From Patescibacteria group bacterium (GTDB lineage: Bacteria; Patescibacteriota; Patescibacteriia; Patescibacteriales; JAQVLT01), in the NCBI GenBank assembly GCA_028704015.1, contig JAQVLT010000003.1:36997-100996 (forward strand): DNA of 64,000 bases, written 5' to 3'. The position numbers were made by a program, and so were the translations under genes. Within the stretch, counting starts at the first letter, position 1. Each line of letters begins with the position of its first letter. This document shows, in pieces, positions 1 through 64,000 of the stretch. The notes below the pieces were generated by a model that was not told the origin of the DNA, made no database searches, and saw only the letters and a list, made by a program, of their open reading frames with translations.

Positions 1-25
1 TTTGAAATTTTTTTAAACTCTATTT

Positions 26-676
26 ATGGAATATTTGGAACATCAAAATATTGAAGAGGTAAGCATAAGTGAATTGACAAAAAAAATGGAATCAATGAGT
101 TTTCACTTACATCAAGAAACAACTGACAAAGCTCAACTAAACCCCATAAAGAGACTCTCATCAATTCAAAATGTTTGGAAAGCTGTAAAAACAAAACTTG
201 GCAATCCTAAAACCGCTCTGGATGTTGGGTCTGGATTTGCTTATGGAACTATATTTTTGGACAAGCAAAACATTAAAACCGTTGGAATTGAAAAAGTCCG
301 TTCTAAAAATACACAAGCCATAGAATTATTTCGCAAACTCGGAATCATTCTAAACAAAGTAGATGAGATTGACTTTACTAAATCCCCAGCAATTCTTGAA
401 GCTGATTTTAATTCATTGCAATCTCAAGAAGTGGCTGATTTGATAACAATGTTTTATCTTAGCGGAGAGTTGGTAACTAATCAACAAACATTCAAAGTTT
501 GCGAAAAATTACTCAAAAAAGATGGTAAAATCGTACTTTCAACTGAAGCAGATAGAAAAACAATAGAAAGTATTATTGGTAATGGAAATTTTAAATTGCC
601 AAGCGGTTTTTCTTTTGAAATAATTGATGTTCCAAACAATTTTGAAAAAACTGTTATAATATTAAACAAAGTTTAA
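26..676 (+). CDS. class I SAM-dependent methyltransferase (family unassigned)
   Basis: 216-aa ORF. Motif I-like LDVGSGFAYG, then VGIE and LKKDGKIVL at Rossmann-MTase spacing. Confidence 0.55.
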   Translation: MEYLEHQNIEEVSISELTKKMESMSFHLHQETTDKAQLNPIKRLSSIQNVWKAVKTKLGNPKTALDVGSGFAYGTIFLDKQNIKTVGIEKVRSKNTQAIELFRKLGIILNKVDEIDFTKSPAILEADFNSLQSQEVADLITMFYLSGELVTNQQTFKVCEKLLKKDGKIVLSTEADRKTIESIIGNGNFKLPSGFSFEIIDVPNNFEKTVIILNKV

Positions 677-809
677 AAAAATTTTCAAAAAATACATCGC
701 ACAACACGGTATATGCGAAATCCTGTATAATTCAAAAATATTTTTTAAAATTTAAGGATATTTAAACTTTCGATCAAAAATTTTATTAACGTATAATCTA
801 TCTATACTT

Positions 810-1691
810 ATGAACTTCAAAACACTTACTGACAACTTTCAGATTCCTGTTATTGGTCTTGGGACTTGGGGAATTGGTGGTTTTACGGAAACCGATTCTT
901 CAAAAGATACAGAGGCTATTCAAGCAATCAAGGACGCAATTGAATTGGGCTATTCACATATTGATACAGCAGAGCTTTATGGTGCGGGGCACACGCATGA
1001 ATTGATTGGCAACGCAATAAAGAATTTAGACAGATCTAAACTTATCATTACCAGCAAGGTATTCAAAACTAATTTGAAATATAATGATGTAATCGCTTCT
1101 TGCAAAAAAAGTTTAGAAAAATTGCAAACAAACTATATTGATATTTATCTCATCCATGCTCCAAATCCCGAAATACCGCTAGAAGAAACAATGAGAGCCA
1201 TGAATCATCTTGTTGGTCAAGGATTAGTTAATTATATTGGTGTTAGCAATTTTTCTGTTGAGCAGATGCAAGAAGCTCAAAAATATTTCAAAAATAAAAT
1301 CGTTGCCAATCAAATTCCTTATAACCTTGCTACAAGAAACGTTAATCTTGATCGTAATACCAACAATTTAGGTAGCTGTATTAATATGGAATCTGAAATT
1401 ATTCCCTATTGCCAGAAAAATAACATTATTATAATGGCATACAGACCAATAGAAAGAGGTTTCTTATTAAAACCAAATTTACTGCTTGATGGCTTATCCA
1501 AGAAATACGGTAAAACTAAAGCTCAAATCAGTATTAATTGGTTGGTTTCCAAAAAGAATATTATTACTATCTCCAAGTCCATAAACATAGATCATCTGAA
1601 AGAGAATTTAGGTGCAATTGGCTGGAATTTAAGCCCCGAAGATATAAAACTTTTAGACGAAATGGAATTTGAAAGTTCAAATAATTATTAA
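810..1691 (+). CDS. aldo/keto reductase
   Basis: 293 aa with GLGTWGIGG, HIDTAELYG and IYLIHAP, typical AKR motifs. Confidence 0.85.
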   Translation: MNFKTLTDNFQIPVIGLGTWGIGGFTETDSSKDTEAIQAIKDAIELGYSHIDTAELYGAGHTHELIGNAIKNLDRSKLIITSKVFKTNLKYNDVIASCKKSLEKLQTNYIDIYLIHAPNPEIPLEETMRAMNHLVGQGLVNYIGVSNFSVEQMQEAQKYFKNKIVANQIPYNLATRNVNLDRNTNNLGSCINMESEIIPYCQKNNIIIMAYRPIERGFLLKPNLLLDGLSKKYGKTKAQISINWLVSKKNIITISKSINIDHLKENLGAIGWNLSPEDIKLLDEMEFESSNNY

Positions 1692-1756
1692 AATCTCTAA
1701 ATAACAAACGCTGTCTAACAAGAGATACAAATAACTTTTCTTTTAGAAAATATTCT

Positions 1757-1779
1757 AAATCCCCTATTTTGGGGATTTT
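1757..1779 (+). terminator. hairpin AAATCCCC-TATTTT-GGGGATTT followed by a T-run
   Basis: Read directly. Lies downstream of the AKR gene and overlaps the last codons of comEC on the other strand. Confidence 0.45.
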
Positions 1780-3317
1780 TTGTTAGGAGAATTGCTATTG
1801 ACTAAATAAATTACAAATAGATAATAAATTAACACCCAGCCGAACCAAAGATAATCAACCTTGATATAAGCGTAGGGAATCCGCGACGTGTAATCAACTG
1901 CTAAAATCACAAATTTTAAAAGTAAATTCGCCGGTAGAAAAAATAAAAATGCCAAGCCGGGAAGCAAAAATCCAAGAATCATCGCCAAAAAAATAAAAAG
2001 CATTGCCGGAGCAATCGTCCAGAGAACTAATAAATTACTCAACGGCGCGACCAGGGAAATTTGCTTAAAATTATAAGCGATAATCGGCAAGGTAAAAACT
2101 TGTGCCGACAATGTTAGAGCTATAATTTCTGCGCCTAAACGAAAAAACTTATTTTTTGCTTTATCTAAATATTTTTCCCAGAGCGGATAAACATAAATCA
2201 AGCCAACTAGCGCCAAAAAAGATAGTTGAAAACCGACATCGTCCCGCAAAAGTCGCGGATTAAATAAAAGCATTGTGGCAGCTGCGAAAATCAAAGCATT
2301 GATCAGGCGACTTTTTCGACCAAGCTGAATAGCGAGCATTGCCAAAAAACTCATAACCGCCGCTCGCACCGCCGAAGCCGGCGCGCCAACCAAAATCGTA
2401 AAAATTATAATAAAAGCTAAGGACAAATAAAATGCCTGCCGCCGCCTAAGGCCAACGGCTAATAAAGCCGTCATACTGGCCGCGGCAATAATTGTCATAT
2501 TCATTCCGGAAACCGCCATGATGTGCGTGAGCCCAGTCTGCGAAAATTTCTGGTTTAATTCTTCGCCCATCCCCTGCCGGTCGCCAATCATTATCCCAAG
2601 CGCTAAACCCGACTCAGGATCAGATAGTCCAAAATTAATTATTTCGCGTATCTTATTTTTTAAAATAAAAATCTTTTTATAAAACCAATCCGCTGGTTTA
2701 TTTGTCACAATATCATCACCAATTTTTTTGATCTGCGGATAATAACAAACGGAAAAAATATTATAGCGCGCCAAATAGCGGTCATAGGAAAAATCGTTAA
2801 TCGCGTCCGGTTGTTTTAAATCACAATTAATTTCCAATTTATCGCCGAAATTATACTCGGGAAACAAATCGGCGGTGATTAATAATTTGCCGCTAACCGG
2901 TAGAGACGCATTGTCATGCGTCTCTACATTATCCGTTCCCACGGATCGTACCTTAATTTCCAATTTTTGATTATTTGACCGCACATCCGGCTCTTTATCC
3001 ACCACGCCATCTACAATAATTTTTTGGCCATTATAATGCCAAATTTTGTCCGGATAATTTTTCGGAATTGAAATTGAATAGCGCCAAACGCCAAAAAATA
3101 AAAAACAACCCCATAGGCCGAGCAGTAAAATTTTTTTATTTGACCAAGAAAAAATTGTTAAAATAAAAAACGCAACTAAAGACGAAAACCAAATAAATCT
3201 ATTTTGAATAATATTTTCTGACACGATTGAAGCCGAGACAATGCCAATAATAAAAAATAAACACAAAAATAAAAAAATCTTTGATTTAGAAAAAATAATA
3301 TCCCTCCTAAAAAACAT
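1764..3317 (-). CDS. comEC: ComEC/Rec2 DNA internalisation channel (no C-terminal MBL domain)
   Basis: 517 aa and polytopic. Competence-domain signature FSQTGLTHIMAVSGMNMTIIAA. The ORF ends before any metallo-beta-lactamase domain. Confidence 0.8.
   Translation of the reverse strand: MFFRRDIIFSKSKIFLFLCLFFIIGIVSASIVSENIIQNRFIWFSSLVAFFILTIFSWSNKKILLLGLWGCFLFFGVWRYSISIPKNYPDKIWHYNGQKIIVDGVVDKEPDVRSNNQKLEIKVRSVGTDNVETHDNASLPVSGKLLITADLFPEYNFGDKLEINCDLKQPDAINDFSYDRYLARYNIFSVCYYPQIKKIGDDIVTNKPADWFYKKIFILKNKIREIINFGLSDPESGLALGIMIGDRQGMGEELNQKFSQTGLTHIMAVSGMNMTIIAAASMTALLAVGLRRRQAFYLSLAFIIIFTILVGAPASAVRAAVMSFLAMLAIQLGRKSRLINALIFAAATMLLFNPRLLRDDVGFQLSFLALVGLIYVYPLWEKYLDKAKNKFFRLGAEIIALTLSAQVFTLPIIAYNFKQISLVAPLSNLLVLWTIAPAMLFIFLAMILGFLLPGLAFLFFLPANLLLKFVILAVDYTSRIPYAYIKVDYLWFGWVLIYYLFVIYLVNSNSPNKKSPK
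2900..2927. repeat. 28-nt GC-rich palindrome inside comEC coding sequence
   Basis: GTAGAGACGCA-TTGTCA-TGCGTCTCTAC, 11-bp perfect arms. Translated as VETHDNASL. Confidence 0.8.
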
Positions 3318-3322
3318 AAAAA

Positions 3323-3592
3323 AAATAAGAGGATATTAAAAACTCCTCTTTTTGAAATTAATCCTTTATTGGCTCATGGCCTTTCTTACGCCGTACGGCA
3401 GGCGTAAGGCGTCGGGAGGCAACACTCCTTCGGATATAATGCTGACAACTTTAGCGCCCAAAAGCGCGGCGCACCGGAAACAATCGCTCTCCCGACATCC
3501 AGGGGGACATACAACACTTTTTGGCCCTACTACGAGCAGATCCATGACTAACCTCCTTCCCTGTTGAAAAAGTACCCCCCCCTCTCTTTTTT
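3323..3592 (-). ncRNA. candidate structured RNA or cis-regulatory leader between prfB and comEC (class unknown)
   Basis: GC-rich block in an AT-rich spacer. Complementary pairs: GTCGGGAG 3411-3418 with CTCCCGAC 3489-3496; CTTACGCC with GGCGTAAG; GCGCC with GGCGC; TCATGG with CCATGA. Ends in AAGAGGA-N10-TCCTCTT plus U8 (3318-3350), which abuts the comEC ATG. No RNase P, tmRNA or SRP motifs recognised. Confidence 0.35.
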
Positions 3593-3629
3593 AGATTAAC
3601 ATAATTATTGTTTTAATGCTATTTTCTTA

Positions 3630-4727
3630 CTATATACTTCGCGCTTTGCGCAAATACGCTTCCATAAATTGTTCTAGTTCCCCATCTAAAATATTATCAA
3701 TATTTTGCGTTTCAAAATTTGTCCGATGATCTTTTACCATTTTATAAGGTTGCATGACATAAGAGCGAATTTGTTTTCCCCATTCAGCTTTCTGCGCTTC
3801 ACCGCGCATTTTCTTTTCTTCTTTGTCCTTTTCTTCTTCTTGCAATTTAAATAATTTTGATTTTAAAATTTTTAATGCGTTTTCCTTGTTCTGATGCTGA
3901 GAACGCTCAGTCTGACAAGTTACCGTGATGCCAGTCGGCTTGTGAACGACACGCACGGCCGAATCGGTAGTATTCACACTCTGACCGCCAGGACCGGATG
4001 AACGAAAAACATCAATCCGCAAATCTTCATCTTTTATTTCAATGCTTTCTGCTTCCGGCAATTCCGGTATTACCTCAACCAAAGCGAAAGAAGTATGCCG
4101 CATTTGCTCGGCGTCAAATGGCGAAATGCGAACCAAGCGATGAACGCCATTTTCACTGCGCAAATAGCCATATGCCCAGCGTCCGATAATTTTTATCACT
4201 GAGCTCTTTATACCAGCTTCATTACCCATAACTCTATCCATAATTTCCGTTTTCCAACCCCTTTTTTCCGCAAATCGTAAATACATCCGCTCTAAAATTT
4301 GCGCCCAATCTTGCGCATCAACGCCGCCCGTGCCAGCATGAATTGAAACAATTGCGTTGCTTCTGTCATATCTCCCGGAAAATAAAACTAAAAATTCAAG
4401 CTGAGAAAATTTTTCTTTCAATTCAATATATTTTTGATTTACCTCGTCATAAACCGAGACGTCATTTTCCTTCGCAGCCACTGCCGCAAATTCTTCAAGC
4501 TCTCTAACTTCTTTGGATAATTCTTCCCACTTATTTACCTCGCTCTCCAATTCTTCTAATTTTTTGCTGATTGTCACCGCCTTCTCATGATTATTCCAAA
4601 AATTGGGATTACTGATTTCCCTCTTAATTTCTCTAATTTCTGTTTTTTGCCCTTCCAAATCCAAAAGCTCCGAAGTATCTAAAATTCGCTCGCGTAATTC
4701 TTCCAAATTTTTCAATAAATTCTCCAT
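3630..4727 (-). CDS. prfB: peptide chain release factor 2
   Basis: 365 aa with the SPF tripeptide (RISPFD) and GGQ (SGPGGQSVN). One uninterrupted ORF, no +1 frameshift site. Confidence 0.92.
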   Translation of the reverse strand: MENLLKNLEELRERILDTSELLDLEGQKTEIREIKREISNPNFWNNHEKAVTISKKLEELESEVNKWEELSKEVRELEEFAAVAAKENDVSVYDEVNQKYIELKEKFSQLEFLVLFSGRYDRSNAIVSIHAGTGGVDAQDWAQILERMYLRFAEKRGWKTEIMDRVMGNEAGIKSSVIKIIGRWAYGYLRSENGVHRLVRISPFDAEQMRHTSFALVEVIPELPEAESIEIKDEDLRIDVFRSSGPGGQSVNTTDSAVRVVHKPTGITVTCQTERSQHQNKENALKILKSKLFKLQEEEKDKEEKKMRGEAQKAEWGKQIRSYVMQPYKMVKDHRTNFETQNIDNILDGELEQFMEAYLRKARSI

Positions 4728-4811
4728 ATCCCGGCAAATTACAAATTAACTCCGAATATACAAATATATAATAAGTATACCATAATATTTCGTAAAACTT
4801 CCAGCAAATAC

Positions 4812-4837
4812 AAAAATCCCGATTACTCGGGATTTTT
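4812..4837. terminator. bidirectional hairpin AAAAATCCCG-ATTACT-CGGGATTTTT
   Basis: Read directly, downstream of rpsI on the minus strand. Confidence 0.55.
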
Positions 4838-4878
4838 TGTTTATATCAATTTTTTTTCTAAAAACTAAAATCTTAAAA

Positions 4879-5331
4879 CTAACGTTTTGACCATTGCGGA
4901 GCGCGTCTTGCTTTTTTGAGGCCCGGCTTCTTTCTTTCTTTCTTGCGAGCATCTCTGGTTACTAAATCTTTTGCCCTTAAAACTAATTTTATTTCTTTAT
5001 TCATGGCAATTAATATTCTGGATATTCCTAGCCGTGCAGCTTCTGCCTGTGCTTTCTTCCCGCCGCCATGAACTATGATAGATATATCAAAATCTCTCTG
5101 TTGGCCGGTTAATTTCAATGATTGGCTGAGAATTGCAATATGATCAGCAGTAAAATATTTTTTAGCCGGTAAACCATTAACCGCAATCATGCCCTTGCCG
5201 TTTTGATAAATTCTAACTTCCGCCGATGCAGTTTTTCGAGAACCGATCGCTCTGATATATTTCCCTTTAAACTTAATTGCTTCTTCATTGTTTTCCACAA
5301 TTTTATTGGTTGTATTTTTTTCTTCTGTCAT
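4879..5331 (-). CDS. rpsI: 30S ribosomal protein S9
   Basis: C-terminus KKARRAPQWSKR and GSRKTASAEVRI core. About 20-aa N-terminal extension. Confidence 0.93.
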   Translation of the reverse strand: MTEEKNTTNKIVENNEEAIKFKGKYIRAIGSRKTASAEVRIYQNGKGMIAVNGLPAKKYFTADHIAILSQSLKLTGQQRDFDISIIVHGGGKKAQAEAARLGISRILIAMNKEIKLVLRAKDLVTRDARKKERKKPGLKKARRAPQWSKR

Positions 5332-5346
5332 AAATATTTATGCAAT

Positions 5347-5703
5347 TTATCTGATTATTAATCTTTTTAACATGCCATTGCGCAATCTATTAGCCGGAAG
5401 CATTTGTTTTACCGCTCGCATCAATATATCTCCCGGATTTTTTTCTTTTAGATCTTTCATTTTAGTGACTCTAATTCCTCCCGGATAACCTGAATAACGA
5501 TAATATTTTTTCTGTTCAAGTTTCTTGCCGGTAAACTTTAATTTACTAATGTTTGCAACTTCAACAATGTCTCCTGCGTCAATATTGGGAGTATATTCCG
5601 GTTTATTTTTGCCACGTAAAATTATTGCGATTTGAGATGCTAATCTTCCGACCGCCTTATCTGTCGCATCAATTTTTTGTAATTTTCTTTCAACCTTTTT
5701 CAT
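5347..5703 (-). CDS. rplM: 50S ribosomal protein L13
   Basis: KAVGRLASQIAIILRGKNKPEYTPNIDAGD matches the L13 N-terminal core. Only 118 aa, which is short. Confidence 0.9.
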   Translation of the reverse strand: MKKVERKLQKIDATDKAVGRLASQIAIILRGKNKPEYTPNIDAGDIVEVANISKLKFTGKKLEQKKYYRYSGYPGGIRVTKMKDLKEKNPGDILMRAVKQMLPANRLRNGMLKRLIIR

Positions 5704-5739
5704 ATTTGTAGATTTGAATATTATTTGTAGATTTGAGTG

Positions 5740-6090
5740 CTATACTAATTCTAATTGCACCACTTCGGCACCATCGCCTTTTCTATCACCCAATTTAATA
5801 ATTCTGGTATAGCCGCCTTTTTTGTCTTTATATTTAGCTCCTAAAACTTCCATGGCTTTTTTTATCGCCATTTTCTGCGGTAAAATCTGAATTAATTGGC
5901 GTCTGGCAGATAAGTCTCCTTTTTTGGCAATCGTAATAATTTTTTCTACCAACGGCTTAACTGCTTTTGCCTTTGCGGATGTAGTTTTTACTTTTTCGTA
6001 AATTAAAACGCTTGACGCCAAATTTCTCAGCATCAATTCCCTCGGTGCTTTTTTTCTGTCTAAAATTACTCCTTTATTTCCATGTCTCAT
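5740..6090 (-). CDS. rplQ: 50S ribosomal protein L17
   Basis: MRHGNKGVILDRKKAPR...GGYTRIIKLGDRKGDGA...LELV. Confidence 0.92.
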   Translation of the reverse strand: MRHGNKGVILDRKKAPRELMLRNLASSVLIYEKVKTTSAKAKAVKPLVEKIITIAKKGDLSARRQLIQILPQKMAIKKAMEVLGAKYKDKKGGYTRIIKLGDRKGDGAEVVQLELV

Positions 6091-6107
6091 ATGTATAATT
6101 TTTTATT

Positions 6108-6929
6108 TTAAGATTTCTTTGGGCGACCGCGCCTTTTCTTTTCTGTAGTAAGTTCCTCGGAAACCGACTCAGCATCCTCCTCGATAGATTCCTCTTCAAC
6201 TTTTTCTTCTTCAATATTTTGCGCTTTTTTTTCAACTTCCTCGCCCAACAAAGCGTTAAATTGGTTAATTAATATTTGCGCTGAATCTTCAAAAGCTTTT
6301 TGCGGAGTAATAGTGCCGTCAGTCACAATGTCCAATATCAACTTGTCCCAATTGGTCATTTTGCCGACGCGCATGCTATCTACTGAGATACCGACAGAAA
6401 CAACCGGAGAAAAAATTGAATCCATATCAATATGACCGATCTCATGCTTTTTTTCTTCTATACTTTCTATTGAGCGATAACCGCGTCCACGGCTCACATA
6501 GATTTCCATATTCAAACTGCCGGCCATGTCAGTAATATGCGCCAAAATTAAATCCGGATTAACAATTTCTACTTCGCTATTTTTAGTAATATCGCCCGCT
6601 TTTACTTCTTTCGCGCCATGCGCATTTAATTCTAATTTTATTTCTTCGTCGCTTTCAGAAAATATTTTTAAGCGCAATTGTTTCAAATTTAAAATAATAT
6701 CTAAAACATCTTCTTTGACGTGCGGCAAAGACATAAACTCATGATCAACTCCCTTTATCTTAACGCTCACTACCGCGGCGCCAGGCAAAGAAGAAAGCAA
6801 CACCCGCCTCAAAGAATTACCCAGAGTTGTGCCATAACCAGGATAGCACGGTTCAACCGTAACAATCCCCTGATTAGCACTTTCTCCGGCTTTAAATTCT
6901 ATTTTTTTAGGCAAAACGATGTCGTTCAT
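6108..6929 (-). CDS. rpoA: RNA polymerase alpha subunit: NTD only, with an acidic tail and AT-hook
   Basis: NTD motifs GNSLRRVLLSSLPGAAV. The ORF track starts at 6959, but ATG at 6929 (MNDIVLPKKIEF) matches the usual N-terminus. C-terminus is EE-rich and ends KKRRGRPKKS. Confidence 0.9.
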   Translation of the reverse strand: MNDIVLPKKIEFKAGESANQGIVTVEPCYPGYGTTLGNSLRRVLLSSLPGAAVVSVKIKGVDHEFMSLPHVKEDVLDIILNLKQLRLKIFSESDEEIKLELNAHGAKEVKAGDITKNSEVEIVNPDLILAHITDMAGSLNMEIYVSRGRGYRSIESIEEKKHEIGHIDMDSIFSPVVSVGISVDSMRVGKMTNWDKLILDIVTDGTITPQKAFEDSAQILINQFNALLGEEVEKKAQNIEEEKVEEESIEEDAESVSEELTTEKKRRGRPKKS

Positions 6930-7040
6930 AGAATGTAATTGGTGATTGGTAATTTGCAATTTGGCCGTATTTGCGGCTCTCCTCCAAAGCTTACCAAATT
7001 ACTGATTACAAATTACTAATTACTATTATATAAATAAAAA

Positions 7041-7670
7041 TTATCTTGAATAAAACTCAACGATCATCTGAATATTTAAATTGCTTCTTATATCATCCAT
7101 AGTCGGCAAATGTAAAATTTTTCCGCTTAATTCCTCAGTATTAACATTTACCCAGCTAGGCAGAGTTGCTTTTTTTAATTTTTCACCCAAATCTTTAAAA
7201 TGTTTAAACTTTTTACTTCTTTCTTTGACTTTAACAATATCACCAACTTTTACGGAATAAGACGGAATATTCACTGCTTTGCCATTTACGGTAAAATGGC
7301 CATGATTTACTAATTGCCGAGCTTGATTCCGTGAATTCGCCATATTTAAACGATAAACCGCGTTATCCAATCTTAATTCCAAAAGTTTAAATAAATTATC
7401 TCCGGTATTGCCTGAATGTTTCTTGGCTTTTTCAAAAGTGATAGAAAATTGCTTCTCATTTAAATTATATTGTTTCTTGGCTTTTTGTTTTTCGGTTAAC
7501 TGAATGCCATAGTCGCTCTGCTTTCTCTTATTCTTTTGGCCATGGCAACCAGGCGGATAGTTTCTTTTTACCATCGCGCATTTCTGCGTGCTACAACGAT
7601 CGCCTTTAAGCATCAGCTTTTCGCCTACTCGTCTGCATTGTTTGCATTTTGGATCTAAATTTCTTCCCAT
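7041..7670 (-). CDS. rpsD: 30S ribosomal protein S4
   Basis: 209 aa with the Cys-cluster N-terminus CKQCRR..C..QKC and an S4 domain (RLDNAVYRL). Confidence 0.93.
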   Translation of the reverse strand: MGRNLDPKCKQCRRVGEKLMLKGDRCSTQKCAMVKRNYPPGCHGQKNKRKQSDYGIQLTEKQKAKKQYNLNEKQFSITFEKAKKHSGNTGDNLFKLLELRLDNAVYRLNMANSRNQARQLVNHGHFTVNGKAVNIPSYSVKVGDIVKVKERSKKFKHFKDLGEKLKKATLPSWVNVNTEELSGKILHLPTMDDIRSNLNIQMIVEFYSR

Positions 7671-7698
7671 ATTTATTAATTAGAAATTCTTAAATTTA

Positions 7699-8304
7699 TT
7701 ATACTCTTCTTGGCTTCTTCGGACGGCAACCATTGTGAGGAATCGGAGTAATATCTTTGATTGAATTAATGTATAAACCATTAGCATTTAAAGCTCTTAC
7801 GGCTGATTCTCGGCCAGTACCAACTCCCTTTATAAAGGCGCTCACTTCTTCCAGGCCATAATCCTGACGCGCTTTTTCAACGGCTATTCTCGTAATAATG
7901 GAGGCGGCGTAAGGAGTTGATTTTTTTGCTCCTTTAAAACCGGCTATACCGGCGCTTGCCCATGAAAGGACATTGCCCTGTACATCAGTCAAGGTTACTA
8001 TCGTATTATTATAAGTGGCGTTAACAAAGGCCATGCCAATATTTGCTTTTCTCACAACTTTTTTCTTTTTCTTTTTGTATGATTTTTTTTCTGATTTATC
8101 ATTTTTTCTGCTTTCCAACTTTTTTCTAACTTCTTCCGGCAATTCTTCAAGTTCCGGTCCATTTTTCTGAGAAACATTTTCTTCAACTTCAAAATTTTCA
8201 TTTTCCTCAACATCAAACTGAGCTTCCTGGTTTGAAACTTCATCTTTTTTTATTTCGTCATTATTTTGTGTATCTTTTTCTTCAGTCATATAAATATAAT
8301 TCAA
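7699..8304 (-). CDS. rpsK: 30S ribosomal protein S11 with a long acidic N-terminal extension
   Basis: Core [18 protein letters not shown]...[13 protein letters not shown]. About 70 extra N-terminal residues rich in E/D/K. Confidence 0.9.
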
Positions 8305-8310
8305 ATTCTT

Positions 8311-8703
8311 TTAAGTTTTTTGCGCTGACATTTTTTTGCCGGAAGTTGCTGTTCTTCTGACGTTGCCGCGAACGGTTCGACTATTAGTCTTGGTTCTCTG
8401 GCCTCTTACCGGCAAACTCTTGGCATGACGCAAACCGCGATATGTATTAATTTCTTTTAATCTTTTAATATTTCCGGAAATATCTCTTTTTAAATCACCT
8501 TCAACGCGATGTTGCTTTTCAATAATTACTCTTAATTTATTTGCCTCTTCTTCGGTTAAATCTTTAACTCTTTTGTTTGGATCAATATCTGCTTGTTTTA
8601 AAATTTTGTTAGAAAGAGTTTGACCAATACCAAAAATATAAGTCAATGATGTTTCCACTCTTTTCTCGTTTGGAATTGTTACGCCAGCGATACGAATTGC
8701 CAT
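8311..8703 (-). CDS. rpsM: 30S ribosomal protein S13
   Basis: [16 protein letters not shown]...[20 protein letters not shown]. Confidence 0.93.
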
Positions 8704-8775
8704 TTTAAGAATTAAGATTTAAGAATTAAGATTTAAGAATTAATCTTAAATCGAAAATCTAAAATCAAAAATTAA

Positions 8776-8889
8776 TTATCCTTGTCTTTGTTTATGTTTA
8801 GGATTCTTGCAAATTATAAAAACCCGTCCTTTGCGTCGGACAGTTTTACAGTCTTTGCATATTTTTTTTACACTCGCGCGTACTTTCAT
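8776..8889 (-). CDS. rpmJ: 50S ribosomal protein L36
   Basis: Hand-translated 37-aa [40 protein letters not shown]. Too short for the ORF track. Confidence 0.9.
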
Positions 8890-8894
8890 AAATA

Positions 8895-9140
8895 TTACAA
8901 TCTATAAGTTACTCTTCCTTTTGTAAGGTCATATGGGCTCATTTCCACCCTTACTCTATCTCCCGGCAATAGTCTGATTTTATTCATTCTCATCTTGCCT
9001 GAGAGATGCGCTAAAATTTCATGACCGTTTTCCAATAAAACTTTAAAAGTCCCTGCCGGCATTAATTCCAGCACTTCTCCTTGCATTTCAATAAAATCCT
9101 TTGAATTTGGAATTGATGTATTTTCTGCCATTTTACACAA
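8895..9140 (-). CDS. infA: translation initiation factor IF-1
   Basis: S1-like core [35 protein letters not shown]. The start may instead be the second ATG at 9131. Confidence 0.92.
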
Positions 9141-9224
9141 AAAACTTGGTAAAATTTAAAAATTTACCAAAATTTTGGTAATTACTACGATTTATTAAAT
9201 ATTATTTATAGTTACGTAAAAATA

Positions 9225-9253
9225 ATTATATATGCTCATCAATTTATTGTCAA
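9225..9253 (-). promoter_or_regulatory. consensus sigma70-type promoter for the infA-rpsI operon
   Basis: Minus strand reads TTGACA (9253-9248), a 17-nt spacer, then TATAAT (9230-9225). Confidence 0.55.
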
Positions 9254-9311
9254 GAGACTGGGTTGTGAATAATATTGGGTCAAAAATTTTTCGTTTTCTT
9301 TTGGTATTATT

Positions 9312-11252
9312 TTATTCCAAAATCGCCTTGATTCTGCGCACACCAGAACTAGAACTTTCTTCTTTTTGGATTTTAAAATGCCCGAGCTCGCCGGTTCGCT
9401 CTACGTGCGGCCCGCCGCAAATTTCATAAGAAATAACATCGCTTCCCTCGCCGATTTTATAAACTTTTACTTTTTCGCCATACTTTGAATCAAACACGCC
9501 CATCGCGCCTTTTGCCTTGGCTTCATCCAGATTTAATTCCTCGCAAGACACTGGCAGATCTTTGGCTATCGCTTCATTCACTATTTTTTCAACTTCAATT
9601 TTTTGCGCATCGGTCATTTTTTCCGGATGCGAAAAATCAAACCGCAAACGCTCGGCAGTAATATTACTCCCCTTCTGTGTGACGTGATCGCCAAGAACTT
9701 TTCGCAAAGCCGCCAGTAAAAGATGCGCCGCTGTATGCAACTTCGTTGTTTCACGGCTGGCATCCGCCAAACCGCCCTTGAAAGTGCCGGCGCTCGCGGT
9801 ACGAGATTGTTCCTGATGCTTTTTTTGCTCCTCTTCAAATTCTTTATACATTTTTTCAATTGGAATATATATTTTTTTGATAGACAATTCTTCTAAAGAC
9901 ATTTCTAGCGGAAAGCCATATGTTTGAAATAAATCAAATAATTTTTTACCAACATCCGAAAAATCACTTAAATGTTTCCAATCTTTATCTTTATAAAATG
10001 ACGAAAATTTTTCAAATTCCTTTAACCCCTTTTCAATGGTTTTATTAAATTTCTCTTCCTCTTTCTTAAATTCTTCAATCACAAAATCAATATTTTTTCG
10101 CAGTTCGGGAAAAACATCGCCATAATCATGCGCGACAATCTTGGCGATTTCTTTTGTCCACGGGTATTCCGTAATGCCGAGCATGCGTCCATAGCGAATC
10201 GCGCGGCGAAGCAAGCGGCGGACAATGTATCCGGCGCCGACATTGGACGGTAAAATTCCTTTGTCATCGCCGACAATGAAAGTCGCGGCCTTGAGATGAT
10301 CAGCAATCACTTCAAAAGCGCGAACATTATCTTTGTAAACTTTTCCGCCGGAAAGCATGGAAATCTTATTCAAAATATGTTCAAACATGTCGGTCTCAAA
10401 ACTGTTGTCTTTGCCTTGCGCGACCATAGTCAATCGTTCTAAGCCGCCGCCAAAGTCCACATTTTTCTGGGGTAATTTTTCAAAACCTTTTTCAGTACGG
10501 ATAAATTCCATGAAGACATTATTACCAATCTCCACAAATCTTCCGCAATCGCAATTCACATGGCATGGCTCATCTTTCCAGGGAGAATTTTCGTGGCGTT
10601 TCAAATCCGCGCCCAAATCGTAAAACATTTCCGAATCCGGTCCGCCCGGCTCGCCCACCGGCATCTTGGCTGGCGCGCCGGAACGCGACCACCAATTTTT
10701 ATCACCATAATAAAATATCCGACCATCATCCAAACCATTTTCCCAAGAATTATCAACATCTTTCGCCTCAATGCCGGCGCTTAAAAATAATTTTTTCCAG
10801 ATCTCCACCGCTTCGGCGTCGCGCGGAATGCCAATCTCGTCATTGCCGCGAAAAACCGTTACATAAAGTCGCTTAGGATCTATGTTTATTTCTTTAGTTA
10901 AAAATTCAAAAATCCAAGATAACTGTTCTTGTTTAAAATAATCACCGAGAGACCAATTACCCAACATTTCAAAAACAGTGTGATGACGGCTGTCGCCCAC
11001 ATCTTCAATATCTTCGGCGCGAAAAGATTTCTGTGAATTAACCAACCGCGTGCCAGCCGGATGCTTAGCGCCCAAAAGATAAGGTACGAGCGGTTGCATG
11101 CCAGAACCGATAAAAAGAGTTGAGGAATCGTTTTCCGGAATCAAAGAAGCCGAGGGAATAATTACATGCCCCCTGGATTTTCCGCCCGAGGCGGATCCGC
11201 CTTTGGAGGAAAAAAATTCTAAATATTTTTGTCGTATTTCTTTGGAAGTCAT
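9312..11252 (-). CDS. alaS: alanine--tRNA ligase (short form, no C-Ala domain)
   Basis: 646 aa. N-terminus IRQKYLEFFSSKG..GHVIIPSASLIP and editing-domain HTAAHLL. Carries a 9-aa insert GSASGGKSR. Confidence 0.92.
   Translation of the reverse strand: MTSKEIRQKYLEFFSSKGGSASGGKSRGHVIIPSASLIPENDSSTLFIGSGMQPLVPYLLGAKHPAGTRLVNSQKSFRAEDIEDVGDSRHHTVFEMLGNWSLGDYFKQEQLSWIFEFLTKEINIDPKRLYVTVFRGNDEIGIPRDAEAVEIWKKLFLSAGIEAKDVDNSWENGLDDGRIFYYGDKNWWSRSGAPAKMPVGEPGGPDSEMFYDLGADLKRHENSPWKDEPCHVNCDCGRFVEIGNNVFMEFIRTEKGFEKLPQKNVDFGGGLERLTMVAQGKDNSFETDMFEHILNKISMLSGGKVYKDNVRAFEVIADHLKAATFIVGDDKGILPSNVGAGYIVRRLLRRAIRYGRMLGITEYPWTKEIAKIVAHDYGDVFPELRKNIDFVIEEFKKEEEKFNKTIEKGLKEFEKFSSFYKDKDWKHLSDFSDVGKKLFDLFQTYGFPLEMSLEELSIKKIYIPIEKMYKEFEEEQKKHQEQSRTASAGTFKGGLADASRETTKLHTAAHLLLAALRKVLGDHVTQKGSNITAERLRFDFSHPEKMTDAQKIEVEKIVNEAIAKDLPVSCEELNLDEAKAKGAMGVFDSKYGEKVKVYKIGEGSDVISYEICGGPHVERTGELGHFKIQKEESSSSGVRRIKAILE
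11175..11201. repeat. about 27-nt GC-rich imperfect palindrome in frame in alaS
   Basis: GGATTTTCCGCCCGAGGCGGATCC. It interrupts the conserved FFxSKGH motif. Confidence 0.7.
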
Positions 11253-11261
11253 ATTATATTT

Positions 11262-11295
11262 AGGTGTCCGACACCCTATAGGGTGTCGGACACCT
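11262..11295. terminator. perfect 34-nt palindrome between the MTase-like gene and alaS
   Basis: AGGTGTCCGACACCCTATAGGGTGTCGGACACCT. Flanked by an A-run and a T-run, 10 nt upstream of the alaS ATG. Confidence 0.5.
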
Positions 11296-11327
11296 TTTAT
11301 AAAATTTTATCTTTTGAAGTTATAATT

Positions 11328-12326
11328 TTATTTTACTAAACGTGCTACTAAATATATTTTATCATCTCTCTGAACCAAGACTTCGCCATAATCGGGCGTG
11401 CCATCTTCTTCGATTTTTGCGCTAGCTGAATCAGCGCGAAAACAATAAGAATAATAATCGGAAAAAATAACTTGCGAAAATCCGACGGCCCCTGCTAACT
11501 TTCTAACTTGATCTTCCATTTTTTTTCTTAATGAACCTCTGTTAATCTCCATAATTTCAAAAGTTGGCGCTTGTTTCCTTTTTAAATATTGCTCTTTTGC
11601 TTCGCCGAAAAGCTGCTCCACCATTATTAAACTTCCTCCCGGTTTTAAAATTTTGTAAGACTCGCCCAATACCCTTTGAATATTTTCATCAGTAGTTGAT
11701 ACTTTAACTATTTCTGGACGATCTTTGTCGCCCACTTTTCCCATTTTTAATAATCTTACTAATAAATGGTCGGTGCAAATTAAATCGGCTGTGTCTTCTT
11801 TATAAGGAAGATTAAAAACATCTCCCCTGACTAAAAGTTGGCCCCTGCTTTTATCAATCGTTTTTAACTCTTCATGCTGAAGATTAGTAAGAATTTCTTC
11901 AGAATTTGAATTTAATTTTTTTGAAATTTTATTAAATTCCGCAGCCGAAACATCGCCAGCGCAACCCAAGAAAACAAATCTTGCTTTTTCAAGTCTTCTT
12001 AATCTATTTATTTCCTCTTTGCCTAGTAATTTTAAAATGCTGGGCAGATCAATACCGATTGTCTGAACGAAAGAATAAATTTCTCTTTTTGTTAAACCAG
12101 ATTCCTGAATATCACCCATGCTTTCGTCATATACTCTATTTCCCTCTCTATAAAGAGCATTTTGCATATCCCAGAATTCCTCTTGGCTGCCGTTAAATAA
12201 TCCTCTTCTCTTTGCTTCTTCGTAAATAACTTTGTTTAATTTATCGGGATCATCATAAGCATAAACAATATTTCCTTGTTTAGATGCGGTTTCAATTGTA
12301 TTATTCATTCTTTCTGCCATAATCAA
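11328..12326 (-). CDS. hypothetical protein with a methyltransferase-like C-terminal half
   Basis: 332 aa. VFLGCAGDVSAAEF and ILKPGGSLIMVEQ resemble MTase motifs I and post-III. N-terminal half unassigned. Confidence 0.45.
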   Translation of the reverse strand: MIMAERMNNTIETASKQGNIVYAYDDPDKLNKVIYEEAKRRGLFNGSQEEFWDMQNALYREGNRVYDESMGDIQESGLTKREIYSFVQTIGIDLPSILKLLGKEEINRLRRLEKARFVFLGCAGDVSAAEFNKISKKLNSNSEEILTNLQHEELKTIDKSRGQLLVRGDVFNLPYKEDTADLICTDHLLVRLLKMGKVGDKDRPEIVKVSTTDENIQRVLGESYKILKPGGSLIMVEQLFGEAKEQYLKRKQAPTFEIMEINRGSLRKKMEDQVRKLAGAVGFSQVIFSDYYSYCFRADSASAKIEEDGTPDYGEVLVQRDDKIYLVARLVK

Positions 12327-12371
12327 ATCTTACAAAAAATATCTAATTTTGGCAAGAATAAAAACAAATTC

Positions 12372-12399
12372 TTGACTACCAATGAAACAATACTATAAT
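12372..12399 (+). promoter_or_regulatory. sigma70-type promoter
   Basis: TTGACT (12372-12377), 16-nt spacer, TATAAT (12394-12399). Confidence 0.45.
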
Positions 12400-12434
12400 A
12401 AATATAATCACTTTTTTATAAACCATATTCCAAA

Positions 12435-12584
12435 ATGGGGTGGGAAGACATGAGAGAGAAGAAGAGAAATAAATTAACGCCCGGAGAATTCATCAGCAAG
12501 CTTGGGGATTTATTTTCACATAGACTCGCCAAGCTCATTTTCTGGCTCGTTTTTGTTCTTTACATTTGCGCCTTAATCAAATAG
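12435..12584 (+). CDS. small hydrophobic-tailed protein (49 aa), hypothetical
   Basis: Hand-translated MGWEDMREKKRNKLTPGEFISKLGDLFSHRLAKLIFWLVFVLYICALIK. Lies between a consensus promoter and a terminator. Confidence 0.3.
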   Translation: MGWEDMREKKRNKLTPGEFISKLGDLFSHRLAKLIFWLVFVLYICALIK

Positions 12585-12615
12585 TGATGATAAGGCGAAG
12601 GCGGAAATAAAAAAC

Positions 12616-12650
12616 GGCAAGGTCTTAGAGTCCTTGCCACTTTTTATTTT
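12616..12650. terminator. bidirectional hairpin GGCAAGG-N9-CCTTGCC with T-runs on both strands
   Basis: Read directly. Confidence 0.55.
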
Positions 12651-12658
12651 GTCAAGTT

Positions 12659-12997
12659 TTATTTTTTCAAACTTTCCCCTTCCTTACATTCATTACGGAA
12701 AAATTTCCATTCTTCACATTCGCTTCCGTCCTTAAATCCGCACATGCCATATTCACCGCCGGTAGCATCTTTTTTTATTTCTAGTTGTCCGCCCCTTTCC
12801 TCGCAATTTACTGACGCCGGATTAGCCAAGCCGGCTGCCGGCGTAAACTCAACCGCGTTATTGGCTCCCCTTCTTTGCGTGTAGCATTTTCCGTTCTGAA
12901 AGTAAAAAATCATAATCGCTAAAATTATAACTATCACGGTAAGGGCAATTACAAAAACTGTTAAAATTACATTTGCATTAGATGATGTTTTTTTCAT
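12659..12997 (-). CDS. DUF333-type (putative hemolysin-like) membrane-anchored protein
   Basis: N-terminal TM, then NPASVNCEERGGQL...GMCGF.DGSECEEWKFFRNEC, a DUF333-like Cys pattern. Confidence 0.65.
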   Translation of the reverse strand: MKKTSSNANVILTVFVIALTVIVIILAIMIFYFQNGKCYTQRRGANNAVEFTPAAGLANPASVNCEERGGQLEIKKDATGGEYGMCGFKDGSECEEWKFFRNECKEGESLKK

Positions 12998-13027
12998 AAA
13001 AATTAAAATTATAAAATTTTTATTAAA

Positions 13028-15649
13028 CTATTTTTCTATTACCATCGCGTAATATTTATCTACATTCAAAACGTCTTCAATGTGCCAGCCGTTTTCACTG
13101 ACTTTTGAACTAACCGGATATTTCCAGACGGCGCGCAAATTTGCCGGCAAAAATAAATTGGAAATAATCTTATCGCCAATTGATCCTGGTTGTTTTTGAA
13201 CAAATAACGAATAAGGCAATAAACTTTTCTGGTCGGGATTTAACAAATTTTCTATTTTTCCGAACCAACCCGCATCATCCCGAGGAGCTTCTTTGATTGT
13301 AAATGGTAATTTGTATTTGAGCACAACTGTTTTTATTTCTCCCGGCTCAAGCATAAACCAATTGGCAAAAACTGTTTTTCCATTCTCATTGTAAATTTTT
13401 GTTTTATTTTCTTCGTCAATTCGCGCTAAATTTTCCGTCTGAGCAATAAAAGGATCAACGCTCAATGATTCTTCTGGCTGTTTAGCGATATATTCTTTTT
13501 CATCCAGCTCGCTAAAACCCTCAGCGGATAAAAGTTCGCTCCCAGCCGGCACATAAACTCTCATCCAATCTAAATTTCGCACGCCGGTGAACAAATCTCC
13601 GCGGCTGGCATTGTGTTTTCTTGTAATCACCACGGTGTCAATAATGCTTCCATCATCGGCTATTTCCGCTTGGTGATTTATTGTTTCGTCAATCACTTTG
13701 TCGCTTTTCTGCCCGTAAATATTGGTATTAACAACTGATAAATAATCCCATTTGTTTTCTTCCATTTTTCCATCCCAACCGCGTTGGGCGATTTCTTTTT
13801 CCAATTTTTCATCAGTAAAATAAAATAAAATATGTTTTTCATTCAAATTGCCTTCTATTGCTTTTAAAATTTCAACGAATTTGTCCTTGTTATTGATTCT
13901 CTTTGGCAATTCAACGAGAATAGCATCCATTAAATCGCGGATAATTTCCTTGGGTTTAGCTTTGTCAACCTCAACTTTTCCGGAGGTGGAATCTTTTAAT
14001 TTGTCCAATTCTTCTTCACTTAAATTTCCCGCTTCAACTATTTTCTGAGTAGTATCCCAAAAATTATCCGCGTCAATCACCACGCCATATTTGGCCGTCA
14101 TATCAATCGGGCCGAGTACTCTTAAAATTCTCTCTAATACTGTCGGGGTAAAACTGATCACACCATCAACGGTCGGGCCATCGCTTTTTTCATAAAACCA
14201 TTTCAGCTTCTCCGCGCTGGTCGGCCAATCAGGCCACCAATTCGCATTCCAAAAAAACCAGCGCGTCCCAATAAGCCAAAATGGTTCGGGCGCCAAAACT
14301 GATTCTCTAAGCCCGGCCGTAGTGTCATAACTCCCGCCAGCCGGAGCTTCAATATTTTTTATTTTTCCATTTTGAAAATCTACGAGCGCGTAACTGCCGA
14401 CAAAACCGCCCGAACCGCGCATTTCGGAATTATTTTGAAAAACTAACAAATAACGTTTATTGCCGGCAACACCTAAAAATTCTTTGAGCTTTTCAGAAAT
14501 CAAAATAAAATCTCCCAAGCCGGCTTCCAGATCGGCTGATTTATTTCTCAAAAAAATAAACTGCTCTCTGTATTCAATGGGTAAAACATCAATATCAATC
14601 TGCGATAAATGACTATTCAAACTCGCGGCCGCTTCACGTGATTTTTCTCCATATAAAACAAAATTATCTAAAATTTTTGCCATGTCTTTCTCGCCACCTG
14701 AAAATAAACTTTGCAAAGCTAAACTCATATTTTCACCCAAAATGGCGGCATTCTCGCCGGCGGCGAGCATTTCTCGACTATAAGCGGCCAAACGCGCTTC
14801 GTCGCTAGGCGCATAAGCTGCTAATCTAAAAAGCAAACTGTTTATTTCTCCAAGCTCTTTTTCAGCTGAAAAAAATTTCTCACTTGCTTCGGAAAAATTG
14901 TTTGAAGCTTTATTAAAATCCAGATTCATCACGTCTTTGGAGCCATTAATAAAACTGGAAAAACCCGCTTCGGAAGCTAACACGACTTTATTTTTTAAGT
15001 CGCTTAAATTTATAGTTTTATAAAAATCTAAAAATTTAAAAGGCAAAATGATGATGAGCAGAAGTAAAGCGAATTTGAAAATTCCCTTGAAGGAATGTTT
15101 TTTATTGTCATTCTGATCCCGCTCTAGCGGGAGAAGAATCTCGGGTTTATCTATAAATTTCTTTGATTTAGCTTTTGCGTTTAGTATTGTCTCTCGCGCT
15201 TTCTGAGATCCCTGCCTGCCGGCAGGCAGGCTTCGTCCTCTGTTTGCGACCAGAGGATTCAGGATGACAATCGCTTTTTTTATCATTTTCCCCACCCACT
15301 TAACCAAAAATACCGGCGCAAAAATAACGCCATAAAAAAAATATTTTAAATAAACAAAAATATTCCTGCAAAAAATTTTTATTCCGGAAAAAACCCGGGA
15401 AACTTTTTCGACTAAAATTTTGAATAAACCAAAAAACTTTTTAAATAAAACAAAAATAATAAATATCTTGGCAAAAAACTTGAAAACGTTAATAAATATT
15501 TCTTTAAAATCAACATGAACTTTTGAACTATTTTTATGTTTTGATGCTTTAATGTTCTCGCGCGGTTTCAAATCCACAACAAATCTAGACGCTCGATCAT
15601 TTGCGCCAATATTAAAACTGCTAGATTGTTTATCTTTTCCGACAAGCAT
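13028..15649 (-). CDS. DUF4012-like large membrane-anchored protein
   Basis: 873 aa. RYLLVFQNNSEMRGSGGFVGSYA resembles the DUF4012 core. Contains the 168-nt element at 15104-15271. Confidence 0.65.
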   Translation of the reverse strand: MLVGKDKQSSSFNIGANDRASRFVVDLKPRENIKASKHKNSSKVHVDFKEIFINVFKFFAKIFIIFVLFKKFFGLFKILVEKVSRVFSGIKIFCRNIFVYLKYFFYGVIFAPVFLVKWVGKMIKKAIVILNPLVANRGRSLPAGRQGSQKARETILNAKAKSKKFIDKPEILLPLERDQNDNKKHSFKGIFKFALLLLIIILPFKFLDFYKTINLSDLKNKVVLASEAGFSSFINGSKDVMNLDFNKASNNFSEASEKFFSAEKELGEINSLLFRLAAYAPSDEARLAAYSREMLAAGENAAILGENMSLALQSLFSGGEKDMAKILDNFVLYGEKSREAAASLNSHLSQIDIDVLPIEYREQFIFLRNKSADLEAGLGDFILISEKLKEFLGVAGNKRYLLVFQNNSEMRGSGGFVGSYALVDFQNGKIKNIEAPAGGSYDTTAGLRESVLAPEPFWLIGTRWFFWNANWWPDWPTSAEKLKWFYEKSDGPTVDGVISFTPTVLERILRVLGPIDMTAKYGVVIDADNFWDTTQKIVEAGNLSEEELDKLKDSTSGKVEVDKAKPKEIIRDLMDAILVELPKRINNKDKFVEILKAIEGNLNEKHILFYFTDEKLEKEIAQRGWDGKMEENKWDYLSVVNTNIYGQKSDKVIDETINHQAEIADDGSIIDTVVITRKHNASRGDLFTGVRNLDWMRVYVPAGSELLSAEGFSELDEKEYIAKQPEESLSVDPFIAQTENLARIDEENKTKIYNENGKTVFANWFMLEPGEIKTVVLKYKLPFTIKEAPRDDAGWFGKIENLLNPDQKSLLPYSLFVQKQPGSIGDKIISNLFLPANLRAVWKYPVSSKVSENGWHIEDVLNVDKYYAMVIEK
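15104..15271. mobile_element. 168-nt MITE-like element inserted in frame
   Basis: TIRs ATTGTCATTCTGA and TCAGGATGACAAT (12/13 match). Internal GATCCCTGCCTGCCGGCAGGCAGG at 15207-15230. Same architecture as 18263-18420. Confidence 0.65.
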
Positions 15650-15792
15650 GGGGAAAGAGAAAATTTTAAATTCTAAATTTTAAATTTTAAATTTTAATTA
15701 ATTGATATTGATAATTGTTAATTAATTATAATTATACTACAAAATGGTATTGAAAGTAAAATAAAAGGGCTACCCACTGAAAGTGAATAGCC

Positions 15793-17070
15793 CTAAAGAG
15801 ACAAAGAGTCTCCGGTCATGGGCGCATAAGCTTCGCACCCAAGCTCGCGCGCCAGGCAAACCACTGCCTGACAAGCTTGCGGACTGCCATGCTGGGCAAT
15901 GACAATCCGAGGTTTGACCATCTGAATCGCTTGGCGGATGGCCGCGGCATCGGAATGAGCGGAGAAGCTTAGCTTCTCAACGTGGCAGCCCAATCTGACG
16001 CGTTCTCCACCAACGGAAATATTGCCAGTTTTCAGAAGATCTCTCCCTCTTGTGTCCTCTGCCTGATAACCGGCCAAAATAAGGAGATTCTTCGGATCAG
16101 GACCTTTTACTCGGATGTATTCCATGATAGGACCGCCCTCAAGCATGCCGCTCGTGGCGACAAATACACCTTGCGAAATTAGGTGTATCTGGCGATCCCA
16201 TTGGGAAATCCGCCTGACGGAGTAAAGCGCTTGGCGAAGTGCTTCGGGATCCCGAAGATATTCCGAATGCGCGAGAAATACATCCGTCACATTATTCCCC
16301 ATGCCATCCAAATGCACCGGGCAAGAGAGGCCCATCTCGGCAAGGAGAAGGAGAATCTCTTGCGTCCTCGCCAGCGCGAAGGCGGCGATCATCACTGAAC
16401 CGCCACCAGCGATTGTCTCGGCAACCAGAGACTTAAATCTCTCTTCAACCGCAGTCCTGTCAGGATGCGACCTGTCCCCATAAGTCGCATCAATGATAAG
16501 AATCTCCGCATGCGGAAGACGCTCGCATTTTTTCACGAGGCGAGTATCCATGCTATTAAAATCGCCGGTATAAAGCAATGACCTCCTACCTTGCTTCAGA
16601 ATGATACTGACTGAGCCGGGAATATGGCCAGCCGGGAAAAACTGATAGTGGACATTGCCGCGACGACCCTTTTCTTTGTACCGCATGAGCGACAGTACTC
16701 TCTCAATGTCGCTCTCATTATATCGCGGCTCTTGCTTCTTCTTCGCCGCAATTTTCAGAGAGTCATAGAGAAGAAGCTCTGCCGCTTCTTTGGTGATCGG
16801 CGTACAGAAGACGGGGCAATTCAGCCCATCTTTTGCCAGTTCAGCCAAGCCGCCAACATGGTCAAGATGCCCATGAGAAATCGCCGCGAAGCTGATTTTC
16901 TCCAGCCGCGTGATTTTTTCGGGCCAAGCCATAATTTTGGTTCCGCCTATGTTCGCGGGTTTGAGTCCATAATCAAGAAGGATCCGAGACCCATCAGGAA
17001 ATACTGCTTCGATGCAGCTTCTCCCAACTTCGGATCCTGCACCGTGCATTGTTATCCCGATGTTTCCCAT
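15793..17070 (-). CDS. MBL-fold beta-CASP family hydrolase (RNA/DNA-processing nuclease type)
   Basis: HGHLDHVGG motif and C-terminal FSAHSDAAAI...AQHGSP (beta-CASP motifs B/C). GC-rich. The ORF track begins at GTG 17079; ATG 17070 follows GGAGA. Confidence 0.8.
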   Translation of the reverse strand: MGNIGITMHGAGSEVGRSCIEAVFPDGSRILLDYGLKPANIGGTKIMAWPEKITRLEKISFAAISHGHLDHVGGLAELAKDGLNCPVFCTPITKEAAELLLYDSLKIAAKKKQEPRYNESDIERVLSLMRYKEKGRRGNVHYQFFPAGHIPGSVSIILKQGRRSLLYTGDFNSMDTRLVKKCERLPHAEILIIDATYGDRSHPDRTAVEERFKSLVAETIAGGGSVMIAAFALARTQEILLLLAEMGLSCPVHLDGMGNNVTDVFLAHSEYLRDPEALRQALYSVRRISQWDRQIHLISQGVFVATSGMLEGGPIMEYIRVKGPDPKNLLILAGYQAEDTRGRDLLKTGNISVGGERVRLGCHVEKLSFSAHSDAAAIRQAIQMVKPRIVIAQHGSPQACQAVVCLARELGCEAYAPMTGDSLSL

Positions 17071-17131
17071 ATTGACCACATCTCCTCTCGCTTTGATTTT
17101 TAGCTAAAAAGAACAACTTTACAGATTATGA

Positions 17132-17160
17132 ATATTATCAATTAAAAATAACCCTGTCAA
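17132..17160 (-). promoter_or_regulatory. sigma70-type promoter for the MBL gene
   Basis: Minus strand reads TTGACA, 17-nt spacer, TAATAT. Confidence 0.45.
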
Positions 17161-17213
17161 CTTCAAAATATTATTTAAAATTAGCAAAAATTAATAGTTT
17201 CTTAATAAAAACG

Positions 17214-17242
17214 TTGACAAAATAATTAAGATATGTTATTAT
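17214..17242 (+). promoter_or_regulatory. sigma70-type promoter
   Basis: TTGACA (17214-17219), 17-nt spacer, TATTAT (17237-17242). Confidence 0.45.
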
Positions 17243-17272
17243 TTTATGTTAATTGTTCTTTGAAAGACGTTT

Positions 17273-17330
17273 AGTTCTTGCCGGTTTTGTTGCTAAAATT
17301 TAGCGCTAAAACCGGCAAGAACTGTTTTTT
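17273..17330 (+). terminator. leader terminator/attenuator hairpin
   Basis: Perfect 16-bp stem AGTTCTTGCCGGTTTT / AAAACCGGCAAGAACT, 19-nt loop, then GTTTTTT. Sits between the promoter and the ATG at 17392. Confidence 0.5.
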
Positions 17331-17391
17331 GTTTTCAATTTTACGCGCTTTTCGCGCGCACCCATTCACACACCACAAAGGAGGAAGCACC

Positions 17392-18096
17392 ATGACGGAA
17401 GAGCGATATGACCATATTATGGTAAGCCTCAGGGCAAACCGGAACATGGTGGAGAGGGGGCGAAAGTTGGGTCTCCCCTACGTATTCCGGACAAAGCAAC
17501 AGCAGAAAGAGCTAACCGCGCTGTATGCGGCGAAAGCGGGTGAGGCCAAGGCGTTCCGGCTGGAGCGCGAGGACACCGCCGGCAATCCCCAGGCTGACGG
17601 TGGCAACCTCGTCTTCGGACGGAATGGCCAGGAGAACATCCATCTCTGGTCCCTCTTGGACGACTTGTCCAAGGCCGGCTACGGTCTGACCATCGCCGAG
17701 GTCTTCCAGAAGGAGAGCGACAGTAACGGCGTTGGTTTCATCAGGTTTGTTTTTACCCACGACAAAGCCGTTGTGATGCCGACCTTCTTCGAGGTCAGCG
17801 AAGAACAAGAGCGCTTTATGACTCTTCTCTTCAAACGCCTTTACCGGAAGGTGCACGGTTTCCGAAACAACGCGGCGGTCTCGCTCGAGGGCGAACAAAA
17901 CCCGATCCAGGGGCCCATCATCACGCTCAACGTGGCCGGCCCAGTCACGGAAGCGCGTGAACTCGAAGAGCGGCGCCCTTATCGCCGCGACCTGCGGCTC
18001 CTGGACGAGCTCGGGCATTTCCGGTGCCCGCTCCACGACTCCCAGGCCCACGCTCTGGCCAAGAAGCAGAAGGCCTCCGTCCAGGCCCCCGCCTGA
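17392..18096 (+). CDS. hypothetical protein (GC-rich, no recognisable domain)
   Basis: The ORF track starts at 17278, but ATG 17392 is preceded by AAAGGAGGAAGCACC. 234 aa. Confidence 0.55.
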   Translation: MTEERYDHIMVSLRANRNMVERGRKLGLPYVFRTKQQQKELTALYAAKAGEAKAFRLEREDTAGNPQADGGNLVFGRNGQENIHLWSLLDDLSKAGYGLTIAEVFQKESDSNGVGFIRFVFTHDKAVVMPTFFEVSEEQERFMTLLFKRLYRKVHGFRNNAAVSLEGEQNPIQGPIITLNVAGPVTEARELEERRPYRRDLRLLDELGHFRCPLHDSQAHALAKKQKASVQAPA

Positions 18097-18262
18097 CCCC
18101 ACCCTCGTTCTTTATCTTCCGACCCAATCGGGTCATATCTGGCCCCCGGCAAGAACAACACAAAAAATCGTGTTCGTTTCTTCCGGGGGTCTTGTCTTTT
18201 TAAAAATAAAAATCCCCGAAAGGTGGGGTCAAAAAATAAATTTGAGAGCCGAAAAATCTCTA

Positions 18263-18420
18263 TTTTGTCATCTCGAATCCCCCGGTCGCAACCGGGGGTG
18301 AGAGATCTATAATACTTTGTTTTCCTATAAAGCATTATTTATGCGCTTCGCCGTATATTAAAGATCCCTGCCTGCCGGCAGGCAGGTCTCGCACGCCTCG
18401 GGCGGGTCGAGATGACAAAA
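18263..18420. mobile_element. 158-nt MITE-like element (intergenic copy)
   Basis: Perfect 14-bp TIRs TTTTGTCATCTCGA / TCGAGATGACAAAA. Internal hairpins CCCCCGG..CCGGGGG and GATCCCTGCCTGCCGGCAGGCAGG (18363-18386). Confidence 0.65.
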
Positions 18421-18444
18421 AAATATTTTTTCTCAAATTTTAAA

Positions 18445-19836
18445 TCAATCAATTCTTAAATGCCAAAAATCTTTAAATATTTCTCTAACTTCGTTTAAAT
18501 TACCTTGCCCCATTAATTCTTTAGCATCTATTTCCTCTCTGCCTACCCATTCGGGCACCGGCTTATCCTCATAAAGCTCAAACAAATTAGCCAAAAAAGT
18601 AGTGGCGTAAGAACCCTTGCGCAGAAAAAACTGAACTACTGCTCCGCCGGCAAATATTTTGAATTTTAAATTAGCGGGATAAATCCTGCCAGGCGTTGTT
18701 CTCTTGGTTAAATAAACAAATTTCAAGGGCTGCAAATTTTTTAAAAAATTCTCGGTGCCGTCTTCGGCTAAATATTTCTGATAAAATTTATGATCATCAG
18801 GATCATCGCTTAAAAGAAGCGGAAATTCTTCGTTCACACAGCCCTTCTCACGGCTATATTCAGACAAATATTTGTTAAACAAAAGACTGGAATAAGCATA
18901 GAGGCAAATTGTTGCGCTATTCTTTACCTCGTTAAGCGCGCCAATAAAATTATTCGGTTTATTTTTTAAATATTCAACAATTTTCAATTCATTCAAAAAG
19001 CTATAAGGCAATCTTTCAAAAATTTTTGCTATTTCCAAAAAATTCGGATAAATTTTTTCGGCTTCTTTCTTTAATTCCGCAATTAATGGCATTTCGTATT
19101 CATTGGTTTTGAATAGAATATAACGAATAGCCAGTTCATATTTTCCTTGCATTATTAATTTTCCGATTTTATGGCTATCCAAACGCACGCTACCGAATCT
19201 TTGGCTTTGATAATAATTTAATATGCCATATTTTTCTATATTATCAATTTTTGCGGCCAGTAAACTCTCGTCGATTTTATCCTCGGTTCTGACGGTGATA
19301 GTAAACAAATTCCCTTCCAAATCCCCGGGACGGAGAAAGTCTTTTCCGTAATGCAAGTCGGATAACTTTAAATTGAGAATATTTTTTTCGGCAACATCTT
19401 CGATGGCAATCGGCTGATCCCTAAAAGCAATCAGTTGCGCCGTAAGAGCATATTCATCCTTAAGCCCGGCATAACCAATACGGCCATTAAAATTTAATGT
19501 TTGCTTTAATCTTTCAATCGCATCGGTCGTTGTGATCCCGATTTTTACCATATTGGCATAAAGAGTTTTTTCATTTTTTTCCCGTTCGCGATTCGCCTGG
19601 CTAAAAATATTAATCGGAATGACTTCTCCTTTTTCCGTTTTTTCTTCCACAATAAAGTCTTCAAAAAAATATCTCAGATATCCTTTTGGTTTATTCTGGG
19701 GAATATTCCAAATACCGATTTCTTTAAAAACATCCGCCTCTTTTCTTCTATTTTTCGGCTCAAGCAATTCAGGATTGTTTTTTTCCAGATCTTTGATTAT
19801 TTTTCGTTGTTTTTTCCAAGCTTCTTGAGAATCCAT
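18445..19836 (-). CDS. truD: tRNA pseudouridine synthase TruD/Pus7 family
   Basis: FEDFIVEE, GYAGLKDEYALTAQ (catalytic Asp motif), NYYQSQRFG, GSYATTFLANLFE. Confidence 0.75.
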   Translation of the reverse strand: MDSQEAWKKQRKIIKDLEKNNPELLEPKNRRKEADVFKEIGIWNIPQNKPKGYLRYFFEDFIVEEKTEKGEVIPINIFSQANREREKNEKTLYANMVKIGITTTDAIERLKQTLNFNGRIGYAGLKDEYALTAQLIAFRDQPIAIEDVAEKNILNLKLSDLHYGKDFLRPGDLEGNLFTITVRTEDKIDESLLAAKIDNIEKYGILNYYQSQRFGSVRLDSHKIGKLIMQGKYELAIRYILFKTNEYEMPLIAELKKEAEKIYPNFLEIAKIFERLPYSFLNELKIVEYLKNKPNNFIGALNEVKNSATICLYAYSSLLFNKYLSEYSREKGCVNEEFPLLLSDDPDDHKFYQKYLAEDGTENFLKNLQPLKFVYLTKRTTPGRIYPANLKFKIFAGGAVVQFFLRKGSYATTFLANLFELYEDKPVPEWVGREEIDAKELMGQGNLNEVREIFKDFWHLRID

Positions 19837-19840
19837 ATTT

Positions 19841-21049
19841 TTATTTTAACATATTTTTATAAACCGCCACTGTCTCCTCTGCCGCCTTATCCCAGCTATA
19901 TTTTTTTATCTGTTCAAAACCTTTTTGAATTAAATTTTGTCGCAAATTTTCGTCCTTGATTATTAATTTAATTTTTTTTATCATATCATCTTCATTTTCG
20001 GGATCAAAATAAATTGCCGCTTCGCTCAGAACTTCAGGAAGGCAAGATCTATCTGAACTTACTACCGGACAGCCCTGGCTCATAGCTTCTAAGGGCGGCA
20101 AACCAAAACCTTCATAAAGCGAAGGAAAAACATAGGCTGAGGCGTTTTGAAATAAAAATTTCAAATCTTCGTCCGGCACAAAACCGGGAAAATTAACCGG
20201 CGAATCTTCATCGTCTTTAAACAATCTTAATCCGCGAGCATAGTCTTTCACGCGTTTATAAAAATAATCTTCTTTGCCAACTAAAACCAATTTTAAATCA
20301 CTAAACCTTTCACGCAATTTCGGTAAAATTTTAATAAGCATTTCCAAATTCTTATGCGGATAAGCATTGCCAACGTAAAGGATAAACCTCTTTCCTCCCT
20401 CTCCCCCGTCCCCTCTCCTAATTAGGAGAGGGGTGTCTGAGCGAAGTGAAGACGAGGAGAGGTACTGGACTGGGGGTGAGGGAAAAGTTGTCCCTTCATA
20501 AATCATCACGATTTTTTTCGGCTTGACTTTGAATTGTTTTATTATATCTTCTTCTGTATATTTTGAAACAGCAATAATTTTTTTGGCACGCTTAACCGCT
20601 GTCCAGATAACAATTTTATAAAACAAATTTTTCAGTTTATACAGCCAAGGGCTCAAAGTACTCGCGCGTTGGGTGGGATATTTAGTGAGAATCAAATCCG
20701 GAATGGTAACGACAAATTTTACGGGCGTTAATATCGGCACATTAAAATGCGTAAAATGCATCAAACTAACATGTTCGCGCCAAATTAAAAACGGGAGCAT
20801 TATTTGCTCCTTCAAAGTATACCAGCGCGCATTGGCTAATACCTTCTTAACACCCTGGCGCGGCACGACAAAACTATCGTAATTGTCCTTATACAAAAAA
20901 ATTACGTAATCATTTTCCGTATCTTTCCTAATAACCCGATCAACAATTTCCTGCGTGTATCTCCCCAATCCTTTACCGACAGGGCCGTAGAAGCGAGCGT
21001 CAATGCCGATCACGTTATTTTTCTTTTTTAATTGCTCATGTCTACTCAT
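19841..21049 (-). CDS. GT4-family glycosyltransferase
   Basis: EGFGLPPLEAMSQGCPVV (E-x7-E). Interrupted by a palindromic-element peptide. Confidence 0.82.
   Translation of the reverse strand: MSRHEQLKKKNNVIGIDARFYGPVGKGLGRYTQEIVDRVIRKDTENDYVIFLYKDNYDSFVVPRQGVKKVLANARWYTLKEQIMLPFLIWREHVSLMHFTHFNVPILTPVKFVVTIPDLILTKYPTQRASTLSPWLYKLKNLFYKIVIWTAVKRAKKIIAVSKYTEEDIIKQFKVKPKKIVMIYEGTTFPSPPVQYLSSSSLRSDTPLLIRRGDGGEGGKRFILYVGNAYPHKNLEMLIKILPKLRERFSDLKLVLVGKEDYFYKRVKDYARGLRLFKDDEDSPVNFPGFVPDEDLKFLFQNASAYVFPSLYEGFGLPPLEAMSQGCPVVSSDRSCLPEVLSEAAIYFDPENEDDMIKKIKLIIKDENLRQNLIQKGFEQIKKYSWDKAAEETVAVYKNMLK
20386..20485. repeat. about 100-nt variant of the CCCCTCTCCTAATTAGGAGAGGGG element, in frame
   Basis: Core palindrome at 20410-20433. 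Translated ...SLRSDTPLLIRRGDGGEGG... Confidence 0.75.
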
Positions 21050-21235
21050 GCTTTAAATTATTTTAAATGTTAATTGAATGGGGACGAAAATTTTAAATTA
21101 TAAATTTTAAATTTTAATTAAATGATAAATTACTAAATTTTAAATTTTCCTTTGCAGCTAAGGCAACTCGGGAAAACAAAATTTGTCATTTTATTATTTA
21201 AAATTGATTTAAAATTTAAAATTTGATATTTAAAA

Positions 21236-22117
21236 TTATCTTTTTACTTTCTCAATAATCTCGGCCAAACCGTCGTCATCAAAAAACTCAATCACGATTT
21301 CACCCCCATGCCCCTTGCGTTTGATCTCCACTTTGGAGCCAAAAAATTCGCGCAAAGCAAATTCTTTATCCTTGTCGGCGTAATTAATTTTGATACGCGC
21401 ATTTTTTGTGCCGCCCATGCGCCGTGCTTCTTGATTGGTGTCGCGTACTGTTAAATTATTATGTAGAATGCGCCGGAATAAAGCCATTTGCTTATCCAGT
21501 GATTCAAGCCCCAAGATAAACTTAGCATGGCCATCAGTAATTTTTCCTTCAATCAAGGCTAACTGTACTTCTTCTGGCAAGTTTAAAAGACGTAAAGCAT
21601 TAGTTACTACCGGACGCGACTTCCCTACTTTTCTACCTACTTCTTCCTGCGTTAAACTAAATTCGTCAATCAATTTCTGGTAAGCAATCGCGGTTTCAAT
21701 GGGATTTAAATTTTCTCTTTGCAAATTTTCAATTAAAGCTATTTCTAATTTTTCCTGTTCGCCGGCTTCGCGCACGATTACCGGCACTTCTTTTAAACTC
21801 AAAGATTGCGATGCGCGCAAACGCCGTTCGCCGGCGATTAGTTCGTAACCATCAACAGACCTGGTAACAATGAGCGGCTGGATAATGCCATATTGTCGCA
21901 CAGACTCAATCAATTCGTCCAAACTGTAATCGGCAAATCTTTGCCGCGGCTGATGCGGGTTGACTTTTATTTGCGCGGGTGAAATTCGTAATATTTTATC
22001 TTTGTCTTCCGGCGTAATAGTTTCAATTACCTTAATCTCGCCATCTGCCGAAGCATCTTGTTTTTTTACTTTTGGAGGAATCAGCGAACTAAGTCCGCGA
22101 CCTAATGTATTGGACAT
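21236..22117 (-). CDS. parB: ParB/Spo0J partition protein
   Basis: GERRLRAS, LIENLQRENLNPIE, HTH region. Confidence 0.9.
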   Translation of the reverse strand: MSNTLGRGLSSLIPPKVKKQDASADGEIKVIETITPEDKDKILRISPAQIKVNPHQPRQRFADYSLDELIESVRQYGIIQPLIVTRSVDGYELIAGERRLRASQSLSLKEVPVIVREAGEQEKLEIALIENLQRENLNPIETAIAYQKLIDEFSLTQEEVGRKVGKSRPVVTNALRLLNLPEEVQLALIEGKITDGHAKFILGLESLDKQMALFRRILHNNLTVRDTNQEARRMGGTKNARIKINYADKDKEFALREFFGSKVEIKRKGHGGEIVIEFFDDDGLAEIIEKVKR

Positions 22118-22124
22118 AACTTAA

Positions 22125-22161
22125 AATTTTTAATTTTTAATTTTGTAATTTTTAAATAATA
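22125..22161. repeat. left arm of a perfect 37-bp inverted repeat
   Basis: AATTTTTAATTTTTAATTTTGTAATTTTTAAATAATA is the exact reverse complement of 22554-22590. Confidence 0.85.
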
Positions 22162-22186
22162 TTTTAATTTCAAATATTTAATAAAT

Positions 22187-22531
22187 TTATTCCTTGCAAC
22201 TTTTTGAAATTTTGGCAAAAATTAAAGTTAATTCATGAGCTTCTTGCCATAACTTCCGACATTTTTCTATCTGCTCAGTATTGGCAATAGCAATCATTCT
22301 TAACCAGTGTTTTGTTTCATTAGCCTCTTTCTGGCAAATTTTTATTTTATTTCTGAAATCTTTTTTAGAGCAACCCTGATTGGCTTCCATATAATTAGCG
22401 CCAATACTTGTGGCTGATCTGACTAGTTGATTTACTAATGGCTTATTAATATTATTATAATCTATTAGTTTGCAAAATATTATAATTTTTTCACCAAACT
22501 TAGCTGTCCTTTCTTCTAGATCATAAATCAT
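22187..22531 (-). CDS. four-helix-bundle protein (23S rRNA intervening-sequence protein / Avd-like family)
   Basis: 114 aa. SIGANYMEANQGCSKKDFRNKIKICQKEANETKHWL is the family signature. Confidence 0.8.
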   Translation of the reverse strand: MIYDLEERTAKFGEKIIIFCKLIDYNNINKPLVNQLVRSATSIGANYMEANQGCSKKDFRNKIKICQKEANETKHWLRMIAIANTEQIEKCRKLWQEAHELTLIFAKISKSCKE

Positions 22532-22553
22532 ATTAAAAATTAGGATATTTGTT

Positions 22554-22590
22554 TATTATTTAAAAATTACAAAATTAAAAATTAAAAATT
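22554..22590. repeat. right arm of a perfect 37-bp inverted repeat
   Basis: TATTATTTAAAAATTACAAAATTAAAAATTAAAAATT. Confidence 0.85.
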
Positions 22591-23349
22591 CTACAAGGCT
22601 ATTATTTCCTTCGCCAACTTCTCATACGCTCTGCCGCCGCGCGAAGACGGATCATAATGGAGAATAGAACGACCATAGCTTGGAGCTTCAGCTAATTTAA
22701 CACTGCGGGGAATAATAGTGCGGAAAATTCGATTAGGAAAATATTGGTAAAGCTCATTCATAACCGCGCCGGAAAGCCGATTGCGATTATCATACATCGT
22801 AATCACCGCGCCCATTATACCAAGTTCCGGTTTTAAATTTCCTTGCACGAGTCCAATCGTTTCCAAAAGCTGGCTTAATCCTTCCAGCGCGTAATATTCG
22901 CTCTGAATGGGAATCAAAACTTCGTCAGCGGCTACCAAGCTATTTACCGTGAGCAAACCAAGCGATGGCGGCCCGTCAATGATAATAAAATCATAATCAT
23001 CGCGCACGCTATTAATAATTTTTGCCAAGCGATATTCACGTTCTTCCATGCCAACTAATTCAATGCCGGCGCCCGCCAAAGAAAGAGTTGCCGGCGCCAC
23101 ATCAAAACCAACCTGCATGGTTTTTTTAAGCACCTCAAACATTGTTTTTTGTCCGATTAAAGCCTCGTAAATGCCATGTTCCAGACTACGATGATCTACG
23201 CCAAGACCACTTGTAGCATTGGCCTGCGGATCAATATCCACGAGCAAAACCTGCTTTCCTAAATACGCCAAATACGCGCCCAAATTCACCGCGGTAGTTG
23301 TTTTTCCTACTCCGCCTTTTTGATTTACGATAGAAATTATTTTACCCAT
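22591..23349 (-). CDS. parA: ParA/Soj partition ATPase
   Basis: Deviant Walker A NQKGGVGKTTTAVNLGA. Confidence 0.92.
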   Translation of the reverse strand: MGKIISIVNQKGGVGKTTTAVNLGAYLAYLGKQVLLVDIDPQANATSGLGVDHRSLEHGIYEALIGQKTMFEVLKKTMQVGFDVAPATLSLAGAGIELVGMEEREYRLAKIINSVRDDYDFIIIDGPPSLGLLTVNSLVAADEVLIPIQSEYYALEGLSQLLETIGLVQGNLKPELGIMGAVITMYDNRNRLSGAVMNELYQYFPNRIFRTIIPRSVKLAEAPSYGRSILHYDPSSRGGRAYEKLAKEIIAL

Positions 23350-23549
23350 AGAAATCAGTAAAATAGTAAACAGTAATTAGTAAATAATAATTTATCTACC
23401 ATTTACTAATTACTGTCTGTTATTTACTAAATATTATACCCCACTTTTTTTCCTTTGACAATTTAGAAAAAATAATTTATATTATTTATATAAAAACAGT
23501 GTCCATATTCACTGTATTTTTAATTAGAAATCAAACAAAATTAATTTTA

Positions 23550-23633
23550 GCCGAAGTGGCGAAACTGGTAGACGCGCACGACTCAAAATCGTGTGGAAGC
23601 AATTCCATGAGAGTTCGATTCTCTCCTTCGGCA
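23550..23633 (+). tRNA. tRNA-Leu(CAA), type II with a long variable arm
   Basis: Hand-folded. Acceptor GCCGAAG/CTTCGGC, anticodon stem CACGA/TCGTG with loop CTCAAAA, T-arm GAGAG-TTCGATT-CTCTC. No encoded CCA. Confidence 0.9.
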
Positions 23634-23708
23634 CAAATAATTTTTGATTTTCGATTTTTGAATAATGTTTACTTAAAAAATCTAAAATCGTAAATCAAAA
23701 ATTACTAA

Positions 23709-23780
23709 GGACGCTTAGCTCAGCTGGTTACCCGCCCGTACCGAACGCGGTACGTTCGGGCGGGGAGCGCCTCGTTTACA
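23709..23780 (+). pseudogene. tRNA-Val 5' half (nt 1-37) disrupted by a 34-nt GC palindrome in the D-loop
   Basis: GGACGCTTAGCTCAGCTGGTTA [CCCGCCCGTACCGAACGCGGTACGTTCGGGCGGG] GAGCGCCTCGTTTACA. Apart from the insert it is identical to 24027-24064. Confidence 0.75.
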
Positions 23781-23794
23781 ACTAATAATTTAAT

Positions 23795-24049
23795 ATGTAC
23801 ACAGTGTATATTTTAAAAGATGAAAATGGAAATTTGTATAAAGGCATGACAAGTGATATAAAACGAAGATTAAATGAACATCGGCGAGGAAAAACACAAA
23901 CTACTAGAAGAATGAAAAATATCAAATTAGTTTATCAAGAAGAGCTGGCTACATTTGATGCTGCACGCAAAAGAGAATTATATTTGAAAACTGCCGCTGG
24001 AAGAAAATTTATAAAAGAAAAATTAAGGACGCTTAGCTCAGCTGGTTAG
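23795..24049 (+). CDS. small GIY-YIG nuclease family protein (UPF0213/YhbQ-like)
   Basis: 84 aa. YTVYILKDENGNLYKGMTSDIKRRLNEHRRGK... The last 7-8 codons and the stop lie inside tRNA-Val. Confidence 0.85.
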   Translation: MYTVYILKDENGNLYKGMTSDIKRRLNEHRRGKTQTTRRMKNIKLVYQEELATFDAARKRELYLKTAAGRKFIKEKLRTLSSAG

Positions 24050-24103
24050 AGCGCCTCGTTTACACCGAGGAGGTCGAGGGTTCGATCCCTTCAGCGTCCA
24101 CCA
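24027..24103 (+). tRNA. tRNA-Val(TAC), CCA encoded
   Basis: Hand-folded. GGACGCT/AGCGTCC acceptor, D-arm GCTC..GAGC, anticodon stem CCTCG/CGAGG with loop TTTACAC, T-loop TTCGATC, then ACCA. Confidence 0.92.
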
Positions 24104-24107
24104 AAAA

Positions 24108-24134
24108 AGCTAAACCAAGGGGGTTTAGCTTTTT
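24108..24134 (+). terminator. hairpin AGCTAAACC-AAGGG-GGTTTAGCT plus TTTT
   Basis: Read directly, immediately 3' of tRNA-Val. Confidence 0.55.
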
Positions 24135-24185
24135 GTTCTTTTGTAACCTGGTAAAAACCAAAACAAGACAAGGAAGGAGTTCGCC

Positions 24186-25805
24186 ATGAAGAATGAAAAA
24201 AAACCGGAAAAGGTTGCCTTGTTGAGCGTTTTCAACAAGGACGGGATTGTGGAGTTTGCTCGCACCCTCAAGAACATGGGCTGGAAACTTCTTGCTTCCG
24301 GGGGCACGGCGCAGACGCTCAAAAACGCCGGGCTGGAAGTCAAGGATGTCGCGGACCTGGTCGGCGGCGGCGCTATTCTTGGACACCGCGTGGTCACGCT
24401 CTCACGGGAAATCCACGCCGGCCTTTTGGCGCGTGACATCCCTGAGGACAACGCGGAGCTGGACCGGCTGGGGATCCCGCGCATCGATCTTCTTTGCTCG
24501 GATCTCTACCCGCTTGAGCTGGCCATTGCCGCAGGTAAAACCATGCCCGAGGTCATTGAGATGACCGACATCGGCGGACCCACGCTGATCCGTTCGGCGG
24601 CAAAAGGCCGCCGTATTGTCATCTGCAACCCAAGGGACCGCATGGTTGTTCTCGGCTGGATGACCAGCGGCGAGCTGGACAAGGAAAGCTTCTTAAACAT
24701 GCTTGCCGCCAAAGCCGAAATGACCGTCGCCCGCTACGCACTATCTTCGGCGCGTTTCATCAGCGGCGGCGAGTTCGACGGTTTCCTCGGCCAACGCTAT
24801 CTTGAATGCCTATACGGGGAAAACGCCCCGCAGACTCCGGCCGGCGTCTTTAGCGCCCGTACAAGCGACCTGCTGGCGCTGGACAAACTCCGGCTCTTGA
24901 CCGAAACGTCGTCAAGCTACAACAATACGTGCGACCATGACCGGCTGCTCCAGACAATCACGCACATCGCCGCCGGCTTTGACCTCAACTTCGGCGAAGT
25001 GCCATATATCGCCGTGGCGGTCAAACACGGCAATCCCTGCGGCGTTGGCGTTGGAAAGACGCCGGAAGAAGCTCTCAAGAAGATGATTGACGGCGATCTT
25101 CGCGCCATTCTCGGCGGCATCGTCATGACCAACTTCCTGATAGACGAGACGGCCGCGAAAATCCTGGCCGTCTACCAGGTGCCCGTAAGGAAAAGGCGCT
25201 TGCTGGACGGGATTATCTGCCCGGTCATCACAGATAAGGCCGTTGCGATGCTCGAACGGAAAAAAGCCAAATGCCGGATTCTCATGAACCCTGCTCTAGC
25301 GGAACTGAACGAGAAATCACTGGACACGGCTCCCCGCCTTCGCTGCGTCCGCGGCGGATTTATGGTTCAGCCGAACTACACTTTCATTCTGGATCTGAAC
25401 CACCCGGAAATGAAAAAGTTCGGCCAGGCCACGCCTGAACAGAAACGCGCTATGGTGCTTGCCTGGGCTATCGCAGCCACGGCCAACAGCAACACCATCG
25501 CGCTTGTGAAGGACGGCATGCTTGTCGGCCTGGGATCTGGCCAGCAAGACCGTGTCGGCGCTTGCAAGGTGGCCTGTTTCCGAGCTGACGAATCCGGCCA
25601 TGACATCTTTGGGGCGATTGCGGCAAGCGATAGCTTCTTCCCCTTTGATGATGGCCCGCGCGCCCTTGCCGACAGGGGCGTCAAGGTGATCTTTTCTACC
25701 TCTGGCTCGATCAACGACCAAGCGGTCATTGACTTCTGCCAGGAAAACGGCATCGTGCTCTACATGCTTCCGGACAAGGTGGCCAGGGGTTTCTTCGGCC
25801 ACTAA
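24186..25805 (+). CDS. purH: bifunctional AICAR transformylase / IMP cyclohydrolase
   Basis: 539 aa. MGS-like N-terminus ALLSVFNKDGIVEFARTL..LASGGTAQTL and AICARFT domain. SD GGAGT upstream. GC-rich. Confidence 0.9.
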   Translation: MKNEKKPEKVALLSVFNKDGIVEFARTLKNMGWKLLASGGTAQTLKNAGLEVKDVADLVGGGAILGHRVVTLSREIHAGLLARDIPEDNAELDRLGIPRIDLLCSDLYPLELAIAAGKTMPEVIEMTDIGGPTLIRSAAKGRRIVICNPRDRMVVLGWMTSGELDKESFLNMLAAKAEMTVARYALSSARFISGGEFDGFLGQRYLECLYGENAPQTPAGVFSARTSDLLALDKLRLLTETSSSYNNTCDHDRLLQTITHIAAGFDLNFGEVPYIAVAVKHGNPCGVGVGKTPEEALKKMIDGDLRAILGGIVMTNFLIDETAAKILAVYQVPVRKRRLLDGIICPVITDKAVAMLERKKAKCRILMNPALAELNEKSLDTAPRLRCVRGGFMVQPNYTFILDLNHPEMKKFGQATPEQKRAMVLAWAIAATANSNTIALVKDGMLVGLGSGQQDRVGACKVACFRADESGHDIFGAIAASDSFFPFDDGPRALADRGVKVIFSTSGSINDQAVIDFCQENGIVLYMLPDKVARGFFGH

Positions 25806-25829
25806 TCAAAATTCTTTTAATCCTCCAGC

Positions 25830-25876
25830 AGGACTTTCAAAGTTTCTTACGAGAAACTACGAAAGTCCTTTTTTTC
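25830..25876 (+). terminator. hairpin AGGACTTTC...GAAAGTCCT plus T7
   Basis: Read directly after purH. Confidence 0.6.
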
Positions 25877-26024
25877 TTGCTTTTTTCTTAAAATTTATCT
25901 AATATAAAGTTAGAAAGGAGGGCCAATCTTATCGTAAGATTCGGCTCTTTTTGCACCTTGAAAAAATCGATTTTGAAAACCGTAGAGATAAACTGACAAC
26001 CCCTCAACGGAAAGGACTGATGCA

Positions 26025-27509
26025 ATGGACGAACGGTATACCATAGAAAAAATTACGAAAATCTGGTCGACTGAGAACAAGCTCAGTCTCTGGCAAAAAA
26101 CCGAACTCATGGCAATCAAAGCCAGGGTGATTCTCGGCCTTGTCGCCGAGACGATTTTCCTGAAGATCGAGGAAACGCTCAAGCGAATCCCGATTGACAT
26201 CCCGTGGTGGAAAAACCGCGACAAAGAGATCCGCCACGACCTTAACGCCTTTCTCGATGAGAGACTCCGTCACCTGACCGAGGAATTACAGCGCTACCTG
26301 CACGAGGACATGACCTCCTACGATACGGAGGAACCGGCTTTTGTGTGCATGCTCAGGGAGTCAGTGCAGATTGTCATCAGGAGTCTGGAAGAAGTCTGCA
26401 AAACTCTGAAAGCAATGGCACTCAAATACCGCTACACAATCATGAACGCCAGAACCCACGGACAGGAAGCCAAGCTGCAAAGCTTTGGTAAAAGATGCCT
26501 TACCTGGTACGTGATTTTGCAATTAGACCTCAACAACCTGAAGAATACGGTCAGTTCTCTCAAGTATGCCAAGCTTTCCGGCGCTGCCGGGAACTACGGC
26601 GACATGGATCCGGCGGTGGAGATCGAAACTCTGAAACAGCTTGGATTCGAACCGCTCTACGGCACACCCCAGATCCTTCCCCGCGAGCTTTTTGCTCCAC
26701 TGGCGCAAGCGCTCTGCCAGATCGTGCAGTCGTTGGACAAAATCGCGACCGATATTAGATTAGGCGCGCGTAGTGGACGGCCGATCTTGCAAGAGCCGTT
26801 CGGAAAAAAGCAAAAGGGCTCTTCCGCCATGCCGCATAAAAAAAACACCATCCGCACCGAGCAGATGGAAGGCATGGCGCGCATGGCGCGCGGCTACATG
26901 AATATGATCCTGGAAGCGATCAAAACCTGGGAAGAACGGGCTATTGAACAATCCTGCGTGGAAAGAGTGGCCTGGCCTGATCTCTTCCATGTGGTCGTTC
27001 ATTCACTGAAAACCATGAACGCAGTACTAACCGGCCTAACCGTTTATCCCGACAATATGCTTCTGGAAATCGCTGATTCCTGCGGAACTTACGCTTCGGA
27101 AGAAGCAAAAAAGCTTCTCCGGGAATTCCTGGCGGAACGCGGATTGTCAAGCGAAGTGGCCTACCGTATCGTGCAACTCGCCGCCTTCAATGCTCTGGAA
27201 CTTAGCGGCGGTTTCCAAAGATTGCGTGATGGCATTCCTTCAACGATAGAAGAAGCGGAAGTGGCGTTAAAGGAAGCTTCTAGTTTGGATCGACCAAGGA
27301 GAGAAAGCATCCAGGACATCATCCCTTTAGGCCATTTGCGCCACTCACCCCAACTCGAAGCTACCGAGAAAGAAATCGAGGGATGGAACGTGATGCTGTT
27401 CACCATCTTCTCGAGTCGCAGAATTCGCGATCGCTGGAACCAAATCTTCCGGCCGTCATACCAGCTAAGACGCGAACCTTTTCTCTACGAAAAGATACTT
27501 GGAAAATAA
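26025..27509 (+). CDS. purB: adenylosuccinate lyase
   Basis: Fumarate-lyase signature GSSAMPHKKNT. N-terminus RYTIEKITKIWSTENK. Confidence 0.9.
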   Translation: MDERYTIEKITKIWSTENKLSLWQKTELMAIKARVILGLVAETIFLKIEETLKRIPIDIPWWKNRDKEIRHDLNAFLDERLRHLTEELQRYLHEDMTSYDTEEPAFVCMLRESVQIVIRSLEEVCKTLKAMALKYRYTIMNARTHGQEAKLQSFGKRCLTWYVILQLDLNNLKNTVSSLKYAKLSGAAGNYGDMDPAVEIETLKQLGFEPLYGTPQILPRELFAPLAQALCQIVQSLDKIATDIRLGARSGRPILQEPFGKKQKGSSAMPHKKNTIRTEQMEGMARMARGYMNMILEAIKTWEERAIEQSCVERVAWPDLFHVVVHSLKTMNAVLTGLTVYPDNMLLEIADSCGTYASEEAKKLLREFLAERGLSSEVAYRIVQLAAFNALELSGGFQRLRDGIPSTIEEAEVALKEASSLDRPRRESIQDIIPLGHLRHSPQLEATEKEIEGWNVMLFTIFSSRRIRDRWNQIFRPSYQLRREPFLYEKILGK

Positions 27510-27535
27510 CCCCCCCCACCGAAAGGAGACCGCCC

Positions 27536-28093
27536 ATGAATCCTAAATTTGTACCGCAAGTCGTAATCATCGCCGGAAGCGACACGGATCTCAAAGCGAT
27601 TGAAGATGCCGGTATGTTGAAGGCCTTCCAGGAAATGAGCATAACCTACGCTCTTTCCTTTCTCTCCGCACACCGCCATCCTGATGATCTGAAGAACTAT
27701 TTACTCGCCATGGAAAAGGAAGGTACTCTAGTTTTCATCGGGATCGCCGGCATGTCCGCTGCTCTTCCTGGAGATATGTCAGCAATTCTCAAAAACAAAC
27801 GTCCTGTCATCGGAGTTCCTTTGATCGCACCCGACGGATTCAGCGGTCTGGATGCTCTTTTCTCCATGATCCGTTTGCCAGCAAGCACTGCCGTGGCCGT
27901 CCCGGGAATCGGCAAAGCAGGACTGAAAAACGCGACGATCCTTGCTTGCCAGATTCTTGGAGTAGAGCGGCCCGAAACACAGGTCGCTTTGAACAACTAC
28001 CTCACGAAAAAAGCGGCCAAAAAGCCACCCCAACCCGACTTCGAAATTTTTAACGGGAAAACCGTTCACCACCAACATAAAGGAGGAGCATAA
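27536..28093 (+). CDS. purE: PurE (AIR carboxylase / N5-CAIR mutase family)
   Basis: VVIIAGSDTDL, SAHRHPDD, AGMSAALPG, PVIGVPL. The ORF track starts at 27383, but ATG 27536 follows GAAAGGAGA. Confidence 0.85.
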   Translation: MNPKFVPQVVIIAGSDTDLKAIEDAGMLKAFQEMSITYALSFLSAHRHPDDLKNYLLAMEKEGTLVFIGIAGMSAALPGDMSAILKNKRPVIGVPLIAPDGFSGLDALFSMIRLPASTAVAVPGIGKAGLKNATILACQILGVERPETQVALNNYLTKKAAKKPPQPDFEIFNGKTVHHQHKGGA

Positions 28094-28096
28094 CCC

Positions 28097-28987
28097 ATGA
28101 TCCAGCCCCTGTTCGAAACCAACTTTCCCGGCCTTCCCGTTCCTCGTCGCGGCAAAGTCCGCGACATCTATGACCTAGGTGATTTTCTGCTCATGGTCGC
28201 CACTGACCGGCTATCAGCTTTCGACGTGGTCATGAAGGACCCGATCCCAGGTAAAGGCATTACCCTCACGCAGATGACCTTGTTCTGGCTGGAAATGTTC
28301 GCAGATATGGTGTTGAACCACTTGGTTACGGCTGATCCCGCCCAGTACCCGGACATCTGCAAACCCTACGCCGACATTCTTGTCGGCCGCAGCATGCTGG
28401 TCAAAAAATGTGCGCCCCTGCCAGTGGAATGCATCGTCCGCGGCTACCTTAGCGGTTCCGGCTGGAATGATTACAAAAAGACCGGATGCGTCTGCGGCAT
28501 CCAGCTTCCGCCCGGCCTTCTGGAATCGGCGCAGCTTCCTGAACCGATTTTCACGCCTTCTACCAAGGCTGAGCAGGGCAAGCACGACGAGAACATTTTG
28601 TTTGAACAAGCAGTAAAACTACTCAGCCGCGAGACCGCAGAAAAAATCCAAAAACTCTCACTCGCGCTCTACCAACGGGCCGCGGCTCATGCCCGCAGAC
28701 GCGGCATCATCATAGCGGACACGAAATTCGAGTTCGGGCTTGATAAAGACGGCAACATCGTGCTGATAGACGAGGTTCTCACCTCGGATTCATCCAGGTT
28801 TTGGCCCGCCGCCCAATACGAACCCGGACATGGCCAGCCGAGCTTTGACAAACAAGGCGTCCGCGACTTTCTGGTTAAGATCGGCTGGGACAAAAAGCCG
28901 CCTGCACCCAAACTCCCGATCGGCGTCATCGCCGAGACGCGCGAGAAGTACCTGAAGGCTCTCCGCCTCCTCACCGGCCAATTCTAA
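28097..28987 (+). CDS. purC: SAICAR synthetase
   Basis: GKVRDIYD, LIDEVLTSDSSRFW. Confidence 0.92.
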   Translation: MIQPLFETNFPGLPVPRRGKVRDIYDLGDFLLMVATDRLSAFDVVMKDPIPGKGITLTQMTLFWLEMFADMVLNHLVTADPAQYPDICKPYADILVGRSMLVKKCAPLPVECIVRGYLSGSGWNDYKKTGCVCGIQLPPGLLESAQLPEPIFTPSTKAEQGKHDENILFEQAVKLLSRETAEKIQKLSLALYQRAAAHARRRGIIIADTKFEFGLDKDGNIVLIDEVLTSDSSRFWPAAQYEPGHGQPSFDKQGVRDFLVKIGWDKKPPAPKLPIGVIAETREKYLKALRLLTGQF

Positions 28988-29016
28988 CACCAACCGCTCC
29001 TTTCTTCACTTCTAAC

Positions 29017-29073
29017 CCGTGGACTTTCGCATTACTCACCATCCGAGTTCTAGCGAAATCCACGGTTTTTTTT
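29017..29073 (+). terminator. hairpin CCGTGGACTTTCGC...GCGAAATCCACGG plus T8
   Basis: Read directly. Marks the right edge of the GC-rich block. Confidence 0.6.
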
Positions 29074-29206
29074 ATTAAAAAATAGTAAACAATAATCAGT
29101 AAAAAAATTAACAGTGTAATTTTCTATTTACTAATTACTATTTACTATTCCCAAAAAATACTTATCACACGTTACGAGTTATGAGATACGCGATATGTGA
29201 TACGAG

Positions 29207-30253
29207 TTAAACGTTCTGCCCCTCCCCTTTTTTCTCAAAAATATCTTTAAGAAATACGCTAATTACCGTCGTAAAAGGAATGGACAAAACGGCGCCAACC
29301 ACGCCAGCTAATTTAAAACCGATAAGCAAAGCAATAATTATCACGATCGGATTTAGACCTACAAATTTTTGCATTAATTTTGGAATAATAATATTACTTT
29401 CCACTAAATGAATAACATAAAAAAGAATCAGAACAAATAATGCTAACATAGGTGATTGCGCGAGAGCTAAAAATATTGCGGGAATAGCTGCCAAAAAAGG
29501 CCCAAGGTAAGGAATAAATTCAATAATTCCCGCAATCAAGGCCAAAACCAAGGCATAGCGAACTCCCAATATTGATAAACCTGAAAAAGCTAAAACAAAA
29601 ATTATCAAAGATAAAATTAGCTGGCCGCGCAACCACAGGCCGATTTTTATTTGCATGCGATTGACAAGTTTCAAAATATACGGCTGATGATGCTCAGGCG
29701 CGATTGACCAAATAATTTTTTTGAGAGCGTTTTCTTCCGCCGCCATATAAAAAGTAATCACTAAAACTAAAATAAAAGAAAAAATATTGCCAAAAATTCC
29801 CGATACCGTAGAATAAACTCCGCCAGCCGTAAGTTCTAGGCTGGAACTCAAAGAATTTATCCCTGCTTTTAAATTATCTAGCAAATTATGGCTAATGGCA
29901 TAATTTTTAAACATTGAAAAAGCGGAAATAACTTTTTCAAAATAATGCGGAAAATTTTGTGCTAAATCGGTTAACTGGCGAATAATCGGCGGCACCGCCA
30001 AATAAACAATACCACCAACAAAAATTAAAACCGCTCCATAAATAAAAACAATCCCCAGGGTTCTCGGAATTTTTTTCTTCTGCATCCAATCAACCCATGG
30101 ATCAATAGCGCTTGATAAAACTAAGGCGGCAAATAAAATTGCCACGATATCACGCACCAAAAACAAAAAATAAAGCGCTAAAACAATAATAATAGTTTTG
30201 AATATTGTAGCGGAAGAAATATTTATATTGTAATCTTTTTTTTCTTCTGACAT
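29207..30253 (-). CDS. AI-2E family (PerM/UPF0118) transporter
   Basis: 348 aa, about 8 TM, C-terminal LAGVVGAVLSIP pattern. Confidence 0.8.
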   Translation of the reverse strand: MSEEKKDYNINISSATIFKTIIIVLALYFLFLVRDIVAILFAALVLSSAIDPWVDWMQKKKIPRTLGIVFIYGAVLIFVGGIVYLAVPPIIRQLTDLAQNFPHYFEKVISAFSMFKNYAISHNLLDNLKAGINSLSSSLELTAGGVYSTVSGIFGNIFSFILVLVITFYMAAEENALKKIIWSIAPEHHQPYILKLVNRMQIKIGLWLRGQLILSLIIFVLAFSGLSILGVRYALVLALIAGIIEFIPYLGPFLAAIPAIFLALAQSPMLALFVLILFYVIHLVESNIIIPKLMQKFVGLNPIVIIIALLIGFKLAGVVGAVLSIPFTTVISVFLKDIFEKKGEGQNV

Positions 30254-30267
30254 AACTTATTTAGCTT

Positions 30268-30531
30268 TTAGCTGTTAGGTGTTAGCTTTGAGCTTATTGG
30301 TTCCAATACTAGCATATAAGCCGTACTATCTAAAATATTATTATACCAAGCAAATAGTAAATCATTCTCTTTTATTTTTGATCTTTTGGGAGTAGAAGGA
30401 TCATTATACCAAAACATACCATTTTGATATTTTGTAATAACAATGAAATGCCCCGTTTCGCTAAAATCTCCCTCTCGAAACAAAAATGTTCTTACTGCTA
30501 TAATAACTGGTAATTTTTTTCTTAAAATCAA
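30268..30531 (-). CDS. C39-like peptidase C-terminal fragment (possible gene remnant)
   Basis: 87 aa. GHFIVITKYQNGMFWYNDP resembles the His-containing half of peptidase_C39_2. No N-terminal Cys region. Confidence 0.35.
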   Translation of the reverse strand: MILRKKLPVIIAVRTFLFREGDFSETGHFIVITKYQNGMFWYNDPSTPKRSKIKENDLLFAWYNNILDSTAYMLVLEPISSKLTPNS

Positions 30532-30553
30532 CCTTAAAGCTAAAAGCTCTAAG

Positions 30554-31093
30554 CTATAACCTACGCAGCCATTTTAATATTCCCCAAGCAATAGCGCCGC
30601 CGGCAATAGCGGTAAAAAATTGCATCCAGCCCATCATCTGCGCGATTTTTATGGTTAAATCTTCTTTGACAATAATCCTGGCCACCATATTTATTGAAGC
30701 ATAAAGAAAAATAAATTTTAACAACGCGCCGGTAAACACTCCAATCCAATAACCTTTTTTATCATCTTTGAAATTATAGTAAATCCAATCAATAGCTAAA
30801 ATAAAAATTACATTGCTAATCATAATAAACGGCAAAGCTGGCGCAAAAACTGCCGGTAAAAGTCCGCTGGTTAGCGCCATAATACTCGGAATAAAACACG
30901 CGATTAAAGCGCTCCGCAATCCTACTAAAATTAAAATTAAAATCAACAATGCATTGATTATTGGGCCGGTAAACCATTGGATGTGGATATAGAAAGGTAA
31001 AAGCATTACCAAGCCAACCATGGCTAAAAATTGAGCAATAGTCCGCGCGTTCACCTGTTCAAAAGTTTGTTCTTGAAAATAACGCATGTTCAA
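30554..31093 (-). CDS. small polytopic membrane protein, ECF-transporter S-component-like
   Basis: 179 aa, 5-6 TM. The assignment is by general resemblance only. Confidence 0.35.
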   Translation of the reverse strand: MNMRYFQEQTFEQVNARTIAQFLAMVGLVMLLPFYIHIQWFTGPIINALLILILILVGLRSALIACFIPSIMALTSGLLPAVFAPALPFIMISNVIFILAIDWIYYNFKDDKKGYWIGVFTGALLKFIFLYASINMVARIIVKEDLTIKIAQMMGWMQFFTAIAGGAIAWGILKWLRRL

Positions 31094-31112
31094 AATTTAA
31101 GAATAAACGACG

Positions 31113-31403
31113 CTAAAATTTTACTAATTTTACCACTACACCGCTTACACTTTTAATTTCCTGCTCTAGAAGTTTTATTTTACTCGCTTCGCCCTCCACT
31201 ACCAAATTAATCAATCCGGTGCAATGCGCAATGCAAACCGGCTGAACATTTATCCCTAACCGCGCGGTAATCAAATGACCTTCTCTGGTAAAAATCTTTT
31301 GCAATTTGTCGGCCTGCTTCTGTCGATCTGGGAGTAGAATACTAATTGTGGCTAATTTTTTTTTGGGCATATTATTTTTTAATTTTTTTATTTTTTTGCT
31401 CAT
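31113..31403 (-). CDS. ACT-like small protein resembling the TM1266 putative iron-only-hydrogenase system regulator
   Basis: 96 aa. ISILLPDRQ...LITARLGINV...INLVVEG...VVVKLV pattern. Located next to hydA. Confidence 0.4.
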   Translation of the reverse strand: MSKKIKKLKNNMPKKKLATISILLPDRQKQADKLQKIFTREGHLITARLGINVQPVCIAHCTGLINLVVEGEASKIKLLEQEIKSVSGVVVKLVKF

Positions 31404-32010
31404 CTTTTAATTTGGTAACTATAGCCCTTTTACCATCCCAATCAGCTCTTAGAAAGTTCTCAACCGAACAATAATTGCCAGAAAAATCTCCCTCATATTT
31501 AACTTCGGATTCAGTGGGAGTGCTGCCAATTAATAAATGAAAAATTCTATATTGTTTACAGTCAGAAAAAATTTCTTGAAGTAAAATTTTAAAGTCACTA
31601 ATAATACTGTCACATTCTAATGCTTCATTTTCGTTCCTTTGGTCTATAGAGTCAATTTCTTTATACATTTTGTCATACAAATTCCTCATGTTATATAGCC
31701 ATAACTCTTGAATTAATTTAAGTCGATCTTCTTTGGATTTTGCCAAAAAATCTTTAATTGAAAATTTGCCTGTCAAATCTGTATTAATTCTTTCTTTGCC
31801 TTCGATAATATCACCACCAACCAAAGCTTGATACAAATTATAATTACGAATGTCAGGAACTAACTCTTCTAGCAATCGGGTAAATGGTTCAAGTTGTTTA
31901 TCATAAAGTCTGTCATCATTTTCAACTTCCCCCACGACTTGATCAGCAATCTCCTGAATTTCCTTTATGCTATAATTTTTTTCCTCTTGTATTATTGCTT
32001 TTTCATCCAT
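31372..32010 (-). CDS. hypothetical acidic protein with an internal duplication
   Basis: 212 aa. The segments YNLYQALVGG..DLTGKFSIKDFLA and YRIFHLLIGS..DFSGNYCSVENFLR are repeats. Confidence 0.5.
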   Translation of the reverse strand: MDEKAIIQEEKNYSIKEIQEIADQVVGEVENDDRLYDKQLEPFTRLLEELVPDIRNYNLYQALVGGDIIEGKERINTDLTGKFSIKDFLAKSKEDRLKLIQELWLYNMRNLYDKMYKEIDSIDQRNENEALECDSIISDFKILLQEIFSDCKQYRIFHLLIGSTPTESEVKYEGDFSGNYCSVENFLRADWDGKRAIVTKLKDEQKNKKIKK

Positions 32011-32063
32011 ATTTTTTAACTATTTAATTAATAACTAATTATCCCAATCTCCTCATAACCCAA

Positions 32064-33929
32064 TCATGTTCTTTTTACATACGTCGTATGTAAAACTTTA
32101 TGTTCCAAATCTTTATTTTTCTTAAGCCAATCAAGCGCTTCTATTACTCCTTTATTTTCATGCGCGCGCCTGACCTTTTTATCTTTATCAATTTTATAAA
32201 GCGCTTCAATACGTTTCCGGCGAATTTCCTGCGTTGTTGGGATTGGCTGTCCGCCGCCGCCGATGCAGCCGCCCGGACAGGCCATTACTTCAATATAATC
32301 ATAATTATTAAGATTTTTTAAAACTTCGTCAACACAGCCGATGCCGTTTACCACAGCCACGCGTAATTTCTTTCCCGCCACGGTTACCGTAGCCTCTTTC
32401 ACTCCTTCCAGTCCCCTAACTTCTTTAAAATCAATCCGGCGCTCGCAGATTTTTGCTTTACTTTTTTCACAAGCTAAGGCCTGTGCGGCTCGCAAGGCTG
32501 ATTCCATTACACCTCCGCTTCCGCCGTAAAGCACGGCGGAGCCGGAAAATTCTCCCAAAGGATTGTCGGCGGTTGTTTTCTCTATATTGGCAAAATCAAT
32601 ATTATTTTTTTTCATGAGCCAGGCAAACTCGCGCGTGGTAATCACGTAATCAACCGGCGCGTTGCCATTAATCTTCAATTCCGGACGCGAAACTTCAAAC
32701 TTTTTTGCTGTGCACGGCATCACTGAAACTACGATAATGTCTTTTGGTTTAATGCCCATTTTTTCCGCCCAATAAGTTTTTACTAATCCGCCGTTATGAA
32801 CATGCGGGGAACGAGCTGTGGTTAAATTCGGAATCAACTTCGGATGATAAAATTCTACATATTTCACCCAGGCTGGACAACAGGAAGTAATCATCGGCAC
32901 CTCCCCCCCGTCCCCTCTCCTAATTAGGAGAGGGGTGGCGGAGCCGGGGAGAGGTTTGCGGATACGAGCCAGTCTTTCTAATAATTCCTCCGCTTCCACC
33001 ATCGTTGTCACATCCGCGGCAAAACTGGTATCAAAAACATAATCAAAGCCCAAAGCCCGCAAAGCTGAAACAATTTGTTCGGTTACTATCTGGCCATAAG
33101 GCAAACCAAATTCCTCGCCAATACTCACACGAATTGATGGCGCGAATTGCGCCACTACCACTTTATTTTCTGACTTTTTCTTCTTCAAAATTTCTTCCAC
33201 TTTATCCCAATGCGCTTGTTCCTGCGCCGCGCCCACCGGACAATGCAGGGCACACTGGCCGCAATAAATGCAATCAATTGATTTATTTTTTTCTGACAAT
33301 AAATCTTTCGCGCGAAACAATGGCGGCTCTAATATTTTATTACTTTTGAGTGGTATTATTTCTTGTTCACTTCCCTTGCCTTTTAATTCTAGATAGTTTA
33401 TCTTCTGCATCAACGAACAAGCGTCAAGGCAATTGCGACAATCAATGCATTGCGTACCGTCAATTTCCACGGCATTAGAAAATTTATAAATTTTTCTCTT
33501 TCCTTTACGGTCAGGGAAACGGCAAATTTCCAGTTTGTATCGGTCTGCTAAATTCAAGAGTTCGCAATTCACGCGCCAGATGCAAGTCGGGCATTTTTCA
33601 ATATGCTCGGCAAAAATTAATTCAATATTCAGGTTGCGCGCTTTCTTCACCCGATCCGTGTCAGTGCGTATTTCCATACCGCTTTTAACTTTGGTTTTAC
33701 ATGACATTGCTAATTTTGCTCGACCATTAATTTCTACGCAGCAAACACGGCAATTGGCTTTTGGCGGAAAATCTGGATGGCTGCAAAGCGCTGGAATAAA
33801 AATATCGTTTTGGCGCGCTACATTTAAAATCGTCCGCCCTTCTTCGCATTTTATTACCTTATTATTAATTTTTATTTTTACCTTTTTCATAATTTTATTT
33901 AAAACATTCACAAATTGTTTTTCTGTCAA
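32064..33929 (-). CDS. hydA: [FeFe]-hydrogenase catalytic subunit (HydA/HndD-like)
   Basis: 2Fe-2S and 4Fe-4S Cys clusters. H-cluster motifs TSCCPAW, MPCTAKKFE, ACPGGCIGGGGQP. Alternative start at ATG 33890 (MKKVKIKIN). Confidence 0.88.
   Translation of the reverse strand: MTEKQFVNVLNKIMKKVKIKINNKVIKCEEGRTILNVARQNDIFIPALCSHPDFPPKANCRVCCVEINGRAKLAMSCKTKVKSGMEIRTDTDRVKKARNLNIELIFAEHIEKCPTCIWRVNCELLNLADRYKLEICRFPDRKGKRKIYKFSNAVEIDGTQCIDCRNCLDACSLMQKINYLELKGKGSEQEIIPLKSNKILEPPLFRAKDLLSEKNKSIDCIYCGQCALHCPVGAAQEQAHWDKVEEILKKKKSENKVVVAQFAPSIRVSIGEEFGLPYGQIVTEQIVSALRALGFDYVFDTSFAADVTTMVEAEELLERLARIRKPLPGSATPLLIRRGDGGEVPMITSCCPAWVKYVEFYHPKLIPNLTTARSPHVHNGGLVKTYWAEKMGIKPKDIIVVSVMPCTAKKFEVSRPELKINGNAPVDYVITTREFAWLMKKNNIDFANIEKTTADNPLGEFSGSAVLYGGSGGVMESALRAAQALACEKSKAKICERRIDFKEVRGLEGVKEATVTVAGKKLRVAVVNGIGCVDEVLKNLNNYDYIEVMACPGGCIGGGGQPIPTTQEIRRKRIEALYKIDKDKKVRRAHENKGVIEALDWLKKNKDLEHKVLHTTYVKRT
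32898..32958. repeat. 57-60-nt nested palindromic element, in frame in hydA
   Basis: ACCTCCCCCCCGTCCCCTCTCCTAATTAGGAGAGGGGTGGCGGAGCCGGGGAGAGGT. Near-identical to 42044-42100. Confidence 0.85.
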
Positions 33930-34938
33930 AATTTTCTACTTTTATTTTTTCGTCAGATAATTTAGTAAACACATTCTTCATGTAAGATTTTATTGGCAAA
34001 GGCAAAGCCATGCCCAAACCGCACAAAGCCGTTTCGCTTAAATTATTCAAAACATCAAAAAATAGCTGCCAATCAATTTTTTCAGAATTGATAATTTCAT
34101 TCAACCGATAAATTCCTTCCCGGCAAGGCGTGCACTGTCCGCAAGATTCTTTTTGAAAAAATTCCAACCAATATTTGATTAATTTCTTGGGCTGGTGCTT
34201 GGAAATATTATGCACTGTGATTAATCCCGCGCCACTCGCCGGATTTTTCAATTGTTTGGAATTCAAAACCTCTCCGGAAGCATCTCCACCCACTTGGACA
34301 AAGAAAGGAAAATCGGGATAATTTTTTGTCATCTTCAAAATTTTTTCAATTGTTTCATCGTCAGAAAATTCATAAACTCCGGGCTTAAAAGACTCGCCGC
34401 CGATGGTATAAAATCTTTTATTTTTATATTCGCCATCGTTAACCAAACTGACATTATAAAAAGTTTCTACATTGTTAATCAAAGTTGGGCAACCAAAAAG
34501 TCCGGCGGTTGTGGGAAATGGCGGCCGCAAGCGCGGTTCCACGCGGCAACCCTCAATCGCGTTGAGCAATGACGACTCTTCGCCGCCAATATAACCCGAA
34601 CCAACCGGTTTTATAAAAAATTCTATTGGCAATTGGCCGATCGCATTTTCTAATTTATTGCCATATTTTTTATGGTAATCATGATTAATATAGAAATACG
34701 CTTTCTCGGCGCCAAGAAAATCAATGGCCAATTTAATGCCACCAATTACTCTTCCGGGATAATTTTCCAAAATATACCCATCCTTTTTTACTCCCGGCTC
34801 GCCTTCGCTGGCATTGCATACCACAAATTTTCTTTTTCCCGGAACATCTTTAACCATGCCCCACTTTATTGCGGTTGAAAAACAAGCGCCACCGCGACCG
34901 ACTAATTTAGCTTTTTTAATTTTATTTAAAATCGACAT
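33895..34938 (-). CDS. NuoF-like flavoprotein subunit (HydB/HndC-like, minimal)
   Basis: GRGGACFSTAIKW, GGEESSLLNAIEG, SCGQCTPCREG. Confidence 0.85.
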   Translation of the reverse strand: MSILNKIKKAKLVGRGGACFSTAIKWGMVKDVPGKRKFVVCNASEGEPGVKKDGYILENYPGRVIGGIKLAIDFLGAEKAYFYINHDYHKKYGNKLENAIGQLPIEFFIKPVGSGYIGGEESSLLNAIEGCRVEPRLRPPFPTTAGLFGCPTLINNVETFYNVSLVNDGEYKNKRFYTIGGESFKPGVYEFSDDETIEKILKMTKNYPDFPFFVQVGGDASGEVLNSKQLKNPASGAGLITVHNISKHQPKKLIKYWLEFFQKESCGQCTPCREGIYRLNEIINSEKIDWQLFFDVLNNLSETALCGLGMALPLPIKSYMKNVFTKLSDEKIKVENFDRKTICECFK

Positions 34939-34957
34939 AAATATTATTATACAAAAT

Positions 34958-35965
34958 TTAAGAAGATTTTTTCTCTAACTTTTCTAAATATTCAATGGAT
35001 TCAATAGTTCTTGCGCCCGTATTATCATTGTTTATTTCTAGTATCATCGGGGCGTTCGGACAATATTTATTTTTTAACTGGAAAAAATTATTCCAGTCTA
35101 CAATTCCTCTGCCTAGCGATTTATGTTCTCTTCTAAATCTATGTTTATTGTCTGGTGGCAAACTATTATCCGGCAAAGCATTTTCGGCTAGCACATCATG
35201 AATATGTAAAAGCTTAATATCCGCGCCTAACTTTTTAAACCAAACTTCAATTGGATATTGTTTTAATATTTGAGTATTACTTACAACGTGTCCGAAATCA
35301 AAAGTGTAACAAATTTTTGACAATGCTTCTTCAATAGGCATTTTAATTTTTCTTGAAACAATTTCTGCTATTTTTTTTCTTATAGCCATCATATGCTCCG
35401 GCTTTGTGCCTAATTTTTCCGGCTCATCATTTCGGCAGGTAACATTTTCTATTGCCATAACTCTACCGGCTTTTATTCCCTCGGCGAATAAATCCGCCAA
35501 TTCATTCGCTATAGAATTTGCTAAAGCAGTTTCTCTCCAATTTCCCAGCTCATCTAAGACTAAACTCGCGTCTTTCCAACCCGGATGTATATTATAAAGT
35601 TTAAAATTATTAGAATTGGCTGACAATTTTATCATTTCAACTATTTCTTTTCTTTGCGCCGCATCAATAACGCCCGTTTCTGTATCAAATTTAAGATTAT
35701 CTAAATGAATACTGGTATTGTCAGCGTCCTCATTTAAACCAGCCAGCAATTTTGTCATCTCTTCAATGTTTTCTGGACGAAATTGCATTGCTGGCGGATT
35801 GGCTTTATTGCAAACTTCTATTTTTCTTTCTATGGGTCTCATACCATTACAAACAATACCAATATTCGGAAATTTGTCCCTCAACATCTTAACCTTTAAA
35901 ATTAATTGCTCTGGATTAAAGATTTCTGAATTTAATTGCGGCTCCATTCCGCTGATGTTTTTCAT
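34958..35965 (-). CDS. xylose-isomerase-like TIM-barrel (sugar phosphate isomerase/epimerase family) protein
   Basis: 335 aa. LLHIHDV...HKSLGRGIVDWNNFF resembles the AP_endonuc_2 pattern. Confidence 0.45.
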   Translation of the reverse strand: MKNISGMEPQLNSEIFNPEQLILKVKMLRDKFPNIGIVCNGMRPIERKIEVCNKANPPAMQFRPENIEEMTKLLAGLNEDADNTSIHLDNLKFDTETGVIDAAQRKEIVEMIKLSANSNNFKLYNIHPGWKDASLVLDELGNWRETALANSIANELADLFAEGIKAGRVMAIENVTCRNDEPEKLGTKPEHMMAIRKKIAEIVSRKIKMPIEEALSKICYTFDFGHVVSNTQILKQYPIEVWFKKLGADIKLLHIHDVLAENALPDNSLPPDNKHRFRREHKSLGRGIVDWNNFFQLKNKYCPNAPMILEINNDNTGARTIESIEYLEKLEKKSS

Positions 35966-35989
35966 TGAAAATATAAATTTAAATTATTA

Positions 35990-37036
35990 CTATACCAAAT
36001 TTTTTCTCCTGATATATTCTACTAAATCCGCCATGCGGCAAGAATAGCCCCATTCATTATCATACCACGCGACGACTTTCAACAAATCGCCGTCAATTAC
36101 TTTAGTTAGCGACAAATCAACGATCGCGCTGGCCGGATTGCCAATAATATCGGAAGAAACAATTGGCTCTTCGGTTGCCTCCATAATTCCTTTTAGCCGC
36201 GCGCTCTGCGCTTCTTTTTTAAATATCTGGTTAACTTTTTTCTCGTCAACTTTTTTATTGGTAATAAAAACAATGTCGCAAATTGAACCAACCGGCACGG
36301 GAACGCGAATAGACATACCATCAAATTTTCCCGCCAAACCAGTAATAGTTTTGGTCGTGGCTATTGCCGCTCCGGTAGTAGTGGGAATAATATTAGTGGC
36401 GGCTGTTCGCGCGCGGCGCAAATCTTTATGTGGGCCGTCAACTAAATTTTGATCAGCGGTATACGCGTGCACCGTGGTCATGATCGCTTTTTTGATGCCA
36501 AAATTCCTGCGAACTACATCCGTTACTGGTGACAAACAATTTGTAGTGCACGAAGCCATTGATAAAACTTTATCCGACTTGGTAATTTTTTCTTCATTAA
36601 CACCCGGCACGATAGTTTTTACTTCTGTCTCGCCTTTTGCCGGCGCCGAGATTATTACTTTTTTCGCGCCGCCCTTCAAATGCAGGCCAGCATCTTCGGC
36701 CTTGGTAAATCTGCCAGTGCATTCTAAAACTATATCCACATCTAATAATCTCCATGGTAATTTGTCCGGCTCTTTAACGGCTAAAACTTTGTATTTTTTT
36801 CCTTCAATAATAATGCAATCGGCGGTTGCGCCGACTTTTTTATTATAAACACCATAGCATGAATCATATTTTAGTAAATGCGCCAAAGTTTTTGTGTCAG
36901 TCAAATCATTAATCGCAACCACCTCAATTTGCGGGCACCGTTCCAAAATTGCCTTAAAAGTAGCCCGACCAATCCGGCCAAAGCCATTTATCGCTGCTTT
37001 AATAGGCTTGGTTTTTAAAAAAATCTCCTTGATCAT
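35990..37036 (-). CDS. gap: type I glyceraldehyde-3-phosphate dehydrogenase
   Basis: INGFGRIGR, SCTTNCL, WYDNEWGYS. Confidence 0.93.
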   Translation of the reverse strand: MIKEIFLKTKPIKAAINGFGRIGRATFKAILERCPQIEVVAINDLTDTKTLAHLLKYDSCYGVYNKKVGATADCIIIEGKKYKVLAVKEPDKLPWRLLDVDIVLECTGRFTKAEDAGLHLKGGAKKVIISAPAKGETEVKTIVPGVNEEKITKSDKVLSMASCTTNCLSPVTDVVRRNFGIKKAIMTTVHAYTADQNLVDGPHKDLRRARTAATNIIPTTTGAAIATTKTITGLAGKFDGMSIRVPVPVGSICDIVFITNKKVDEKKVNQIFKKEAQSARLKGIMEATEEPIVSSDIIGNPASAIVDLSLTKVIDGDLLKVVAWYDNEWGYSCRMADLVEYIRRKNLV

Positions 37037-37107
37037 ATTTTTTTAAAATTAAATGATTAATGATAATATTATACCACATTTTAATAAAATAAAAAAAGCG
37101 TTAAAGC

Positions 37108-37632
37108 TTATGCAGCTGTTAACGCTTCACGGACCGCTTCATGATACCCTGGCGGACGCTTTCGGCTCTTCCCTCCATAGCCATGTGGATTGTTGCATCC
37201 GCCTCTGCCAGGAGCCTTCAGGCCGAATTTTCGTACTCGTTCTGCGATGGTAGTTTTGTGCAATCCAAACTTTCTGCCAATCGCATTGATCCCCATGCCT
37301 GAGCTTAACATCTTTTTGAGAAGCTCCCTTGTGTTTGTCGCTCCGTACTCCCCAAAAGATGCTTCAAATTTTCTTTCCACCTTATTGGCGGGAACCTCCA
37401 ATATTCTAAGAAGTTTTTGAACGAGATTGACTTCAAAACCGAGTTTCTTGCCAATCTCTTTTGCGGTTAAAAGCTCGTCCATGCTAAGACTGACGAGCAT
37501 ATCCGTAATGGTTTCAAAATGGAGAGCGGATGCCGCCTGCCTCCATTCCTCGAAATTTCTCTCTCTTCTACTAAAATCATCCCTTCTCAGACAGCGCATC
37601 GCTCTCACCTCCCTCCTGAATTTTATGTGCAT
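37108..37632 (-). CDS. GC-rich tandem helix-turn-helix protein, function unknown
   Basis: 174 aa. LTAKEIGKKLGFEVNLVQKLL and INAIGRKFGLHKTTIAERVRKFG are HTH-like. Basic, Gly-rich C-terminus. Confidence 0.5.
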   Translation of the reverse strand: MHIKFRREVRAMRCLRRDDFSRRERNFEEWRQAASALHFETITDMLVSLSMDELLTAKEIGKKLGFEVNLVQKLLRILEVPANKVERKFEASFGEYGATNTRELLKKMLSSGMGINAIGRKFGLHKTTIAERVRKFGLKAPGRGGCNNPHGYGGKSRKRPPGYHEAVREALTAA

Positions 37633-37767
37633 TTTTTCTTGTTCCTAATAAATTAGCTTTTTGAAAAACAAATGTCAAATAACTAAAACGACCCAAATCC
37701 TATGCAGGTTTCGGGTCGCTATTATCACTTTGTTTAAATTGTCTAACTAATCAATTATACAACTGAT

Positions 37768-38625
37768 TTATTTCTTGTTTCTATTCAAATCCACCTCCAC
37801 AATAATTCTGCCTTCGCTATTGCCTTTCTCTCCGGGAAATTCTACATCTACTGTCTGTTTTAAAATGTGATGCCCAACTACAACTCCCTTTTTTCCGTCC
37901 ACATCAACCTTTACTCCAAGCGGCGGCATTTTTTGCGACATATCTTTATATCCTTTTTCTTCATAAGCCAAACAGCACATTAAACGACCACAAATTCCGG
38001 AAATACGATCACTGCCGCGATGGGCACATTGCTGAACATCAGCCATCTCGGAGGTAATGGAAAATAAATCTTTCAAAAATTGCCGGCAACAAAGCTGACG
38101 TCCACAATGACCGTAGTCTCCCATTAATTTCGCCTCATCTCTGATGCCGATCTGCTGGAGCCTGATTGTGCGGCCGAAATGTTTAGTTAATTCTTTTACC
38201 AATTCACGAAAATCAATTCGTCCATCGGCAATAAAAGCAAAAGTAATGCGCGAATCATCATAAGCAAAATGAACATCAACCAATTTCATCGGTAATTTAT
38301 GTCTTTCAACAAATTTTTTACAATCTTCAAGCGCTTTTCTTTTTTCTCTGAAATCCGGTAATTTTTCCAAATCGGCTGGCAGAGCTTTGCGTAAAACCGG
38401 TTTTAATTCCCGGGTATAACTTTCTGTTTCCTCGTCTATCTTATCTTCTGTTTTTTCCTCGTTTATTTTATCCGCATCAAAATCGGCAAATTTAATAATT
38501 TTTCCCATTTCCATGCCTAAATCAGTCTGAACAATCACATAGTCGCCGACTCTTAGATCAAGCTTGGCAGGATCAAAATTATAAACTTTATCCCACGGAG
38601 CGAATTGTATTTGAACGACACGCAT
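37768..38625 (-). CDS. PSP1 domain protein (YaaT/RicT-like)
   Basis: HCGRQLCCRQFL and ICGRLMCCLAYE Cys motifs. Confidence 0.8.
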   Translation of the reverse strand: MRVVQIQFAPWDKVYNFDPAKLDLRVGDYVIVQTDLGMEMGKIIKFADFDADKINEEKTEDKIDEETESYTRELKPVLRKALPADLEKLPDFREKRKALEDCKKFVERHKLPMKLVDVHFAYDDSRITFAFIADGRIDFRELVKELTKHFGRTIRLQQIGIRDEAKLMGDYGHCGRQLCCRQFLKDLFSITSEMADVQQCAHRGSDRISGICGRLMCCLAYEEKGYKDMSQKMPPLGVKVDVDGKKGVVVGHHILKQTVDVEFPGEKGNSEGRIIVEVDLNRNKK

Positions 38626-38682
38626 ACAGATAGCAGATAGCAGATAGCAGCAAATTTCTGCCGTCTGCTATCTATTTTCTAT

Positions 38683-39486
38683 TTATAATGAATATCTGAC
38701 AAATTTCTCCACTTTCACATCGCCTAAAATATCCTGAACTTTTTTCTTGTCATCTTTAATATATTCTTGTTTATTCAGACAAACTTCTTCATAATATTTT
38801 GCTATTTTACCTTCCAAAATCTTCTCAATCATATTTTCCGGTTTGCCCTCTTTGGCTAACTGTTCGCGATAAATTTCTTTCTCTTTATTTAATTCCTCCG
38901 CCGCAACATCTTCCGGCTTGATATATTTTGGATTAGCCGCCGCAACTTGCATCGCCACGTCAACGGCTAAATCTTTTTGTCCTGATTTATCAAGAGCCAC
39001 CAAAACGCCTATCATTCCGCCCAAGTGTGAATAAGCGCCCACGGTCGCGCCGCTTAAAACGTCAAATCTCTTAACGCCCATTTTTTCGCCAATAACGCCG
39101 CTTAAACTATCCACACTATCCTTAACGCTAATACCGCCAGACAAAGTCAGATTCATCAACTCATCAAAATTTGTTGGTTTATCTTTTTTAATTAACACAA
39201 AAATTTCTTCGGCTAAATTTTGAAATTTTTCATTGCGAGCAACAAAATCGGTCTCCGCATTAATTTCCAAAATATAACCCTCTGTCGCATCATCATTAAC
39301 GCCAACTTTAACAATACCTTCTTTAGCTTCGCGGTCGCCTCTTTTAGCCGCCTTGGCGATGCCTTTTTTTCTTAAGAGTTCAATAGCTTTTTCCATATCG
39401 CCGCCAGCTTCATCCAATACGTTCTTACAGTCAGCCATGCCGGCGCCGGTTTTTTCACGCAATTGTTTTATTAATTCCATGCTCAT
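38683..39486 (-). CDS. tsf: elongation factor Ts
   Basis: LREKTGAGMADCKNVLDEAGGDMEKAIELLRKKG. Confidence 0.93.
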   Translation of the reverse strand: MSMELIKQLREKTGAGMADCKNVLDEAGGDMEKAIELLRKKGIAKAAKRGDREAKEGIVKVGVNDDATEGYILEINAETDFVARNEKFQNLAEEIFVLIKKDKPTNFDELMNLTLSGGISVKDSVDSLSGVIGEKMGVKRFDVLSGATVGAYSHLGGMIGVLVALDKSGQKDLAVDVAMQVAAANPKYIKPEDVAAEELNKEKEIYREQLAKEGKPENMIEKILEGKIAKYYEEVCLNKQEYIKDDKKKVQDILGDVKVEKFVRYSL

Positions 39487-39611
39487 ATTATTTTTTAGAA
39501 CAAGAACTTTAAGATATTTAAGATCATTAGGATAATTAGGAAAAATATCCTAAATACCGCAAAAATCCTAATAATCTTAACGCTCTTAATAATCTTAATA
39601 ATCCTAAATAT

Positions 39612-40304
39612 TTACTTCTTCGCTGCTTTTCCTTCTTCTACTGCTTCTTTTAATGTATTGATGATGAGTTTAATGGTTTTAGTGGCATCGTCATTCGTGG
39701 GAATAATATAATTCACATTATCCGGATTAACATTAGTATCGCAAACTGCAACAACCGGAATATTTTTTTTCTTTGCTTCCGCGACTGCTGTGGCTTCGTG
39801 TTTAATATCCCAAACAAATACGACATCCGGAATTTTTAACAAATTAACTAAACCGCCAACACGTAGTTCTAGCTTGGCGATTTCACGGTCAAAATCAAGT
39901 TGTTCTTTCTTGGTATATTTTTTCAACTCTCCGATTTCTTTTCTTTTGGTTAAATCCAAATATCGTCTGATAGATTTTTTAATAATATTAAAATTCGTTA
40001 AACAGCCGCCCAGCCATTTGCCCACGATAAAAGGCATGCCGGTTTCTTCGGCCATTTTTTTCATTGTTTCTTTGACTTGCGGCTTTGTGCCGACAAAGAG
40101 AACAACCTTGCCTTCGCTTATCATTTTAGTAATAAACTCAAGCGCCTCAGCTAATAACTTCTGGGTTTTAGCCAAATCAATAATGTGCACGCCGTTTCTT
40201 TCGCCGTAAATGTACGGTTTCATTTTCGGGTGCCATCTTGATGTACGATGCCCAAAGTGCATTCCCGCCTTAAGCATCTCTTCTAATGTTGGGATTTTTG
40301 TCAT
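39612..40304 (-). CDS. rpsB: 30S ribosomal protein S2
   Basis: MLKAGMHFGHRTSRWHPKM. The ORF track starts at TTG 40346; ATG 40304 follows AAAGGA. Confidence 0.93.
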   Translation of the reverse strand: MTKIPTLEEMLKAGMHFGHRTSRWHPKMKPYIYGERNGVHIIDLAKTQKLLAEALEFITKMISEGKVVLFVGTKPQVKETMKKMAEETGMPFIVGKWLGGCLTNFNIIKKSIRRYLDLTKRKEIGELKKYTKKEQLDFDREIAKLELRVGGLVNLLKIPDVVFVWDIKHEATAVAEAKKKNIPVVAVCDTNVNPDNVNYIIPTNDDATKTIKLIINTLKEAVEEGKAAKK

Positions 40305-40349
40305 AAATTTTTTTCCTTTAGTCCTCTGCTCTCTTGTATTAGACAATCT

Positions 40350-40475
40350 GCTTAACTCGCGCCCAGCCGTAAACGGCAGGGCTATTTTGTTAAAGCCCCA
40401 TTAATGGGGCTTCCGCCTATCTAGCCCAATCCATTTATGGCCATGCCTACCGGCAGGCAGGTTGGGCGTAGAAAT
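40350..40475. repeat. GC-rich palindromic block in the rpsB 5' leader
   Basis: AAGCCCCATTAATGGGGCTT plus GCCCAA..CCTACCGGCAGGCAGG..TTGGGC. Shares the CCGGCAGGCAGG core with the other elements. Confidence 0.6.
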
Positions 40476-40619
40476 TGCCTAACAAGGAAATTGTTTTAGA
40501 GCATGAGAGATTAGTTTAAATTAAAATAATTGGGGAGAATATTCTCCGCCAATATTGTAAGTATAAATTATAATATTTTAAATAATTTGTCAAGAAAAGA
40601 TGCTCTAAAACTATTTCCC

Positions 40620-40648
40620 TTGAAAATATAAACATTTGTTGATATAAT
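40620..40648 (+). promoter_or_regulatory. sigma70-type promoter
   Basis: TTGAAA, 17-nt spacer, TATAAT (40643-40648). Confidence 0.45.
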
Positions 40649-40681
40649 TAAAATGGTTTTAATAATTAAAGTAAAAATTAT

Positions 40682-41482
40682 ATGGACGATTTAACAATAA
40701 CAATGACTGGCGCGGAAAAAGAAAAAACTTTTGATCAAACGCTGTCGGAACTTCCAGATTCCGTCAAGCAATTAATTCCTGATAATAATTTGGGTTATTA
40801 CAAAAAGACAAGCGAAATGCATTGTGACACAAAAAAACCGGGCGGTTCAAAATTTACTGAAATTGGCAATATTCTTGAAGTATTAAAAAAAGACGCTCCA
40901 AAAATTGATACTGGCGTCGAAAAGAGAACCGATGACCGCGAAGCTCTTTTGGCCGTAGGTGCAAGTGAAAGAGCATTTTTGCCAGCCACTAAAACACCAG
41001 GACAACCCGAAGGATTGCCAGAAGCTTTATATTTTAAAGTTGATGGATTTAAAGGGAAGCTGGGAATTATACAACTTAAAGATTTAGACCCCAACACAAA
41101 AATAATTATCCGTCGCGAAAAAAGCGTAATTGATGAAAAAACTGGCAAGGAAAAAGTTCCCTGTTCTTTTTCGGTTGTAAAAGAAACGGTTGAGGATATG
41201 CCCGATGTTGATTTTGCAACTGTGATCATTGGACGTGAAGGCGGCGAAAATGGTAACAATGAACTATGGACAATTCATCCAGGAGCGCCAATTAAATCTT
41301 CGGAAGGAGATTTTATTGCTGGTTCAGAAACTTTATCTGGGCCAAAAGAGGGCGAAAAACAAAAAGTTATAATTATTACTGCGGGAGAATTGCTTAAAAC
41401 AGAAAAAATGACTGAAAATGACTATGTAAAAATTATAAATGGAAAAGAAAATGACATCATTGATCAATATGAAAAAATTTAA
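40682..41482 (+). CDS. hypothetical protein (orphan, monocistronic)
   Basis: 266 aa with no motif recognised. Has its own promoter and terminator. Confidence 0.55.
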   Translation: MDDLTITMTGAEKEKTFDQTLSELPDSVKQLIPDNNLGYYKKTSEMHCDTKKPGGSKFTEIGNILEVLKKDAPKIDTGVEKRTDDREALLAVGASERAFLPATKTPGQPEGLPEALYFKVDGFKGKLGIIQLKDLDPNTKIIIRREKSVIDEKTGKEKVPCSFSVVKETVEDMPDVDFATVIIGREGGENGNNELWTIHPGAPIKSSEGDFIAGSETLSGPKEGEKQKVIIITAGELLKTEKMTENDYVKIINGKENDIIDQYEKI

Positions 41483-41529
41483 CATAAGATAAAATTAAAT
41501 TAATTATATATAAATTATTTATTTAAATA

Positions 41530-41560
41530 AAACCGAGAGCAAAACTCCCGGTTTTTATTT
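41530..41560. terminator. bidirectional hairpin ACCGAGAG-N5-CTCCCGGT with T-runs
   Basis: Read directly between convergent genes. Confidence 0.5.
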
Positions 41561-41574
41561 TTTATTCTTAATTT

Positions 41575-42765
41575 TTAAATCTCAATTATTCCCCCTCCCA
41601 ATATTTCATCACCTTTATAAAATACCGCACTCTGCCCAGCCGTAATCGCCCGTTCGGGTTTCTCTAGTCGTGCGAATAGGGCATTATCTTGCTCCCACGC
41701 GACATTACCCTGTTCTTTTTTAGCTCCCCTCGCCTGGCTGGCCTGCCTGCCGGCGAGGCAGGGAGAGGGACAGGGGGCGAGGGTGCATTTTATCGGCTTA
41801 TGCCGATATCTTATCACTACTTCACATTTAAACGGAAATTTCGGCTCTGCACACGAAACCCAATTCACGTTGCTGAGATAAAATTTATCGCTATAAAGTA
41901 GCGGGTCATCATGGTCGCTCGTCACATATAAAATATTTTTTTTATAATCGCACTTCACTACGTAATACGGCCCGGTGCCGCCAATCTCCACACCGCGCCT
42001 CTGCCCAATCGTGTACAACGGCAGGCCTTTGTGCTCGCCGACGACCTCTCCCCCGTCCCCTCTCCTAATTAGGAGAGGGGTGGCGGAGCCGGGGAGAGGT
42101 TTAGCGGAGGTGAGGGCAATAATCTTACCTGGTTTTAATTTTATTTTTCCTTTCAAAAATTCATTGTGCTCCCCGGGAAGAAAACAAACATCCTGGCTCT
42201 CGGTTTTTAAATTTGGCAAACCCGCTTTGGCTGCAATTTTTTTAATATCTTCTTTTTTGTAATCCCCAAGCGGAAATAAAATCTTTTGTAATTTTTCCTG
42301 TGTTAAAGTATATAAAAAATAACTCTGATCCTTACTCTCGTCCTTCCCCTTTATCAATTTATATAAATACTTTTTACTTTTTACTTTATACTTTTTACTT
42401 TTTACGTAATGACCTGTTGCCAAATAATCCGCTCCCAGTTCGCGCGCGATTTGTAAAAGCTTTCCAAATTTTATAAATTTATTGCATTTGACACACGGAT
42501 TCGGCGTAATGCCGCGCTCATAACTTTCTAAAAAATAATTAATAATTTCTTTTTTAAACTCCGGCGCCAGATTGACTGGATAAAATTTTATTCCCAACTT
42601 CTGACAGACATGCCGCGCCGCGTCCTCGGCATTTTTATTTTCCACGCCCAAACGCATAAAAACTCCCATTACTTCATAACCGGCTTTTTTTAATATCATT
42701 GCGGTAACGGAAGAATCCACTCCGCCTGATATGGCAACTATTATTTTTCTTTTTTTCTTTATCAT
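41575..42765 (-). CDS. mnmA: tRNA 2-thiouridine(34) synthase
   Basis: PP-loop VAISGGVDSS, NPCVKCN, TIGQRRG, AITAGQSAVFY. Two element insertions. Confidence 0.9.
   Translation of the reverse strand: MIKKKRKIIVAISGGVDSSVTAMILKKAGYEVMGVFMRLGVENKNAEDAARHVCQKLGIKFYPVNLAPEFKKEIINYFLESYERGITPNPCVKCNKFIKFGKLLQIARELGADYLATGHYVKSKKYKVKSKKYLYKLIKGKDESKDQSYFLYTLTQEKLQKILFPLGDYKKEDIKKIAAKAGLPNLKTESQDVCFLPGEHNEFLKGKIKLKPGKIIALTSAKPLPGSATPLLIRRGDGGEVVGEHKGLPLYTIGQRRGVEIGGTGPYYVVKCDYKKNILYVTSDHDDPLLYSDKFYLSNVNWVSCAEPKFPFKCEVVIRYRHKPIKCTLAPCPSPCLAGRQASQARGAKKEQGNVAWEQDNALFARLEKPERAITAGQSAVFYKGDEILGGGIIEI
41724..41786. repeat. GC-rich palindromic insertion (CCTGCCTGCCGGC family) in frame in mnmA
   Basis: CCCTCGCC...GCCTGCCTGCCGGCGAGGCAGG...GGCGAGGG. 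Translated PCPSPCLAGRQASQARG. Confidence 0.7.
42044..42100. repeat. 57-nt nested palindromic element, in frame in mnmA
   Basis: ACCTCTCCCCCGTCCCCTCTCCTAATTAGGAGAGGGGTGGCGGAGCCGGGGAGAGGT. Translated KPLPGSATPLLIRRGDGGEV. Confidence 0.85.
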
Positions 42766-42802
42766 GTTTGATGAGTTTGTATTAGCTAAAATATTAACAA
42801 TA

Positions 42803-42960
42803 AAATCCTAAATTCTAAACTCTAAATTCTAAACAAGCACAAAACTCAAAACACAAAATCCAAAACAACTTCTAAATTTTTAATTTTTGATATTTAAAAT
42901 TGTTTTGTGCTTTGGATTTTTAATTTTGGATTTGTTTAGAATTTAGGATTTAGTGCTTAG
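42803..42960. repeat. about 160-nt AT-rich imperfect hairpin in an intergenic spacer
   Basis: Outer 18-bp perfect arms AAATCCTAAATTCTAAAC (42803-42820) / GTTTAGAATTTAGGATTT (42934-42951), with further imperfect inner pairing. Confidence 0.7.
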
Positions 42961-42989
42961 AATTTTTTCAAACATTTTGCAGATTTGCA

Positions 42990-44231
42990 TTATATAAAAA
43001 TAAATGCGACTAGCAAACAAAACAACCCAATAGAAGACGCAATAATGTGCGGATGCTGTTTTTTTATTTCAATAAAAATATTTAGGAGAAGCGCAATAAA
43101 TAAAATTAAGGCCAAAATTTTAAAATACAGCGAACTCACGTCCAGAAGCGGCTGAATAAATTTTGATCCGGTTGATTTGATAAAAAAATACTGGCTCAAA
43201 ACGGAAGGCTGGAGTGGTTCCACGCCAGAGATATTGATATCACTTGTGTTTTTTTCGCCGTTAGCATTGTAAACGGTGATTGTTGGCAAAACTACCGGAT
43301 TAAATATCCGCTCTTTTTCTTCTTTGGTTAATACTGCATTGCCGATCCATTTATTTTTTTCACTCACATCTTTAGTCAAGGTAATCAAATAACCATTCAA
43401 ACTAACCTCCGCCTTCTCGGCGCCAATATTTAAATCGGCCACGACCTGCACCAACGTTTCTTTTTGAAAAGGAGAATCAGCCACGGAGATTTTACTATTC
43501 GCCGAATTAAACAAAATACTATCGCCATCTGTCGCAATTAAATCATTAGTAATTGTTTGTGAATTTATCTTGGGAATTGAAACGTCATCTTCTTTCTTGG
43601 CCGCGATAATTTCTTGTTTCTTGGTAATAGCTTTATTCTCGCTTGCCAACATTTCCTTGGTAATGCCGAAATATTGCGCGACAAAAGTGGTATTGCGATC
43701 ATTATACGGACCACTAGCGGCGCCCACGCCAATCTCACGGTAATCAGGATCAATCATATTGGCGTAATGCGTTTTGCTGTTTACCCAACCGTCTACCACA
43801 CCTTCGGGAGCTGAAAATCCCATGGCCAAATTTTCCCCAGCCATCGCATAATCATATTTTACAATTTTTAGCCAATCACGAAGACTTCTATTATCCGGAC
43901 CAACATGCGCGAAATATTGATTGATAATCATATCTTCCGCCTTGGCGAGCGCCGCATTATTCAAAAACTGATTTTCAGCTAATACGTAAAGTCCTAAATT
44001 TCTTCTAATATCATTAGTCAATTTAATAATTTTTTTACTCTGTTCGGCTTCCACCTCAGGCGTTAGCCACGCTTCCATTGGAAAAGCCACGATCAAAAGC
44101 ACCACCGCAACTTTTATTGCAATCGCGCTTAAGGCATGAAAAAACAACCGCTTTGGATGTAGAGACTTTGGTTTATAATTATTACCCGCGTGCGGAATAA
44201 AAAGGTCTTTAATTGTATTTACATCAAACAT
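42990..44231 (-). CDS. CAP/SCP/PR1-domain protein with N- and C-terminal TM segments
   Basis: YFAHVGPDN...GENLAMGF...GWVNSKTHYANMIDPDYREIGVG. Confidence 0.75.
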   Translation of the reverse strand: MFDVNTIKDLFIPHAGNNYKPKSLHPKRLFFHALSAIAIKVAVVLLIVAFPMEAWLTPEVEAEQSKKIIKLTNDIRRNLGLYVLAENQFLNNAALAKAEDMIINQYFAHVGPDNRSLRDWLKIVKYDYAMAGENLAMGFSAPEGVVDGWVNSKTHYANMIDPDYREIGVGAASGPYNDRNTTFVAQYFGITKEMLASENKAITKKQEIIAAKKEDDVSIPKINSQTITNDLIATDGDSILFNSANSKISVADSPFQKETLVQVVADLNIGAEKAEVSLNGYLITLTKDVSEKNKWIGNAVLTKEEKERIFNPVVLPTITVYNANGEKNTSDINISGVEPLQPSVLSQYFFIKSTGSKFIQPLLDVSSLYFKILALILFIALLLNIFIEIKKQHPHIIASSIGLFCLLVAFIFI

Positions 44232-44318
44232 AGCGCAAATTTTAAATATTAAATTTTAAATCAATTTTAAATGATAAATGACAATTAAAAATTTAATAAT
44301 TTATCATTCAATTAAAAT

Positions 44319-45497
44319 TTATAATTTAAAATTTAAAATTTTACTGTATTCCTTTCCCACTCTTTCCCAACTAAATTTTTCCACTCTTTTCAAACCTTTC
44401 GCGATTAAGCTTTCACGCAATTTTTGATTATTTAAAACTTCTTCAATCGCTTTGGCGATTTCATTAATATTAAAAGGATTTACCAGTATTGCCGCCTCGC
44501 CGACAACTTCCGGCAGACTGGAAACCGCGCTCGCGATTACCGGCGTGCCCGAGGCCATAGCTTCAAGCGGCGGAAAACCGAATCCTTCATAAAAAGACGG
44601 GAAAACAAAAACCGAAGCAAGTTTGTAGAGAGCCGGCTTGTCTTCGTCATCAACATACCCCAAGAATATTATATCATTTTTATACTTAGATTTCTCGCGC
44701 TCCGCCAAAATACTCTCATATTTCCAGCCCATGCCACCAGCTATAATCAACTTTTGACAACCTGCCTGCCGGCAGGCAAGGTTAACATTTGACAATTGAC
44801 TTCTATACTTATTGTAAGCCTGAATAAGGCCAACGATATTTTTTCTCGGCTCAACCGTACCCAAAAATAAAATGTATTTTTCTGGAAGGTTATATTTCTT
44901 TCTAATATTTTGAAATTTGGGAATTGAAAATTGAAAATTGAAAATTTTAAAGCGTTCATCAACACCCGAGTATATTACCCTCGCTTTCTCCTCTGGCACC
45001 CCACATAATTCCACAACATCCCGTCTGGTGTTTTCCGATATCGCAATTACTAAATCAAACTGCTTAATCAATTTTTTTACATTCAAGGCACGGTGCCAAA
45101 TATTTTTTCGCCAGCTGAAATACTCCGGATACCGCAGAAATGACAAATCATGAATGGTGATAATTTTCCGGCAATCCGAGGAAAGCGACAAAAAATTAAT
45201 GTGCGGCGCCCAAAAAACATCCACTCCGCCTAGCAACTTGTCAATCTTCGGCCAGCAAAAAATTTTTTGCAAAATATAATTAAAAATTTTATTCGGATAT
45301 TTGGTTCTATAAATTTTAACATTGGGCTGATCAAATTTCGGCAACCGCTCGCTGATATCGCGATAAGAATTGTAATATAACAAATATTCATTACTCTTAT
45401 CCTCTGCTAAAATTTCTTTAACTAAAGCCAACGTGTACTCCGACACGCCACTATATCGCTTATCCATGAGTGTCCGAATATCAATGCCAATTTTCAT
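44319..45497 (-). CDS. GT4-family glycosyltransferase
   Basis: [20 protein letters not shown]. Contains the insert [12 protein letters not shown]. Confidence 0.85.
44759..44783. repeat. 25-nt palindrome of the CCTGCCTGCCGGCAGGCAGG family, in frame
   Basis: AACCTGCCTGCCGGCAGGCAAGGTT. Confidence 0.75.
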
Positions 45498-45564
45498 AAA
45501 GCTTTTAGCTTGAAGCTTTAAGCTGTTAGCTTATAGTAATTTAAATGGCTTATAAAACTCAAAG

Positions 45565-46680
45565 CTATTTTCTGCTAGCAGAAAATTTCTCCCATTCTTT
45601 TCCAATAAATTCTTTCATTTCTTTTTTGAATCTTTCTTTGGAAAATTTTTCCGCGTGTTCACGGATAAACTGCGGGGTAAAATTATTCGGATTAAAATTT
45701 TGGACAGTTTCTTTAATCGCTTCCGCGGTTTGCTCGCTGAAAAATAAGCCGGTCTTTCCGGGTATAACTGTTTCCAGCGCTCCGCCGCGCGAATACGCGA
45801 TCACCGGCCGACCGGAAGCCATTGATTCCACGACCGTTATGCCGAAATCTTCCACTTGCGGATTAATAAACGCCTGACATTGGCTGAATAACTTCGCCCG
45901 CTCGGCATCGCTTACTCTTCCCAGTAATTCAATATTTTCCGCCTCGCCGGCGATATTTTTTAACCGTGACAAATCAATGCCATCGCCAAAAACTTTTAAT
46001 TTTTTGTCCGGCATTTTTTTGAAAGCGTCAATCACGATGTCAATCCTTTTGTAAGGCACCAAACGGCAACCGACCAAAAAATAATCTCCCACCTCTGATG
46101 AAATATTAAATTTTTCTATATCCACATTCGGGTAAATAATCGTTGATTCCCGCCTGTAGTATTTAGTAATTCTTTTTTGGCAAGTCAAAGAATTGGCGAT
46201 AAAAACATCCACGCGATCCGCCGCTTGCCTGTCCCAAATGCGCACGTAGTTCAAAACCAAAGAAATTATTTTTTTGAAATATTTATTGTATTTCAGTGCA
46301 TTGATGTATTCATGAGTATCGCTCCAGAGATAGCGCGTCGGCGTATGGCAATAATCAATGTGCAAAGTTTCCGGTTTAGTAATCACTCCCTTCGCGAAAG
46401 ACGAGGAATCAGAGAGCACCAAATCATAATTTCCCAAATCAAAAAACTCCACCGCCATCGGCATAAACGGCATATACCACTGATAATGCTTCACACCGCC
46501 AGGCAAACGCTGAATAATTGAAGCGTCAATTTGGCGGTCGCGGTAATATTTATCTATGTATTTCTGATCATAAAGCAAAGTGTAAATCGGCGCATCAGGA
46601 AATATCTCAACCAAAGCCTTAAAAACTTGCTCGGCGCCGCCGTCCTGCGCTAAATGATCGTGAACTAAGGCAACACGCAT
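45565..46680 (-). CDS. GT4-family glycosyltransferase
   Basis: EDFGITVVESMASGRPVIAY. Confidence 0.85.
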   Translation of the reverse strand: MRVALVHDHLAQDGGAEQVFKALVEIFPDAPIYTLLYDQKYIDKYYRDRQIDASIIQRLPGGVKHYQWYMPFMPMAVEFFDLGNYDLVLSDSSSFAKGVITKPETLHIDYCHTPTRYLWSDTHEYINALKYNKYFKKIISLVLNYVRIWDRQAADRVDVFIANSLTCQKRITKYYRRESTIIYPNVDIEKFNISSEVGDYFLVGCRLVPYKRIDIVIDAFKKMPDKKLKVFGDGIDLSRLKNIAGEAENIELLGRVSDAERAKLFSQCQAFINPQVEDFGITVVESMASGRPVIAYSRGGALETVIPGKTGLFFSEQTAEAIKETVQNFNPNNFTPQFIREHAEKFSKERFKKEMKEFIGKEWEKFSASRK

Positions 46681-46727
46681 GATTTTAGATTTAAGAATAA
46701 AGATTTATGATTTAAGAATGAGTCATC

Positions 46728-46830
46728 CTTTTGTCATTCCGGATCCGCCCGGGGGCGTAATCCGGAATCCCCGCCTACACCGAGGCTTCGGCGGGCAGGC
46801 AGGAGCCAGCGATAAAAACATTATTTTTCC
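46728..46830. repeat. degenerate copy of the TTGTCAT...GGCAGGCAGG element (intergenic)
   Basis: TTTTGTCATTCCGGATCCGCCCGGGGGCG...CGGCGGGCAGGCAGG. No matching right TIR seen. Confidence 0.5.
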
Positions 46831-46869
46831 TACTACGTCACAGCCCCTAAAAAAAGACTGGGAAAAACC

Positions 46870-47271
46870 TTAACGAACAAAATCTTGATAATACTTATCT
46901 ATGGACGCGTCTTCTGCTTCTCTGTTCATAATTACCTCGCTCGGAACATTTATTTCTATTGCTCTGCTTTCTTCATTTGACGGTCGAGATAACCATATAA
47001 AAATTAATGCGTAGAAAAGTATGAGTAAAAAAACTGGAGAAAAAAGATAACTCCAAAAATGACTAGGAAAATATTTTTTTATCCTCGATTCTCTCGGGGG
47101 AATCTTTTTTCCCCATTCACGAAAAATAGTTATAGTGTCTTTTTCCATAAAATTATACATTTTCACCGCCGCGGCACAGTCCTCGCGGAGAGACTGCGCC
47201 GGAACTAAATAACGTTTTTTCTTTTTTATTGACTTAATTTTGTTAAGTTGTGGTATTATCAAATATTTCAA
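46870..47271 (-). CDS. hypothetical single-TM protein
   Basis: 133-aa ORF with a central TM (FWSYLFSPVFLLILFYALIFIWL). The start is uncertain (alternative M at 47160). Confidence 0.4.
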   Translation of the reverse strand: MKYLIIPQLNKIKSIKKKKRYLVPAQSLREDCAAAVKMYNFMEKDTITIFREWGKKIPPRESRIKKYFPSHFWSYLFSPVFLLILFYALIFIWLSRPSNEESRAIEINVPSEVIMNREAEDASIDKYYQDFVR

Positions 47272-47920
47272 ATGCCCTATTTTTTAAATAAAAAACAACT
47301 TCCACCTCTTCTTTGTCAATTCCAGAATTAATACTATCTTCTTCACGCTTATCAAATACATCATTTCCCTTAGAACGTTTTTCAAATAAGTTTAACATTT
47401 TAGCGATCCACTCTCCGTTGGATAGTAATCTTCCTTCCTCGTACATTAACCCAACTTTTTTAGGTAGCGGATAGCGACCAATCCATAACAAATGTTTGTT
47501 AATTAATTCAATATAAAACCGCTCTTTTTTCTCTGATAAAATCATATCTGAATCTTTAAATAATTCAATCAATCCGTGTCTATAAATTTTATCTAATTCA
47601 AGTGGAGCTGAAGTAATTAACGGATGATTATTCTTGTATTTTTGTATAATAATTCCCTTGAGAATATTTTCAAATCCAAACCCCCACAACATTCGAATGA
47701 TCCCATCTATCCAAAAACATCTAATTACAATTTCATTTGAAAAAAGTTTCAACAATCTTTTTTCTTTGTCAGGAAAATTGTCTTGCCACTTTATAGTATT
47801 AAATTCTAGCAAAATTTGCGCTGATTGGAATAAGTCGCAAGCTGTTTCTTTCCATATTTCAGATTTTTTATAGCACGTATCTTTTAAAAAACGAAATGAA
47901 TCTTCACTATTTTGAGACAT
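47243..47920 (-). CDS. hypothetical all-helical protein
   Basis: 225 aa with no confident family. ENILKG...YRHGLIELF is only vaguely HEPN-like. Confidence 0.5.
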   Translation of the reverse strand: MSQNSEDSFRFLKDTCYKKSEIWKETACDLFQSAQILLEFNTIKWQDNFPDKEKRLLKLFSNEIVIRCFWIDGIIRMLWGFGFENILKGIIIQKYKNNHPLITSAPLELDKIYRHGLIELFKDSDMILSEKKERFYIELINKHLLWIGRYPLPKKVGLMYEEGRLLSNGEWIAKMLNLFEKRSKGNDVFDKREEDSINSGIDKEEVEVVFYLKNRAFEIFDNTTT

Positions 47921-47990
47921 ATTTTTCTATTTTTTATTTCATTCCTCTAAACCTCCATTTTTAAATCTCTAATCTAAAATCTAAAATTCC

Positions 47991-49424
47991 TTACTCCGCC
48001 TTCCTCCCCCTAAGCACCGCCAGCGGCGTCCGAAGTAATATTGTTAAATCAAAAAGCAGAGACCAATTTTCAATATAATAAGTATCTAATTTCACTTCTT
48101 CCTCAAAACTTAAATCACTGCGACCGGAAATTTGCGCCAATCCGGTAATGCCCGGTTTGATTGACAGAACCTTCTTGTGGTGGCTTTCATATTTTGCCAC
48201 TTCTCGCGGCTGATGCGGACGAGGGCCAACCAGACTCATAGTACCCAATAAAACATTAAAAAATTGCGGCAACTCATCAATGCTCCAACGCCTGATAAAT
48301 TTACCCACGCGCGTAACGCGCGGATCATCAGCAATTTTATACAATGGCTCGCCTTCTTTGATGCTTTTTTCTTCAATTAATTTTCTCTCATATTCTAATG
48401 CTTTATTAACATCTCCATATTCTTCACCCACGCAATGCTGAATCAGCATGGAACGAAATTTTAAAACTTTAAAAGTACCGTTTTTGCTTACCCTCTCATT
48501 TTTGTATAAAACTGAACCGTGCGAATCAAGCTTGATGGCCAGGGCCGCTAAAATTAAAATTGGCGAAAATAAAATTATCAAAAATAATGAACCGACAATA
48601 TCAACAATTCTTTTGGCAATTTTTCCCCAGCCATCTAACGGAGTTTCTACAATTTCCACAATCGGGATACCGGCAATTTCTGTCACCTCGGTTTTTAAAA
48701 CTTTTGTCCCCAAAAGATCGGCGGCAAATTTAAAAGTTAAATGATTCTCATCAGCGAAATCATAAAGCCTTAGCACCTCGCCCTTGGTTAAATTGGGATC
48801 GCTTTGAATAATTTCGTCAGCTTCATTGTTATTCAAAAATTCTTTTAATTCCTCGGAGGTTTCAATATTAAAATCCCTAAAACGTTTAACAATTTCATAG
48901 CCGTATCTCTTGTTGCTGGAAAATTCATGAACTAAACTATCTGTCGTTTTACTGTTTCCCACCAAGACTACTTTATGCACGCCAACGCCGGTAGCTAAAA
49001 GCGCTCTTTGTAAAGCACGCACCAAAATACGACCAAAACTTACAAAAAATATTGATAAAATCCAGGCGGCTAAAACAATAAAACGGGAATCAAATAATTC
49101 CCGCCTAATAAATATCAAAATTACTATTACCATCAAACCGGTTGAGCAAGCTAAAACGACACGATAAATTTCTTTTATTAATTTCCGGCTGGTTTTAATA
49201 TTATAAAGTCCGGCTAAGGCAAAAACAATCAGCCAAATAAAGGCGACAAAAAATACAATATTCAAATAAACGCCGAAAGGCAGATTGTTAGTAAAAATAA
49301 CCGGCCTAAAATCAGTTATCAGTTTGGCAAAACGAATATAATAAGCAAAAATTCCGGCCACGACAAGCATAATATAATCTAGCGGGACGAGTAAAAAAGA
49401 AAAAAATAATTCTGATTTTTTCAT
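47991..49424 (-). CDS. polyprenyl-phosphate glycosyl-1-phosphate transferase (WbaP/EpsB-like sugar transferase)
   Basis: N-terminal TMs plus DELPQFFNVLLGTMSLVGPRP. Confidence 0.88.
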   Translation of the reverse strand: MKKSELFFSFLLVPLDYIMLVVAGIFAYYIRFAKLITDFRPVIFTNNLPFGVYLNIVFFVAFIWLIVFALAGLYNIKTSRKLIKEIYRVVLACSTGLMVIVILIFIRRELFDSRFIVLAAWILSIFFVSFGRILVRALQRALLATGVGVHKVVLVGNSKTTDSLVHEFSSNKRYGYEIVKRFRDFNIETSEELKEFLNNNEADEIIQSDPNLTKGEVLRLYDFADENHLTFKFAADLLGTKVLKTEVTEIAGIPIVEIVETPLDGWGKIAKRIVDIVGSLFLIILFSPILILAALAIKLDSHGSVLYKNERVSKNGTFKVLKFRSMLIQHCVGEEYGDVNKALEYERKLIEEKSIKEGEPLYKIADDPRVTRVGKFIRRWSIDELPQFFNVLLGTMSLVGPRPHQPREVAKYESHHKKVLSIKPGITGLAQISGRSDLSFEEEVKLDTYYIENWSLLFDLTILLRTPLAVLRGRKAE

Positions 49425-49487
49425 TTTTTTATTTTTTCTCTCCTTTTAATAAGGAGAGATTTAAATGAGACTTTAAATTTCACTAAT

Positions 49488-49946
49488 CTCAAGGCAAGCT
49501 ATAAGCCGGATTCTGTCTAGGACAATCATCTATCTTGTCCAGCGATTGCTCGCGGGATCATGCGAACTACTTTTCTTTACCATTTCCTTCATCCCCTCTC
49601 CTTCACAAGGAGAGGGTTAGGGTGAGGTAAATTTGTTCTTGCTTCAAGCAGGGTTTACCATCCACGGCTGTCACCAGCCGAAAAAAATTGTAGCCATTTA
49701 TCTAGAACAAATGACATCAATTAACTTTTCACCTTTCTTTTTGACTTACAATAGATTAAGATAAATCTTAAATCTAAAATCGTAAATCAAAAATAGTATA
49801 GTCTCTGTGGCACTTTCCCTAAGATTACTCCTGGTTGCTGTTAGCAACTGCTTTTTTATTTTTAGCGATTTAATTCGCAAAAATGAAGTCCGGACTTTCC
49901 TCCCCGTCTTTCAATGAAAAACGGAGCGATTGTCTACTTACCTTGA
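49488..49946 (-). ncRNA. rnpB: RNase P RNA (bacterial type A-like)
   Basis: Minus strand has GAGGAAAGTCCGGAC (49902-49888), AGTGCCACAGAGA, GGTAAACCC..AGCAAG..CAAAT and ACAGAATCCGGCTTA (49516-49502). P1 pairs CAAGGTAAG with CTTGCCTTG. The ends are approximate. Confidence 0.85.
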
Positions 49947-50101
49947 TATTAGCGAAATTTAATGAACAATTTCAATTTATTATTTATCCAAAATATACTA
50001 CATTATTACAAAAAAGTCAACTCCAACACCCTAACTAAAACGGGCGAACAAAATAGTCCGCCCAAAAATAAAATAACAATACATTTTTTATATTTATTTT
50101 T

Positions 50102-51142
50102 TTATTCTTGCCCTCTCATCGCCAAACCAATTGCTACTGCCAATCGCGGCGCTACCTCATCCAAAACCGGTTTTAAATCAATCGGACATGACACCCTTGA
50201 CCAGGGATCGCCAACAATTGTATTTAAATTGAATATTTTAGAAAAATATTCTGGAAGATTAAGTAAAATTGCCGAGCCGCCCGACAAAACAATCTTTTCC
50301 ACTTTTTCATTATGCTTGCTTTCAAACAAATTCAACATATGCTTAATTTCATTTATTATAGGGCTAATCGCTTCAATAATCGTCTGCGGAATGACCTCCT
50401 GTTTTCTCTCGCCGATACTAATACCTAAATCATATTTAAATTGTTCCGCCCTTTCCAAGCCAATATTTAAATTTTTGCTTATTGCGTTAGTAATTGTAGC
50501 GCCGCCAACATCAATACTTCTATTTAATAATGGTATGCTTTTGTTAACAATAGAAATATCAGTAGTGCTCGCACCTATTTCTACTATCATCATTGGAGTT
50601 TTATCATTACCCAAAAGAGCTCGGATCAAAGAAAAAGTTTCAGTTTCTAAACTTAATAAATTAATTTTTGCGGCCTTAAAAATCTCAATATATTTTTTGA
50701 CCAATGTTTTAGGCGCCGCCGTTAACAAAACACTCATTCCTTTTTTGTTTTGGCCGTTTTCTATTTCTTTCCAATCCAAAACCATTTCTTCCAAAGGCAT
50801 AGGAATTACTTTCTTTGCCTCCCAATTTATTGCCGAAGGTATATCTTTCTTTGCTACGCTGGCTAAATTAATTACGGATGAAAAAACAGAAAAAGTAGGC
50901 AGGGCGGCGATGGCATTTTTTGATTTAACACCAGCTTTCTCGCAAATTTTATTAATAACTTCGGCTGTATACTCAATATCTTTTTGCCAATCGCTCGCGT
51001 TTAAACCGCCGCCGGTATTCTCGCTAAAACCATACGTTGATAACCTAAGACCTCCTTTTGTTTTTTTTAATTCAACAATTTTAATTCCCACACTGCCAAT
51101 GTCTACTCCTAAATAACTTTGATTTGAAGAAAATAAACCCAT
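50102..51142 (-). CDS. pilM: type IV pilus assembly protein PilM
   Basis: Actin-like ATPase fold: LGVDIGSVGIKIVEL, VEIGASTTDISIV, IVLSGGSA. Confidence 0.85.
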   Translation of the reverse strand: MGLFSSNQSYLGVDIGSVGIKIVELKKTKGGLRLSTYGFSENTGGGLNASDWQKDIEYTAEVINKICEKAGVKSKNAIAALPTFSVFSSVINLASVAKKDIPSAINWEAKKVIPMPLEEMVLDWKEIENGQNKKGMSVLLTAAPKTLVKKYIEIFKAAKINLLSLETETFSLIRALLGNDKTPMMIVEIGASTTDISIVNKSIPLLNRSIDVGGATITNAISKNLNIGLERAEQFKYDLGISIGERKQEVIPQTIIEAISPIINEIKHMLNLFESKHNEKVEKIVLSGGSAILLNLPEYFSKIFNLNTIVGDPWSRVSCPIDLKPVLDEVAPRLAVAIGLAMRGQE

Positions 51143-51308
51143 ATTTATACAAATATTTAAAAATCAAATTTTGTATTATTTATAATAATATTATATAATA
51201 TAGTTAACAAATAAACAACTTGCTGTTATTAATTATACCACATAACCCGAAATACAAACAATACGCGATTTTTATTTTTATATTTTTAATTTCTTAATAT
51301 TTTATTTT

Positions 51309-52544
51309 ATGAACTTCTTTGCAAAGTATAAAAAAATCTTTATAATTATCATTTTTTTAGTTTTTATTCTGCTAGTGTCTTATCTAATTTATATTACCTT
51401 TTTTAAATCCACGGCCGTTATGCCCGTCGTTCAACCTGGCGCTACTACTACACCACTCGGCCTACCAACTTCACCTACCGGCCCGGGGCAAATAGTGGCT
51501 ACAACGCCGGCGGAAAAACTACCGACCGGGACTGAACAACCGGCTACCCCAGCTGATGAAATTGCCGCTGGCAGGCTAACAAAAACCACCAGTTTAAACA
51601 GTACTCCGAGCTTGGGAGTTACTTTGGATATAGATGGAAAAGAACTTCGCTATTACAATAGTATTGATGGCATATTTTATCGGATTACGTCAGAAGGGCA
51701 AGCCGAGCCTCTTAATGACAAAACCTTTTACAACGTGAGCAAGGTTACTTGGTCGCCTGACAAAAATAAGGCGATTTTGGAATATCCCGACGACTCTAAT
51801 ATTATTTATGATTTTCAAAAAAAACAACAAACTACCCTGCCTAAACACTGGAAAGAATTTGCTTATGCGCCTAGCGGCAATCAAATTGTTATGAAAAGCA
51901 TCGGCCTTGATCCTTCTAATCGCTGGTTGGCAATTTCTAATGATGACGGCTCGCAAACTCAGCCGATTGAAGAAATAGGCGAAAATGAGGCTACAGTCTT
52001 TCCTTCCTGGTCGCCCAACGGACAAACTATCGCTATGTATACCAAAGGTGTGGATTTTAACCGGCAAGAAATATTTTTTGTTGGGCTTCATGATGAAAAT
52101 TTTAAATCAATGGTTATAGAAGGGCGCGACTTCCGCTCTGCATGGTCGCCAAATGGCGATCGCCTCCTCTATAGCGTATATTCTAGCGACAACGATTTAA
52201 AACCGATGCTTTGGATAAGCGGAGCGCAAGGCGATAATATTGGCGCTAACAGAAAAAGCCTGGGCCTAGAAACTTGGGCGGATAAATGCGTTTTTGTCGA
52301 TAGCCAAAACGCGATTTGCGCCGTGCCGACAAGCCTAGAAAAAGGCGCGGGATTATTTCCCGAAATGGCTCAAAACACACCTGACATCCTTTATCAAATT
52401 GACACTTACACAGGATTAAAAAAAATAATTGCTACTCCTGATTCAAATTTGACTATGTCCAATTTGATAATTTCAAACGACAAAAAATATCTTTACTTCG
52501 TGGACTCACTTACCCAGTCAATACATAAAATAAATCTTAAATAA
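51309..52544 (+). CDS. TolB-like beta-propeller protein with an N-terminal TM
   Basis: Repeated WSPDKNKA, WSPNGQTIA and WSPNGDRLLY (PD40 repeats). Confidence 0.7.
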   Translation: MNFFAKYKKIFIIIIFLVFILLVSYLIYITFFKSTAVMPVVQPGATTTPLGLPTSPTGPGQIVATTPAEKLPTGTEQPATPADEIAAGRLTKTTSLNSTPSLGVTLDIDGKELRYYNSIDGIFYRITSEGQAEPLNDKTFYNVSKVTWSPDKNKAILEYPDDSNIIYDFQKKQQTTLPKHWKEFAYAPSGNQIVMKSIGLDPSNRWLAISNDDGSQTQPIEEIGENEATVFPSWSPNGQTIAMYTKGVDFNRQEIFFVGLHDENFKSMVIEGRDFRSAWSPNGDRLLYSVYSSDNDLKPMLWISGAQGDNIGANRKSLGLETWADKCVFVDSQNAICAVPTSLEKGAGLFPEMAQNTPDILYQIDTYTGLKKIIATPDSNLTMSNLIISNDKKYLYFVDSLTQSIHKINLK

Positions 52545-52570
52545 AAATTTTATTTTATTTTTAAACAAAA

Positions 52571-52600
52571 AATGGCGAGCCGACAAAGTCGCCATTATTT
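52571..52600 (+). terminator. hairpin AATGGCGA-N10-TCGCCATT
   Basis: Read directly. Confidence 0.45.
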
Positions 52601-52626
52601 GAAGTTTTTTGTAATTTATATAATAC

Positions 52627-53355
52627 ATGCCGATTAACATCCTGTTTTCAAAAATTAATCAGGCGAAAAAATTGATTTCAGACCTTCTTTTTCCCGTCAC
52701 CTGCCTTGGTTGTGGCCGGGAAGGAAAATGGCTTTGTGAAGAGTGTTTTGAAAAATTGGAATTTTCCACTCAACAAGTCTGCTTGGAATGCAAAGCAAAA
52801 AATGAATTTGGCCGATTTTGCCCAAATTGTTCGGCTAAATTCGCGCTTCAAGGAATTTTAATTGCTGCGGATTATAATAATAAAATTATTTCCGCGTTGG
52901 TAAAAAATCTAAAATATCATTTTGCTCAAGATATTGCCGAAATGCTCGGCAATTTTTTAATCGCTTTTTTAAAAAACGAGGAGAACAAAAACTTTTCAAA
53001 TTTTCTTAAAAATTCTATAATAATACCCGTGCCTTTGCACAAAAAACGTTTTCGCTGGCGCGAATTCAATCAAGCGGAAGAGATCGCCAAAATTGTGACT
53101 AAACATTTTAACTTGCCAATTACCACCGATCTTGTTAGGATTAAAAATACTAAGCCGCAAGTAAAATTAAACGCGGCGGAAAGAAAAACAAATTTGAAAA
53201 ATTGTTTCACCTGGACTGGAAATAATCTAAACGGTAAAAATATTTTAATCATTGATGATGTTTCTACGACCGGCTCAACGCTGAATGAATGCGCCCATGC
53301 TTTAAAACCTGCCGGCGCCGGACAAATCTGGGGGTTGGTGGTAGCTAACGGCTAA
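52627..53355 (+). CDS. comFC: ComF family phosphoribosyltransferase-like protein
   Basis: N-terminal CxxC pairs (CLGCG..CEEC, CLEC..CPNC) and PRT motif ILIIDDVSTTGSTL. Confidence 0.85.
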   Translation: MPINILFSKINQAKKLISDLLFPVTCLGCGREGKWLCEECFEKLEFSTQQVCLECKAKNEFGRFCPNCSAKFALQGILIAADYNNKIISALVKNLKYHFAQDIAEMLGNFLIAFLKNEENKNFSNFLKNSIIIPVPLHKKRFRWREFNQAEEIAKIVTKHFNLPITTDLVRIKNTKPQVKLNAAERKTNLKNCFTWTGNNLNGKNILIIDDVSTTGSTLNECAHALKPAGAGQIWGLVVANG

Positions 53356-53387
53356 AAATTTATAATTTAAAACTTAAAATTTCACGT

Positions 53388-54131
53388 ATGGTCTATCTCT
53401 ATACTCTATCAAGCGTTATTATCGTTTCTATTCTCTCCCTGATCGGCGTAATCACACTGGCGGTAAAACCCGTGACGCTAAAAAAAATCACCTTTCTTTT
53501 GGTAAGCTTGTCAGCCGGAACTTTGCTGGGCGATAGTTTTCTGCATCTTCTTCCTGAAGCAATTGAAAAAAATAGCGATTTAGCCATCTGGTTTTGGCTC
53601 TTAGGCGGTATTCTGATATTTTTTGTTTTGGAAAAAATAATTTGCTGGCGCCACTGCCATCTGGAAACTACCGACAATCATCCTCATCCGGTCGGCACAA
53701 TGAACTTAGTTGGCGACGGCCTGCATAATTTAATTGACGGAATAGTGATTGCTGGTTCATTTATAGTGAGTATTCCCCTGGGCCTCACCACTACAATCGC
53801 GGTTATTGCCCATGAAATACCCCAGGAAATCGGTGATTTTGGGGTTCTTATTCATGCCGGCTATACACGCAGCAAAGCATTATTTTTAAATTTCTGTTCT
53901 GCGGCCACCTCTCTAATCGGCGCATTATTTATTCTGGTTACCAGCGTAAACTCTGATAATTTTTCAGCTTCAATAATACCTTTTACTGCTGGCGGATTTA
54001 TTTATATCGCTACCGCCGACCTTATTCCGGAATTAAAAAAAGATACCGGTGCCATTAAATCTTTTGGGCAACTAATCGCAATTATAGCGGGAATTGCTAT
54101 AATGTTTGGATTGAAATTTATATTTGAATAA
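53388..54131 (+). CDS. ZIP family metal transporter
   Basis: HEIPQEIGDFGVL motif, 8 TM. Confidence 0.85.
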   Translation: MVYLYTLSSVIIVSILSLIGVITLAVKPVTLKKITFLLVSLSAGTLLGDSFLHLLPEAIEKNSDLAIWFWLLGGILIFFVLEKIICWRHCHLETTDNHPHPVGTMNLVGDGLHNLIDGIVIAGSFIVSIPLGLTTTIAVIAHEIPQEIGDFGVLIHAGYTRSKALFLNFCSAATSLIGALFILVTSVNSDNFSASIIPFTAGGFIYIATADLIPELKKDTGAIKSFGQLIAIIAGIAIMFGLKFIFE

Positions 54132-54154
54132 TTATAATCAAAAAAATTTTATAC

Positions 54155-54185
54155 AAAAAAGCGGGATTTATAAATCCCGCTTTTT
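54155..54185. terminator. bidirectional hairpin AAAAAGCGGGATTTATAAATCCCGCTTTTT
   Basis: Read directly between convergent genes. Confidence 0.6.
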
Positions 54186-54199
54186 GCTAACTTTATTTT

Positions 54200-55465
54200 C
54201 TAAGGCAATAGAGAAGAAAACCAATTTTTAATTTTACCTATGCTTTTATCAACCACCTCTCCGCCTGGCCAATTAACGTTAAAACGACCTTTATTTTTAG
54301 TCAAATAACTTCCCCAAACTACCAAGCCCAAAGCAGTAAGATATTTTAAATCATTTATTTTATCAATAACCGATTCCACATTTCTTGCCTTGCCCAATGC
54401 TGCCGGCAAACGCAATTTGTTTTTAGCAACATCCAAAATATCTTCTAACTTTGCTCCACCGCCTATTAATATAACACCGGCCGGCAACATACCGGAGCGT
54501 TCAACTTTTTTGAACTCCTGATCAACTTTTTCAAAAATCTCTTCAACGCGCGCTTCAATTATTTCCGCCACGTATTTCTGATTTATCTCTTTTAAATCAT
54601 CACCGACTTCTTCTTCTTTGAGCAATTCGCTAATATCTATTTCTTCTTTTTTTGTAAATCTGTTCGGCTGAGCGCTGCCATATTCTTTTTTAATACGTTC
54701 CGCTAAATTTATTGGACACCTCAAGCCAATAGCGATATCAGAAGTTATATGTTCTGAGCCGATCGGTATAACAGCCGTATGCAAAAGTTCGCCTTCTTCA
54801 AAGATTGCTAAACTTGTGGTAGAAGCGCCGATATTCACAATAGCCACGCCTAATTCTTTTTGCTTGGAATTTAATACTGCTTCAGCGGAAGCCAAGGGAG
54901 AAAGAACTAAATCATCAATATCCAAACCGGTCCGATAAATTGCCTTGGTTAAATTTTTAATTTGCGAAGACATGCCCTGGATAATCATAGTTTCCACTTC
55001 CAGGCGCACTCCAGTCATTCCGATCGGATCTTTAATGTCGGTCTGATTGTCAACGGAAAATTTTACCGGAATCACATGAAGAATTTCATAGTTTGGCGGA
55101 ACAGTTAAAGCTCTAGCCGCTTCAATCGCCCGTTCTATATCGTCTTCGCTAATCTCGCCATCGCTCTTGCCAACAGCTACCACTCCCCGGCTACGCTCGC
55201 ATTTTATATGAGGATCATTAATACTTACCCAGACATTTTCAATTGGTACGCCAATTAATCTTTCGGCTTTTTCTAAACAAGCAGAAATAGCCGAAGTCGC
55301 GTCTTCAATACTGGTAACCCCTCCTCTATTTATCCCCTGAGCTAAAGCTGAAACGGCGCCAATAATTTGTAATTTTTCTCCGTCTATCCCGTTTGCTTTT
55401 TGTCCTATTACCAGTCTAATTAAAGTTGAGCCAATATCCAAACCGGCAATTATATCATTTTTCAT
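54200..55465 (-). CDS. ftsA: cell division protein FtsA
   Basis: IIAGLDIGSTLIRLVIG, VNIGASTTSLAIF, VILIGGGAKL. The ORF track starts at 55501; ATG 55465 is preferred. Confidence 0.88.
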   Translation of the reverse strand: MKNDIIAGLDIGSTLIRLVIGQKANGIDGEKLQIIGAVSALAQGINRGGVTSIEDATSAISACLEKAERLIGVPIENVWVSINDPHIKCERSRGVVAVGKSDGEISEDDIERAIEAARALTVPPNYEILHVIPVKFSVDNQTDIKDPIGMTGVRLEVETMIIQGMSSQIKNLTKAIYRTGLDIDDLVLSPLASAEAVLNSKQKELGVAIVNIGASTTSLAIFEEGELLHTAVIPIGSEHITSDIAIGLRCPINLAERIKKEYGSAQPNRFTKKEEIDISELLKEEEVGDDLKEINQKYVAEIIEARVEEIFEKVDQEFKKVERSGMLPAGVILIGGGAKLEDILDVAKNKLRLPAALGKARNVESVIDKINDLKYLTALGLVVWGSYLTKNKGRFNVNWPGGEVVDKSIGKIKNWFSSLLP

Positions 55466-55681
55466 ATTTATTTTAACCCACAAATCAACAAACCCCTTCA
55501 TGAATTCACAAATTCTAAAAAATATATTTCTACAATATTTTTAGATTTATTGATAGATTCGTTGGTTTGTGGGTTATAAAACTATTTTTATACTCCTCGC
55601 GCTTATTTTAAAAAAATTAAATAATAACCCTGATATATGTTTATCCCTTTTATTATAACCAAAAAAATATAATCTGCCAAG

Positions 55682-56491
55682 CTAAAAAAGCCCAAAATAC
55701 CAATTTATTATTTTATCACCACAAAAAAGTGTAATTATTGTAGATACAGAAAGAAATACTCCTAGTGGCACCTGCGAGCCCCAATTCTTCTTTCTGGAAG
55801 CGATTAGGCCTATTCCCGCTACCGAACCTATTAAATACCCCAAAACAATAGCTACGAGCAAATATTCCCACCTTCCCAAAGACACACCCATTAATAATCC
55901 CAATCTTATATCTCCGCCGCCAATCCAGCGGCCGCGAGAAATTAAAAATTGCAAAAGAAAAAAGCCGGCGCCAATTATACCGCAAACCAACAAGCTAAGC
56001 CAGCTAAACCCCAAAAATAAATTAAATATAATCATTAAAATGCAAGCTGACAAACTAACCCTGTCCAATATCAAATACCACCGCAAATCGTAAACAAAAA
56101 TTATTATCATCATCGCAATTAAAAACCAATCGCGAAGGATGATAATTAGCAAATAGTGATTAATAAATAGTAATTGATAATTAGAAATTGTTTGAAAATT
56201 TTTAATAAAAATAAGTAGAAATAAAAAACCGGTTATAATTTCCACTACCGGATATTGCCAAGAAATCGGCTTGCCGCAATGTCGGCACTTGCCGCGTAAA
56301 AATAAAAAGCTGAAAACAGGAATATTATCATACCACGCAAGCTGGCGCAGACATTTTGGGCAAATTGAGCGTCCGCCAATGCTTTTTTCCTCGTGCATGC
56401 GCCAAATCAAACAATTTAAAAAACTACCGATGCATAAGCCGAAGATGAAAATAAAAAAATATATAAAATAAATCATAAATACCCAAAACAA
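55682..56491 (-). CDS. pilD: prepilin peptidase (A24 family)
   Basis: GSFLNCLIWR, CPKC..C.HCG zinc-ribbon, GGGDIRL motif. Confidence 0.88.
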   Translation of the reverse strand: MFWVFMIYFIYFFIFIFGLCIGSFLNCLIWRMHEEKSIGGRSICPKCLRQLAWYDNIPVFSFLFLRGKCRHCGKPISWQYPVVEIITGFLFLLIFIKNFQTISNYQLLFINHYLLIIILRDWFLIAMMIIIFVYDLRWYLILDRVSLSACILMIIFNLFLGFSWLSLLVCGIIGAGFFLLQFLISRGRWIGGGDIRLGLLMGVSLGRWEYLLVAIVLGYLIGSVAGIGLIASRKKNWGSQVPLGVFLSVSTIITLFCGDKIINWYFGLF

Positions 56492-56493
56492 AT

Positions 56494-58824
56494 TTAGTTA
56501 ATTTGAAGATTAACAATAAAATTAGCTAATTCTTTATTTCCTGGCTCAAGTTTCAAGGCCGACGCGGCGTACTCCTTGGCTTGTTCGCTATCCCCTTTTT
56601 CTTTATAAAGCATGGCAAGGGCATATGGCCAAGCATAATCTTTGGGGTTTCTGGCCTGCCCGTGTTTATTATACCATATCGCCTTATCAAAATCTCCTTT
56701 CTGGTAATAAGTATCGGCGATTTTTTTATTGAGAGAAATTGTATCGGGATTATCCAAATAAGCCAAACGGTAATAATTTTCCGCATCTTCAAATAATTTT
56801 TTATTCAAATAAATATCTCCCAAACTGCGATAGATTCGGCTTCTTTCATTTTTGACTGCGTTTTTGTGCTGAAAATTTATATAAGGACTATCCAGATCGG
56901 GGAATAATTCCAATGCTTTTAAATAATAATTTGCGGCTTCATTAAATTTTTCTATTTTAAATAAAAAATCGCCGTATTCATGATAACTTTTTGGCATTTG
57001 CGAGCTTAATGAGATTAATTCCAAAAAACTACTATTCGCCCCATCCGCATACTTAAAATCAATTTGCGCTAATCTTGATAAAATTTTTGCTCGTAAATAT
57101 TCATCGGCATAATTATCATATTTAATTTTTGATAAAATTTCTTCTAATTTTTTTGCCGGCAAAATATTAAGAAAATTATTCTTCATCACTTCATCCCAAT
57201 CTGATAATAATAAAGCAAACTTATATTCATAATAATTCGGTTTGATCGCCTTATCTTCTATTAAATAATAAATTTTCCACGCGCCGATAAAATCGTTTTC
57301 CTGCCTCGCATCTTCTATGGCTTTAAAGTAATAATCGCAAACTAATAAATTAAATTCTTTTTTTATTCCGATAATAACCAAGATTATAACAGCCGACAAA
57401 ATAATAATTTTAAATTTTTTTTTGCCTAACGAAGAAAATTTCTTAATTTTTGAATTATCTTCTTCAATTTTTTCTTTATTAACACCATCATTCTGCAAAG
57501 TAAAAATTATCGCAAAATAAAGCCAAAAGTAAATATTTGTAACTACGACAGAAAAGCTAAACAAAAGAGAAATTAAATAACCGCTTATCGCGATTAAAAG
57601 GAAAAAAGATAATAATGAACATTGGCCGTTAGCTTTAAAAATATTTAAAGCTCTGCGGAAAAAAACATATAATATAATTAAAAAAATTATTAAACCTGCT
57701 ATACCGCTGGTTAATAGTATATCCAAAATTAAATTGTGCGCGCGATCCGGATAATCATTGACCGTGCCATAAATCGCCCAATCTTTCTGATAATATTTCA
57801 CCAATATTTCACCCTGAGTTTCTAGCCCGTAGCCAAAAAAAGGCTTTTCTTTTATCGCATCCCAGCTAGCTTGCCAAAAATACATCCGCGCCGCCACGCT
57901 TCCTGACTTCAAATCAAAACCGTTTTTAATCCTTGACGCGAAAGAATTGTCAAATTTAAAAATAAAAATTAACGAAAATATAATCGCCAAGCCGAAAAAG
58001 ACAACCAAAGTTTTATTTTTAAATATTTTTCCTACAAAAAAACTTTTGCAATTATAAAAATATAAAACCCCGCTCAAAAACAAGGCGCCAATCATCCCTA
58101 AATACCCCCCGCGGCTTCCGGTAAAAATGAGACAAAGAAGATTAAAAAATAAAATAATAATAAAAGAAAATCTAACTAAAAATTTTTTACTTTGAAAAAT
58201 TAAATAAAAAATCAGAGGGATTATCAAGAGCAAATAAGAAGCTAAAAAATTTGGTTGCCCAAAAGTTGAAGTAACTCTGCCGGTCAGTAACGGCGGTTCG
58301 CTCCAATAAACAAAATCATAACCGAATTTTTGCGCTAAACCATAAAAACTGACAATAAAAGACGAAAATATAACAGCTAAAATTATGCGACTGATTCTAT
58401 TATTTTTTTCTTTATTGTCTATTGAGAGATGCAATAAAACAATGAAAAAAAATAATAAATAATAAAGGCTGGTTTCTAATCCTTGGTAGCGTTTGTACGC
58501 CCCAAAAAGGCTAAGACTCGGGTTAATGGAAAATATCGTTGATATCGCTAAGGAAAAAATAAATAGAAATAATATAAAAAAATATCTTGAAAATAAAATA
58601 TCTTTTATATTAAAATCATTTTGGTTTTTGATAAAAATAATTCTTGCGGACATAAATAACAGCAAAATCAAAACCAATGATTTAAAAATGAACAATTTAT
58701 TAATTTCAAATAAATCGGAGGTAAAAAAATAATAGGAAAAATAAACAGGCGTTGCCGCTATCACCGGCAACAATAAAGATTCTATTGTTAAATCAAAAAT
58801 TTTTGCCAAATTTAATCTTTTCAT
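56494..58824 (-). CDS. O-antigen ligase/Wzy_C-like polytopic protein with C-terminal TPR repeats
   Basis: GSRGGYLGMIGALF and RAHNLILDILLTSGIAG. At least 4 TPR-like repeats at the C-terminus. Confidence 0.72.
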   Translation of the reverse strand: MKRLNLAKIFDLTIESLLLPVIAATPVYFSYYFFTSDLFEINKLFIFKSLVLILLLFMSARIIFIKNQNDFNIKDILFSRYFFILFLFIFSLAISTIFSINPSLSLFGAYKRYQGLETSLYYLLFFFIVLLHLSIDNKEKNNRISRIILAVIFSSFIVSFYGLAQKFGYDFVYWSEPPLLTGRVTSTFGQPNFLASYLLLIIPLIFYLIFQSKKFLVRFSFIIILFFNLLCLIFTGSRGGYLGMIGALFLSGVLYFYNCKSFFVGKIFKNKTLVVFFGLAIIFSLIFIFKFDNSFASRIKNGFDLKSGSVAARMYFWQASWDAIKEKPFFGYGLETQGEILVKYYQKDWAIYGTVNDYPDRAHNLILDILLTSGIAGLIIFLIILYVFFRRALNIFKANGQCSLLSFFLLIAISGYLISLLFSFSVVVTNIYFWLYFAIIFTLQNDGVNKEKIEEDNSKIKKFSSLGKKKFKIIILSAVIILVIIGIKKEFNLLVCDYYFKAIEDARQENDFIGAWKIYYLIEDKAIKPNYYEYKFALLLSDWDEVMKNNFLNILPAKKLEEILSKIKYDNYADEYLRAKILSRLAQIDFKYADGANSSFLELISLSSQMPKSYHEYGDFLFKIEKFNEAANYYLKALELFPDLDSPYINFQHKNAVKNERSRIYRSLGDIYLNKKLFEDAENYYRLAYLDNPDTISLNKKIADTYYQKGDFDKAIWYNKHGQARNPKDYAWPYALAMLYKEKGDSEQAKEYAASALKLEPGNKELANFIVNLQIN

Positions 58825-58856
58825 ATTTATATTATAACCCAGAAAAAAACAAACTA

Positions 58857-58883
58857 AAAGTCCCGACTTACTCGGGACTTTTA
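58857..58883. terminator. hairpin AAAAGTCCCG-ACTTAC-TCGGGACTTTT
   Basis: Read directly, downstream of the pilin gene. Confidence 0.55.
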
Positions 58884-58907
58884 GTTGTATACAATTAAGT
58901 TTTATTC

Positions 58908-59330
58908 TTAATTATCAGCAATGGAACCGGGGGTGGCATAATTTAAATTGCCAACCACTGATTCGGGAGCGCCAGCCGCGACCGCTTCAAGACAATATTG
59001 TATTGTATAAGATGATCCTGCGGGTGTACCTGTTTGAGCGTAGGTATAATTATTTTCTGCTCCGGTGCAACTGCTTGGAGACGGATCTTGCGGAACTTGT
59101 TTCATATAAGTAAGAAACAAAGTATCAGTTAAATCTATTGGATAAGTACTACTAGCGGTATAATACATTTCCAAAGCCGTTTGCATTTGTTTAATATCTG
59201 ATAAACGCCTTACGTCCCTTGCTTTACCTCTAGCGCTACCCAACGATACTAATGCTAAAGTCGCTAACAAACCAAGAATGGCAATAACGACCAAAAGCTC
59301 AATTAAAGTAAAACCTTTTTTATTCTTCAT
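58908..59330 (-). CDS. type IV pilin (prepilin N-terminal methylation motif)
   Basis: KGFTLIELLVVIAILGLLA. Strong SD GGAGGTG. Confidence 0.88.
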   Translation of the reverse strand: MKNKKGFTLIELLVVIAILGLLATLALVSLGSARGKARDVRRLSDIKQMQTALEMYYTASSTYPIDLTDTLFLTYMKQVPQDPSPSSCTGAENNYTYAQTGTPAGSSYTIQYCLEAVAAGAPESVVGNLNYATPGSIADN

Positions 59331-59480
59331 AATTCACCTCCTTCTAAAATTATCGGTCGTTATTTTAATCCCAGGAATTAAAATAACGAACGAAAGATTT
59401 TTTAATAATTAATAGCTACTACTTATCCACAATTATAACATAAAATTTAATTATATTCTATAATTTTCTGTGCTATTTTT

Positions 59481-60686
59481 TTAAAATGCCGAGGCCATAT
59501 TATACATCGGCAAAATTATTGCCGCCACCATAACCGCTACGGCGATACCCATAATAACCATAATCACCGGTTCCATTAATGACATGAGATTATTAACCGT
59601 ATTATTAATATCTCGCGTGTAAAAATCAGTAACTTTAGCCAAAACTAAATCTAATTTTCCGGTTTTTTCTCCAACGCTTAGCATTTGCGAGACCATTTTT
59701 GGAACTTCCGGACTGGCGGCAAACACTCCCGATATAGTGTTACCGTTCTCAACCTCCTTTAACGTCTCAATAATCAATTCTTTGTAAATTTTATTATCAA
59801 CAACGTCGGCAGCCACTTCTAAACTTTTGGAAATTGTTACGCCGCCAAGTATCAAGGTATGCATTGAGCGGGAAAAACGGACTAAATAAATATTTTTTAA
59901 CAAATTGCCAAAAAGCGGGAGTTTCAATTTTAAGTGATCAATCGTCCTCTTGCCGGAAATTGTTTTAGCATAAAATCTAAAACCAACGACTGCCGCCACT
60001 AAAATTATTAAAAATAACCACCAATAACTGACTAAAAAATCAGAAATCCCTATTAATATTTTAGTAGCCATTGGCAGCGGCGCCCCGCTTTCAATCATCA
60101 CAGCGGTTAATTGCGGAATAACTTTTATCATCATTAATGCCCCCACAACAACTAAAGTGCAAAAAAGAAAAATCGGATAAATCATCGCTCCTTTGATCTT
60201 GCTCATCATGTCAAAATCCTTTTCCATTTCATCGGCTAAATAATTAAGCACTTCGTCTAATTTTCCGGAAGTTTCTCCCGACTTAATCACGCTGACAAAA
60301 AATTCAGAAAATACCTTGGATTTTTTTGACATCGCCTCTGACAAACGCGCGCCACCGTCCACTTCGTCGGAAATTTCCGTAATAACAGACTTTAATTTCT
60401 CATTTTCCGTTTGTTCGGCGACAATGCCCAAGGCCTGCACAATCGCCACGTTAGCCGACACCATGACAGAAAACTGCCGGGAAAATATAACCAAATCCTT
60501 TGTTTTTATTCTATTAAACAATGAGATATTTAAGTTTATTTTTTTCCCTTTATCCGGACCCAAGTAAATAACTTCCAAATTGTTATCACGCAAAATCTCA
60601 GCCGCCAAACTTTCGGTCGGTGCTTCTACCAGCCCGGCAACTAAATTTTTTTCGCTATCAGAGGCTTTGTATTTAAATATTGGCAT
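59481..60686 (-). CDS. pilC: type IV pilus platform protein PilC (GspF family)
   Basis: 401 aa with two T2SSF repeats and 3 TM. Confidence 0.9.
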   Translation of the reverse strand: MPIFKYKASDSEKNLVAGLVEAPTESLAAEILRDNNLEVIYLGPDKGKKINLNISLFNRIKTKDLVIFSRQFSVMVSANVAIVQALGIVAEQTENEKLKSVITEISDEVDGGARLSEAMSKKSKVFSEFFVSVIKSGETSGKLDEVLNYLADEMEKDFDMMSKIKGAMIYPIFLFCTLVVVGALMMIKVIPQLTAVMIESGAPLPMATKILIGISDFLVSYWWLFLIILVAAVVGFRFYAKTISGKRTIDHLKLKLPLFGNLLKNIYLVRFSRSMHTLILGGVTISKSLEVAADVVDNKIYKELIIETLKEVENGNTISGVFAASPEVPKMVSQMLSVGEKTGKLDLVLAKVTDFYTRDINNTVNNLMSLMEPVIMVIMGIAVAVMVAAIILPMYNMASAF

Positions 60687-60689
60687 AGT

Positions 60690-61736
60690 TTATAATTTAA
60701 ATTTTTGCACTTCTTCGCGCTCTATGAGCCCGGATTTTTCCAAATCTTCAATTGATTTTTTCATGCTAACCATGCCTTCACTCCGGGAAGTTTGAATAAT
60801 ATTTTCAAGCTGTTGAATTTTTCCTTCACGAATTAAGGATTTGGCCGCCGGATTGGCAAAGAAAATTTCTAATGCCAAAGCCAAACCGCCACCTCTTTTA
60901 GGAATTAAACGTTGAACGATAACACCAATTAATATATCAGCCAAGGCGTAACGAATTGTCTCGGAAGAAGATTTTTTTTCCGAAGAACCAATAATTTTTT
61001 CCAGCGCCCGCAAGGCATTTTCCGCTTTCATTTCCATAATAACCAGGGAATTTCCTGCCGCCAACTCTAAAACCAAGGGGACCGAAGCGTTAAATTCCTT
61101 TTTTAAATCATCAACGTAGATTATATCAACATCTTCCTCTAAGCAATGTTCGAGTCCGGCCTGAAAAGATTCTACATCCTTGCCCACTCCTCTTTGATCA
61201 ATAATGCTTTTTTTATTATTAAAAATATATTTAATCGGATATTCCAAGGTATTAATATATTTCTTGCTATTTTTATTTACTTCTTCTAGAAGAGCGGTGA
61301 TGGTAGAAGTCTTGCCTGAGTCATTCGGACCGGCAATAATCAAAAGCCCGGAATTAAAATTTAAAATGTTACTGAGTTCCTTTGGTAATCCCAGCTCGGA
61401 TAAAGTTTTTATTTTATCGGAAATATAGCTAAAAGAAATAGCGGGCAAATTTTTTTGATAAAAAATACTCGCTTGAAAACGAAAATCGTTAACAAAATTT
61501 TTTACTACCGTGATTTCCCGCGCTTGTTTGAATTTTTCCATTTCGCTTTCATCCAAAATCGTTCCGATTAACTTGTTAAGCAAATCTAAAGAAAGCGGCG
61601 ACTCTTTTTCCAATGAATTCAATTTACCATCAATTCTCAAAACCGGCGCGCTGCCGGCGGAAAAATGCAAATTAGTCGCCCCCTTCTTGGCGGTTTCCAA
61701 AAGTATTCTATCAAGATATGCTTTGGGTAACTCCAT
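60690..61736 (-). CDS. PilT-like hexameric ATPase with degenerate Asp, Walker B and His boxes
   Basis: Walker A GPNDSGKT is retained. By-eye alignment: TLEYPIK for TIEDPIE, IIYVDDLKK for ILVGEMRD, AGNSLVIMEMKA for TGHLVFGTLHT. Confidence 0.78.
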   Translation of the reverse strand: MELPKAYLDRILLETAKKGATNLHFSAGSAPVLRIDGKLNSLEKESPLSLDLLNKLIGTILDESEMEKFKQAREITVVKNFVNDFRFQASIFYQKNLPAISFSYISDKIKTLSELGLPKELSNILNFNSGLLIIAGPNDSGKTSTITALLEEVNKNSKKYINTLEYPIKYIFNNKKSIIDQRGVGKDVESFQAGLEHCLEEDVDIIYVDDLKKEFNASVPLVLELAAGNSLVIMEMKAENALRALEKIIGSSEKKSSSETIRYALADILIGVIVQRLIPKRGGGLALALEIFFANPAAKSLIREGKIQQLENIIQTSRSEGMVSMKKSIEDLEKSGLIEREEVQKFKL

Positions 61737-61746
61737 ATTGTAAATT

Positions 61747-62142
61747 TTACTTTTTCTTGCTTTCTTGAACTAAGTTTTTTATTTTATCAATAACCTCCGA
61801 GGGCATAAAATGCGCGTTGATTAAATAATCGTTAGCACCGAGCGCCAAGCCTTTTTCCACTGAATCTTTCTGACTCAAATTAGTAAGCAAAATTACGGGA
61901 ATTTTGTTTGTTTTGGAATCTTTTTTGATTCTTTTTAAAAATTCAAAACCATCTATGCCGGGAAGAATTATATCTAACAAAATAATATCCGGAATATCTT
62001 TGGATATTATTTCCAATCCCTTCTCCGCGTCTTCGGCGGTTGATACTTTAAAATTTTCCAATTCAAATTTGGTAGCATACATACCAAGCAAAAATAAATC
62101 GTCCTCTACAATTAAAATTTTATAATTTCCATTTTTTGGCAT
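61747..62142 (-). CDS. single-domain response regulator (CheY-like)
   Basis: KILIVEDD...ILLDIILPGIDGFE. Confidence 0.88.
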   Translation of the reverse strand: MPKNGNYKILIVEDDLFLLGMYATKFELENFKVSTAEDAEKGLEIISKDIPDIILLDIILPGIDGFEFLKRIKKDSKTNKIPVILLTNLSQKDSVEKGLALGANDYLINAHFMPSEVIDKIKNLVQESKKK

Positions 62143-62212
62143 ATTTTTATAATTAATTTTAAACTATGATTATCTATATTTTACACTATTTTTGATTTTA
62201 TCGCCAGCTAAC

Positions 62213-62653
62213 TTATCGTCTTCTGCGCCCGCCGATAATCATTTCTATCGTATCCAAAACTTCCTGCGGTGTCACGTCGCGTTTAAAAATATAGGCGGCT
62301 GCTCCCATTTTCTCGCTTTTTTTCCTGTCCTGCTCGGTATCAAGGTTGGTAAACATAAGAATCGGTATTTCTCTGATTTTACGATTCTTTTTAACCACCC
62401 TTAGGTACTCATATCCTTGCTCGGCAACCATATTCATAACGCCCTTTTCTTCTTTGGGAATAATAATATCCAATAACACAATGTCCGGCTGTTCAAATTC
62501 GGTAATGCTAAGCGCTTCTTTAATGTTTGAAGTGGTCATAAAATCATAGCCATTTTTTTCAAAAAAATCATGATACATATCCACCAAGTTTTTTTCATCT
62601 TCAACGAAAAGTATCCTTCCCTTGCTTGATTTCATTACATTTGTCCTTGCCAT
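62213..62653 (-). CDS. single-domain response regulator (CheY-like)
   Basis: RILFVEDE...VLLDIIIP...MFTNL. Confidence 0.85.
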   Translation of the reverse strand: MARTNVMKSSKGRILFVEDEKNLVDMYHDFFEKNGYDFMTTSNIKEALSITEFEQPDIVLLDIIIPKEEKGVMNMVAEQGYEYLRVVKKNRKIREIPILMFTNLDTEQDRKKSEKMGAAAYIFKRDVTPQEVLDTIEMIIGGRRRR

Positions 62654-62662
62654 ATATTTTAT

Positions 62663-63847
62663 TTATTTTTCAAATATAACAATCTTATTTTTTGCGGTTA
62701 CTGCTTGCTGTCCATCGGCGGATTTTTGGCCTTGATAAAGCGGGATTGTGAAACTGAAAGTCGTACACTTACCTTCGCCGGCGCTATTAAAGCCGATTTC
62801 ACCATCGTTTCCCTCTACGATTTTCTTGGCGATATATAATCCCAGCCCGGAACCATCAGCGCGCAAAGAGGTAGCGCCAATGCCGCGGGAAAATTTCTGG
62901 AATAATATTTTCTCATTCTCCTTGCTGACGCCGACTCCGGTATCCTTGATTTTTATTTTTAAAAACTTTCTGTCTCCGGTTAATTCATACGCCGCGCTGA
63001 CACTGCCTTCACGCGTGTAATAAACCGCATTATCCAAAAGATTGGAAATAACATGAGTGATCTTCTTCTCGTCACACCAGACAAGCGGAACGGTAAAATC
63101 CGGCTTTTCTACGAATATTTTTAATTTACGATCAATCGCCAGTTTCATTTTCTTTTTCTCCTCCGCGAGCTTTTCCACTACTGGCGCGATATCGGTTTTC
63201 GCCTGATCCATTTTCATTTTTTCTCCCTCAAGTTCGTAAGCGTCCCAAAAATCGAAAACCGTCTGCGCCATTCGTTCAAATCCAGCCTTGATATTTAAAA
63301 GCGCGCGCTCTGTTGCCCAGCTTTTATCTTCCATCATTGCAAAAGCGCCCCGCACGATTGAAATTGGCGTGTTTAATTGGTGATTAACCACCCGCAAAAA
63401 GTCATTCTTCATATTTAATAATTCCTGTAGATATCTGCTTTTTTCTCTAATATCCTGAGTTTGTTCGTTTACTTTTTCCTCAAGATTGTCAGTTAATTCC
63501 TTTAATTCATCTTTGGCTTTTTTAAGAGAAAAATTTGCTTTGATAATTTTCTCGGTACTACTATTAAAAAAGTAGCCGTAGACAATAACCAATGCAAAAA
63601 CTGTAATTATCGCTAACAAGGAAAGTCTTTTTTCAATAAGAACAAAAAGTGTAAAAGATAAAAGTATTAAAATCAGACTGATAATTTGGTATTGCAAAAA
63701 TAAACAATTGCGAAAATTAAATTCGCAATATTGACAACGCTTATAGGGCGGATAATTAAGATTTTTGACTAACCAGCAATTTTTATTAAGATAGCTGCAG
63801 CCGCCAACCTCTTTCTGCCCACTTTTATTCTTGACGCCTTCTTTCAT
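62663..63847 (-). CDS. sensor histidine kinase with a Cys-rich N-terminus
   Basis: H-box VVNHQLNTP, N-box NLLDNAVYYT, DTGVGV, GSGLGLYIAKKIV. The N-terminus carries 5 Cys before 2 TM. Confidence 0.88.
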   Translation of the reverse strand: MKEGVKNKSGQKEVGGCSYLNKNCWLVKNLNYPPYKRCQYCEFNFRNCLFLQYQIISLILILLSFTLFVLIEKRLSLLAIITVFALVIVYGYFFNSSTEKIIKANFSLKKAKDELKELTDNLEEKVNEQTQDIREKSRYLQELLNMKNDFLRVVNHQLNTPISIVRGAFAMMEDKSWATERALLNIKAGFERMAQTVFDFWDAYELEGEKMKMDQAKTDIAPVVEKLAEEKKKMKLAIDRKLKIFVEKPDFTVPLVWCDEKKITHVISNLLDNAVYYTREGSVSAAYELTGDRKFLKIKIKDTGVGVSKENEKILFQKFSRGIGATSLRADGSGLGLYIAKKIVEGNDGEIGFNSAGEGKCTTFSFTIPLYQGQKSADGQQAVTAKNKIVIFEK

Positions 63848-64000
63848 GTATTATAAAATGCTAACTATTTGCTATTTCTACTAAATATTTTTTTAAAAAA
63901 AACATACATTAAAGTTGCCACGCAAAAACCGACAAAACAAGCTAAAAATATCATCGCATCAACTACTAAAAGATAAATCCAGGCACCATCAACAAATTTG

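Follow-up and report, generated by a model that had tools for sequence, protein, structure and literature searches.

A dispersed cassette of a four-helix-bundle gene within inverted heptamer arrays at the parA–parB junction of a Patescibacteria genome

Introduction

What is a small gene of the 23S rRNA intervening sequence (IVS) family, closed in by perfect inverted repeats, doing between parA and parB in a genome of the Patescibacteria (CPR)? Intervening sequences of rRNA and the S23p open reading frames (ORFs) within them have been known since the early 1990s, with no agreed origin or function. Such ORFs occur in 23S IVSs of Coxiella burnetii, Leptospira, Xanthomonas and Brucella (PMC4990558), and IVP ORFs have been found within insertions of CPR 16S and 23S rRNA genes (PMC11270868). 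To our knowledge, no member of the protein family concerned, PF05635, has been studied other than Avd, the accessory protein of diversity-generating retroelements (DGRs).

A seemingly separate puzzle is posed by the over-represented intergenic heptamer repeats reported from Xanthomonas and Nostoc (Rehm et al. 2015; PMC4692102). In cyanobacteria, tandem heptanucleotides go by the name STRR. We know of no explanation for the intergenic heptamer repeats of either cyanobacteria or Xanthomonas.

Here we describe the cassette at the parA–parB junction within its window (the whole 64-kb stretch of DNA that was analysed, to which coordinates refer unless a locus is named) and compare it with related genes and junctions elsewhere. 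An initial inspection of the DNA without database searches, the sequence-only reading, had proposed an IVS-like package that was either a mobile cassette or a processing site uncoupling parA from parB.

Materials and Methods

For the insertion site, we compared 80 parB loci on contigs from one genome per species, locating parA, parB and any four-helix-bundle (4HB) gene and reading all spacers. For the cassette family, 80 metagenome loci with a homologous 4HB gene were fetched, and 64 distinct cassettes, each with 130 nt of flank, were aligned. Plasmids searched with tblastn gave 31 records, mostly from Nostoc and other cyanobacteria, together with Treponema, Bernardetia and Chlorohelix, from which eighteen loci were fetched. 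Individual loci are named below by L numbers where they need to be told apart.

Results

Anatomy of the cassette

The cassette is 466 nt long and fills the parA–parB spacer. A single ORF of 114 aa lies between its arms (22187–22531, minus strand), and parA, this 4HB ORF and parB are all encoded on the minus strand. From parA to parB, the parts are as follows (identities are pairwise means across the cassette family):

22591–23349, minus strand: parA (ParA/Soj-type ATPase; PF13614, E=7e-65, and PF01656), host gene upstream
22554–22590, minus strand: upstream (5′) arm, its outer end abutting the parA stop codon (22591–22593)
22532–22553, minus strand: leader from arm to 4HB ATG, 22 nt, identity 0.63
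22187–22531, minus strand: 4HB gene (23S rRNA IVS protein/S23p/TIGR02436), matching PF05635 and TIGR02436
22162–22186, minus strand: trailer from 4HB stop codon to downstream arm, 25 nt, identity 0.68
22125–22161, minus strand: downstream (3′) arm, ending 7 nt before the parB ATG
22118–22124, minus strand: residual host spacer between cassette and parB start, 7 nt, TTAAGTT on the gene strand
21236–22117, minus strand: parB (ParB/Spo0J; PF17762, PF02195, PF23552, TIGR00180), host gene downstream

The arms, which lie 392 nt apart and contain only one G–C pair, are exact reverse complements at all 37 positions (22125–22161 against 22554–22590), and the inverted repeat lengthens to 40 nt at 98% (22122–22161 against 22554–22593). 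A search of the 64-kb window for the 37-mer with up to three mismatches recovered these two arm sites only, where none was expected from 100 shuffles. Read on the gene strand, the upstream arm consists of tandem heptamers followed by an inner AAATAAT motif (AATTTTT AATTTTT AATTTTG TAATTTTT AAATAATA), while the downstream arm reads TATTATTT AAAAATTA CAAAATT AAAAATT AAAAATT. No Shine–Dalgarno-like motif was found in the 22-nt leader of the 4HB gene; TAATTTTTAAT, immediately 5′ of its ATG, is moderately conserved.

The window is from a Patescibacteria (CPR) metagenome-assembled contig; contig JAQWAV010000016.1 of NCBI assembly GCA_028707515.1 contains the same locus.

The encoded protein

The 114-aa protein matched PF05635 (23S_rRNA_IVP) with E=9e-15 and 55.2 bits (cut-off 33.8), TIGR02436 (four helix bundle protein) with E=3e-21 and 75.6 bits (cut-off 24) and PDB entry 2RLD with E=1.6e-13. 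Its AlphaFold (AF2) model comprises four helices (pLDDT 94.3), which Foldseek aligned to the S23p-family pentamers 2RLD and 2GSC with TM scores of 0.80 and 0.83. The Pfam and NCBIfam matches, together with the model, place the gene firmly within the 23S-IVS/S23p family. Homologues at 70–87% identity number in the thousands and are annotated from many CPR lineages, and the PF05635 family is very large, with 7,196 cluster representatives (50% identity) at E≤1e-3. Among the 64 cassette copies, dN/dS is about 0.12 and dS is saturated (1.3–1.9), from which we infer that the protein is functional and the copies old.

A viral origin was considered and rejected: no relative was found in IMG/VR, and the INPHARED phages yielded only two partial matches.

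Since PF05635 also covers Avd (PMC10053308), a referee might ask whether the 4HB protein is the Avd of a DGR and the repeats are part of that element. DGRs are said to be common in CPR. In favour of this reading are the breadth of PF05635 and Foldseek matches to the Avd structures 4DWL and 8UB7 at TM 0.63–0.68. Against it, these scores fall below those for the S23p proteins, so that the structure is nearer to the stand-alone 2RLD and 2GSC than to Avd; no reverse transcriptase is among the genes called within ~6 kb on either side (these being SAICAR synthase, AIRC, PurH, GIY-YIG, ParA, ParB, GT4 and TruD); ORFs in the window lack a convincing reverse transcriptase motif; and no template repeat/variable repeat (TR/VR) pair was found, the inverted arms being the only long repeat. 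We regard a DGR as very unlikely.

Two descriptive claims of the sequence-only reading held: perfect 37-bp inverted repeats enclose only the 114-aa 4HB gene between parA and parB, and the gene belongs to the family of 23S-IVS ORFs, as now confirmed by PF05635, TIGR02436 and the AF2 model.

Dispersal and position of the cassette family

Alignment of the 64 cassettes gave a mean pairwise identity of 0.82 in the 5′ arm and 0.88 in the 3′ arm, against 0.28–0.31 outside the arms, with an abrupt start and end of conservation at the outer ends of the arms. Within the gene, identity is 0.78, 0.86 and 0.49 at codon positions 1, 2 and 3, respectively: the arms are conserved to the degree of codon positions 1 and 2, and purifying selection acts on the arm sequence itself. 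The flanks are mutually unrelated, consisting of gene ends, gene starts and tRNAs, and the closest homologues of the window cassette (81–87%) have the same arms and lie at unrelated loci. The cassette is a discrete unit, present as dispersed copies with conserved ends.

Across the cassette loci, a 22-nt arm motif (up to three mismatches) had 151 matches adjoining 4HB genes and 24 elsewhere; only weak, chance-like matches came from the remainder of the window and from 578 kb of parB loci. Among the matches elsewhere are paired arms without a gene, at 2346–2487 and 4087–4170 of L112, 568–649 of L125 and 203–286 of L091, which are mini derivatives of the cassette. Small hairpins nested within arms were also seen.

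Position relative to the neighbouring genes is far from random. Of 51 upstream neighbours, 48 run in the same direction as the cassette gene, as do 43 of 49 downstream neighbours. Across the 64 cassettes, the median distance from the upstream stop codon to the start of the left arm is 1 nt, and that from the end of the right arm to the next start codon is 8 nt. In L082/L086, tRNA-Met ends at 2943 and tRNA-Lys begins at 3414, and the cassette (2942–3406) fits precisely in between. These sense, stop- and start-abutting and inter-tRNA positions lead us to conclude that the cassette occupies junctions between the mature products of one transcription unit, as IVSs do within rRNA, and a strong preference for sense orientation and for position is evident at many unrelated operon junctions.

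In a scan of the 18 cassette loci with the largest gaps to neighbouring ORFs, none adjoined rRNA, and Rfam detected no rRNA in the 64-kb window, where the cassette lies between parA and parB. Across 64 junction pairs, there was no consistent direct repeat outside the arms that would indicate a target-site duplication, with no near-identical empty site available to fix the junction. No transposase or recombinase was found in the cassette or among nearby called genes; the 4HB gene is the only ORF of the cassette.

The parA–parB junction in relatives

Among ParB relatives at ≤57% identity, the parA–parB spacer is mostly 1–30 nt long; this is the tight parA–parB operon of the ancestor, and the cassette is an insertion into it. 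Among closer relatives (58–67%), L015, L020 and L021 have an empty spacer of 27–28 nt, and many others have some palindromic insert. These inserts include gene-less hairpins of (AATTTTC)n heptamers; G+C-rich TGTCATTGCGAG...CTCGCAATGACA elements; in L002, a GIY-YIG ORF flanked by inverted repeats; in L004, a 4HB gene 33% identical to that of the window, with AATTTGC-type arms; and in L023, a copy of the same cassette type cut down to 177 nt by internal deletion, which retains both arms and the first ~27 codons. In the protein collection, the ParB proteins closest to that of the window are 82% identical, and their loci carry either a 162-nt heptamer hairpin without a gene (L162) or a 125-aa 4HB gene, 34% identical, between AAAAAAT/ATTTTTT arrays (L163/L164). 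The nearest relatives thus carry other elements there; the junction is a hot spot with turnover, and the window cassette is not a fixed, vertically inherited feature of its lineage.

These comparisons bear on another explanation, namely that the 4HB gene is an ordinary resident of the parAB operon and the inverted repeat merely a pair of similar, A+T-rich, promoter- or terminator-like spacers. In its favour, spacers of this genome tend to be A+T-rich and abound in hairpins of period-7 structure, and L004, L023 and L163 have a 4HB gene, or what is left of one, in the same spacer. Against it, those three are the only such cases: in most relatives the spacer holds no gene, and ancestrally it was only 1–30 nt long. 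The 4HB proteins of L004 and L163 are only 33–34% identical to that of the window and have different arms, while the ParB proteins are 63–82% identical. The closest cassette homologues share its arms at unrelated loci; the arm motif is absent from other spacers of the window; and no promoter or terminator signal rises above background. This alternative is very unlikely.

Transcription and the RNA stem

The best sigma-70-like promoter match lies upstream of parA:

23433–23461, minus strand: sigma-70-like promoter match, TTGTCA-17-TATAAT, 11/12

Inferred from sequence alone, this site (23461–23433), the one strong promoter-like match in the window, is the likely start of a parA–cassette–parB transcript. 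Within the cassette, no promoter-like site scored above shuffled sequence, and a terminator scan found no intrinsic terminator, canonical or otherwise, in 22100–22600. As the cassette has no recognisable promoter or terminator, it is most likely transcribed within the parA–parB message. Folding of the sense-strand RNA of the cassette is predicted to reach an MFE of −107.3 kcal/mol (z = −5.6 relative to shuffles), with a closing stem of 40 bp. An A–U-only duplex is weak per base pair.

Conservation of arm pairing gives a mixed answer. Typical copies of the subfamily pair imperfectly, scoring 10–34 of 37, and the window copy, at 37/37, has the most perfect arm pair of 49. Within the subfamily, arms are no more complementary to their own partner than to foreign arms (mean percentile 0.513, p = 0.68); since there is no excess of own-arm complementarity, selection within the subfamily appears to act on arm sequence and not on fine-scale pairing. 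When subfamilies are compared, the two arms differ in step and remain complementary, from which we conclude that complementarity itself is maintained. Wobble counts in the arms, compared as a guide to which strand or molecule pairs, show only a weak excess of G:U (91) over A:C (60); they come from related copies, and the extended alignments run into low-complexity sequence. The lack of own-arm excess and the weakness of this wobble test call for caution over any RNA-stem mechanism. The signature motif of RNase III is absent from ORFs in the 64-kb window, which says nothing about the whole genome.

Heptamer arrays around divergent 4HB genes and in spacers

Divergent CPR 4HB genes (27–47% identity) are enclosed by inverted tandem heptamers of other sequences: AAATCCG/CGGATTT arms in L115 (47% identity), AACTTGT/ACAAGTT arms of ~13 units in L104 (27% identity) and AAAAACA-type arms in L155. 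On plasmids, seven was the best tandem period (among 4–12) in both 150-nt flanks of all 18 4HB loci, and a lag-7 run score of ≥12 was reached by 30 of the 36 flanks but, at the same loci, by only 8 of 243 control windows. The 4HB gene of a Nostoc flagelliforme plasmid sits within a perfect 32/32 inverted (AATTCGT)4, and other plasmid arrays are (GGTCGGA)n, (AATTCAA)n, (AATTCGC)n, (AATCCCC)(AATCGTA)n, (AGTAAAA)n and (CAGTTAC)n. Identity is 79–99% between proteins with a common heptamer and ≤78% between proteins whose heptamers differ. The plasmid genes again lie between operon genes (cas2/cas1, drmD/MmeI, helicase/methylase, DUF1156/Swt1-HEPN). A build of heptamer arrays is common to divergent 4HB genes in CPR, cyanobacteria, Treponema and Chloroflexota. 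We found no prior link of heptamer repeats to PF05635 genes, and no report of 4HB cassettes in CPR, in the literature searched; older subscription papers were not covered, so that priority is not excluded.

Period 7 also marks spacers in the window that carry no 4HB gene. With the cassette excluded, their autocorrelation peaks at lags 7, 14 and 21 (0.363, 0.333 and 0.318, against ~0.31), while coding DNA shows period 3; seven is the best period in 17 of 39 spacers. Gene-less heptamer palindromes are found at these positions:

21086–21240: directly after parB
23361–23425: in the parA leader
23638–23704: between tRNA-Leu and a tRNA-Val fragment
42802–42966: gene-less heptamer palindrome
44237–44341: gene-less heptamer palindrome

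The exact arm is unique and its class pervasive, and the cassette is therefore the gene-bearing member of the intercistronic heptamer palindromes.

Two other repeat pairs in the window were tried as gene cassettes and rejected. One (7670–7695/8717–8742) flanks the genes for ribosomal proteins S13 and S11 and represents two arrays at successive junctions; the genes enclosed by the other (46681–46714/47948–47987) have no Pfam match.

Such arrays invite a reading at the level of DNA, which we consider possible. The inverted heptamer arrays might be protein-binding sites, in the manner of transposon subterminal repeats or iterons. The recognising partner might be the pentameric 4HB protein that the cassette encodes, or else a recombinase, host or trans-acting, and recognition might mediate insertion, excision or cassette exchange at operon junctions, with the RNA stem a by-product. 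In support, the arms remain at 0.82–0.88 identity while synonymous sites are saturated; compensatory pairing is absent within the subfamily; each protein subfamily has its own heptamer, with all repeats of both arms switching together; and the boundaries are sharp, with gene-less minis, nested small hairpins and turnover at the parA–parB junction. Against this, neither a target-site duplication nor a transposase or recombinase in or near the cassette was found; a sense bias of 48 in 51 would not be expected from symmetric ends unless selection for expression imposed it; DNA-binding or catalytic activity is undemonstrated for the 4HB family; and co-inheritance of gene and arms would alone give a correlation between protein and heptamer.

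Discussion

On balance, and by a modest margin, we favour the view that the feature is an IVS-type selfish cassette, co-transcribed with parAB, whose arms form a long stem; co-transcription, the stem in vivo and cleavage by RNase III are all inferred. The cassette was inserted in sense orientation into the tight parA–parB junction, directly after the parA stop codon, and under this explanation the parA–parB message would carry it along. On that RNA, the arms would pair as an A–U-rich duplex of 37–40 bp, looping out the 4HB cistron. By analogy with 23S rRNA intervening sequences, the duplex would be an expected substrate for RNase III, and its cleavage would free the 4HB mRNA and part parA from parB. 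The comparisons themselves show the anatomy of a discrete unit, its insertion and its absence from most relatives, the family with its bias for sense orientation and junctions, the heptamer build common to divergent 4HB genes of other phyla, and purifying selection on both the 4HB protein and the arm sequence. Conserved arms without fine-scale compensation, together with a private heptamer for each subfamily, fit recognition of the repeats by a protein, perhaps the encoded pentamer, at least as well as they fit an RNA stem.

Of the two roles offered by the sequence-only reading, that of a mobile cassette held and is well supported by the comparative data, while that of a processing site uncoupling parA from parB remains plausible, as an inference from the predicted fold and the rRNA precedent only. 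The comparison to an IVS-like package also held, as the build matches that of the Coxiella 23S IVS (PMC4990558). Neither of the two findings that the sequence-only reading had named as refuting it materialised: the arms are not a generic spacer hairpin independent of the gene, as the motif is tied to 4HB genes (151 against 24), and the cassette is not fixed across the lineage, as most relatives lack a 4HB gene and the two closest carry different elements. The empty site that the same reading proposed looking for in the parAB loci of relatives was found in L015, L020 and L021, with 27–28 nt between the genes. Two points needed correction: the arms are arrays of tandem heptamers in a genome whose spacers are pervaded by gene-less heptamer palindromes, and perfect complementarity of the arms is unusual for the family.

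The locus is probably an IVS-type element outside rRNA, at a protein-coding operon junction. More interesting than the single locus is the wider regularity, in which 4HB genes lie within inverted heptamer arrays at operon junctions across phyla. A bolder reading, which we hold to be no more than possible, is that PF05635 genes in inverted heptamer arrays make up one pan-bacterial class of mobile intercistronic cassettes. If so, 23S IVSs, many orphan heptamer repeats and perhaps DGR Avd could be special cases or derivatives of it, the orphans potentially including cyanobacterial STRR-type arrays, the GGGAATC pairs of Xanthomonas and gene-less CPR palindromes. On the same tentative footing, the pentameric 4HB protein could recognise its own array, as DNA or RNA, and so drive the spread or maintenance of the cassette, and each protein subfamily could co-evolve with its own heptamer.

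The locus and the comparative data suggest that rRNA IVSs, intergenic heptamers and PF05635 are facets of one type of element, sitting in sense orientation at operon, tRNA and rRNA junctions. Should the stem be cleaved, such cassettes would amount to a widespread and unrecognised means of uncoupling operons in the small genomes of Patescibacteria, in this case separating the chromosome-partition genes parA and parB.

Comparison with known systems

Avd (4DWL, 8UB7) shares with the cassette protein a superfamily fold, a pentamer-forming four-helix bundle and a part in nucleic-acid transactions as a partner. It differs in that the cassette has no reverse transcriptase, template repeat or variable repeat, and the structural match is weaker (TM 0.65 against 0.80–0.83 for S23p).

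Transposons of the MITE/TIR kind resemble the cassette in their terminal inverted repeats and in having dispersed copies with conserved ends at unrelated loci. Correia/NEMIS elements of Neisseria, REP/BIME and ERIC are short intercistronic elements with terminal inverted repeats that are co-transcribed with their neighbours. Correia hairpins are RNase III substrates, and the elements have 26-bp TIRs, a TA target duplication and no ORF. The gene-less hairpins of the window and the mini cassettes of L112, L125 and L091 resemble such elements, whereas the cassette has heptamer-array arms, no target duplication that we could find and, in its full-length form, a conserved gene.

The heptameric repeats of Xanthomonas and Nostoc lie mostly between co-directional ORFs, near the end of the upstream ORF, and in Xanthomonas 70–75 convergent pairs form inverted repeats (PMC4692102). 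They were described as SSRs and G-quadruplex candidates, with no function and no link to a gene (PMC4692102). SSR/STRR repeats and our arrays are alike as tandem 7-nt units in intergenic DNA; unlike them, with no gene linked, the arrays of the window cassette and of all 18 plasmid loci are inverted around a PF05635 gene.

The closest parallel is the rRNA IVS. That of the 23S rRNA of Coxiella burnetii is 428 nt long and closed by a terminal stem of 28 bp; its loop holds an S23p ORF, three tandem GACAGAT heptamers precede that ORF, and RNase III has been shown to excise the element in vitro (PMC4990558). The differences are of site, state and proof: the rRNA elements sit at the tip of an rRNA helix (helix 25/45), and the cassette at the protein-coding parA/parB junction; the Coxiella ORF is decaying, while that of the cassette is under strong purifying selection (dN/dS ~0.12); and RNase III excision is demonstrated for the Coxiella IVS and only inferred for the cassette. 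In build, the two are alike. The same protein family occupies the loop of elements of 428–444 nt and 466 nt; the terminal inverted repeats are of 28 bp and 37–40 bp; tandem heptamers lie in the arm or leader (GACAGAT ×3 and AATTTTT/AATTTTG); and the ORF is sense to the host transcript, the element lying inside a transcription unit where its excision does not damage the RNAs on either side.

Gene-less heptamer palindromes

Many operon junctions of the window are occupied by tandem-heptamer palindromes that carry no gene, and a periodicity of 7/14/21 nt extends across its intergenic DNA as a whole. The heptamer features are as follows (window positions).

21086-21240, gene-less heptamer palindrome
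23361-23425, gene-less heptamer palindrome
23638-23704, gene-less heptamer palindrome, fitting exactly between tRNA-Leu and a tRNA-Val fragment
42802-42966, gene-less heptamer palindrome
44237-44341, gene-less heptamer palindrome
8704-8894, further heptamer array
15650-15792, further heptamer array
38626-38682, further heptamer array

The RNase P RNA (49486-49945) is 460 nt long, against 367 nt for the model, and one of its inserts is a hairpin of GAUUUNN heptamers placed at a helix tip (model positions ~136/137). Repeats of the type seen in the intergenic heptamer palindromes are here found within a structural RNA.

Other inserts at parA-parB and similar junctions

Junctions of the type that holds heptamer elements are also occupied by a second, G+C-rich family of palindromic inserts, whose ends resemble TGTCATTGCGAGGAGC...GCTCGCAATGACA. 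These and other inserts were located as follows.

Window 18238-18440, G+C-rich palindromic insert with ends TGTCATCTCGA...TCGAGATGACA
parA-parB spacers of eight related loci (L010, L011, L018, L024, L026, L003, L034 and L035), G+C-rich palindromic inserts
L002 487-868, parA-parB spacer, GIY-YIG nuclease ORF within the inverted repeat TCGTCATTCCCGC / GCGGGGATGACGA
L007 1074-2257, parA-parB spacer, 1.18-kb insert

L002 is one of the two best ParB relatives in the genome collection (67% identity), and its insert represents a second type of cassette with a single gene at the parA-parB junction. The insert in L007, also a parA-parB locus of a relative, encodes a Cys-rich ORF of 230 aa, and the palindromic repeat ACCGAATACGGTATTCGGyGACAGACC occurs in it three times.

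Nested, paired and plasmid-borne cassettes

Four metagenome cassettes (L108, L122, L128 and L130) contain small G+C-rich hairpins (e.g. CCTGCCAGAGGCAGACCAGCCCAGGGCTG) in the left arm, where they separate the heptamer array from the AAATAAT motif; therefore, one palindromic element has inserted into another. At three other metagenome loci (L104, L115 and L155), two four-helix-bundle cassettes lie ≤1-1.5 kb apart in one genome, belonging to different subfamilies and each with its own heptamer.

On cyanobacterial, Chloroflexota and Treponema plasmids (L166-L183), four-helix-bundle genes with heptamer arms lie within defence operons, at these sites.

cas2/cas1, antisense in two cases
drmD/MmeI
helicase/methylase
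DUF1156/Swt1-HEPN gene

This placement might reflect a real preference or merely the plasmid sample.

Base composition and the tRNA-Val site

Two stretches of the window depart from the G+C content of the contig (roughly 36%): positions 16001-18000 (~50%) and 24001-29000 (52-56%), the latter including the purine-synthesis genes PurH, AIRC and SAICAR synthase. Horizontal acquisition could account for these islands, as could an assembly chimera.

The tRNA-Val site (window 23709-24103) comprises the following.

23709-23781, duplicated 5′ half of tRNA-Val
23730-23765, G+C-rich palindrome of 36 nt in the D-loop of that half
23795-24049, GIY-YIG ORF of 84 aa, following that half
24027-24103, intact tRNA-Val, overlapped by the end of the ORF

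This appears to be a GIY-YIG element that has inserted at the anticodon loop and restores tRNA-Val by supplying a 5′ half of its own. Group I introns of tRNA genes in Patescibacteria are the topic of PMC13011429.

Follow-up and report, generated by a model that had tools for sequence, protein, structure and literature searches.

A GIY-YIG nuclease ORF abutting an intact tRNA gene, with a palindrome-interrupted tRNA fragment upstream: one copy of a widespread cassette family in Patescibacteria

We describe one copy of a widespread and apparently undescribed family of very small, putatively selfish gene cassettes in Patescibacteria, in which a nuclease gene of about 77 codons lies directly against an intact tRNA gene, beside a broken spare piece of that tRNA plugged by a GC-rich palindrome. 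The copy was found in a window of 64,000 nucleotides from a Patescibacteria group bacterium (GCA_028704015.1 JAQVLT010000003.1:36997-100996), and the same layout recurs in essentially all of 80 related loci taken from other genomes, next to ten different tRNA species. The observation that prompted the analysis, a GIY-YIG gene flanked by a duplication of the tRNA-Val 5' half, is correct to the base. The interpretation offered with it is partly supported: a tRNA-targeting GIY-YIG insertion that leaves an intact tRNA next to a redundant 5' fragment is borne out, whereas a canonical 37/38 intron site, an incidental palindrome and a cassette that always rebuilds the 5' half are not.

The two repeat blocks in the window are exact and are split by a palindrome of 34 nt (Table 1). 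The best local match of the tRNA to the upstream DNA scores 22, against a maximum of 8 in 50 shuffles, and the identity ends after TTTACA, that is, after A37. The palindrome is unique in the window, with 0 matches expected by chance, and folds as single-stranded DNA at -14.5 kcal/mol (z = -3.6). The TAG stop codon of the ORF (24047-24049) lies inside tRNA-Val, and the ORF sits inside a tRNA operon with no signals of its own. A second, independent public assembly (GCA_028707515.1) carries the same 3.3 kb with a single mismatch, so this is not an assembly artefact. In an Rfam scan of the whole window only the two tRNAs and RNase P RNA matched; there is no ribozyme or known RNA at the locus.

Table 1. 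Features of the tRNA operon and cassette in the window. L081 and L083 are loci of close relatives of this genome.
Position	Strand	Feature	Basis
23455..23483	+	Sigma-70-like promoter of the tRNA operon (TTGACA-17-TATATT)	11 of 12 matches; motif conserved upstream of tRNA-Leu in L081 and L083; a consensus match only
23550..23634	+	tRNA-Leu(CAA), first gene of the operon, not invaded here	ARAGORN and Rfam; orthologue in L081 split by another GIY-YIG cassette
23706..23730	+	Displaced tRNA-Val fragment, part 1: 3 nt of leader plus tRNA positions 1-21	Exact 25-nt repeat of 24024-24048
23731..23764	.	GC-rich palindrome inserted at D-arm junction 21/22 (GGTTA/GAGC)	Same sequence family at the same junction in 37 loci, in both orientations
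23765..23780	+	Displaced tRNA-Val fragment, part 2: tRNA positions 22-37	Exact 16-nt repeat of 24049-24064
23781..23794	+	14-nt AT-rich spacer between the fragment and the ATG	Gap is 0-30 nt in the other loci
23795..24049	+	Stand-alone GIY-YIG nuclease ORF of 84 aa; last 7 codons (78-84) and the stop inside tRNA-Val	PF01541, E = 1.5e-13, 51.2 bits against a cut-off of 22.6
24027..24103	+	Intact tRNA-Val(TAC) with encoded CCA	ARAGORN; Rfam 68 bits
24104..24134	+	Intrinsic-terminator-like hairpin that closes the operon	

The identical protein is annotated in a Patescibacteria metagenome-assembled genome, and all close homologues are proteins of 77-87 aa from Patescibacteria. In 49 homologues Y5, Y15, R25, H29, E61 and K65 are invariant, the assignment of the Tyr, Tyr, Arg, His and Glu residues to catalytic roles being by analogy, and similarity stops after AAGRRFLKxKL, so that the C-terminal tails differ. 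The nearest solved structures are the stand-alone, single-domain UPF0213 proteins 1zg2 (BH0048; E = 4.3e-10) and 1ywl (EF2693; E = 5.1e-10), which are the same size; Slx1 matches weakly, and NCBIfam returned no specific family, only a weak UvrC-like match. These sequence matches were judged sufficient and no structure prediction was run. By sequence the protein is therefore a member of the GIY-YIG superfamily in the UPF0213-like stand-alone branch, although its endonuclease activity was not assayed. A profile search of 1.84 billion cluster representatives found 19,831 relatives at E <= 1e-3 and 3,209 at E <= 1e-10. No tRNA linkage or mobility is reported for the UPF0213 proteins, and a literature search on them was negative.

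The original prediction had named two conditions that would count against it, relatives of the gene at non-tRNA loci without duplication and a half-copy decaying independently of the ORF, and both were examined. A scan of one genome per species found 435 relatives, of which the best 80 loci were retained. In 73 of the 80, a same-strand tRNA gene begins within 60 nt of the ORF match. The other seven are accounted for: three have an extra palindrome-disrupted tRNA copy in between (loci L003, L004 and L078), one is masked by N (L007), two are cut by contig ends (L021, L077) and one is a mirror image (L040). The fragment co-occurs with the ORF, and a close relative has the empty tRNA-Val site (see below), so both tests came out in favor of the prediction. 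The partner tRNAs are Ala (16), Thr (16), Asp (14), Val (13), Phe (5), Ile (5), Lys (2), Arg (2) and His (1), plus Met in the mirror-image locus. The distance from the AAGRR motif to tRNA position 1 is exactly 32 nt in 29 of 73 loci. The stop codon lies inside the tRNA in 58 of 73 loci, being the U8-A9-G10 TAG of the tRNA in 43, the D-loop TAG in 9 (including the window) and falling at positions 9-14 in 6 more; about 79% of these ORFs thus have no stop codon of their own.

In most loci the first 20-22 nt of the local tRNA recur 45-125 nt upstream of the ATG, and positions 22 to about 3x recur just before the ATG, which the fragment often directly abuts. The fragment ends anywhere between positions 31 and 44 (median 37), and the 37/38 break in the window is therefore one value of a spread rather than a fixed intron-like site. 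Although 37/38 is the classical tRNA intron position and integrative elements do duplicate part of a tRNA gene, a degenerate tRNA intron or an integrase-mediated attL/attR remnant is for practical purposes refuted. No ribozyme family matches; the downstream tRNA is complete, so nothing needs to be spliced; only 243 bp lie between the repeats, with the GIY-YIG gene as the only ORF and no recombinase; the 5' part of the tRNA is duplicated and not the 3' part; and the pattern repeats in more than 70 loci without an integrase. A repeat of tRNA-Val was also sought at the far end of the GC-rich island, where it would mark an integrated element, and none was found.

The two fragment blocks are separated by a palindrome of one conserved family, CCCGCCCG...CGGGCGGG, with an AACGTACC/GGTACGTT or AACGACTGA/TCAGTCGTT core and a median length of 36 nt, at a D-arm junction in 62 of 74 loci. 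The insertion sites are 21/22 (GGT(T)A/GAGC, 37 cases), 9/10 (TA/GCTC, 12), 13/14 (GCTC/AGTT, 4) and 10/11 (2). The palindrome is sometimes doubled or nested and occurs in both orientations (39 against 23), the window's copy being the reverse complement of the form in locus L024. Within the 493 kb of fetched flanks virtually all copies lie within a few hundred nt of the ORF, and the palindrome is about 2000 times denser in the roughly 100-nt fragments than in the rest of these flanks. It is thus a regular companion of the cassette and not a chance hit. An RNA pseudoknot reading of its core (order A-X-Y-X'-Y'-A') was dropped because the loops would be zero length and the element occurs in both orientations.

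The palindromes also exist on their own. An unbiased pattern scan of metagenome contigs returned at least 120 stretches with matches in varied contexts. Of 81 copies in low-GC DNA, only 10 have this GIY-YIG within 500 nt and 4 lie in a D-arm context; whole genomes were not checked. Thirty-seven of 80 sit inside long stop-free frames, and 26 of those 37 have lengths divisible by three, as expected for tolerated in-frame insertions. Insertion at the centers of existing hairpins was rejected, flank complementarity being 2.08 of 8 against 2.03 for controls. There is no sign of target-site duplication, with flanking repeats of 4 nt or more at 0 of 63 copies in GIY-YIG loci and 5 of 80 elsewhere. 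The 23 pattern matches in IMG/VR lie mostly in high-GC DNA, none has this GIY-YIG or a tRNA nearby, and they look unrelated. The window itself has a second palindrome of another type inside an mnmA-like gene. The palindromes therefore form a broader mobile family that is hugely enriched in the tRNA fragments beside the nuclease gene. They resemble the GC clusters of yeast mitochondria and the hairpin elements of fungal and sponge mitochondria (PMC4478555, PMC2800124) in being short GC-rich palindromes, scattered in AT-rich genomes, that can be nested and can lie inside genes, but those are organellar elements of unrelated sequence, whereas the present palindrome is concentrated in tRNA fragments next to a nuclease gene.

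Different ORF subfamilies come with different palindrome types, even on one contig (L040) and between close relatives (L081 versus the window), which hints at functional coupling but does not prove it. It is possible, though we consider it doubtful, that the palindromes are the mobile units, comparable to REP/RAYT or mitochondrial GC clusters, that the small GIY-YIG protein is the nuclease that moves them, and that the tRNA fragments are simply the tolerated landing sites nearest to the gene. The pairing of subfamilies with palindrome types, the density, the nesting, the two orientations and the copies far from tRNAs in coding and intergenic DNA of low-GC contigs would fit this view. The small proportion of low-GC copies near this GIY-YIG speaks against it, although whole genomes were not checked, and it does not by itself explain the tRNA duplication, the exact ORF-tRNA fusion or the foreign replacement tRNAs. 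It can be true together with the explanation that we favor below.

Relatives found through ParA and read in the window's orientation provide evidence of gain and loss. L081 (ParA 88% identical) has the same parA, tRNA-Leu, tRNA-Val order, but the host leader runs straight into an intact tRNA-Val, an empty site. L083 (91%) has the leader, then GGACGCTTAGCT, palindromes, TTAGAGCAT..., 25 nt, and then the intact tRNA-Val, a decayed cassette without the ORF. Locus L144 is a similar ORF-less remnant at tRNA-Met. Several copies per genome occur, and tandem copies are present in L046 and L040. The ORF tree barely follows tRNA species: the nearest-neighbor ORF sits at the same tRNA species in 30 of 74 cases (11.8 expected by chance), and identity is 64.1% within a tRNA type against 62.3% between types. 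These findings, together with the ten tRNA partners and a fragment that is present in nearly every locus and always lies next to the ORF, largely refute the view that there is no mobile element, with a housekeeping UPF0213-type gene that happens to be co-transcribed with tRNAs and an unrelated, decaying tandem duplicate upstream. UPF0213 proteins are widespread chromosomal genes of unknown role and the ORF has no promoter of its own, but we regard this alternative as very unlikely.

In some loci the fragments are the native allele and the intact tRNA is a foreign one. In L081 the tRNA-Leu orthologous to that of the window is split: its 5' part (to about position 47) precedes a GIY-YIG ORF of another subfamily, followed by an intact tRNA-Leu of a different allele and then the 3' part of the native allele (from about position 27), each native piece carrying a palindrome in the anticodon loop. 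The same layout of native 5' piece, ORF, foreign intact tRNA and native 3' piece is seen in L020 (Ile) and L011 (Phe), while L003 (Thr) carries an upstream fragment with a different acceptor stem plus a matching palindrome-bearing 5' copy between the ORF and the intact tRNA. The mirror-image locus L040 has an intact tRNA-Met, the ORF, and then the 3' part of the tRNA with a palindrome in the anticodon. The proposal that the element always rebuilds the 5' half is therefore not supported. Across loci, fragment positions 1-7 are identical to the local tRNA in 32 of 50 cases, against 9% for same-anticodon tRNAs from other loci, and about ten loci carry a clearly different allele. Co-transfer of flanking sequence with displacement of the native piece is seen in L081, L020, L011 and L003, but in the window itself the two copies are identical (41 of 41 nt) and do not indicate which is native, leaving the point undecided.

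With moderate confidence, we interpret the feature as a free-standing homing-endonuclease cassette that lives in tRNA genes. The anatomy, its recurrence at ten tRNA species, the occupied, empty and decayed sites among close relatives and the foreign replacement alleles are demonstrated by the comparisons above, whereas the mechanism is inferred by analogy with phage T4 SegB and fungal mitochondrial mobile ORFs (mORFs). In this view, the nuclease breaks an unoccupied tRNA gene at a conserved stem-loop, and recombinational repair copies in the nuclease gene together with enough tRNA sequence (a 5' part, a 3' part or a whole gene) to leave a working tRNA, the displaced piece of the old gene remaining as a fragment. 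The palindrome would then travel with the fragment or re-insert into it, breaking up the direct repeat and any nuclease site and so stabilizing the cassette. RNase P cleavage at tRNA position 1 would remove the last codons of the ORF and its stop, probably keeping nuclease levels low. Everything rests on comparative sequence; no cleavage activity, target site or transfer event has been observed, and cleavage of the ORF-less allele and immunity of the occupied one were not measured. The protein consists only of the catalytic domain (77 conserved residues) and lacks the separate DNA-binding domain that Seg and I-TevI enzymes use for long targets. The intact tRNA beside the ORF keeps an unbroken D-arm, so that self-immunity is unexplained, and simple homing does not explain how a new tRNA species is colonized while the ORF/position-1 junction stays exact and the fragment matches the new target. 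No relatives of the ORF occur in IMG/VR viral contigs, so no vector is known.

The colonization of a new tRNA species with an exact junction and a matching fragment would be explained by our main rival explanation, a transposition-like insertion in which the nuclease nicks the two strands about 35-45 nt apart, at tRNA -1/+1 and near the anticodon loop, the ORF DNA is joined in, and fill-in creates a target-site duplication of tRNA positions 1 to about 37, no homology with the target being needed. The identical copies in the window, the frequent local identity of fragment positions 1-7, the right junction that is exact across different tRNA species and the free change of tRNA species would be consistent with this, as would overlapping duplications that also flank cassettes with a cargo tRNA (positions 27-47 in L081 and about 18-52 in L020) and the duplication of 29-76 in L040. 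However, a bare GIY-YIG domain has no known strand-transfer activity, the left junction varies, and the model explains neither the loci where fragments and intact tRNA are different alleles nor why the palindrome is almost always present. We consider it unlikely.

More speculatively, and less likely than not by some margin, the cassettes could be a new kind of tRNA gene replacement drive made of two cooperating parts: a 77-residue nuclease with no DNA-binding domain, which recognizes the stem-loop or palindrome geometry of tRNA genes, and a cognate GC palindrome, which the nuclease moves or which plugs its cut site. Together they would destroy the resident tRNA gene, install their own copy and make the cell depend on the cassette, and the same nuclease would spread the palindromes into other genes of these reduced genomes.

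SegB is a GIY-YIG enzyme encoded within the T4 tRNA gene cluster and outside any intron, whose recognition site contains a conserved tRNA T-arm stem-loop motif and which drives inheritance of itself and of adjacent tRNA genes (PMC2330249). It is, however, a phage protein with additional DNA-binding regions, is not fused to a tRNA, and has no reported duplicated tRNA fragment or palindrome, whereas the present family is chromosomal in Patescibacteria. The mORFs of Allomyces, Glomus, Rhizopus and Mortierella insert into essential genes while carrying a replacement copy of the gene's end, which can be foreign, and leave the displaced native end as a nearby duplicate, in some cases with the ORF in frame with the host gene (PMC3630166). 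Their targets are protein-coding genes in organelles and their endonucleases are full-size LAGLIDADG or GIY-YIG proteins; here the target is a bacterial tRNA gene, usually its 5' end, the cassette is only about 0.3 kb, and the displaced piece is regularly interrupted by a palindrome. In our reading the element works like free-standing homing endonuclease genes and mORFs but differs in five respects: the bacterial tRNA target, the much smaller size, the absence of a binding domain, the fusion of the ORF to the tRNA with a borrowed stop codon, and the regular palindrome. Literature searches for tRNA-linked GIY-YIG elements in CPR, Bacteroidetes and UPF0213 found nothing, full-text searches found no description of such cassettes or of these palindromes in Patescibacteria, and a survey of tRNA introns in Patescibacteria does not mention them (PMC13011429). 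The nearest paper reports, in the same host group, GIY-YIG ORFs in non-intron insertions of CPR rRNA genes, without a ribozyme and at the tops or bases of stem-loops (PMC11270868). Those insertions interrupt rRNA genes, the authors judged that the GIY-YIG ORFs fall outside spread by homing, and neither tRNA genes nor palindromes are mentioned in the text.

Patescibacteria have very small genomes in which most tRNA genes are single-copy and essential. A selfish element that colonizes exactly these genes, yet always leaves a working copy, shows how homing elements can exploit essential RNA genes without an intron. At about 0.3 kb, with a nuclease of about 77 residues that borrows its stop codon from the tRNA, these are among the smallest self-contained endonuclease cassettes of which we are aware. 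They explain tRNA pseudo-fragments and odd short "GIY-YIG nuclease family protein" calls in hundreds of metagenome-assembled genomes, imply horizontal replacement of tRNA alleles, and point to a family of GC palindromes that also insert into protein-coding genes. If the nuclease recognizes tRNA-gene structure without a binding domain, it would be of interest for enzyme mechanism and as a compact tool.

We also asked whether the duplication extends upstream into a copy of the ORF tail. The signal is weak in the window (12 of 24) and weak overall (mean 9.4 against 7.5), and is clear in only a few loci (L011, L014, L024, L041 and L046).

About 50 nt after the tRNA-Val terminator begins a block of 52-60% GC in a genome of about 35% GC, which encodes purH, a purB-like lyase, purE, and purC. 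This block is probably a horizontally acquired purine-synthesis cluster. No tRNA-Val repeat marks its far end. A second patch of the window, of about 50% GC, contains a beta-CASP/metallo-beta-lactamase RNase gene and an unassigned ORF. We also identified a free-standing gene for a "23S rRNA intervening sequence protein" (PF05635) between parB and parA, outside any rRNA gene.

Positions of the additional features in the window and in the related loci
Sequence	Position	Strand	Feature
Window	15793-18100		Second GC-rich patch
Window	22187-22531	minus	PF05635 gene
Window	23550-23634		tRNA-Leu(CAA), orthologue of the split gene in L081
Window	24027-24150		Region of tRNA-Val compared with L081 and L083
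Window	24186-28987		GC-rich purine-synthesis block
Window	41575-42765	minus	mnmA-like tRNA thiouridylase ORF
Window	41727-41783		Second GC-rich palindrome
L081	about 400-960 in the reverse complement of 1-4100		Split tRNA-Leu(CAA) with GIY-YIG cassette
L040	700-2500		Mirror-image cassettes
L144	2980-3180		ORF-less remnant at tRNA-Met

In the close relative L081, the tRNA-Leu(CAA) is split by a GIY-YIG ORF of a different subfamily (MQYFVYIIS...), and the cassette carries an intact tRNA-Leu of a foreign allele. A second relative, L083, has only that foreign allele and no ORF, suggesting completed allele replacement. The second GC-rich palindrome of the window (CCTGCCTGCCGG...CAGG) is of another type and resembles the palindromes of the L081 tRNA-Leu cassette, and it lies in frame inside the mnmA-like ORF, between two of its domains. 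The CCCGCCCG...CGGGCGGG palindromes found in metagenome stretches (L084-L203) likewise sit inside long open reading frames of low-GC contigs, with lengths mostly divisible by three (26 of 37), as is the case for in-frame palindromic insertions known from Rickettsia.

The locus L040 holds cassettes in mirror image, comprising an intact tRNA-Met followed by the ORF and then the 3' part of the tRNA with a palindrome in the anticodon loop. These occur in tandem pairs and for two different GIY-YIG subfamilies, each with its own palindrome type. An ORF-less remnant consisting of tRNA-Met positions 1-21, a palindrome, positions 22-31, about 70 nt, and an intact tRNA-Met was found in L144, on a contig whose neighboring genes (Lgt-like) may not be from Patescibacteria. 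It is therefore possible that the family reaches other phyla.

The tRNA-Val of the window encodes its CCA end and has a C27:G43 pair, in contrast to its two relatives L081 and L083, which have U27:A43 and no encoded CCA. Moreover, the DNA downstream of tRNA-Val differs in all three genomes, suggesting a rearrangement hot spot.

Follow-up and report, generated by a model that had tools for sequence, protein, structure and literature searches.

In the window, as we call the whole stretch of 64,000 nucleotides that was analysed, DNA from an AT-rich and small genome of the Patescibacteria (CPR), four purine genes in the order purH-purB-purE-purC form a block on the plus strand (24186-28987) that is compositionally foreign yet a genuine part of the genome. 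Probably, a purine cluster resident in this chromosomal slot has recently been replaced or re-imported from one or more GC-richer Patescibacteria donors, which would have left a mosaic of two transcription units. The genes and their terminators are as follows.

24186..25805, plus strand: purH, 539 aa, AICAR formyltransferase / IMP cyclohydrolase of a Patescibacteria-type clade
25830..25876, plus strand: terminator of the purH unit, inverted repeat I14 with a run of seven T
26025..27509, plus strand: purB, 494 aa, adenylosuccinate/SAICAR lyase of a Patescibacteria-type clade, C-terminus non-standard
27536..28093, plus strand: purE, 185 aa, class-I-like, with SAHRHP, the 70s loop AGMSAALPG and the Pfam domain AIRC
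28097..28987, plus strand: purC, 296 aa, SAICAR synthetase, Pfam SAICAR_synt
29017..29073, plus strand: terminator of the purB-purE-purC unit, a hairpin (29017-29065) and then a run of eight U (-23.5 kcal/mol, z -6.7)

purH makes up one transcription unit and purB-purE-purC a second, both closed by a terminator of their own. The purH terminator sits in an AT-rich spacer of 219 nt (GC 0.35). The purE frame is open from 27383, with 27536 as the likely start, as called in an independent assembly.

The sharp jump in composition had already been pointed out in a sequence-only reading of this DNA, and the line counts quoted for it, 40/60 G+C at 24361-24420 and 15/60 at 13021-13080, are exact. Between 24001 and 29000 the GC of 1-kb intervals is 0.51-0.56, elsewhere about 0.30-0.44, and the window outside the block has a GC of 0.365; per line of 60 nt, the mean G+C count is 21.9 (sd 6.3) for the host and 32.2 for the block. 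GC and GC3 amount to 0.58 and 0.72 in purH, 0.51 and 0.61 in purB, 0.50 and 0.52 in purE, and 0.56 and 0.68 in purC, while host genes in the window range from 0.22 to 0.47 in GC3. Codon usage of the four pur genes versus the host set gives z = 5.0-7.3, and the tetranucleotide correlation with the host is 0.25-0.33 for the block, against a median of 0.95. Measured against the window's host genes, the block is foreign-looking in both respects. It is not the sole GC-rich patch: a second one (15793-18100, GC 0.52-0.58), unrelated to the block and of similar codon usage, lies 6 kb away.

Several simpler causes of the high GC were rejected. The PurH gene exceeds its flanks by +0.21 in GC here, with a median of +0.04 over 79 loci, and the PurH genes of AT-rich CPR genomes are AT-rich themselves (GC3 0.15-0.30). 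A high GC is therefore not intrinsic to purH, and the 79 loci rule out an intrinsic constraint. High expression does not explain the GC-rich codons either, ribosomal-protein genes and those for EF-Ts, RpoA and GAPDH showing a GC3 of 0.28-0.41. Neither does rRNA or another structured RNA, as Rfam gives two tRNAs and RNase P only in the window.

The same comparisons bear on the improbable reading that this is an old native cluster, inherited vertically, in which a local force keeps GC high, such as selection on these genes or, at a recombination hot spot, GC-biased gene conversion. The AT-rich, host-like spacers within the block agree with it and count against a re-import. Furthermore, the pur genes are somewhat GC-richer than their flanks in every AT-rich relative and the reverse occurs in no locus, an excess that could be due to a systematic force rather than to repeated transfer. 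However, nothing holds PurH GC-rich in AT-rich CPR genomes, GC3 does not exceed 0.41 in the window's highly conserved genes, ribosomal ones included, and native GC maintenance is also hard to reconcile with the second, unrelated GC-rich patch.

The slot itself is defined by conserved landmarks, tRNA-Leu(CAA)/parA on one side and an AI-2E-family transporter gene on the other. The landmarks and flanking elements are listed here, without a strand for the palindromes.

23361..23425: copy 1 of an AT-rich palindrome (inverted repeat I4, arms of 25 nt), lying between the tRNA-Leu promoter and the start codon of parA
23550..23634, plus strand: tRNA-Leu(CAA), conserved left landmark of the slot (ARAGORN and Rfam)
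23707..23780, plus strand: tRNA-Val remnant, the 5' half up to the anticodon, direct repeats D4 and D14 with 24027-24064
23795..24049, plus strand: small GIY-YIG-type ORF of 84 aa, its last 8 codons overlapping tRNA-Val
24027..24103, plus strand: tRNA-Val(TAC), in this slot only in the window
24104..24134, plus strand: terminator after tRNA-Val, hairpin with a 13-bp stem and a T-run
29081..29149: AT-rich palindrome, copy 2, inverted repeat I8
29207..30253, minus strand: AI-2E-family transporter gene, conserved right landmark (precomputed Pfam PF01594)

The borders first proposed for the block, namely tRNA-Val with its terminator and a strong terminator at the far end, are all in place. tRNA-Leu(CAA) adjoins parA in the related loci L095, L104, L109, L111, L113 and L129 and opens L004, and AI-2E orthologues of 51-67% identity are present in 33 metagenome loci. 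tRNA-Val was not seen in the slot of relatives; its remnant has a GC-rich hairpin of 34 nt inserted in the D loop. The small ORF was assigned through its 45% identity to a gene of L122 whose product has a precomputed PF01541 GIY-YIG match, and the ORF/tRNA arrangement recurs at the tRNA-Leu of L095. The two palindromes are direct repeats of each other (D7 89%, D3 73%), and the pair was not found in relatives. Copy 1 folds with -20.7 kcal/mol (z -5.5); copy 2, on the minus strand, is a hairpin with a U-run just 3' of the AI-2E gene (-27.4 kcal/mol, z -7.8).

A GC-rich segment of another organism, misjoined at the tRNA genes by the assembly or introduced as contamination, would also look foreign. 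Independent contigs do break at these tRNA genes, with L125 running to 23592 and L003 beginning at 24047, and positions 23593-24046 are confirmed by the MAG assembly alone. No independent contig was found to bridge the left junction: the record lacks the GIY-YIG product, and the contig with ParA comes to an end within tRNA-Leu. Nevertheless, such a chimera is unlikely, and we would grant it scarcely any probability. Logan assemblies of two sequencing runs match the window at 24047-26629, 26154-32271 and 27406-32271 with 0-1 mismatch. The right junction, from purC through the terminator and AI-2E to 3 kb beyond, is assembled identically in the two runs, and L003 joins tRNA-Val to purH and overlaps L001. 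Moreover, L004, L095, L109 and L129 hold pur genes in exactly the same slot, and in L004 a single contig connects tRNA-Leu with purH.

As far as their sequences tell, all four proteins fall in clades typical of Patescibacteria, and relatives of PurH, PurB and PurE at 40-75% identity come overwhelmingly from this group; to such organisms the genes are not alien. The occupied slots of the family have the following GC.

L109: pur genes 0.46-0.50, flanks 0.45-0.46
L129-L134: pur genes 0.47-0.50, flanks 0.39-0.43
L095: pur genes 0.41-0.47, flanks 0.32-0.37
L004: pur genes 0.47-0.50, flanks 0.35-0.41

The clusters of L109 and L129 are host-like in composition, those of L095 and L004 foreign-looking. 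The slot is empty in L104 and L113, where AI-2E, tRNA-Leu, ParA and ParB are directly adjacent, and in L111 it is filled with other cargo. The foreign composition and the empty sites in relatives agree with the proposed horizontal acquisition. The pathway can hardly be a novelty for the lineage, as purB-purE-purC occurs in the same slot of relatives, in L109 and L129 with a host-like composition.

The relationships of the genes are those of a mosaic. Judging from identities and neighbour-joining trees, the method used for all gene trees, the closest relative is not the same for every gene, and these relatives sit in non-syntenic surroundings. L004 is closest for PurH (68%) and carries unrelated versions of PurB (29%), PurE (no match) and PurC (40%). 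L086 is closest for PurB (75%) and PurC (69%); it has a different PurE-family gene between purB and purC, and its DNA homology with the window ends exactly at the purE borders. The window PurE is 40% identical to that of L129 and up to 53% to others, and the PurB of L129 is closer to many other CPR PurBs (66-67%) than to that of the window (62%). Instead of the single module described in the sequence-only reading, there are two transcription units, and the genes have different nearest relatives. These different genomes and contexts, together with the swapping of purE between types, also argue against vertical inheritance. The comparison with the syntenic L129 points the other way: identities are 62% for PurB and 58% for PurC, and 62% and 64% for the flanking ParB and AI-2E. 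Since the pur identities equal those of the flanks, vertical descent would give the same picture, which speaks against a re-import.

It has also to be considered whether anything was replaced at all. In a first-time insertion, a tRNA-linked islet would have brought the pur genes into a slot that was empty until then, as those of L104 and L113 are, and this has a modest chance of being correct. Empty sites are known, the composition is fully foreign, and only the slot of the window contains tRNA-Val and the GIY-YIG gene. The block lies directly 3' of tRNA genes and similar modules are present at other tRNAs, those with the same PurB type being found immediately 3' of a tRNA gene (for Val, Lys, Arg or Leu, depending on the genome). 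However, the most similar AI-2E proteins (L095 67%, L004 64%, L129 64%) all stem from pur-filled slots, whereas the relatives with an empty slot are more distant (AI-2E 51-57%). Likewise, the window PurC and the family's PurC share a clade, which includes L086, L109, L095 and L074. An islet of this kind is further disfavoured by the ORF list, which has no integrase or transposase in 23350-29206, and by the repeat search, which turned up no att repeat derived from a tRNA at the block's far end. A phage origin was rejected, as neither the PurH alignment nor PurB brought up a relative when searched against viral contigs.

On the probable reading of a replacement or re-import, the slot is a turnover hot spot within one Patescibacteria family, which kept a purB-purE-purC cluster there beforehand. 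In the lineage of the window the resident genes would recently have been overwritten or re-acquired from one or more GC-richer Patescibacteria of about 50% GC or more, and a CPR-type purH, the tRNA-Val gene and the small GIY-YIG gene would have been added upstream. DNA uptake followed by recombination beside the tRNA genes may have been the route; the position of such modules 3' of various tRNA genes is in line with this, and the window encodes ComEC, a ComF-like protein and type IV pilus genes as candidate uptake machinery. A near-identical donor sequence was not found, the best matches being 53-75% identical, and it is consequently only the composition that argues for a recent event.

Such an event would be reminiscent of tRNA-linked genomic islands and of xenologous in situ displacement in its foreign composition, its tRNA-adjacent position, the empty sites and the differing versions of the same genes in one slot. 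Unlike tRNA-linked islands, the window has neither an integrase nor an att-type direct repeat of the tRNA end, its cargo is housekeeping metabolism from related organisms, and the sole flanking repeat is the AT-rich palindrome pair. That related organisms exchange housekeeping genes is in itself unsurprising, and such a transfer is fairly ordinary. The locus offers an example of turnover in which the same four-step segment, in the same chromosomal slot, exists in different versions from relative to relative in ultra-small, host-dependent bacteria.

Regarding the function of the block, it comprises the same four enzyme families, in the same order of chemistry, as the bacterial pur operon purE/purC/purB/purH (de novo IMP synthesis, steps 6-10), and it may represent a working gene set for the steps from CAIR to IMP. 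The motifs SAHR (PurE), GSxxMxxKxN (PurB) and KHGNPCG (PurH) are kept, and PurC, which would form SAICAR from CAIR, aspartate and ATP, lies above the NCBIfam equivalog cut-offs (PRK13961, 415.6 bits versus 251; TIGR00081, 238.9 versus 189.9). In contrast to that operon, PurH, PurB and PurE score below the curated NCBIfam cut-offs, and the neighbourhood is devoid of purK and of genes for steps 1-5.

PurH is predicted to convert AICAR via FAICAR to IMP. It unites the domains MGS (PF02142, residues 20-133) and AICARFT_IMPCHas (PF01808, 144-464) in one chain and aligns over its full length to the PDB PurH 4ehi (222.7 bits), with 349.6 bits versus a cut-off of 402 for PRK00881 and 304.5 versus 528 for TIGR00355. 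KHGNPCG corresponds to KHxxPxG, the catalytic Lys-His motif at the formyltransferase site. In place of the expected IMPCH motif GRVKTLHPK stands HRVVTLSRE, Lys being replaced by Val, and this variant is invariant among 23 members of the PurH clade; the lysine has a role in ATIC. PurB would act on SAICAR to give AICAR and also on adenylosuccinate to give AMP. Its translation contains the Pfam domain Lyase_1, the fumarate-lyase signature GSSAMPHKKN and THGQ. The top NCBIfam match is TIGR00928 purB (309.1 bits, below the cut-off of 326.2; next subfamily 132), which spans model positions 1-391 of 436. The C-terminal 100 aa are non-standard, and neither ASL_C nor ADSL_C, the Pfam C-terminal domains, was matched in this protein.

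PurE is class-I-like judging from its residues and would serve as an N5-CAIR/AIR-to-CAIR enzyme. The SAHRHP recognized at the outset occupies residues 44-49; Arg, not Lys, follows the catalytic His, an active-site difference between class I PurE and the human class II enzyme (PMC10484210). Class I chains of the PDB match with 63-88 bits and class II chains (3rg8, 5c5d) with 34-36. A class II enzyme, carboxylating AIR directly without the need for PurK, was dismissed given SAHR instead of SAHK and the weak match to class II structures. TIGR01162 is matched with 116 bits, below its cut-off of 149.6, and the best non-self match is at 53%. In the 70s loop, AGMSAALPG, Ala takes the place of the His of the class I AGGAAHLPG, as it does in proteins of Endomicrobium and Elusimicrobia that NCBI annotates as N5-CAIR mutase (P0299, P0327). 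purK was not found in the 64-kb window or in the related CPR clusters examined, among which a class-I-like PurE without PurK seems to be usual. Class I PurE without PurK is also known from archaea, methanogens among them (Brown et al. 2011, PMC3261824), which share with the window the class-I-like sequence and the lack of an adjoining purK; the window protein differs in the Ala at the position of the 70s-loop His (AAHLPG). With this precedent and the PurK-less CPR clusters, the notion that class I normally needs PurK no longer makes the locus anomalous. In the closest related clusters a very divergent PurE paralogue occupies the same position, which hints that it does the same step.

Within the window, only the half pathway first described is encoded: purF/D/N/L/M/K, purA and guaAB are absent from the ORFs beyond the block that were scanned with Pfam (40, each of 150 aa or more). 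Its extension to the whole genome is not supported. A purM-like gene occurs in 7 CPR pur clusters, the same PurB type adjoins purL in Staskawiczbacteria, and a complete PRPP-to-IMP pathway was reported for 32% of 399 CPR MAGs in one survey (PMC11608272). In the literature, nothing specific was found on a lower-half purine pathway in CPR. It could be imagined, though we hold it to be quite improbable, that the tRNA-Leu(CAA)/parA slot is a dedicated exchange site, at which Patescibacteria swap self-contained AIR-to-IMP cassettes; the PurE types would be interchangeable, the highly divergent, uncharacterised paralogue being one of them. Breaks that small GIY-YIG nucleases make at tRNA genes would trigger the swaps, and the cassette would work without steps 1-5 and PurK, converting host-derived imidazole intermediates (AIR, AICAR or ribosides) to IMP.

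A similar gain of PurH and other nucleotide-synthesis genes by transfer into reduced genomes has been inferred for DPANN Micrarchaeota (PMC12892359). Those are archaea and the transfers took place between phyla, whereas the donors to the window apparently belong to the Patescibacteria and the site already held pur genes. Finally, the PurH, PurB and PurE of Patescibacteria fall below curated cut-offs and are often 'hypothetical' (the NCBI names for the window proteins or their relatives are 'hypothetical', 'lyase family' and 'AIR carboxylase family'), and annotation-based surveys of salvage dependence may therefore undercount purine synthesis.

The purH-purB-purE-purC block stands apart from the rest of the window in composition. 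In 1-kb windows its GC content is 0.51-0.56 (24001-29000), against about 0.30-0.44 in other parts of the window, and at 200-nt resolution there is a climb at about 24200, a drop at about 29000 and a single dip to 0.32 at 25800-26000. The sharp GC jump claimed in the sequence-only reading is thus real in both profiles, and its G+C line counts (40/60 and 15/60) were exact on recounting. The block consists of the following genes:

24186-25805, plus strand, purH, 539 aa, Pfam MGS and AICARFT_IMPCHas
26025-27509, plus strand, purB, 494 aa, Pfam Lyase_1, top NCBIfam match purB
27536-28093, plus strand, purE, 185 aa, Pfam AIRC
28097-28987, plus strand, purC, 296 aa, exceeding the NCBIfam equivalog cut-off

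For purE, a longer reading frame from 27383 overlaps purB; the 185-aa form is the gene call in an independent assembly. GC3 values are 0.72 (purH), 0.61 (purB), 0.52 (purE) and 0.68 (purC), against 0.22-0.47 in 43 other genes. Codon-usage and tetranucleotide comparisons, which the same reading had called for and which were run within the window, set the block apart from its host: codon-usage distances lie 5.0-7.3 SD over the host mean, and tetranucleotide correlations with the host are 0.25-0.33 against a median of 0.95. The borders, too, are as first described, with tRNA-Val(TAC) (24027-24103), then a hairpin and a T-run, on one side, and a strong terminator (29017-29073; -23.5 kcal/mol, z -6.7) on the other. 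The purH-purB spacer (219 nt) is AT-rich and has its own terminator, so that the block is a mosaic built from two or more units. The remaining content of the window is typical of Patescibacteria: ribosomal proteins, FeFe hydrogenase, glycosyltransferases, ComEC, a ComF-like protein and type IV pilus genes.

A DUF4012 gene and truD enclose a second GC-rich patch (15793-18100; GC 0.52-0.58, GC3 0.54-0.73). Within it are a minus-strand gene of 428 aa that resembles beta-CASP metallo-beta-lactamase nucleases and an ORF of 272 aa that matches nothing in Pfam or NCBIfam. The codon usage of the patch is similar to that of the pur block (Leu TTA 0.01-0.04 versus 0.37 in the host). At the equivalent position, the related loci L129 and L133 have a different GC-rich gene of 163 aa.

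As an empty-site test, related metagenome loci (designated by L-numbers) were fetched with the flanking AI-2E transporter protein as query. They share a conserved frame, in window orientation GT4, ParB, a four-helix-bundle protein, ParA, tRNA-Leu(CAA), a variable slot and AI-2E.

Contents of the slot (percentages refer to the window's proteins)
L104, L113: empty; AI-2E, tRNA-Leu and ParA are immediate neighbours
L111: an unrelated gene, 599 aa
L129-L134: purB (same type, 62%), purE (same type, 40%), purC (58%); pur GC 0.47-0.50, flanks 0.39-0.43
L109: purC (60%), PurE paralogue, another purB type, stand-alone IMP cyclohydrolase; pur GC 0.46-0.50, flanks 0.45-0.46
L095: purC (55%), PurE paralogue, another purB type; pur GC 0.41-0.47, flanks 0.32-0.37
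L004 (contig begins within tRNA-Leu): purH (68%), third purB type, PurE paralogue, other-clade purC (40%); pur GC 0.47-0.50, flanks 0.35-0.41
Window: purH, purB, purE, purC; pur GC 0.50-0.58, flanks about 0.35

All relatives whose AI-2E is nearest to that of the window (64-67%) have a pur-filled slot, while those with an empty slot are at 51-57%. The simplest reading is that the family kept purB-purE-purC in the slot and that in the window this set was later replaced or imported anew. Horizontal acquisition, as proposed from sequence alone, is upheld by the foreign composition and the empty sites in relatives, but the genes are of Patescibacteria type and the slot was already pur-bearing in relatives; a first-time insertion seems unlikely.

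Within the empty slot of L104 (about 5600-6240), the intact tRNA-Leu is preceded by two short pieces of its own 5' end, each with a hairpin-forming insert behind it; these resemble scars left by previous events at this site. The pur cluster of L109 is headed by a stand-alone IMP cyclohydrolase domain of canonical type (14189-14803, minus strand, 204 aa; 308 bits over positions 1-191 of the PurH model), with no formyltransferase domain nearby.

The window PurH has a 100% identical counterpart on a 102-kb contig of an NCBI "Patescibacteria group bacterium" MAG. The best 80 PurH relatives in species-representative genomes (49-59% identity) come mostly from Patescibacteria, across many classes, and in part from Nitrospirota and Actinomycetota. 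For the 494-aa PurB type, relatives at 54-75% occur in Falkowbacteria, Staskawiczbacteria, Paceibacterota and unnamed Patescibacteria. PurE is more isolated (top non-self match 53%, about 25 relatives above 45%). PurH, PurB and PurE all score under the curated NCBIfam cut-offs, and NCBI often names them and their relatives "hypothetical", "lyase family" or "AIR carboxylase family". Since the relatives are mostly Patescibacteria, these are Patescibacteria-type enzymes, not alien to the group, in a Patescibacteria genome of differing base composition.

Recent lateral replacement is, on balance, the probable history of the block. PurH GC minus flank GC has a median of +0.04 over 79 loci, and the window value (+0.21) is the largest. 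The nearest relatives differ among the four genes: PurH is closest to L004, whose B, E and C genes are unrelated versions, while PurB (75%) and PurC (69%) are closest to L086, a contig with AT-rich flanks, without tRNA-Leu and with the PurE paralogue between purB and purC. At the DNA level, the homology of the window with L086 ends at the purE borders (window 27513-28078, L086 2115-2676). Furthermore, the window PurE is only 40% identical to the syntenic PurE of L129, yet up to 53% to others, and the L129 PurB is at 66-67% to many other CPR (Patescibacteria) PurBs versus 62% to that of the window. Several points speak against replacement: no close donor was found; the identity of PurB and PurC to L129 is the same as for the flanking proteins; and in no locus are the pur genes AT-richer than their flanks. 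This last point may stem from donors of higher GC, or from some systematic bias, for example biased gene conversion. Vertical descent in which a high GC is maintained locally would accommodate the last two points; however, PurH GC3 falls to 0.15-0.30 in AT-rich CPR genomes, so that nothing keeps PurH GC-rich, and such descent is quite improbable.

An assembly chimera has hardly any likelihood in view of the synteny in relatives. Independently assembled contigs of two sequencing runs match the window with 0-1 mismatch over the following segments:

22561-23592, L125
24047-26629, L003
26154-32271, L001
27406-32271, L002

The last three reproduce independently the tRNA-Val/purH junction and the right junction; 23593-24046 is supported solely by the MAG assembly.

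By the usual definition the block is a genomic islet, being tRNA-adjacent, compositionally foreign and matched by empty sites in relatives, but it differs from usual islets in having no mobility genes and a cargo from related organisms. For these two reasons in-situ xenologous displacement fits best. Purine-gene transfer into reduced-genome symbionts has a precedent in DPANN archaea (PMC12892359); less ordinary are the divergent PurE paralogue, an altered PurH motif and a GIY-YIG/tRNA architecture. The slot lacks an integrase, and the far end of the block has no repeat derived from a tRNA. In several contexts that are unrelated to one another, modules with the 494-aa PurB type occur immediately 3' of a tRNA gene:

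Window 24027-24103, tRNA-Val (module starting with purH)
L025 6968-7044, tRNA-Lys
L123 8273-8347, tRNA-Arg
Family slot, tRNA-Leu

The window also carries genes for ComEC, PilM, a ComF-like zinc-ribbon phosphoribosyltransferase and a type IV pilus platform and ATPase (1764-3317, 50102-51142, 52627-53355, 59481-61736), plausibly a DNA-uptake apparatus. Taken together, these features make it plausible that DNA would be taken up and then recombined by anchoring on conserved tRNA sequence. For carriage by a phage no support was found.

A small GIY-YIG-type ORF has on one side the 5' half of a tRNA gene, a remnant that breaks off at the anticodon, and on the other side the same tRNA in intact form:

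Window 23707-24103, tRNA-Val
L095 11865-12397, tRNA-Leu
L121 about 1560-1850

GC-rich hairpins or repeats come after the remnant, and the ORF stops at, or within, the first bases of the intact tRNA; among the loci collected, three of eight GIY homologues abut a tRNA 5' end. The arrangement looks like a nuclease-borne element that may target and restore tRNA genes. In addition, two copies of an AT-rich palindrome (23361-23425 and 29081-29149; about 65 nt, arms of about 23-25 nt, 73-89% alike, fold z -5.5 and -7.8 versus shuffles) flank the entire variable segment, which runs from tRNA-Leu to purC. The AI-2E gene can use the second copy as its terminator, and the pair is absent from all relatives examined.

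That only half of the pathway is present holds for the 64-kb window, where Pfam scans of 40 other ORFs of at least 150 aa gave no further purine genes; for the genome as a whole it is only a possibility. Over about 80 mostly CPR loci, in which the commonest neighbour clusters were annotated, PurH has as neighbours PurB (16), PurC (15), PurE (8), SHMT (8), a purM-like gene (7) and PurA (5), as well as GuaB and GuaA; PurF, PurD, PurN and PurK are not among these annotated clusters. One Staskawiczbacteria locus combines PyrF, a PurC-PurE fusion, the 494-aa PurB type and a 1256-aa PurL. In one survey, 32% of 399 CPR MAGs had the complete PRPP-to-IMP pathway (PMC11608272). The suggested conversion of AIR/AICAR-type intermediates to IMP is possible but unproven.

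PurE carries SAHRHP, and Arg at the SAHR position is a difference between class I and human class II PurE (PMC10484210). Against solved structures it scores 63-88 bits for class I enzymes and 34-36 bits for those of class II. Its 70s loop reads AGMSAALPG versus AGGAAHLPG, the same Ala variant being found in Endomicrobium and Elusimicrobia proteins that NCBI calls N5-CAIR mutase. PurE is class-I-like in sequence, in line with the earlier assignment, and enzymes of this kind can occur where PurK is lacking: methanogens and other archaea provide documented cases, explained by high CO2 or non-enzymatic N5-CAIR formation (PMC3261824). No purK was present in the related CPR clusters examined. In some relatives the purE position, between purB and purC, is taken by the paralogue, a very divergent PurE-family protein:

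L086 2139-2693
L004 3942-4493
L095 9580-10101, minus strand
L109 11976-12548, minus strand

It has the motifs GSxSD, S-x-HRNT and AG[WM]ANHL[ST]G, carries an insertion behind the 70s loop, and reaches only 26-30 bits against TIGR01162 (cut-off 149.6) and 20 bits against any solved PurE. The location of the L086 copy between the closest relatives of the window purB and purC suggests that it may do the same job as the window PurE.

PurB keeps the lyase signature loop, as read from its sequence. PurH retains KHGNPCG, while its cyclohydrolase domain reads HRVVTLSRE where canonical PurH/ATIC has GRVKTLHPK (Lys to Val). This variant is invariant throughout the aligned Patescibacteria-type PurH clade, which falls under both NCBIfam PurH cut-offs and whose members NCBI labels 'hypothetical protein'.

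Fusions of PurC and PurE (SAICAR_synt, then AIRC), with the domain order of animal PAICS, occur in Magasanikbacteria and Staskawiczbacteria loci:

L057 13122-14414
L126 4446-5852
L127 2304-3794
L128 1052-2518

In L126-L128 the fusion adjoins the 494-aa PurB type. L126 and L127 also have a large PurL, at the position of which L128 has a truncated, unannotated gene at the contig end.
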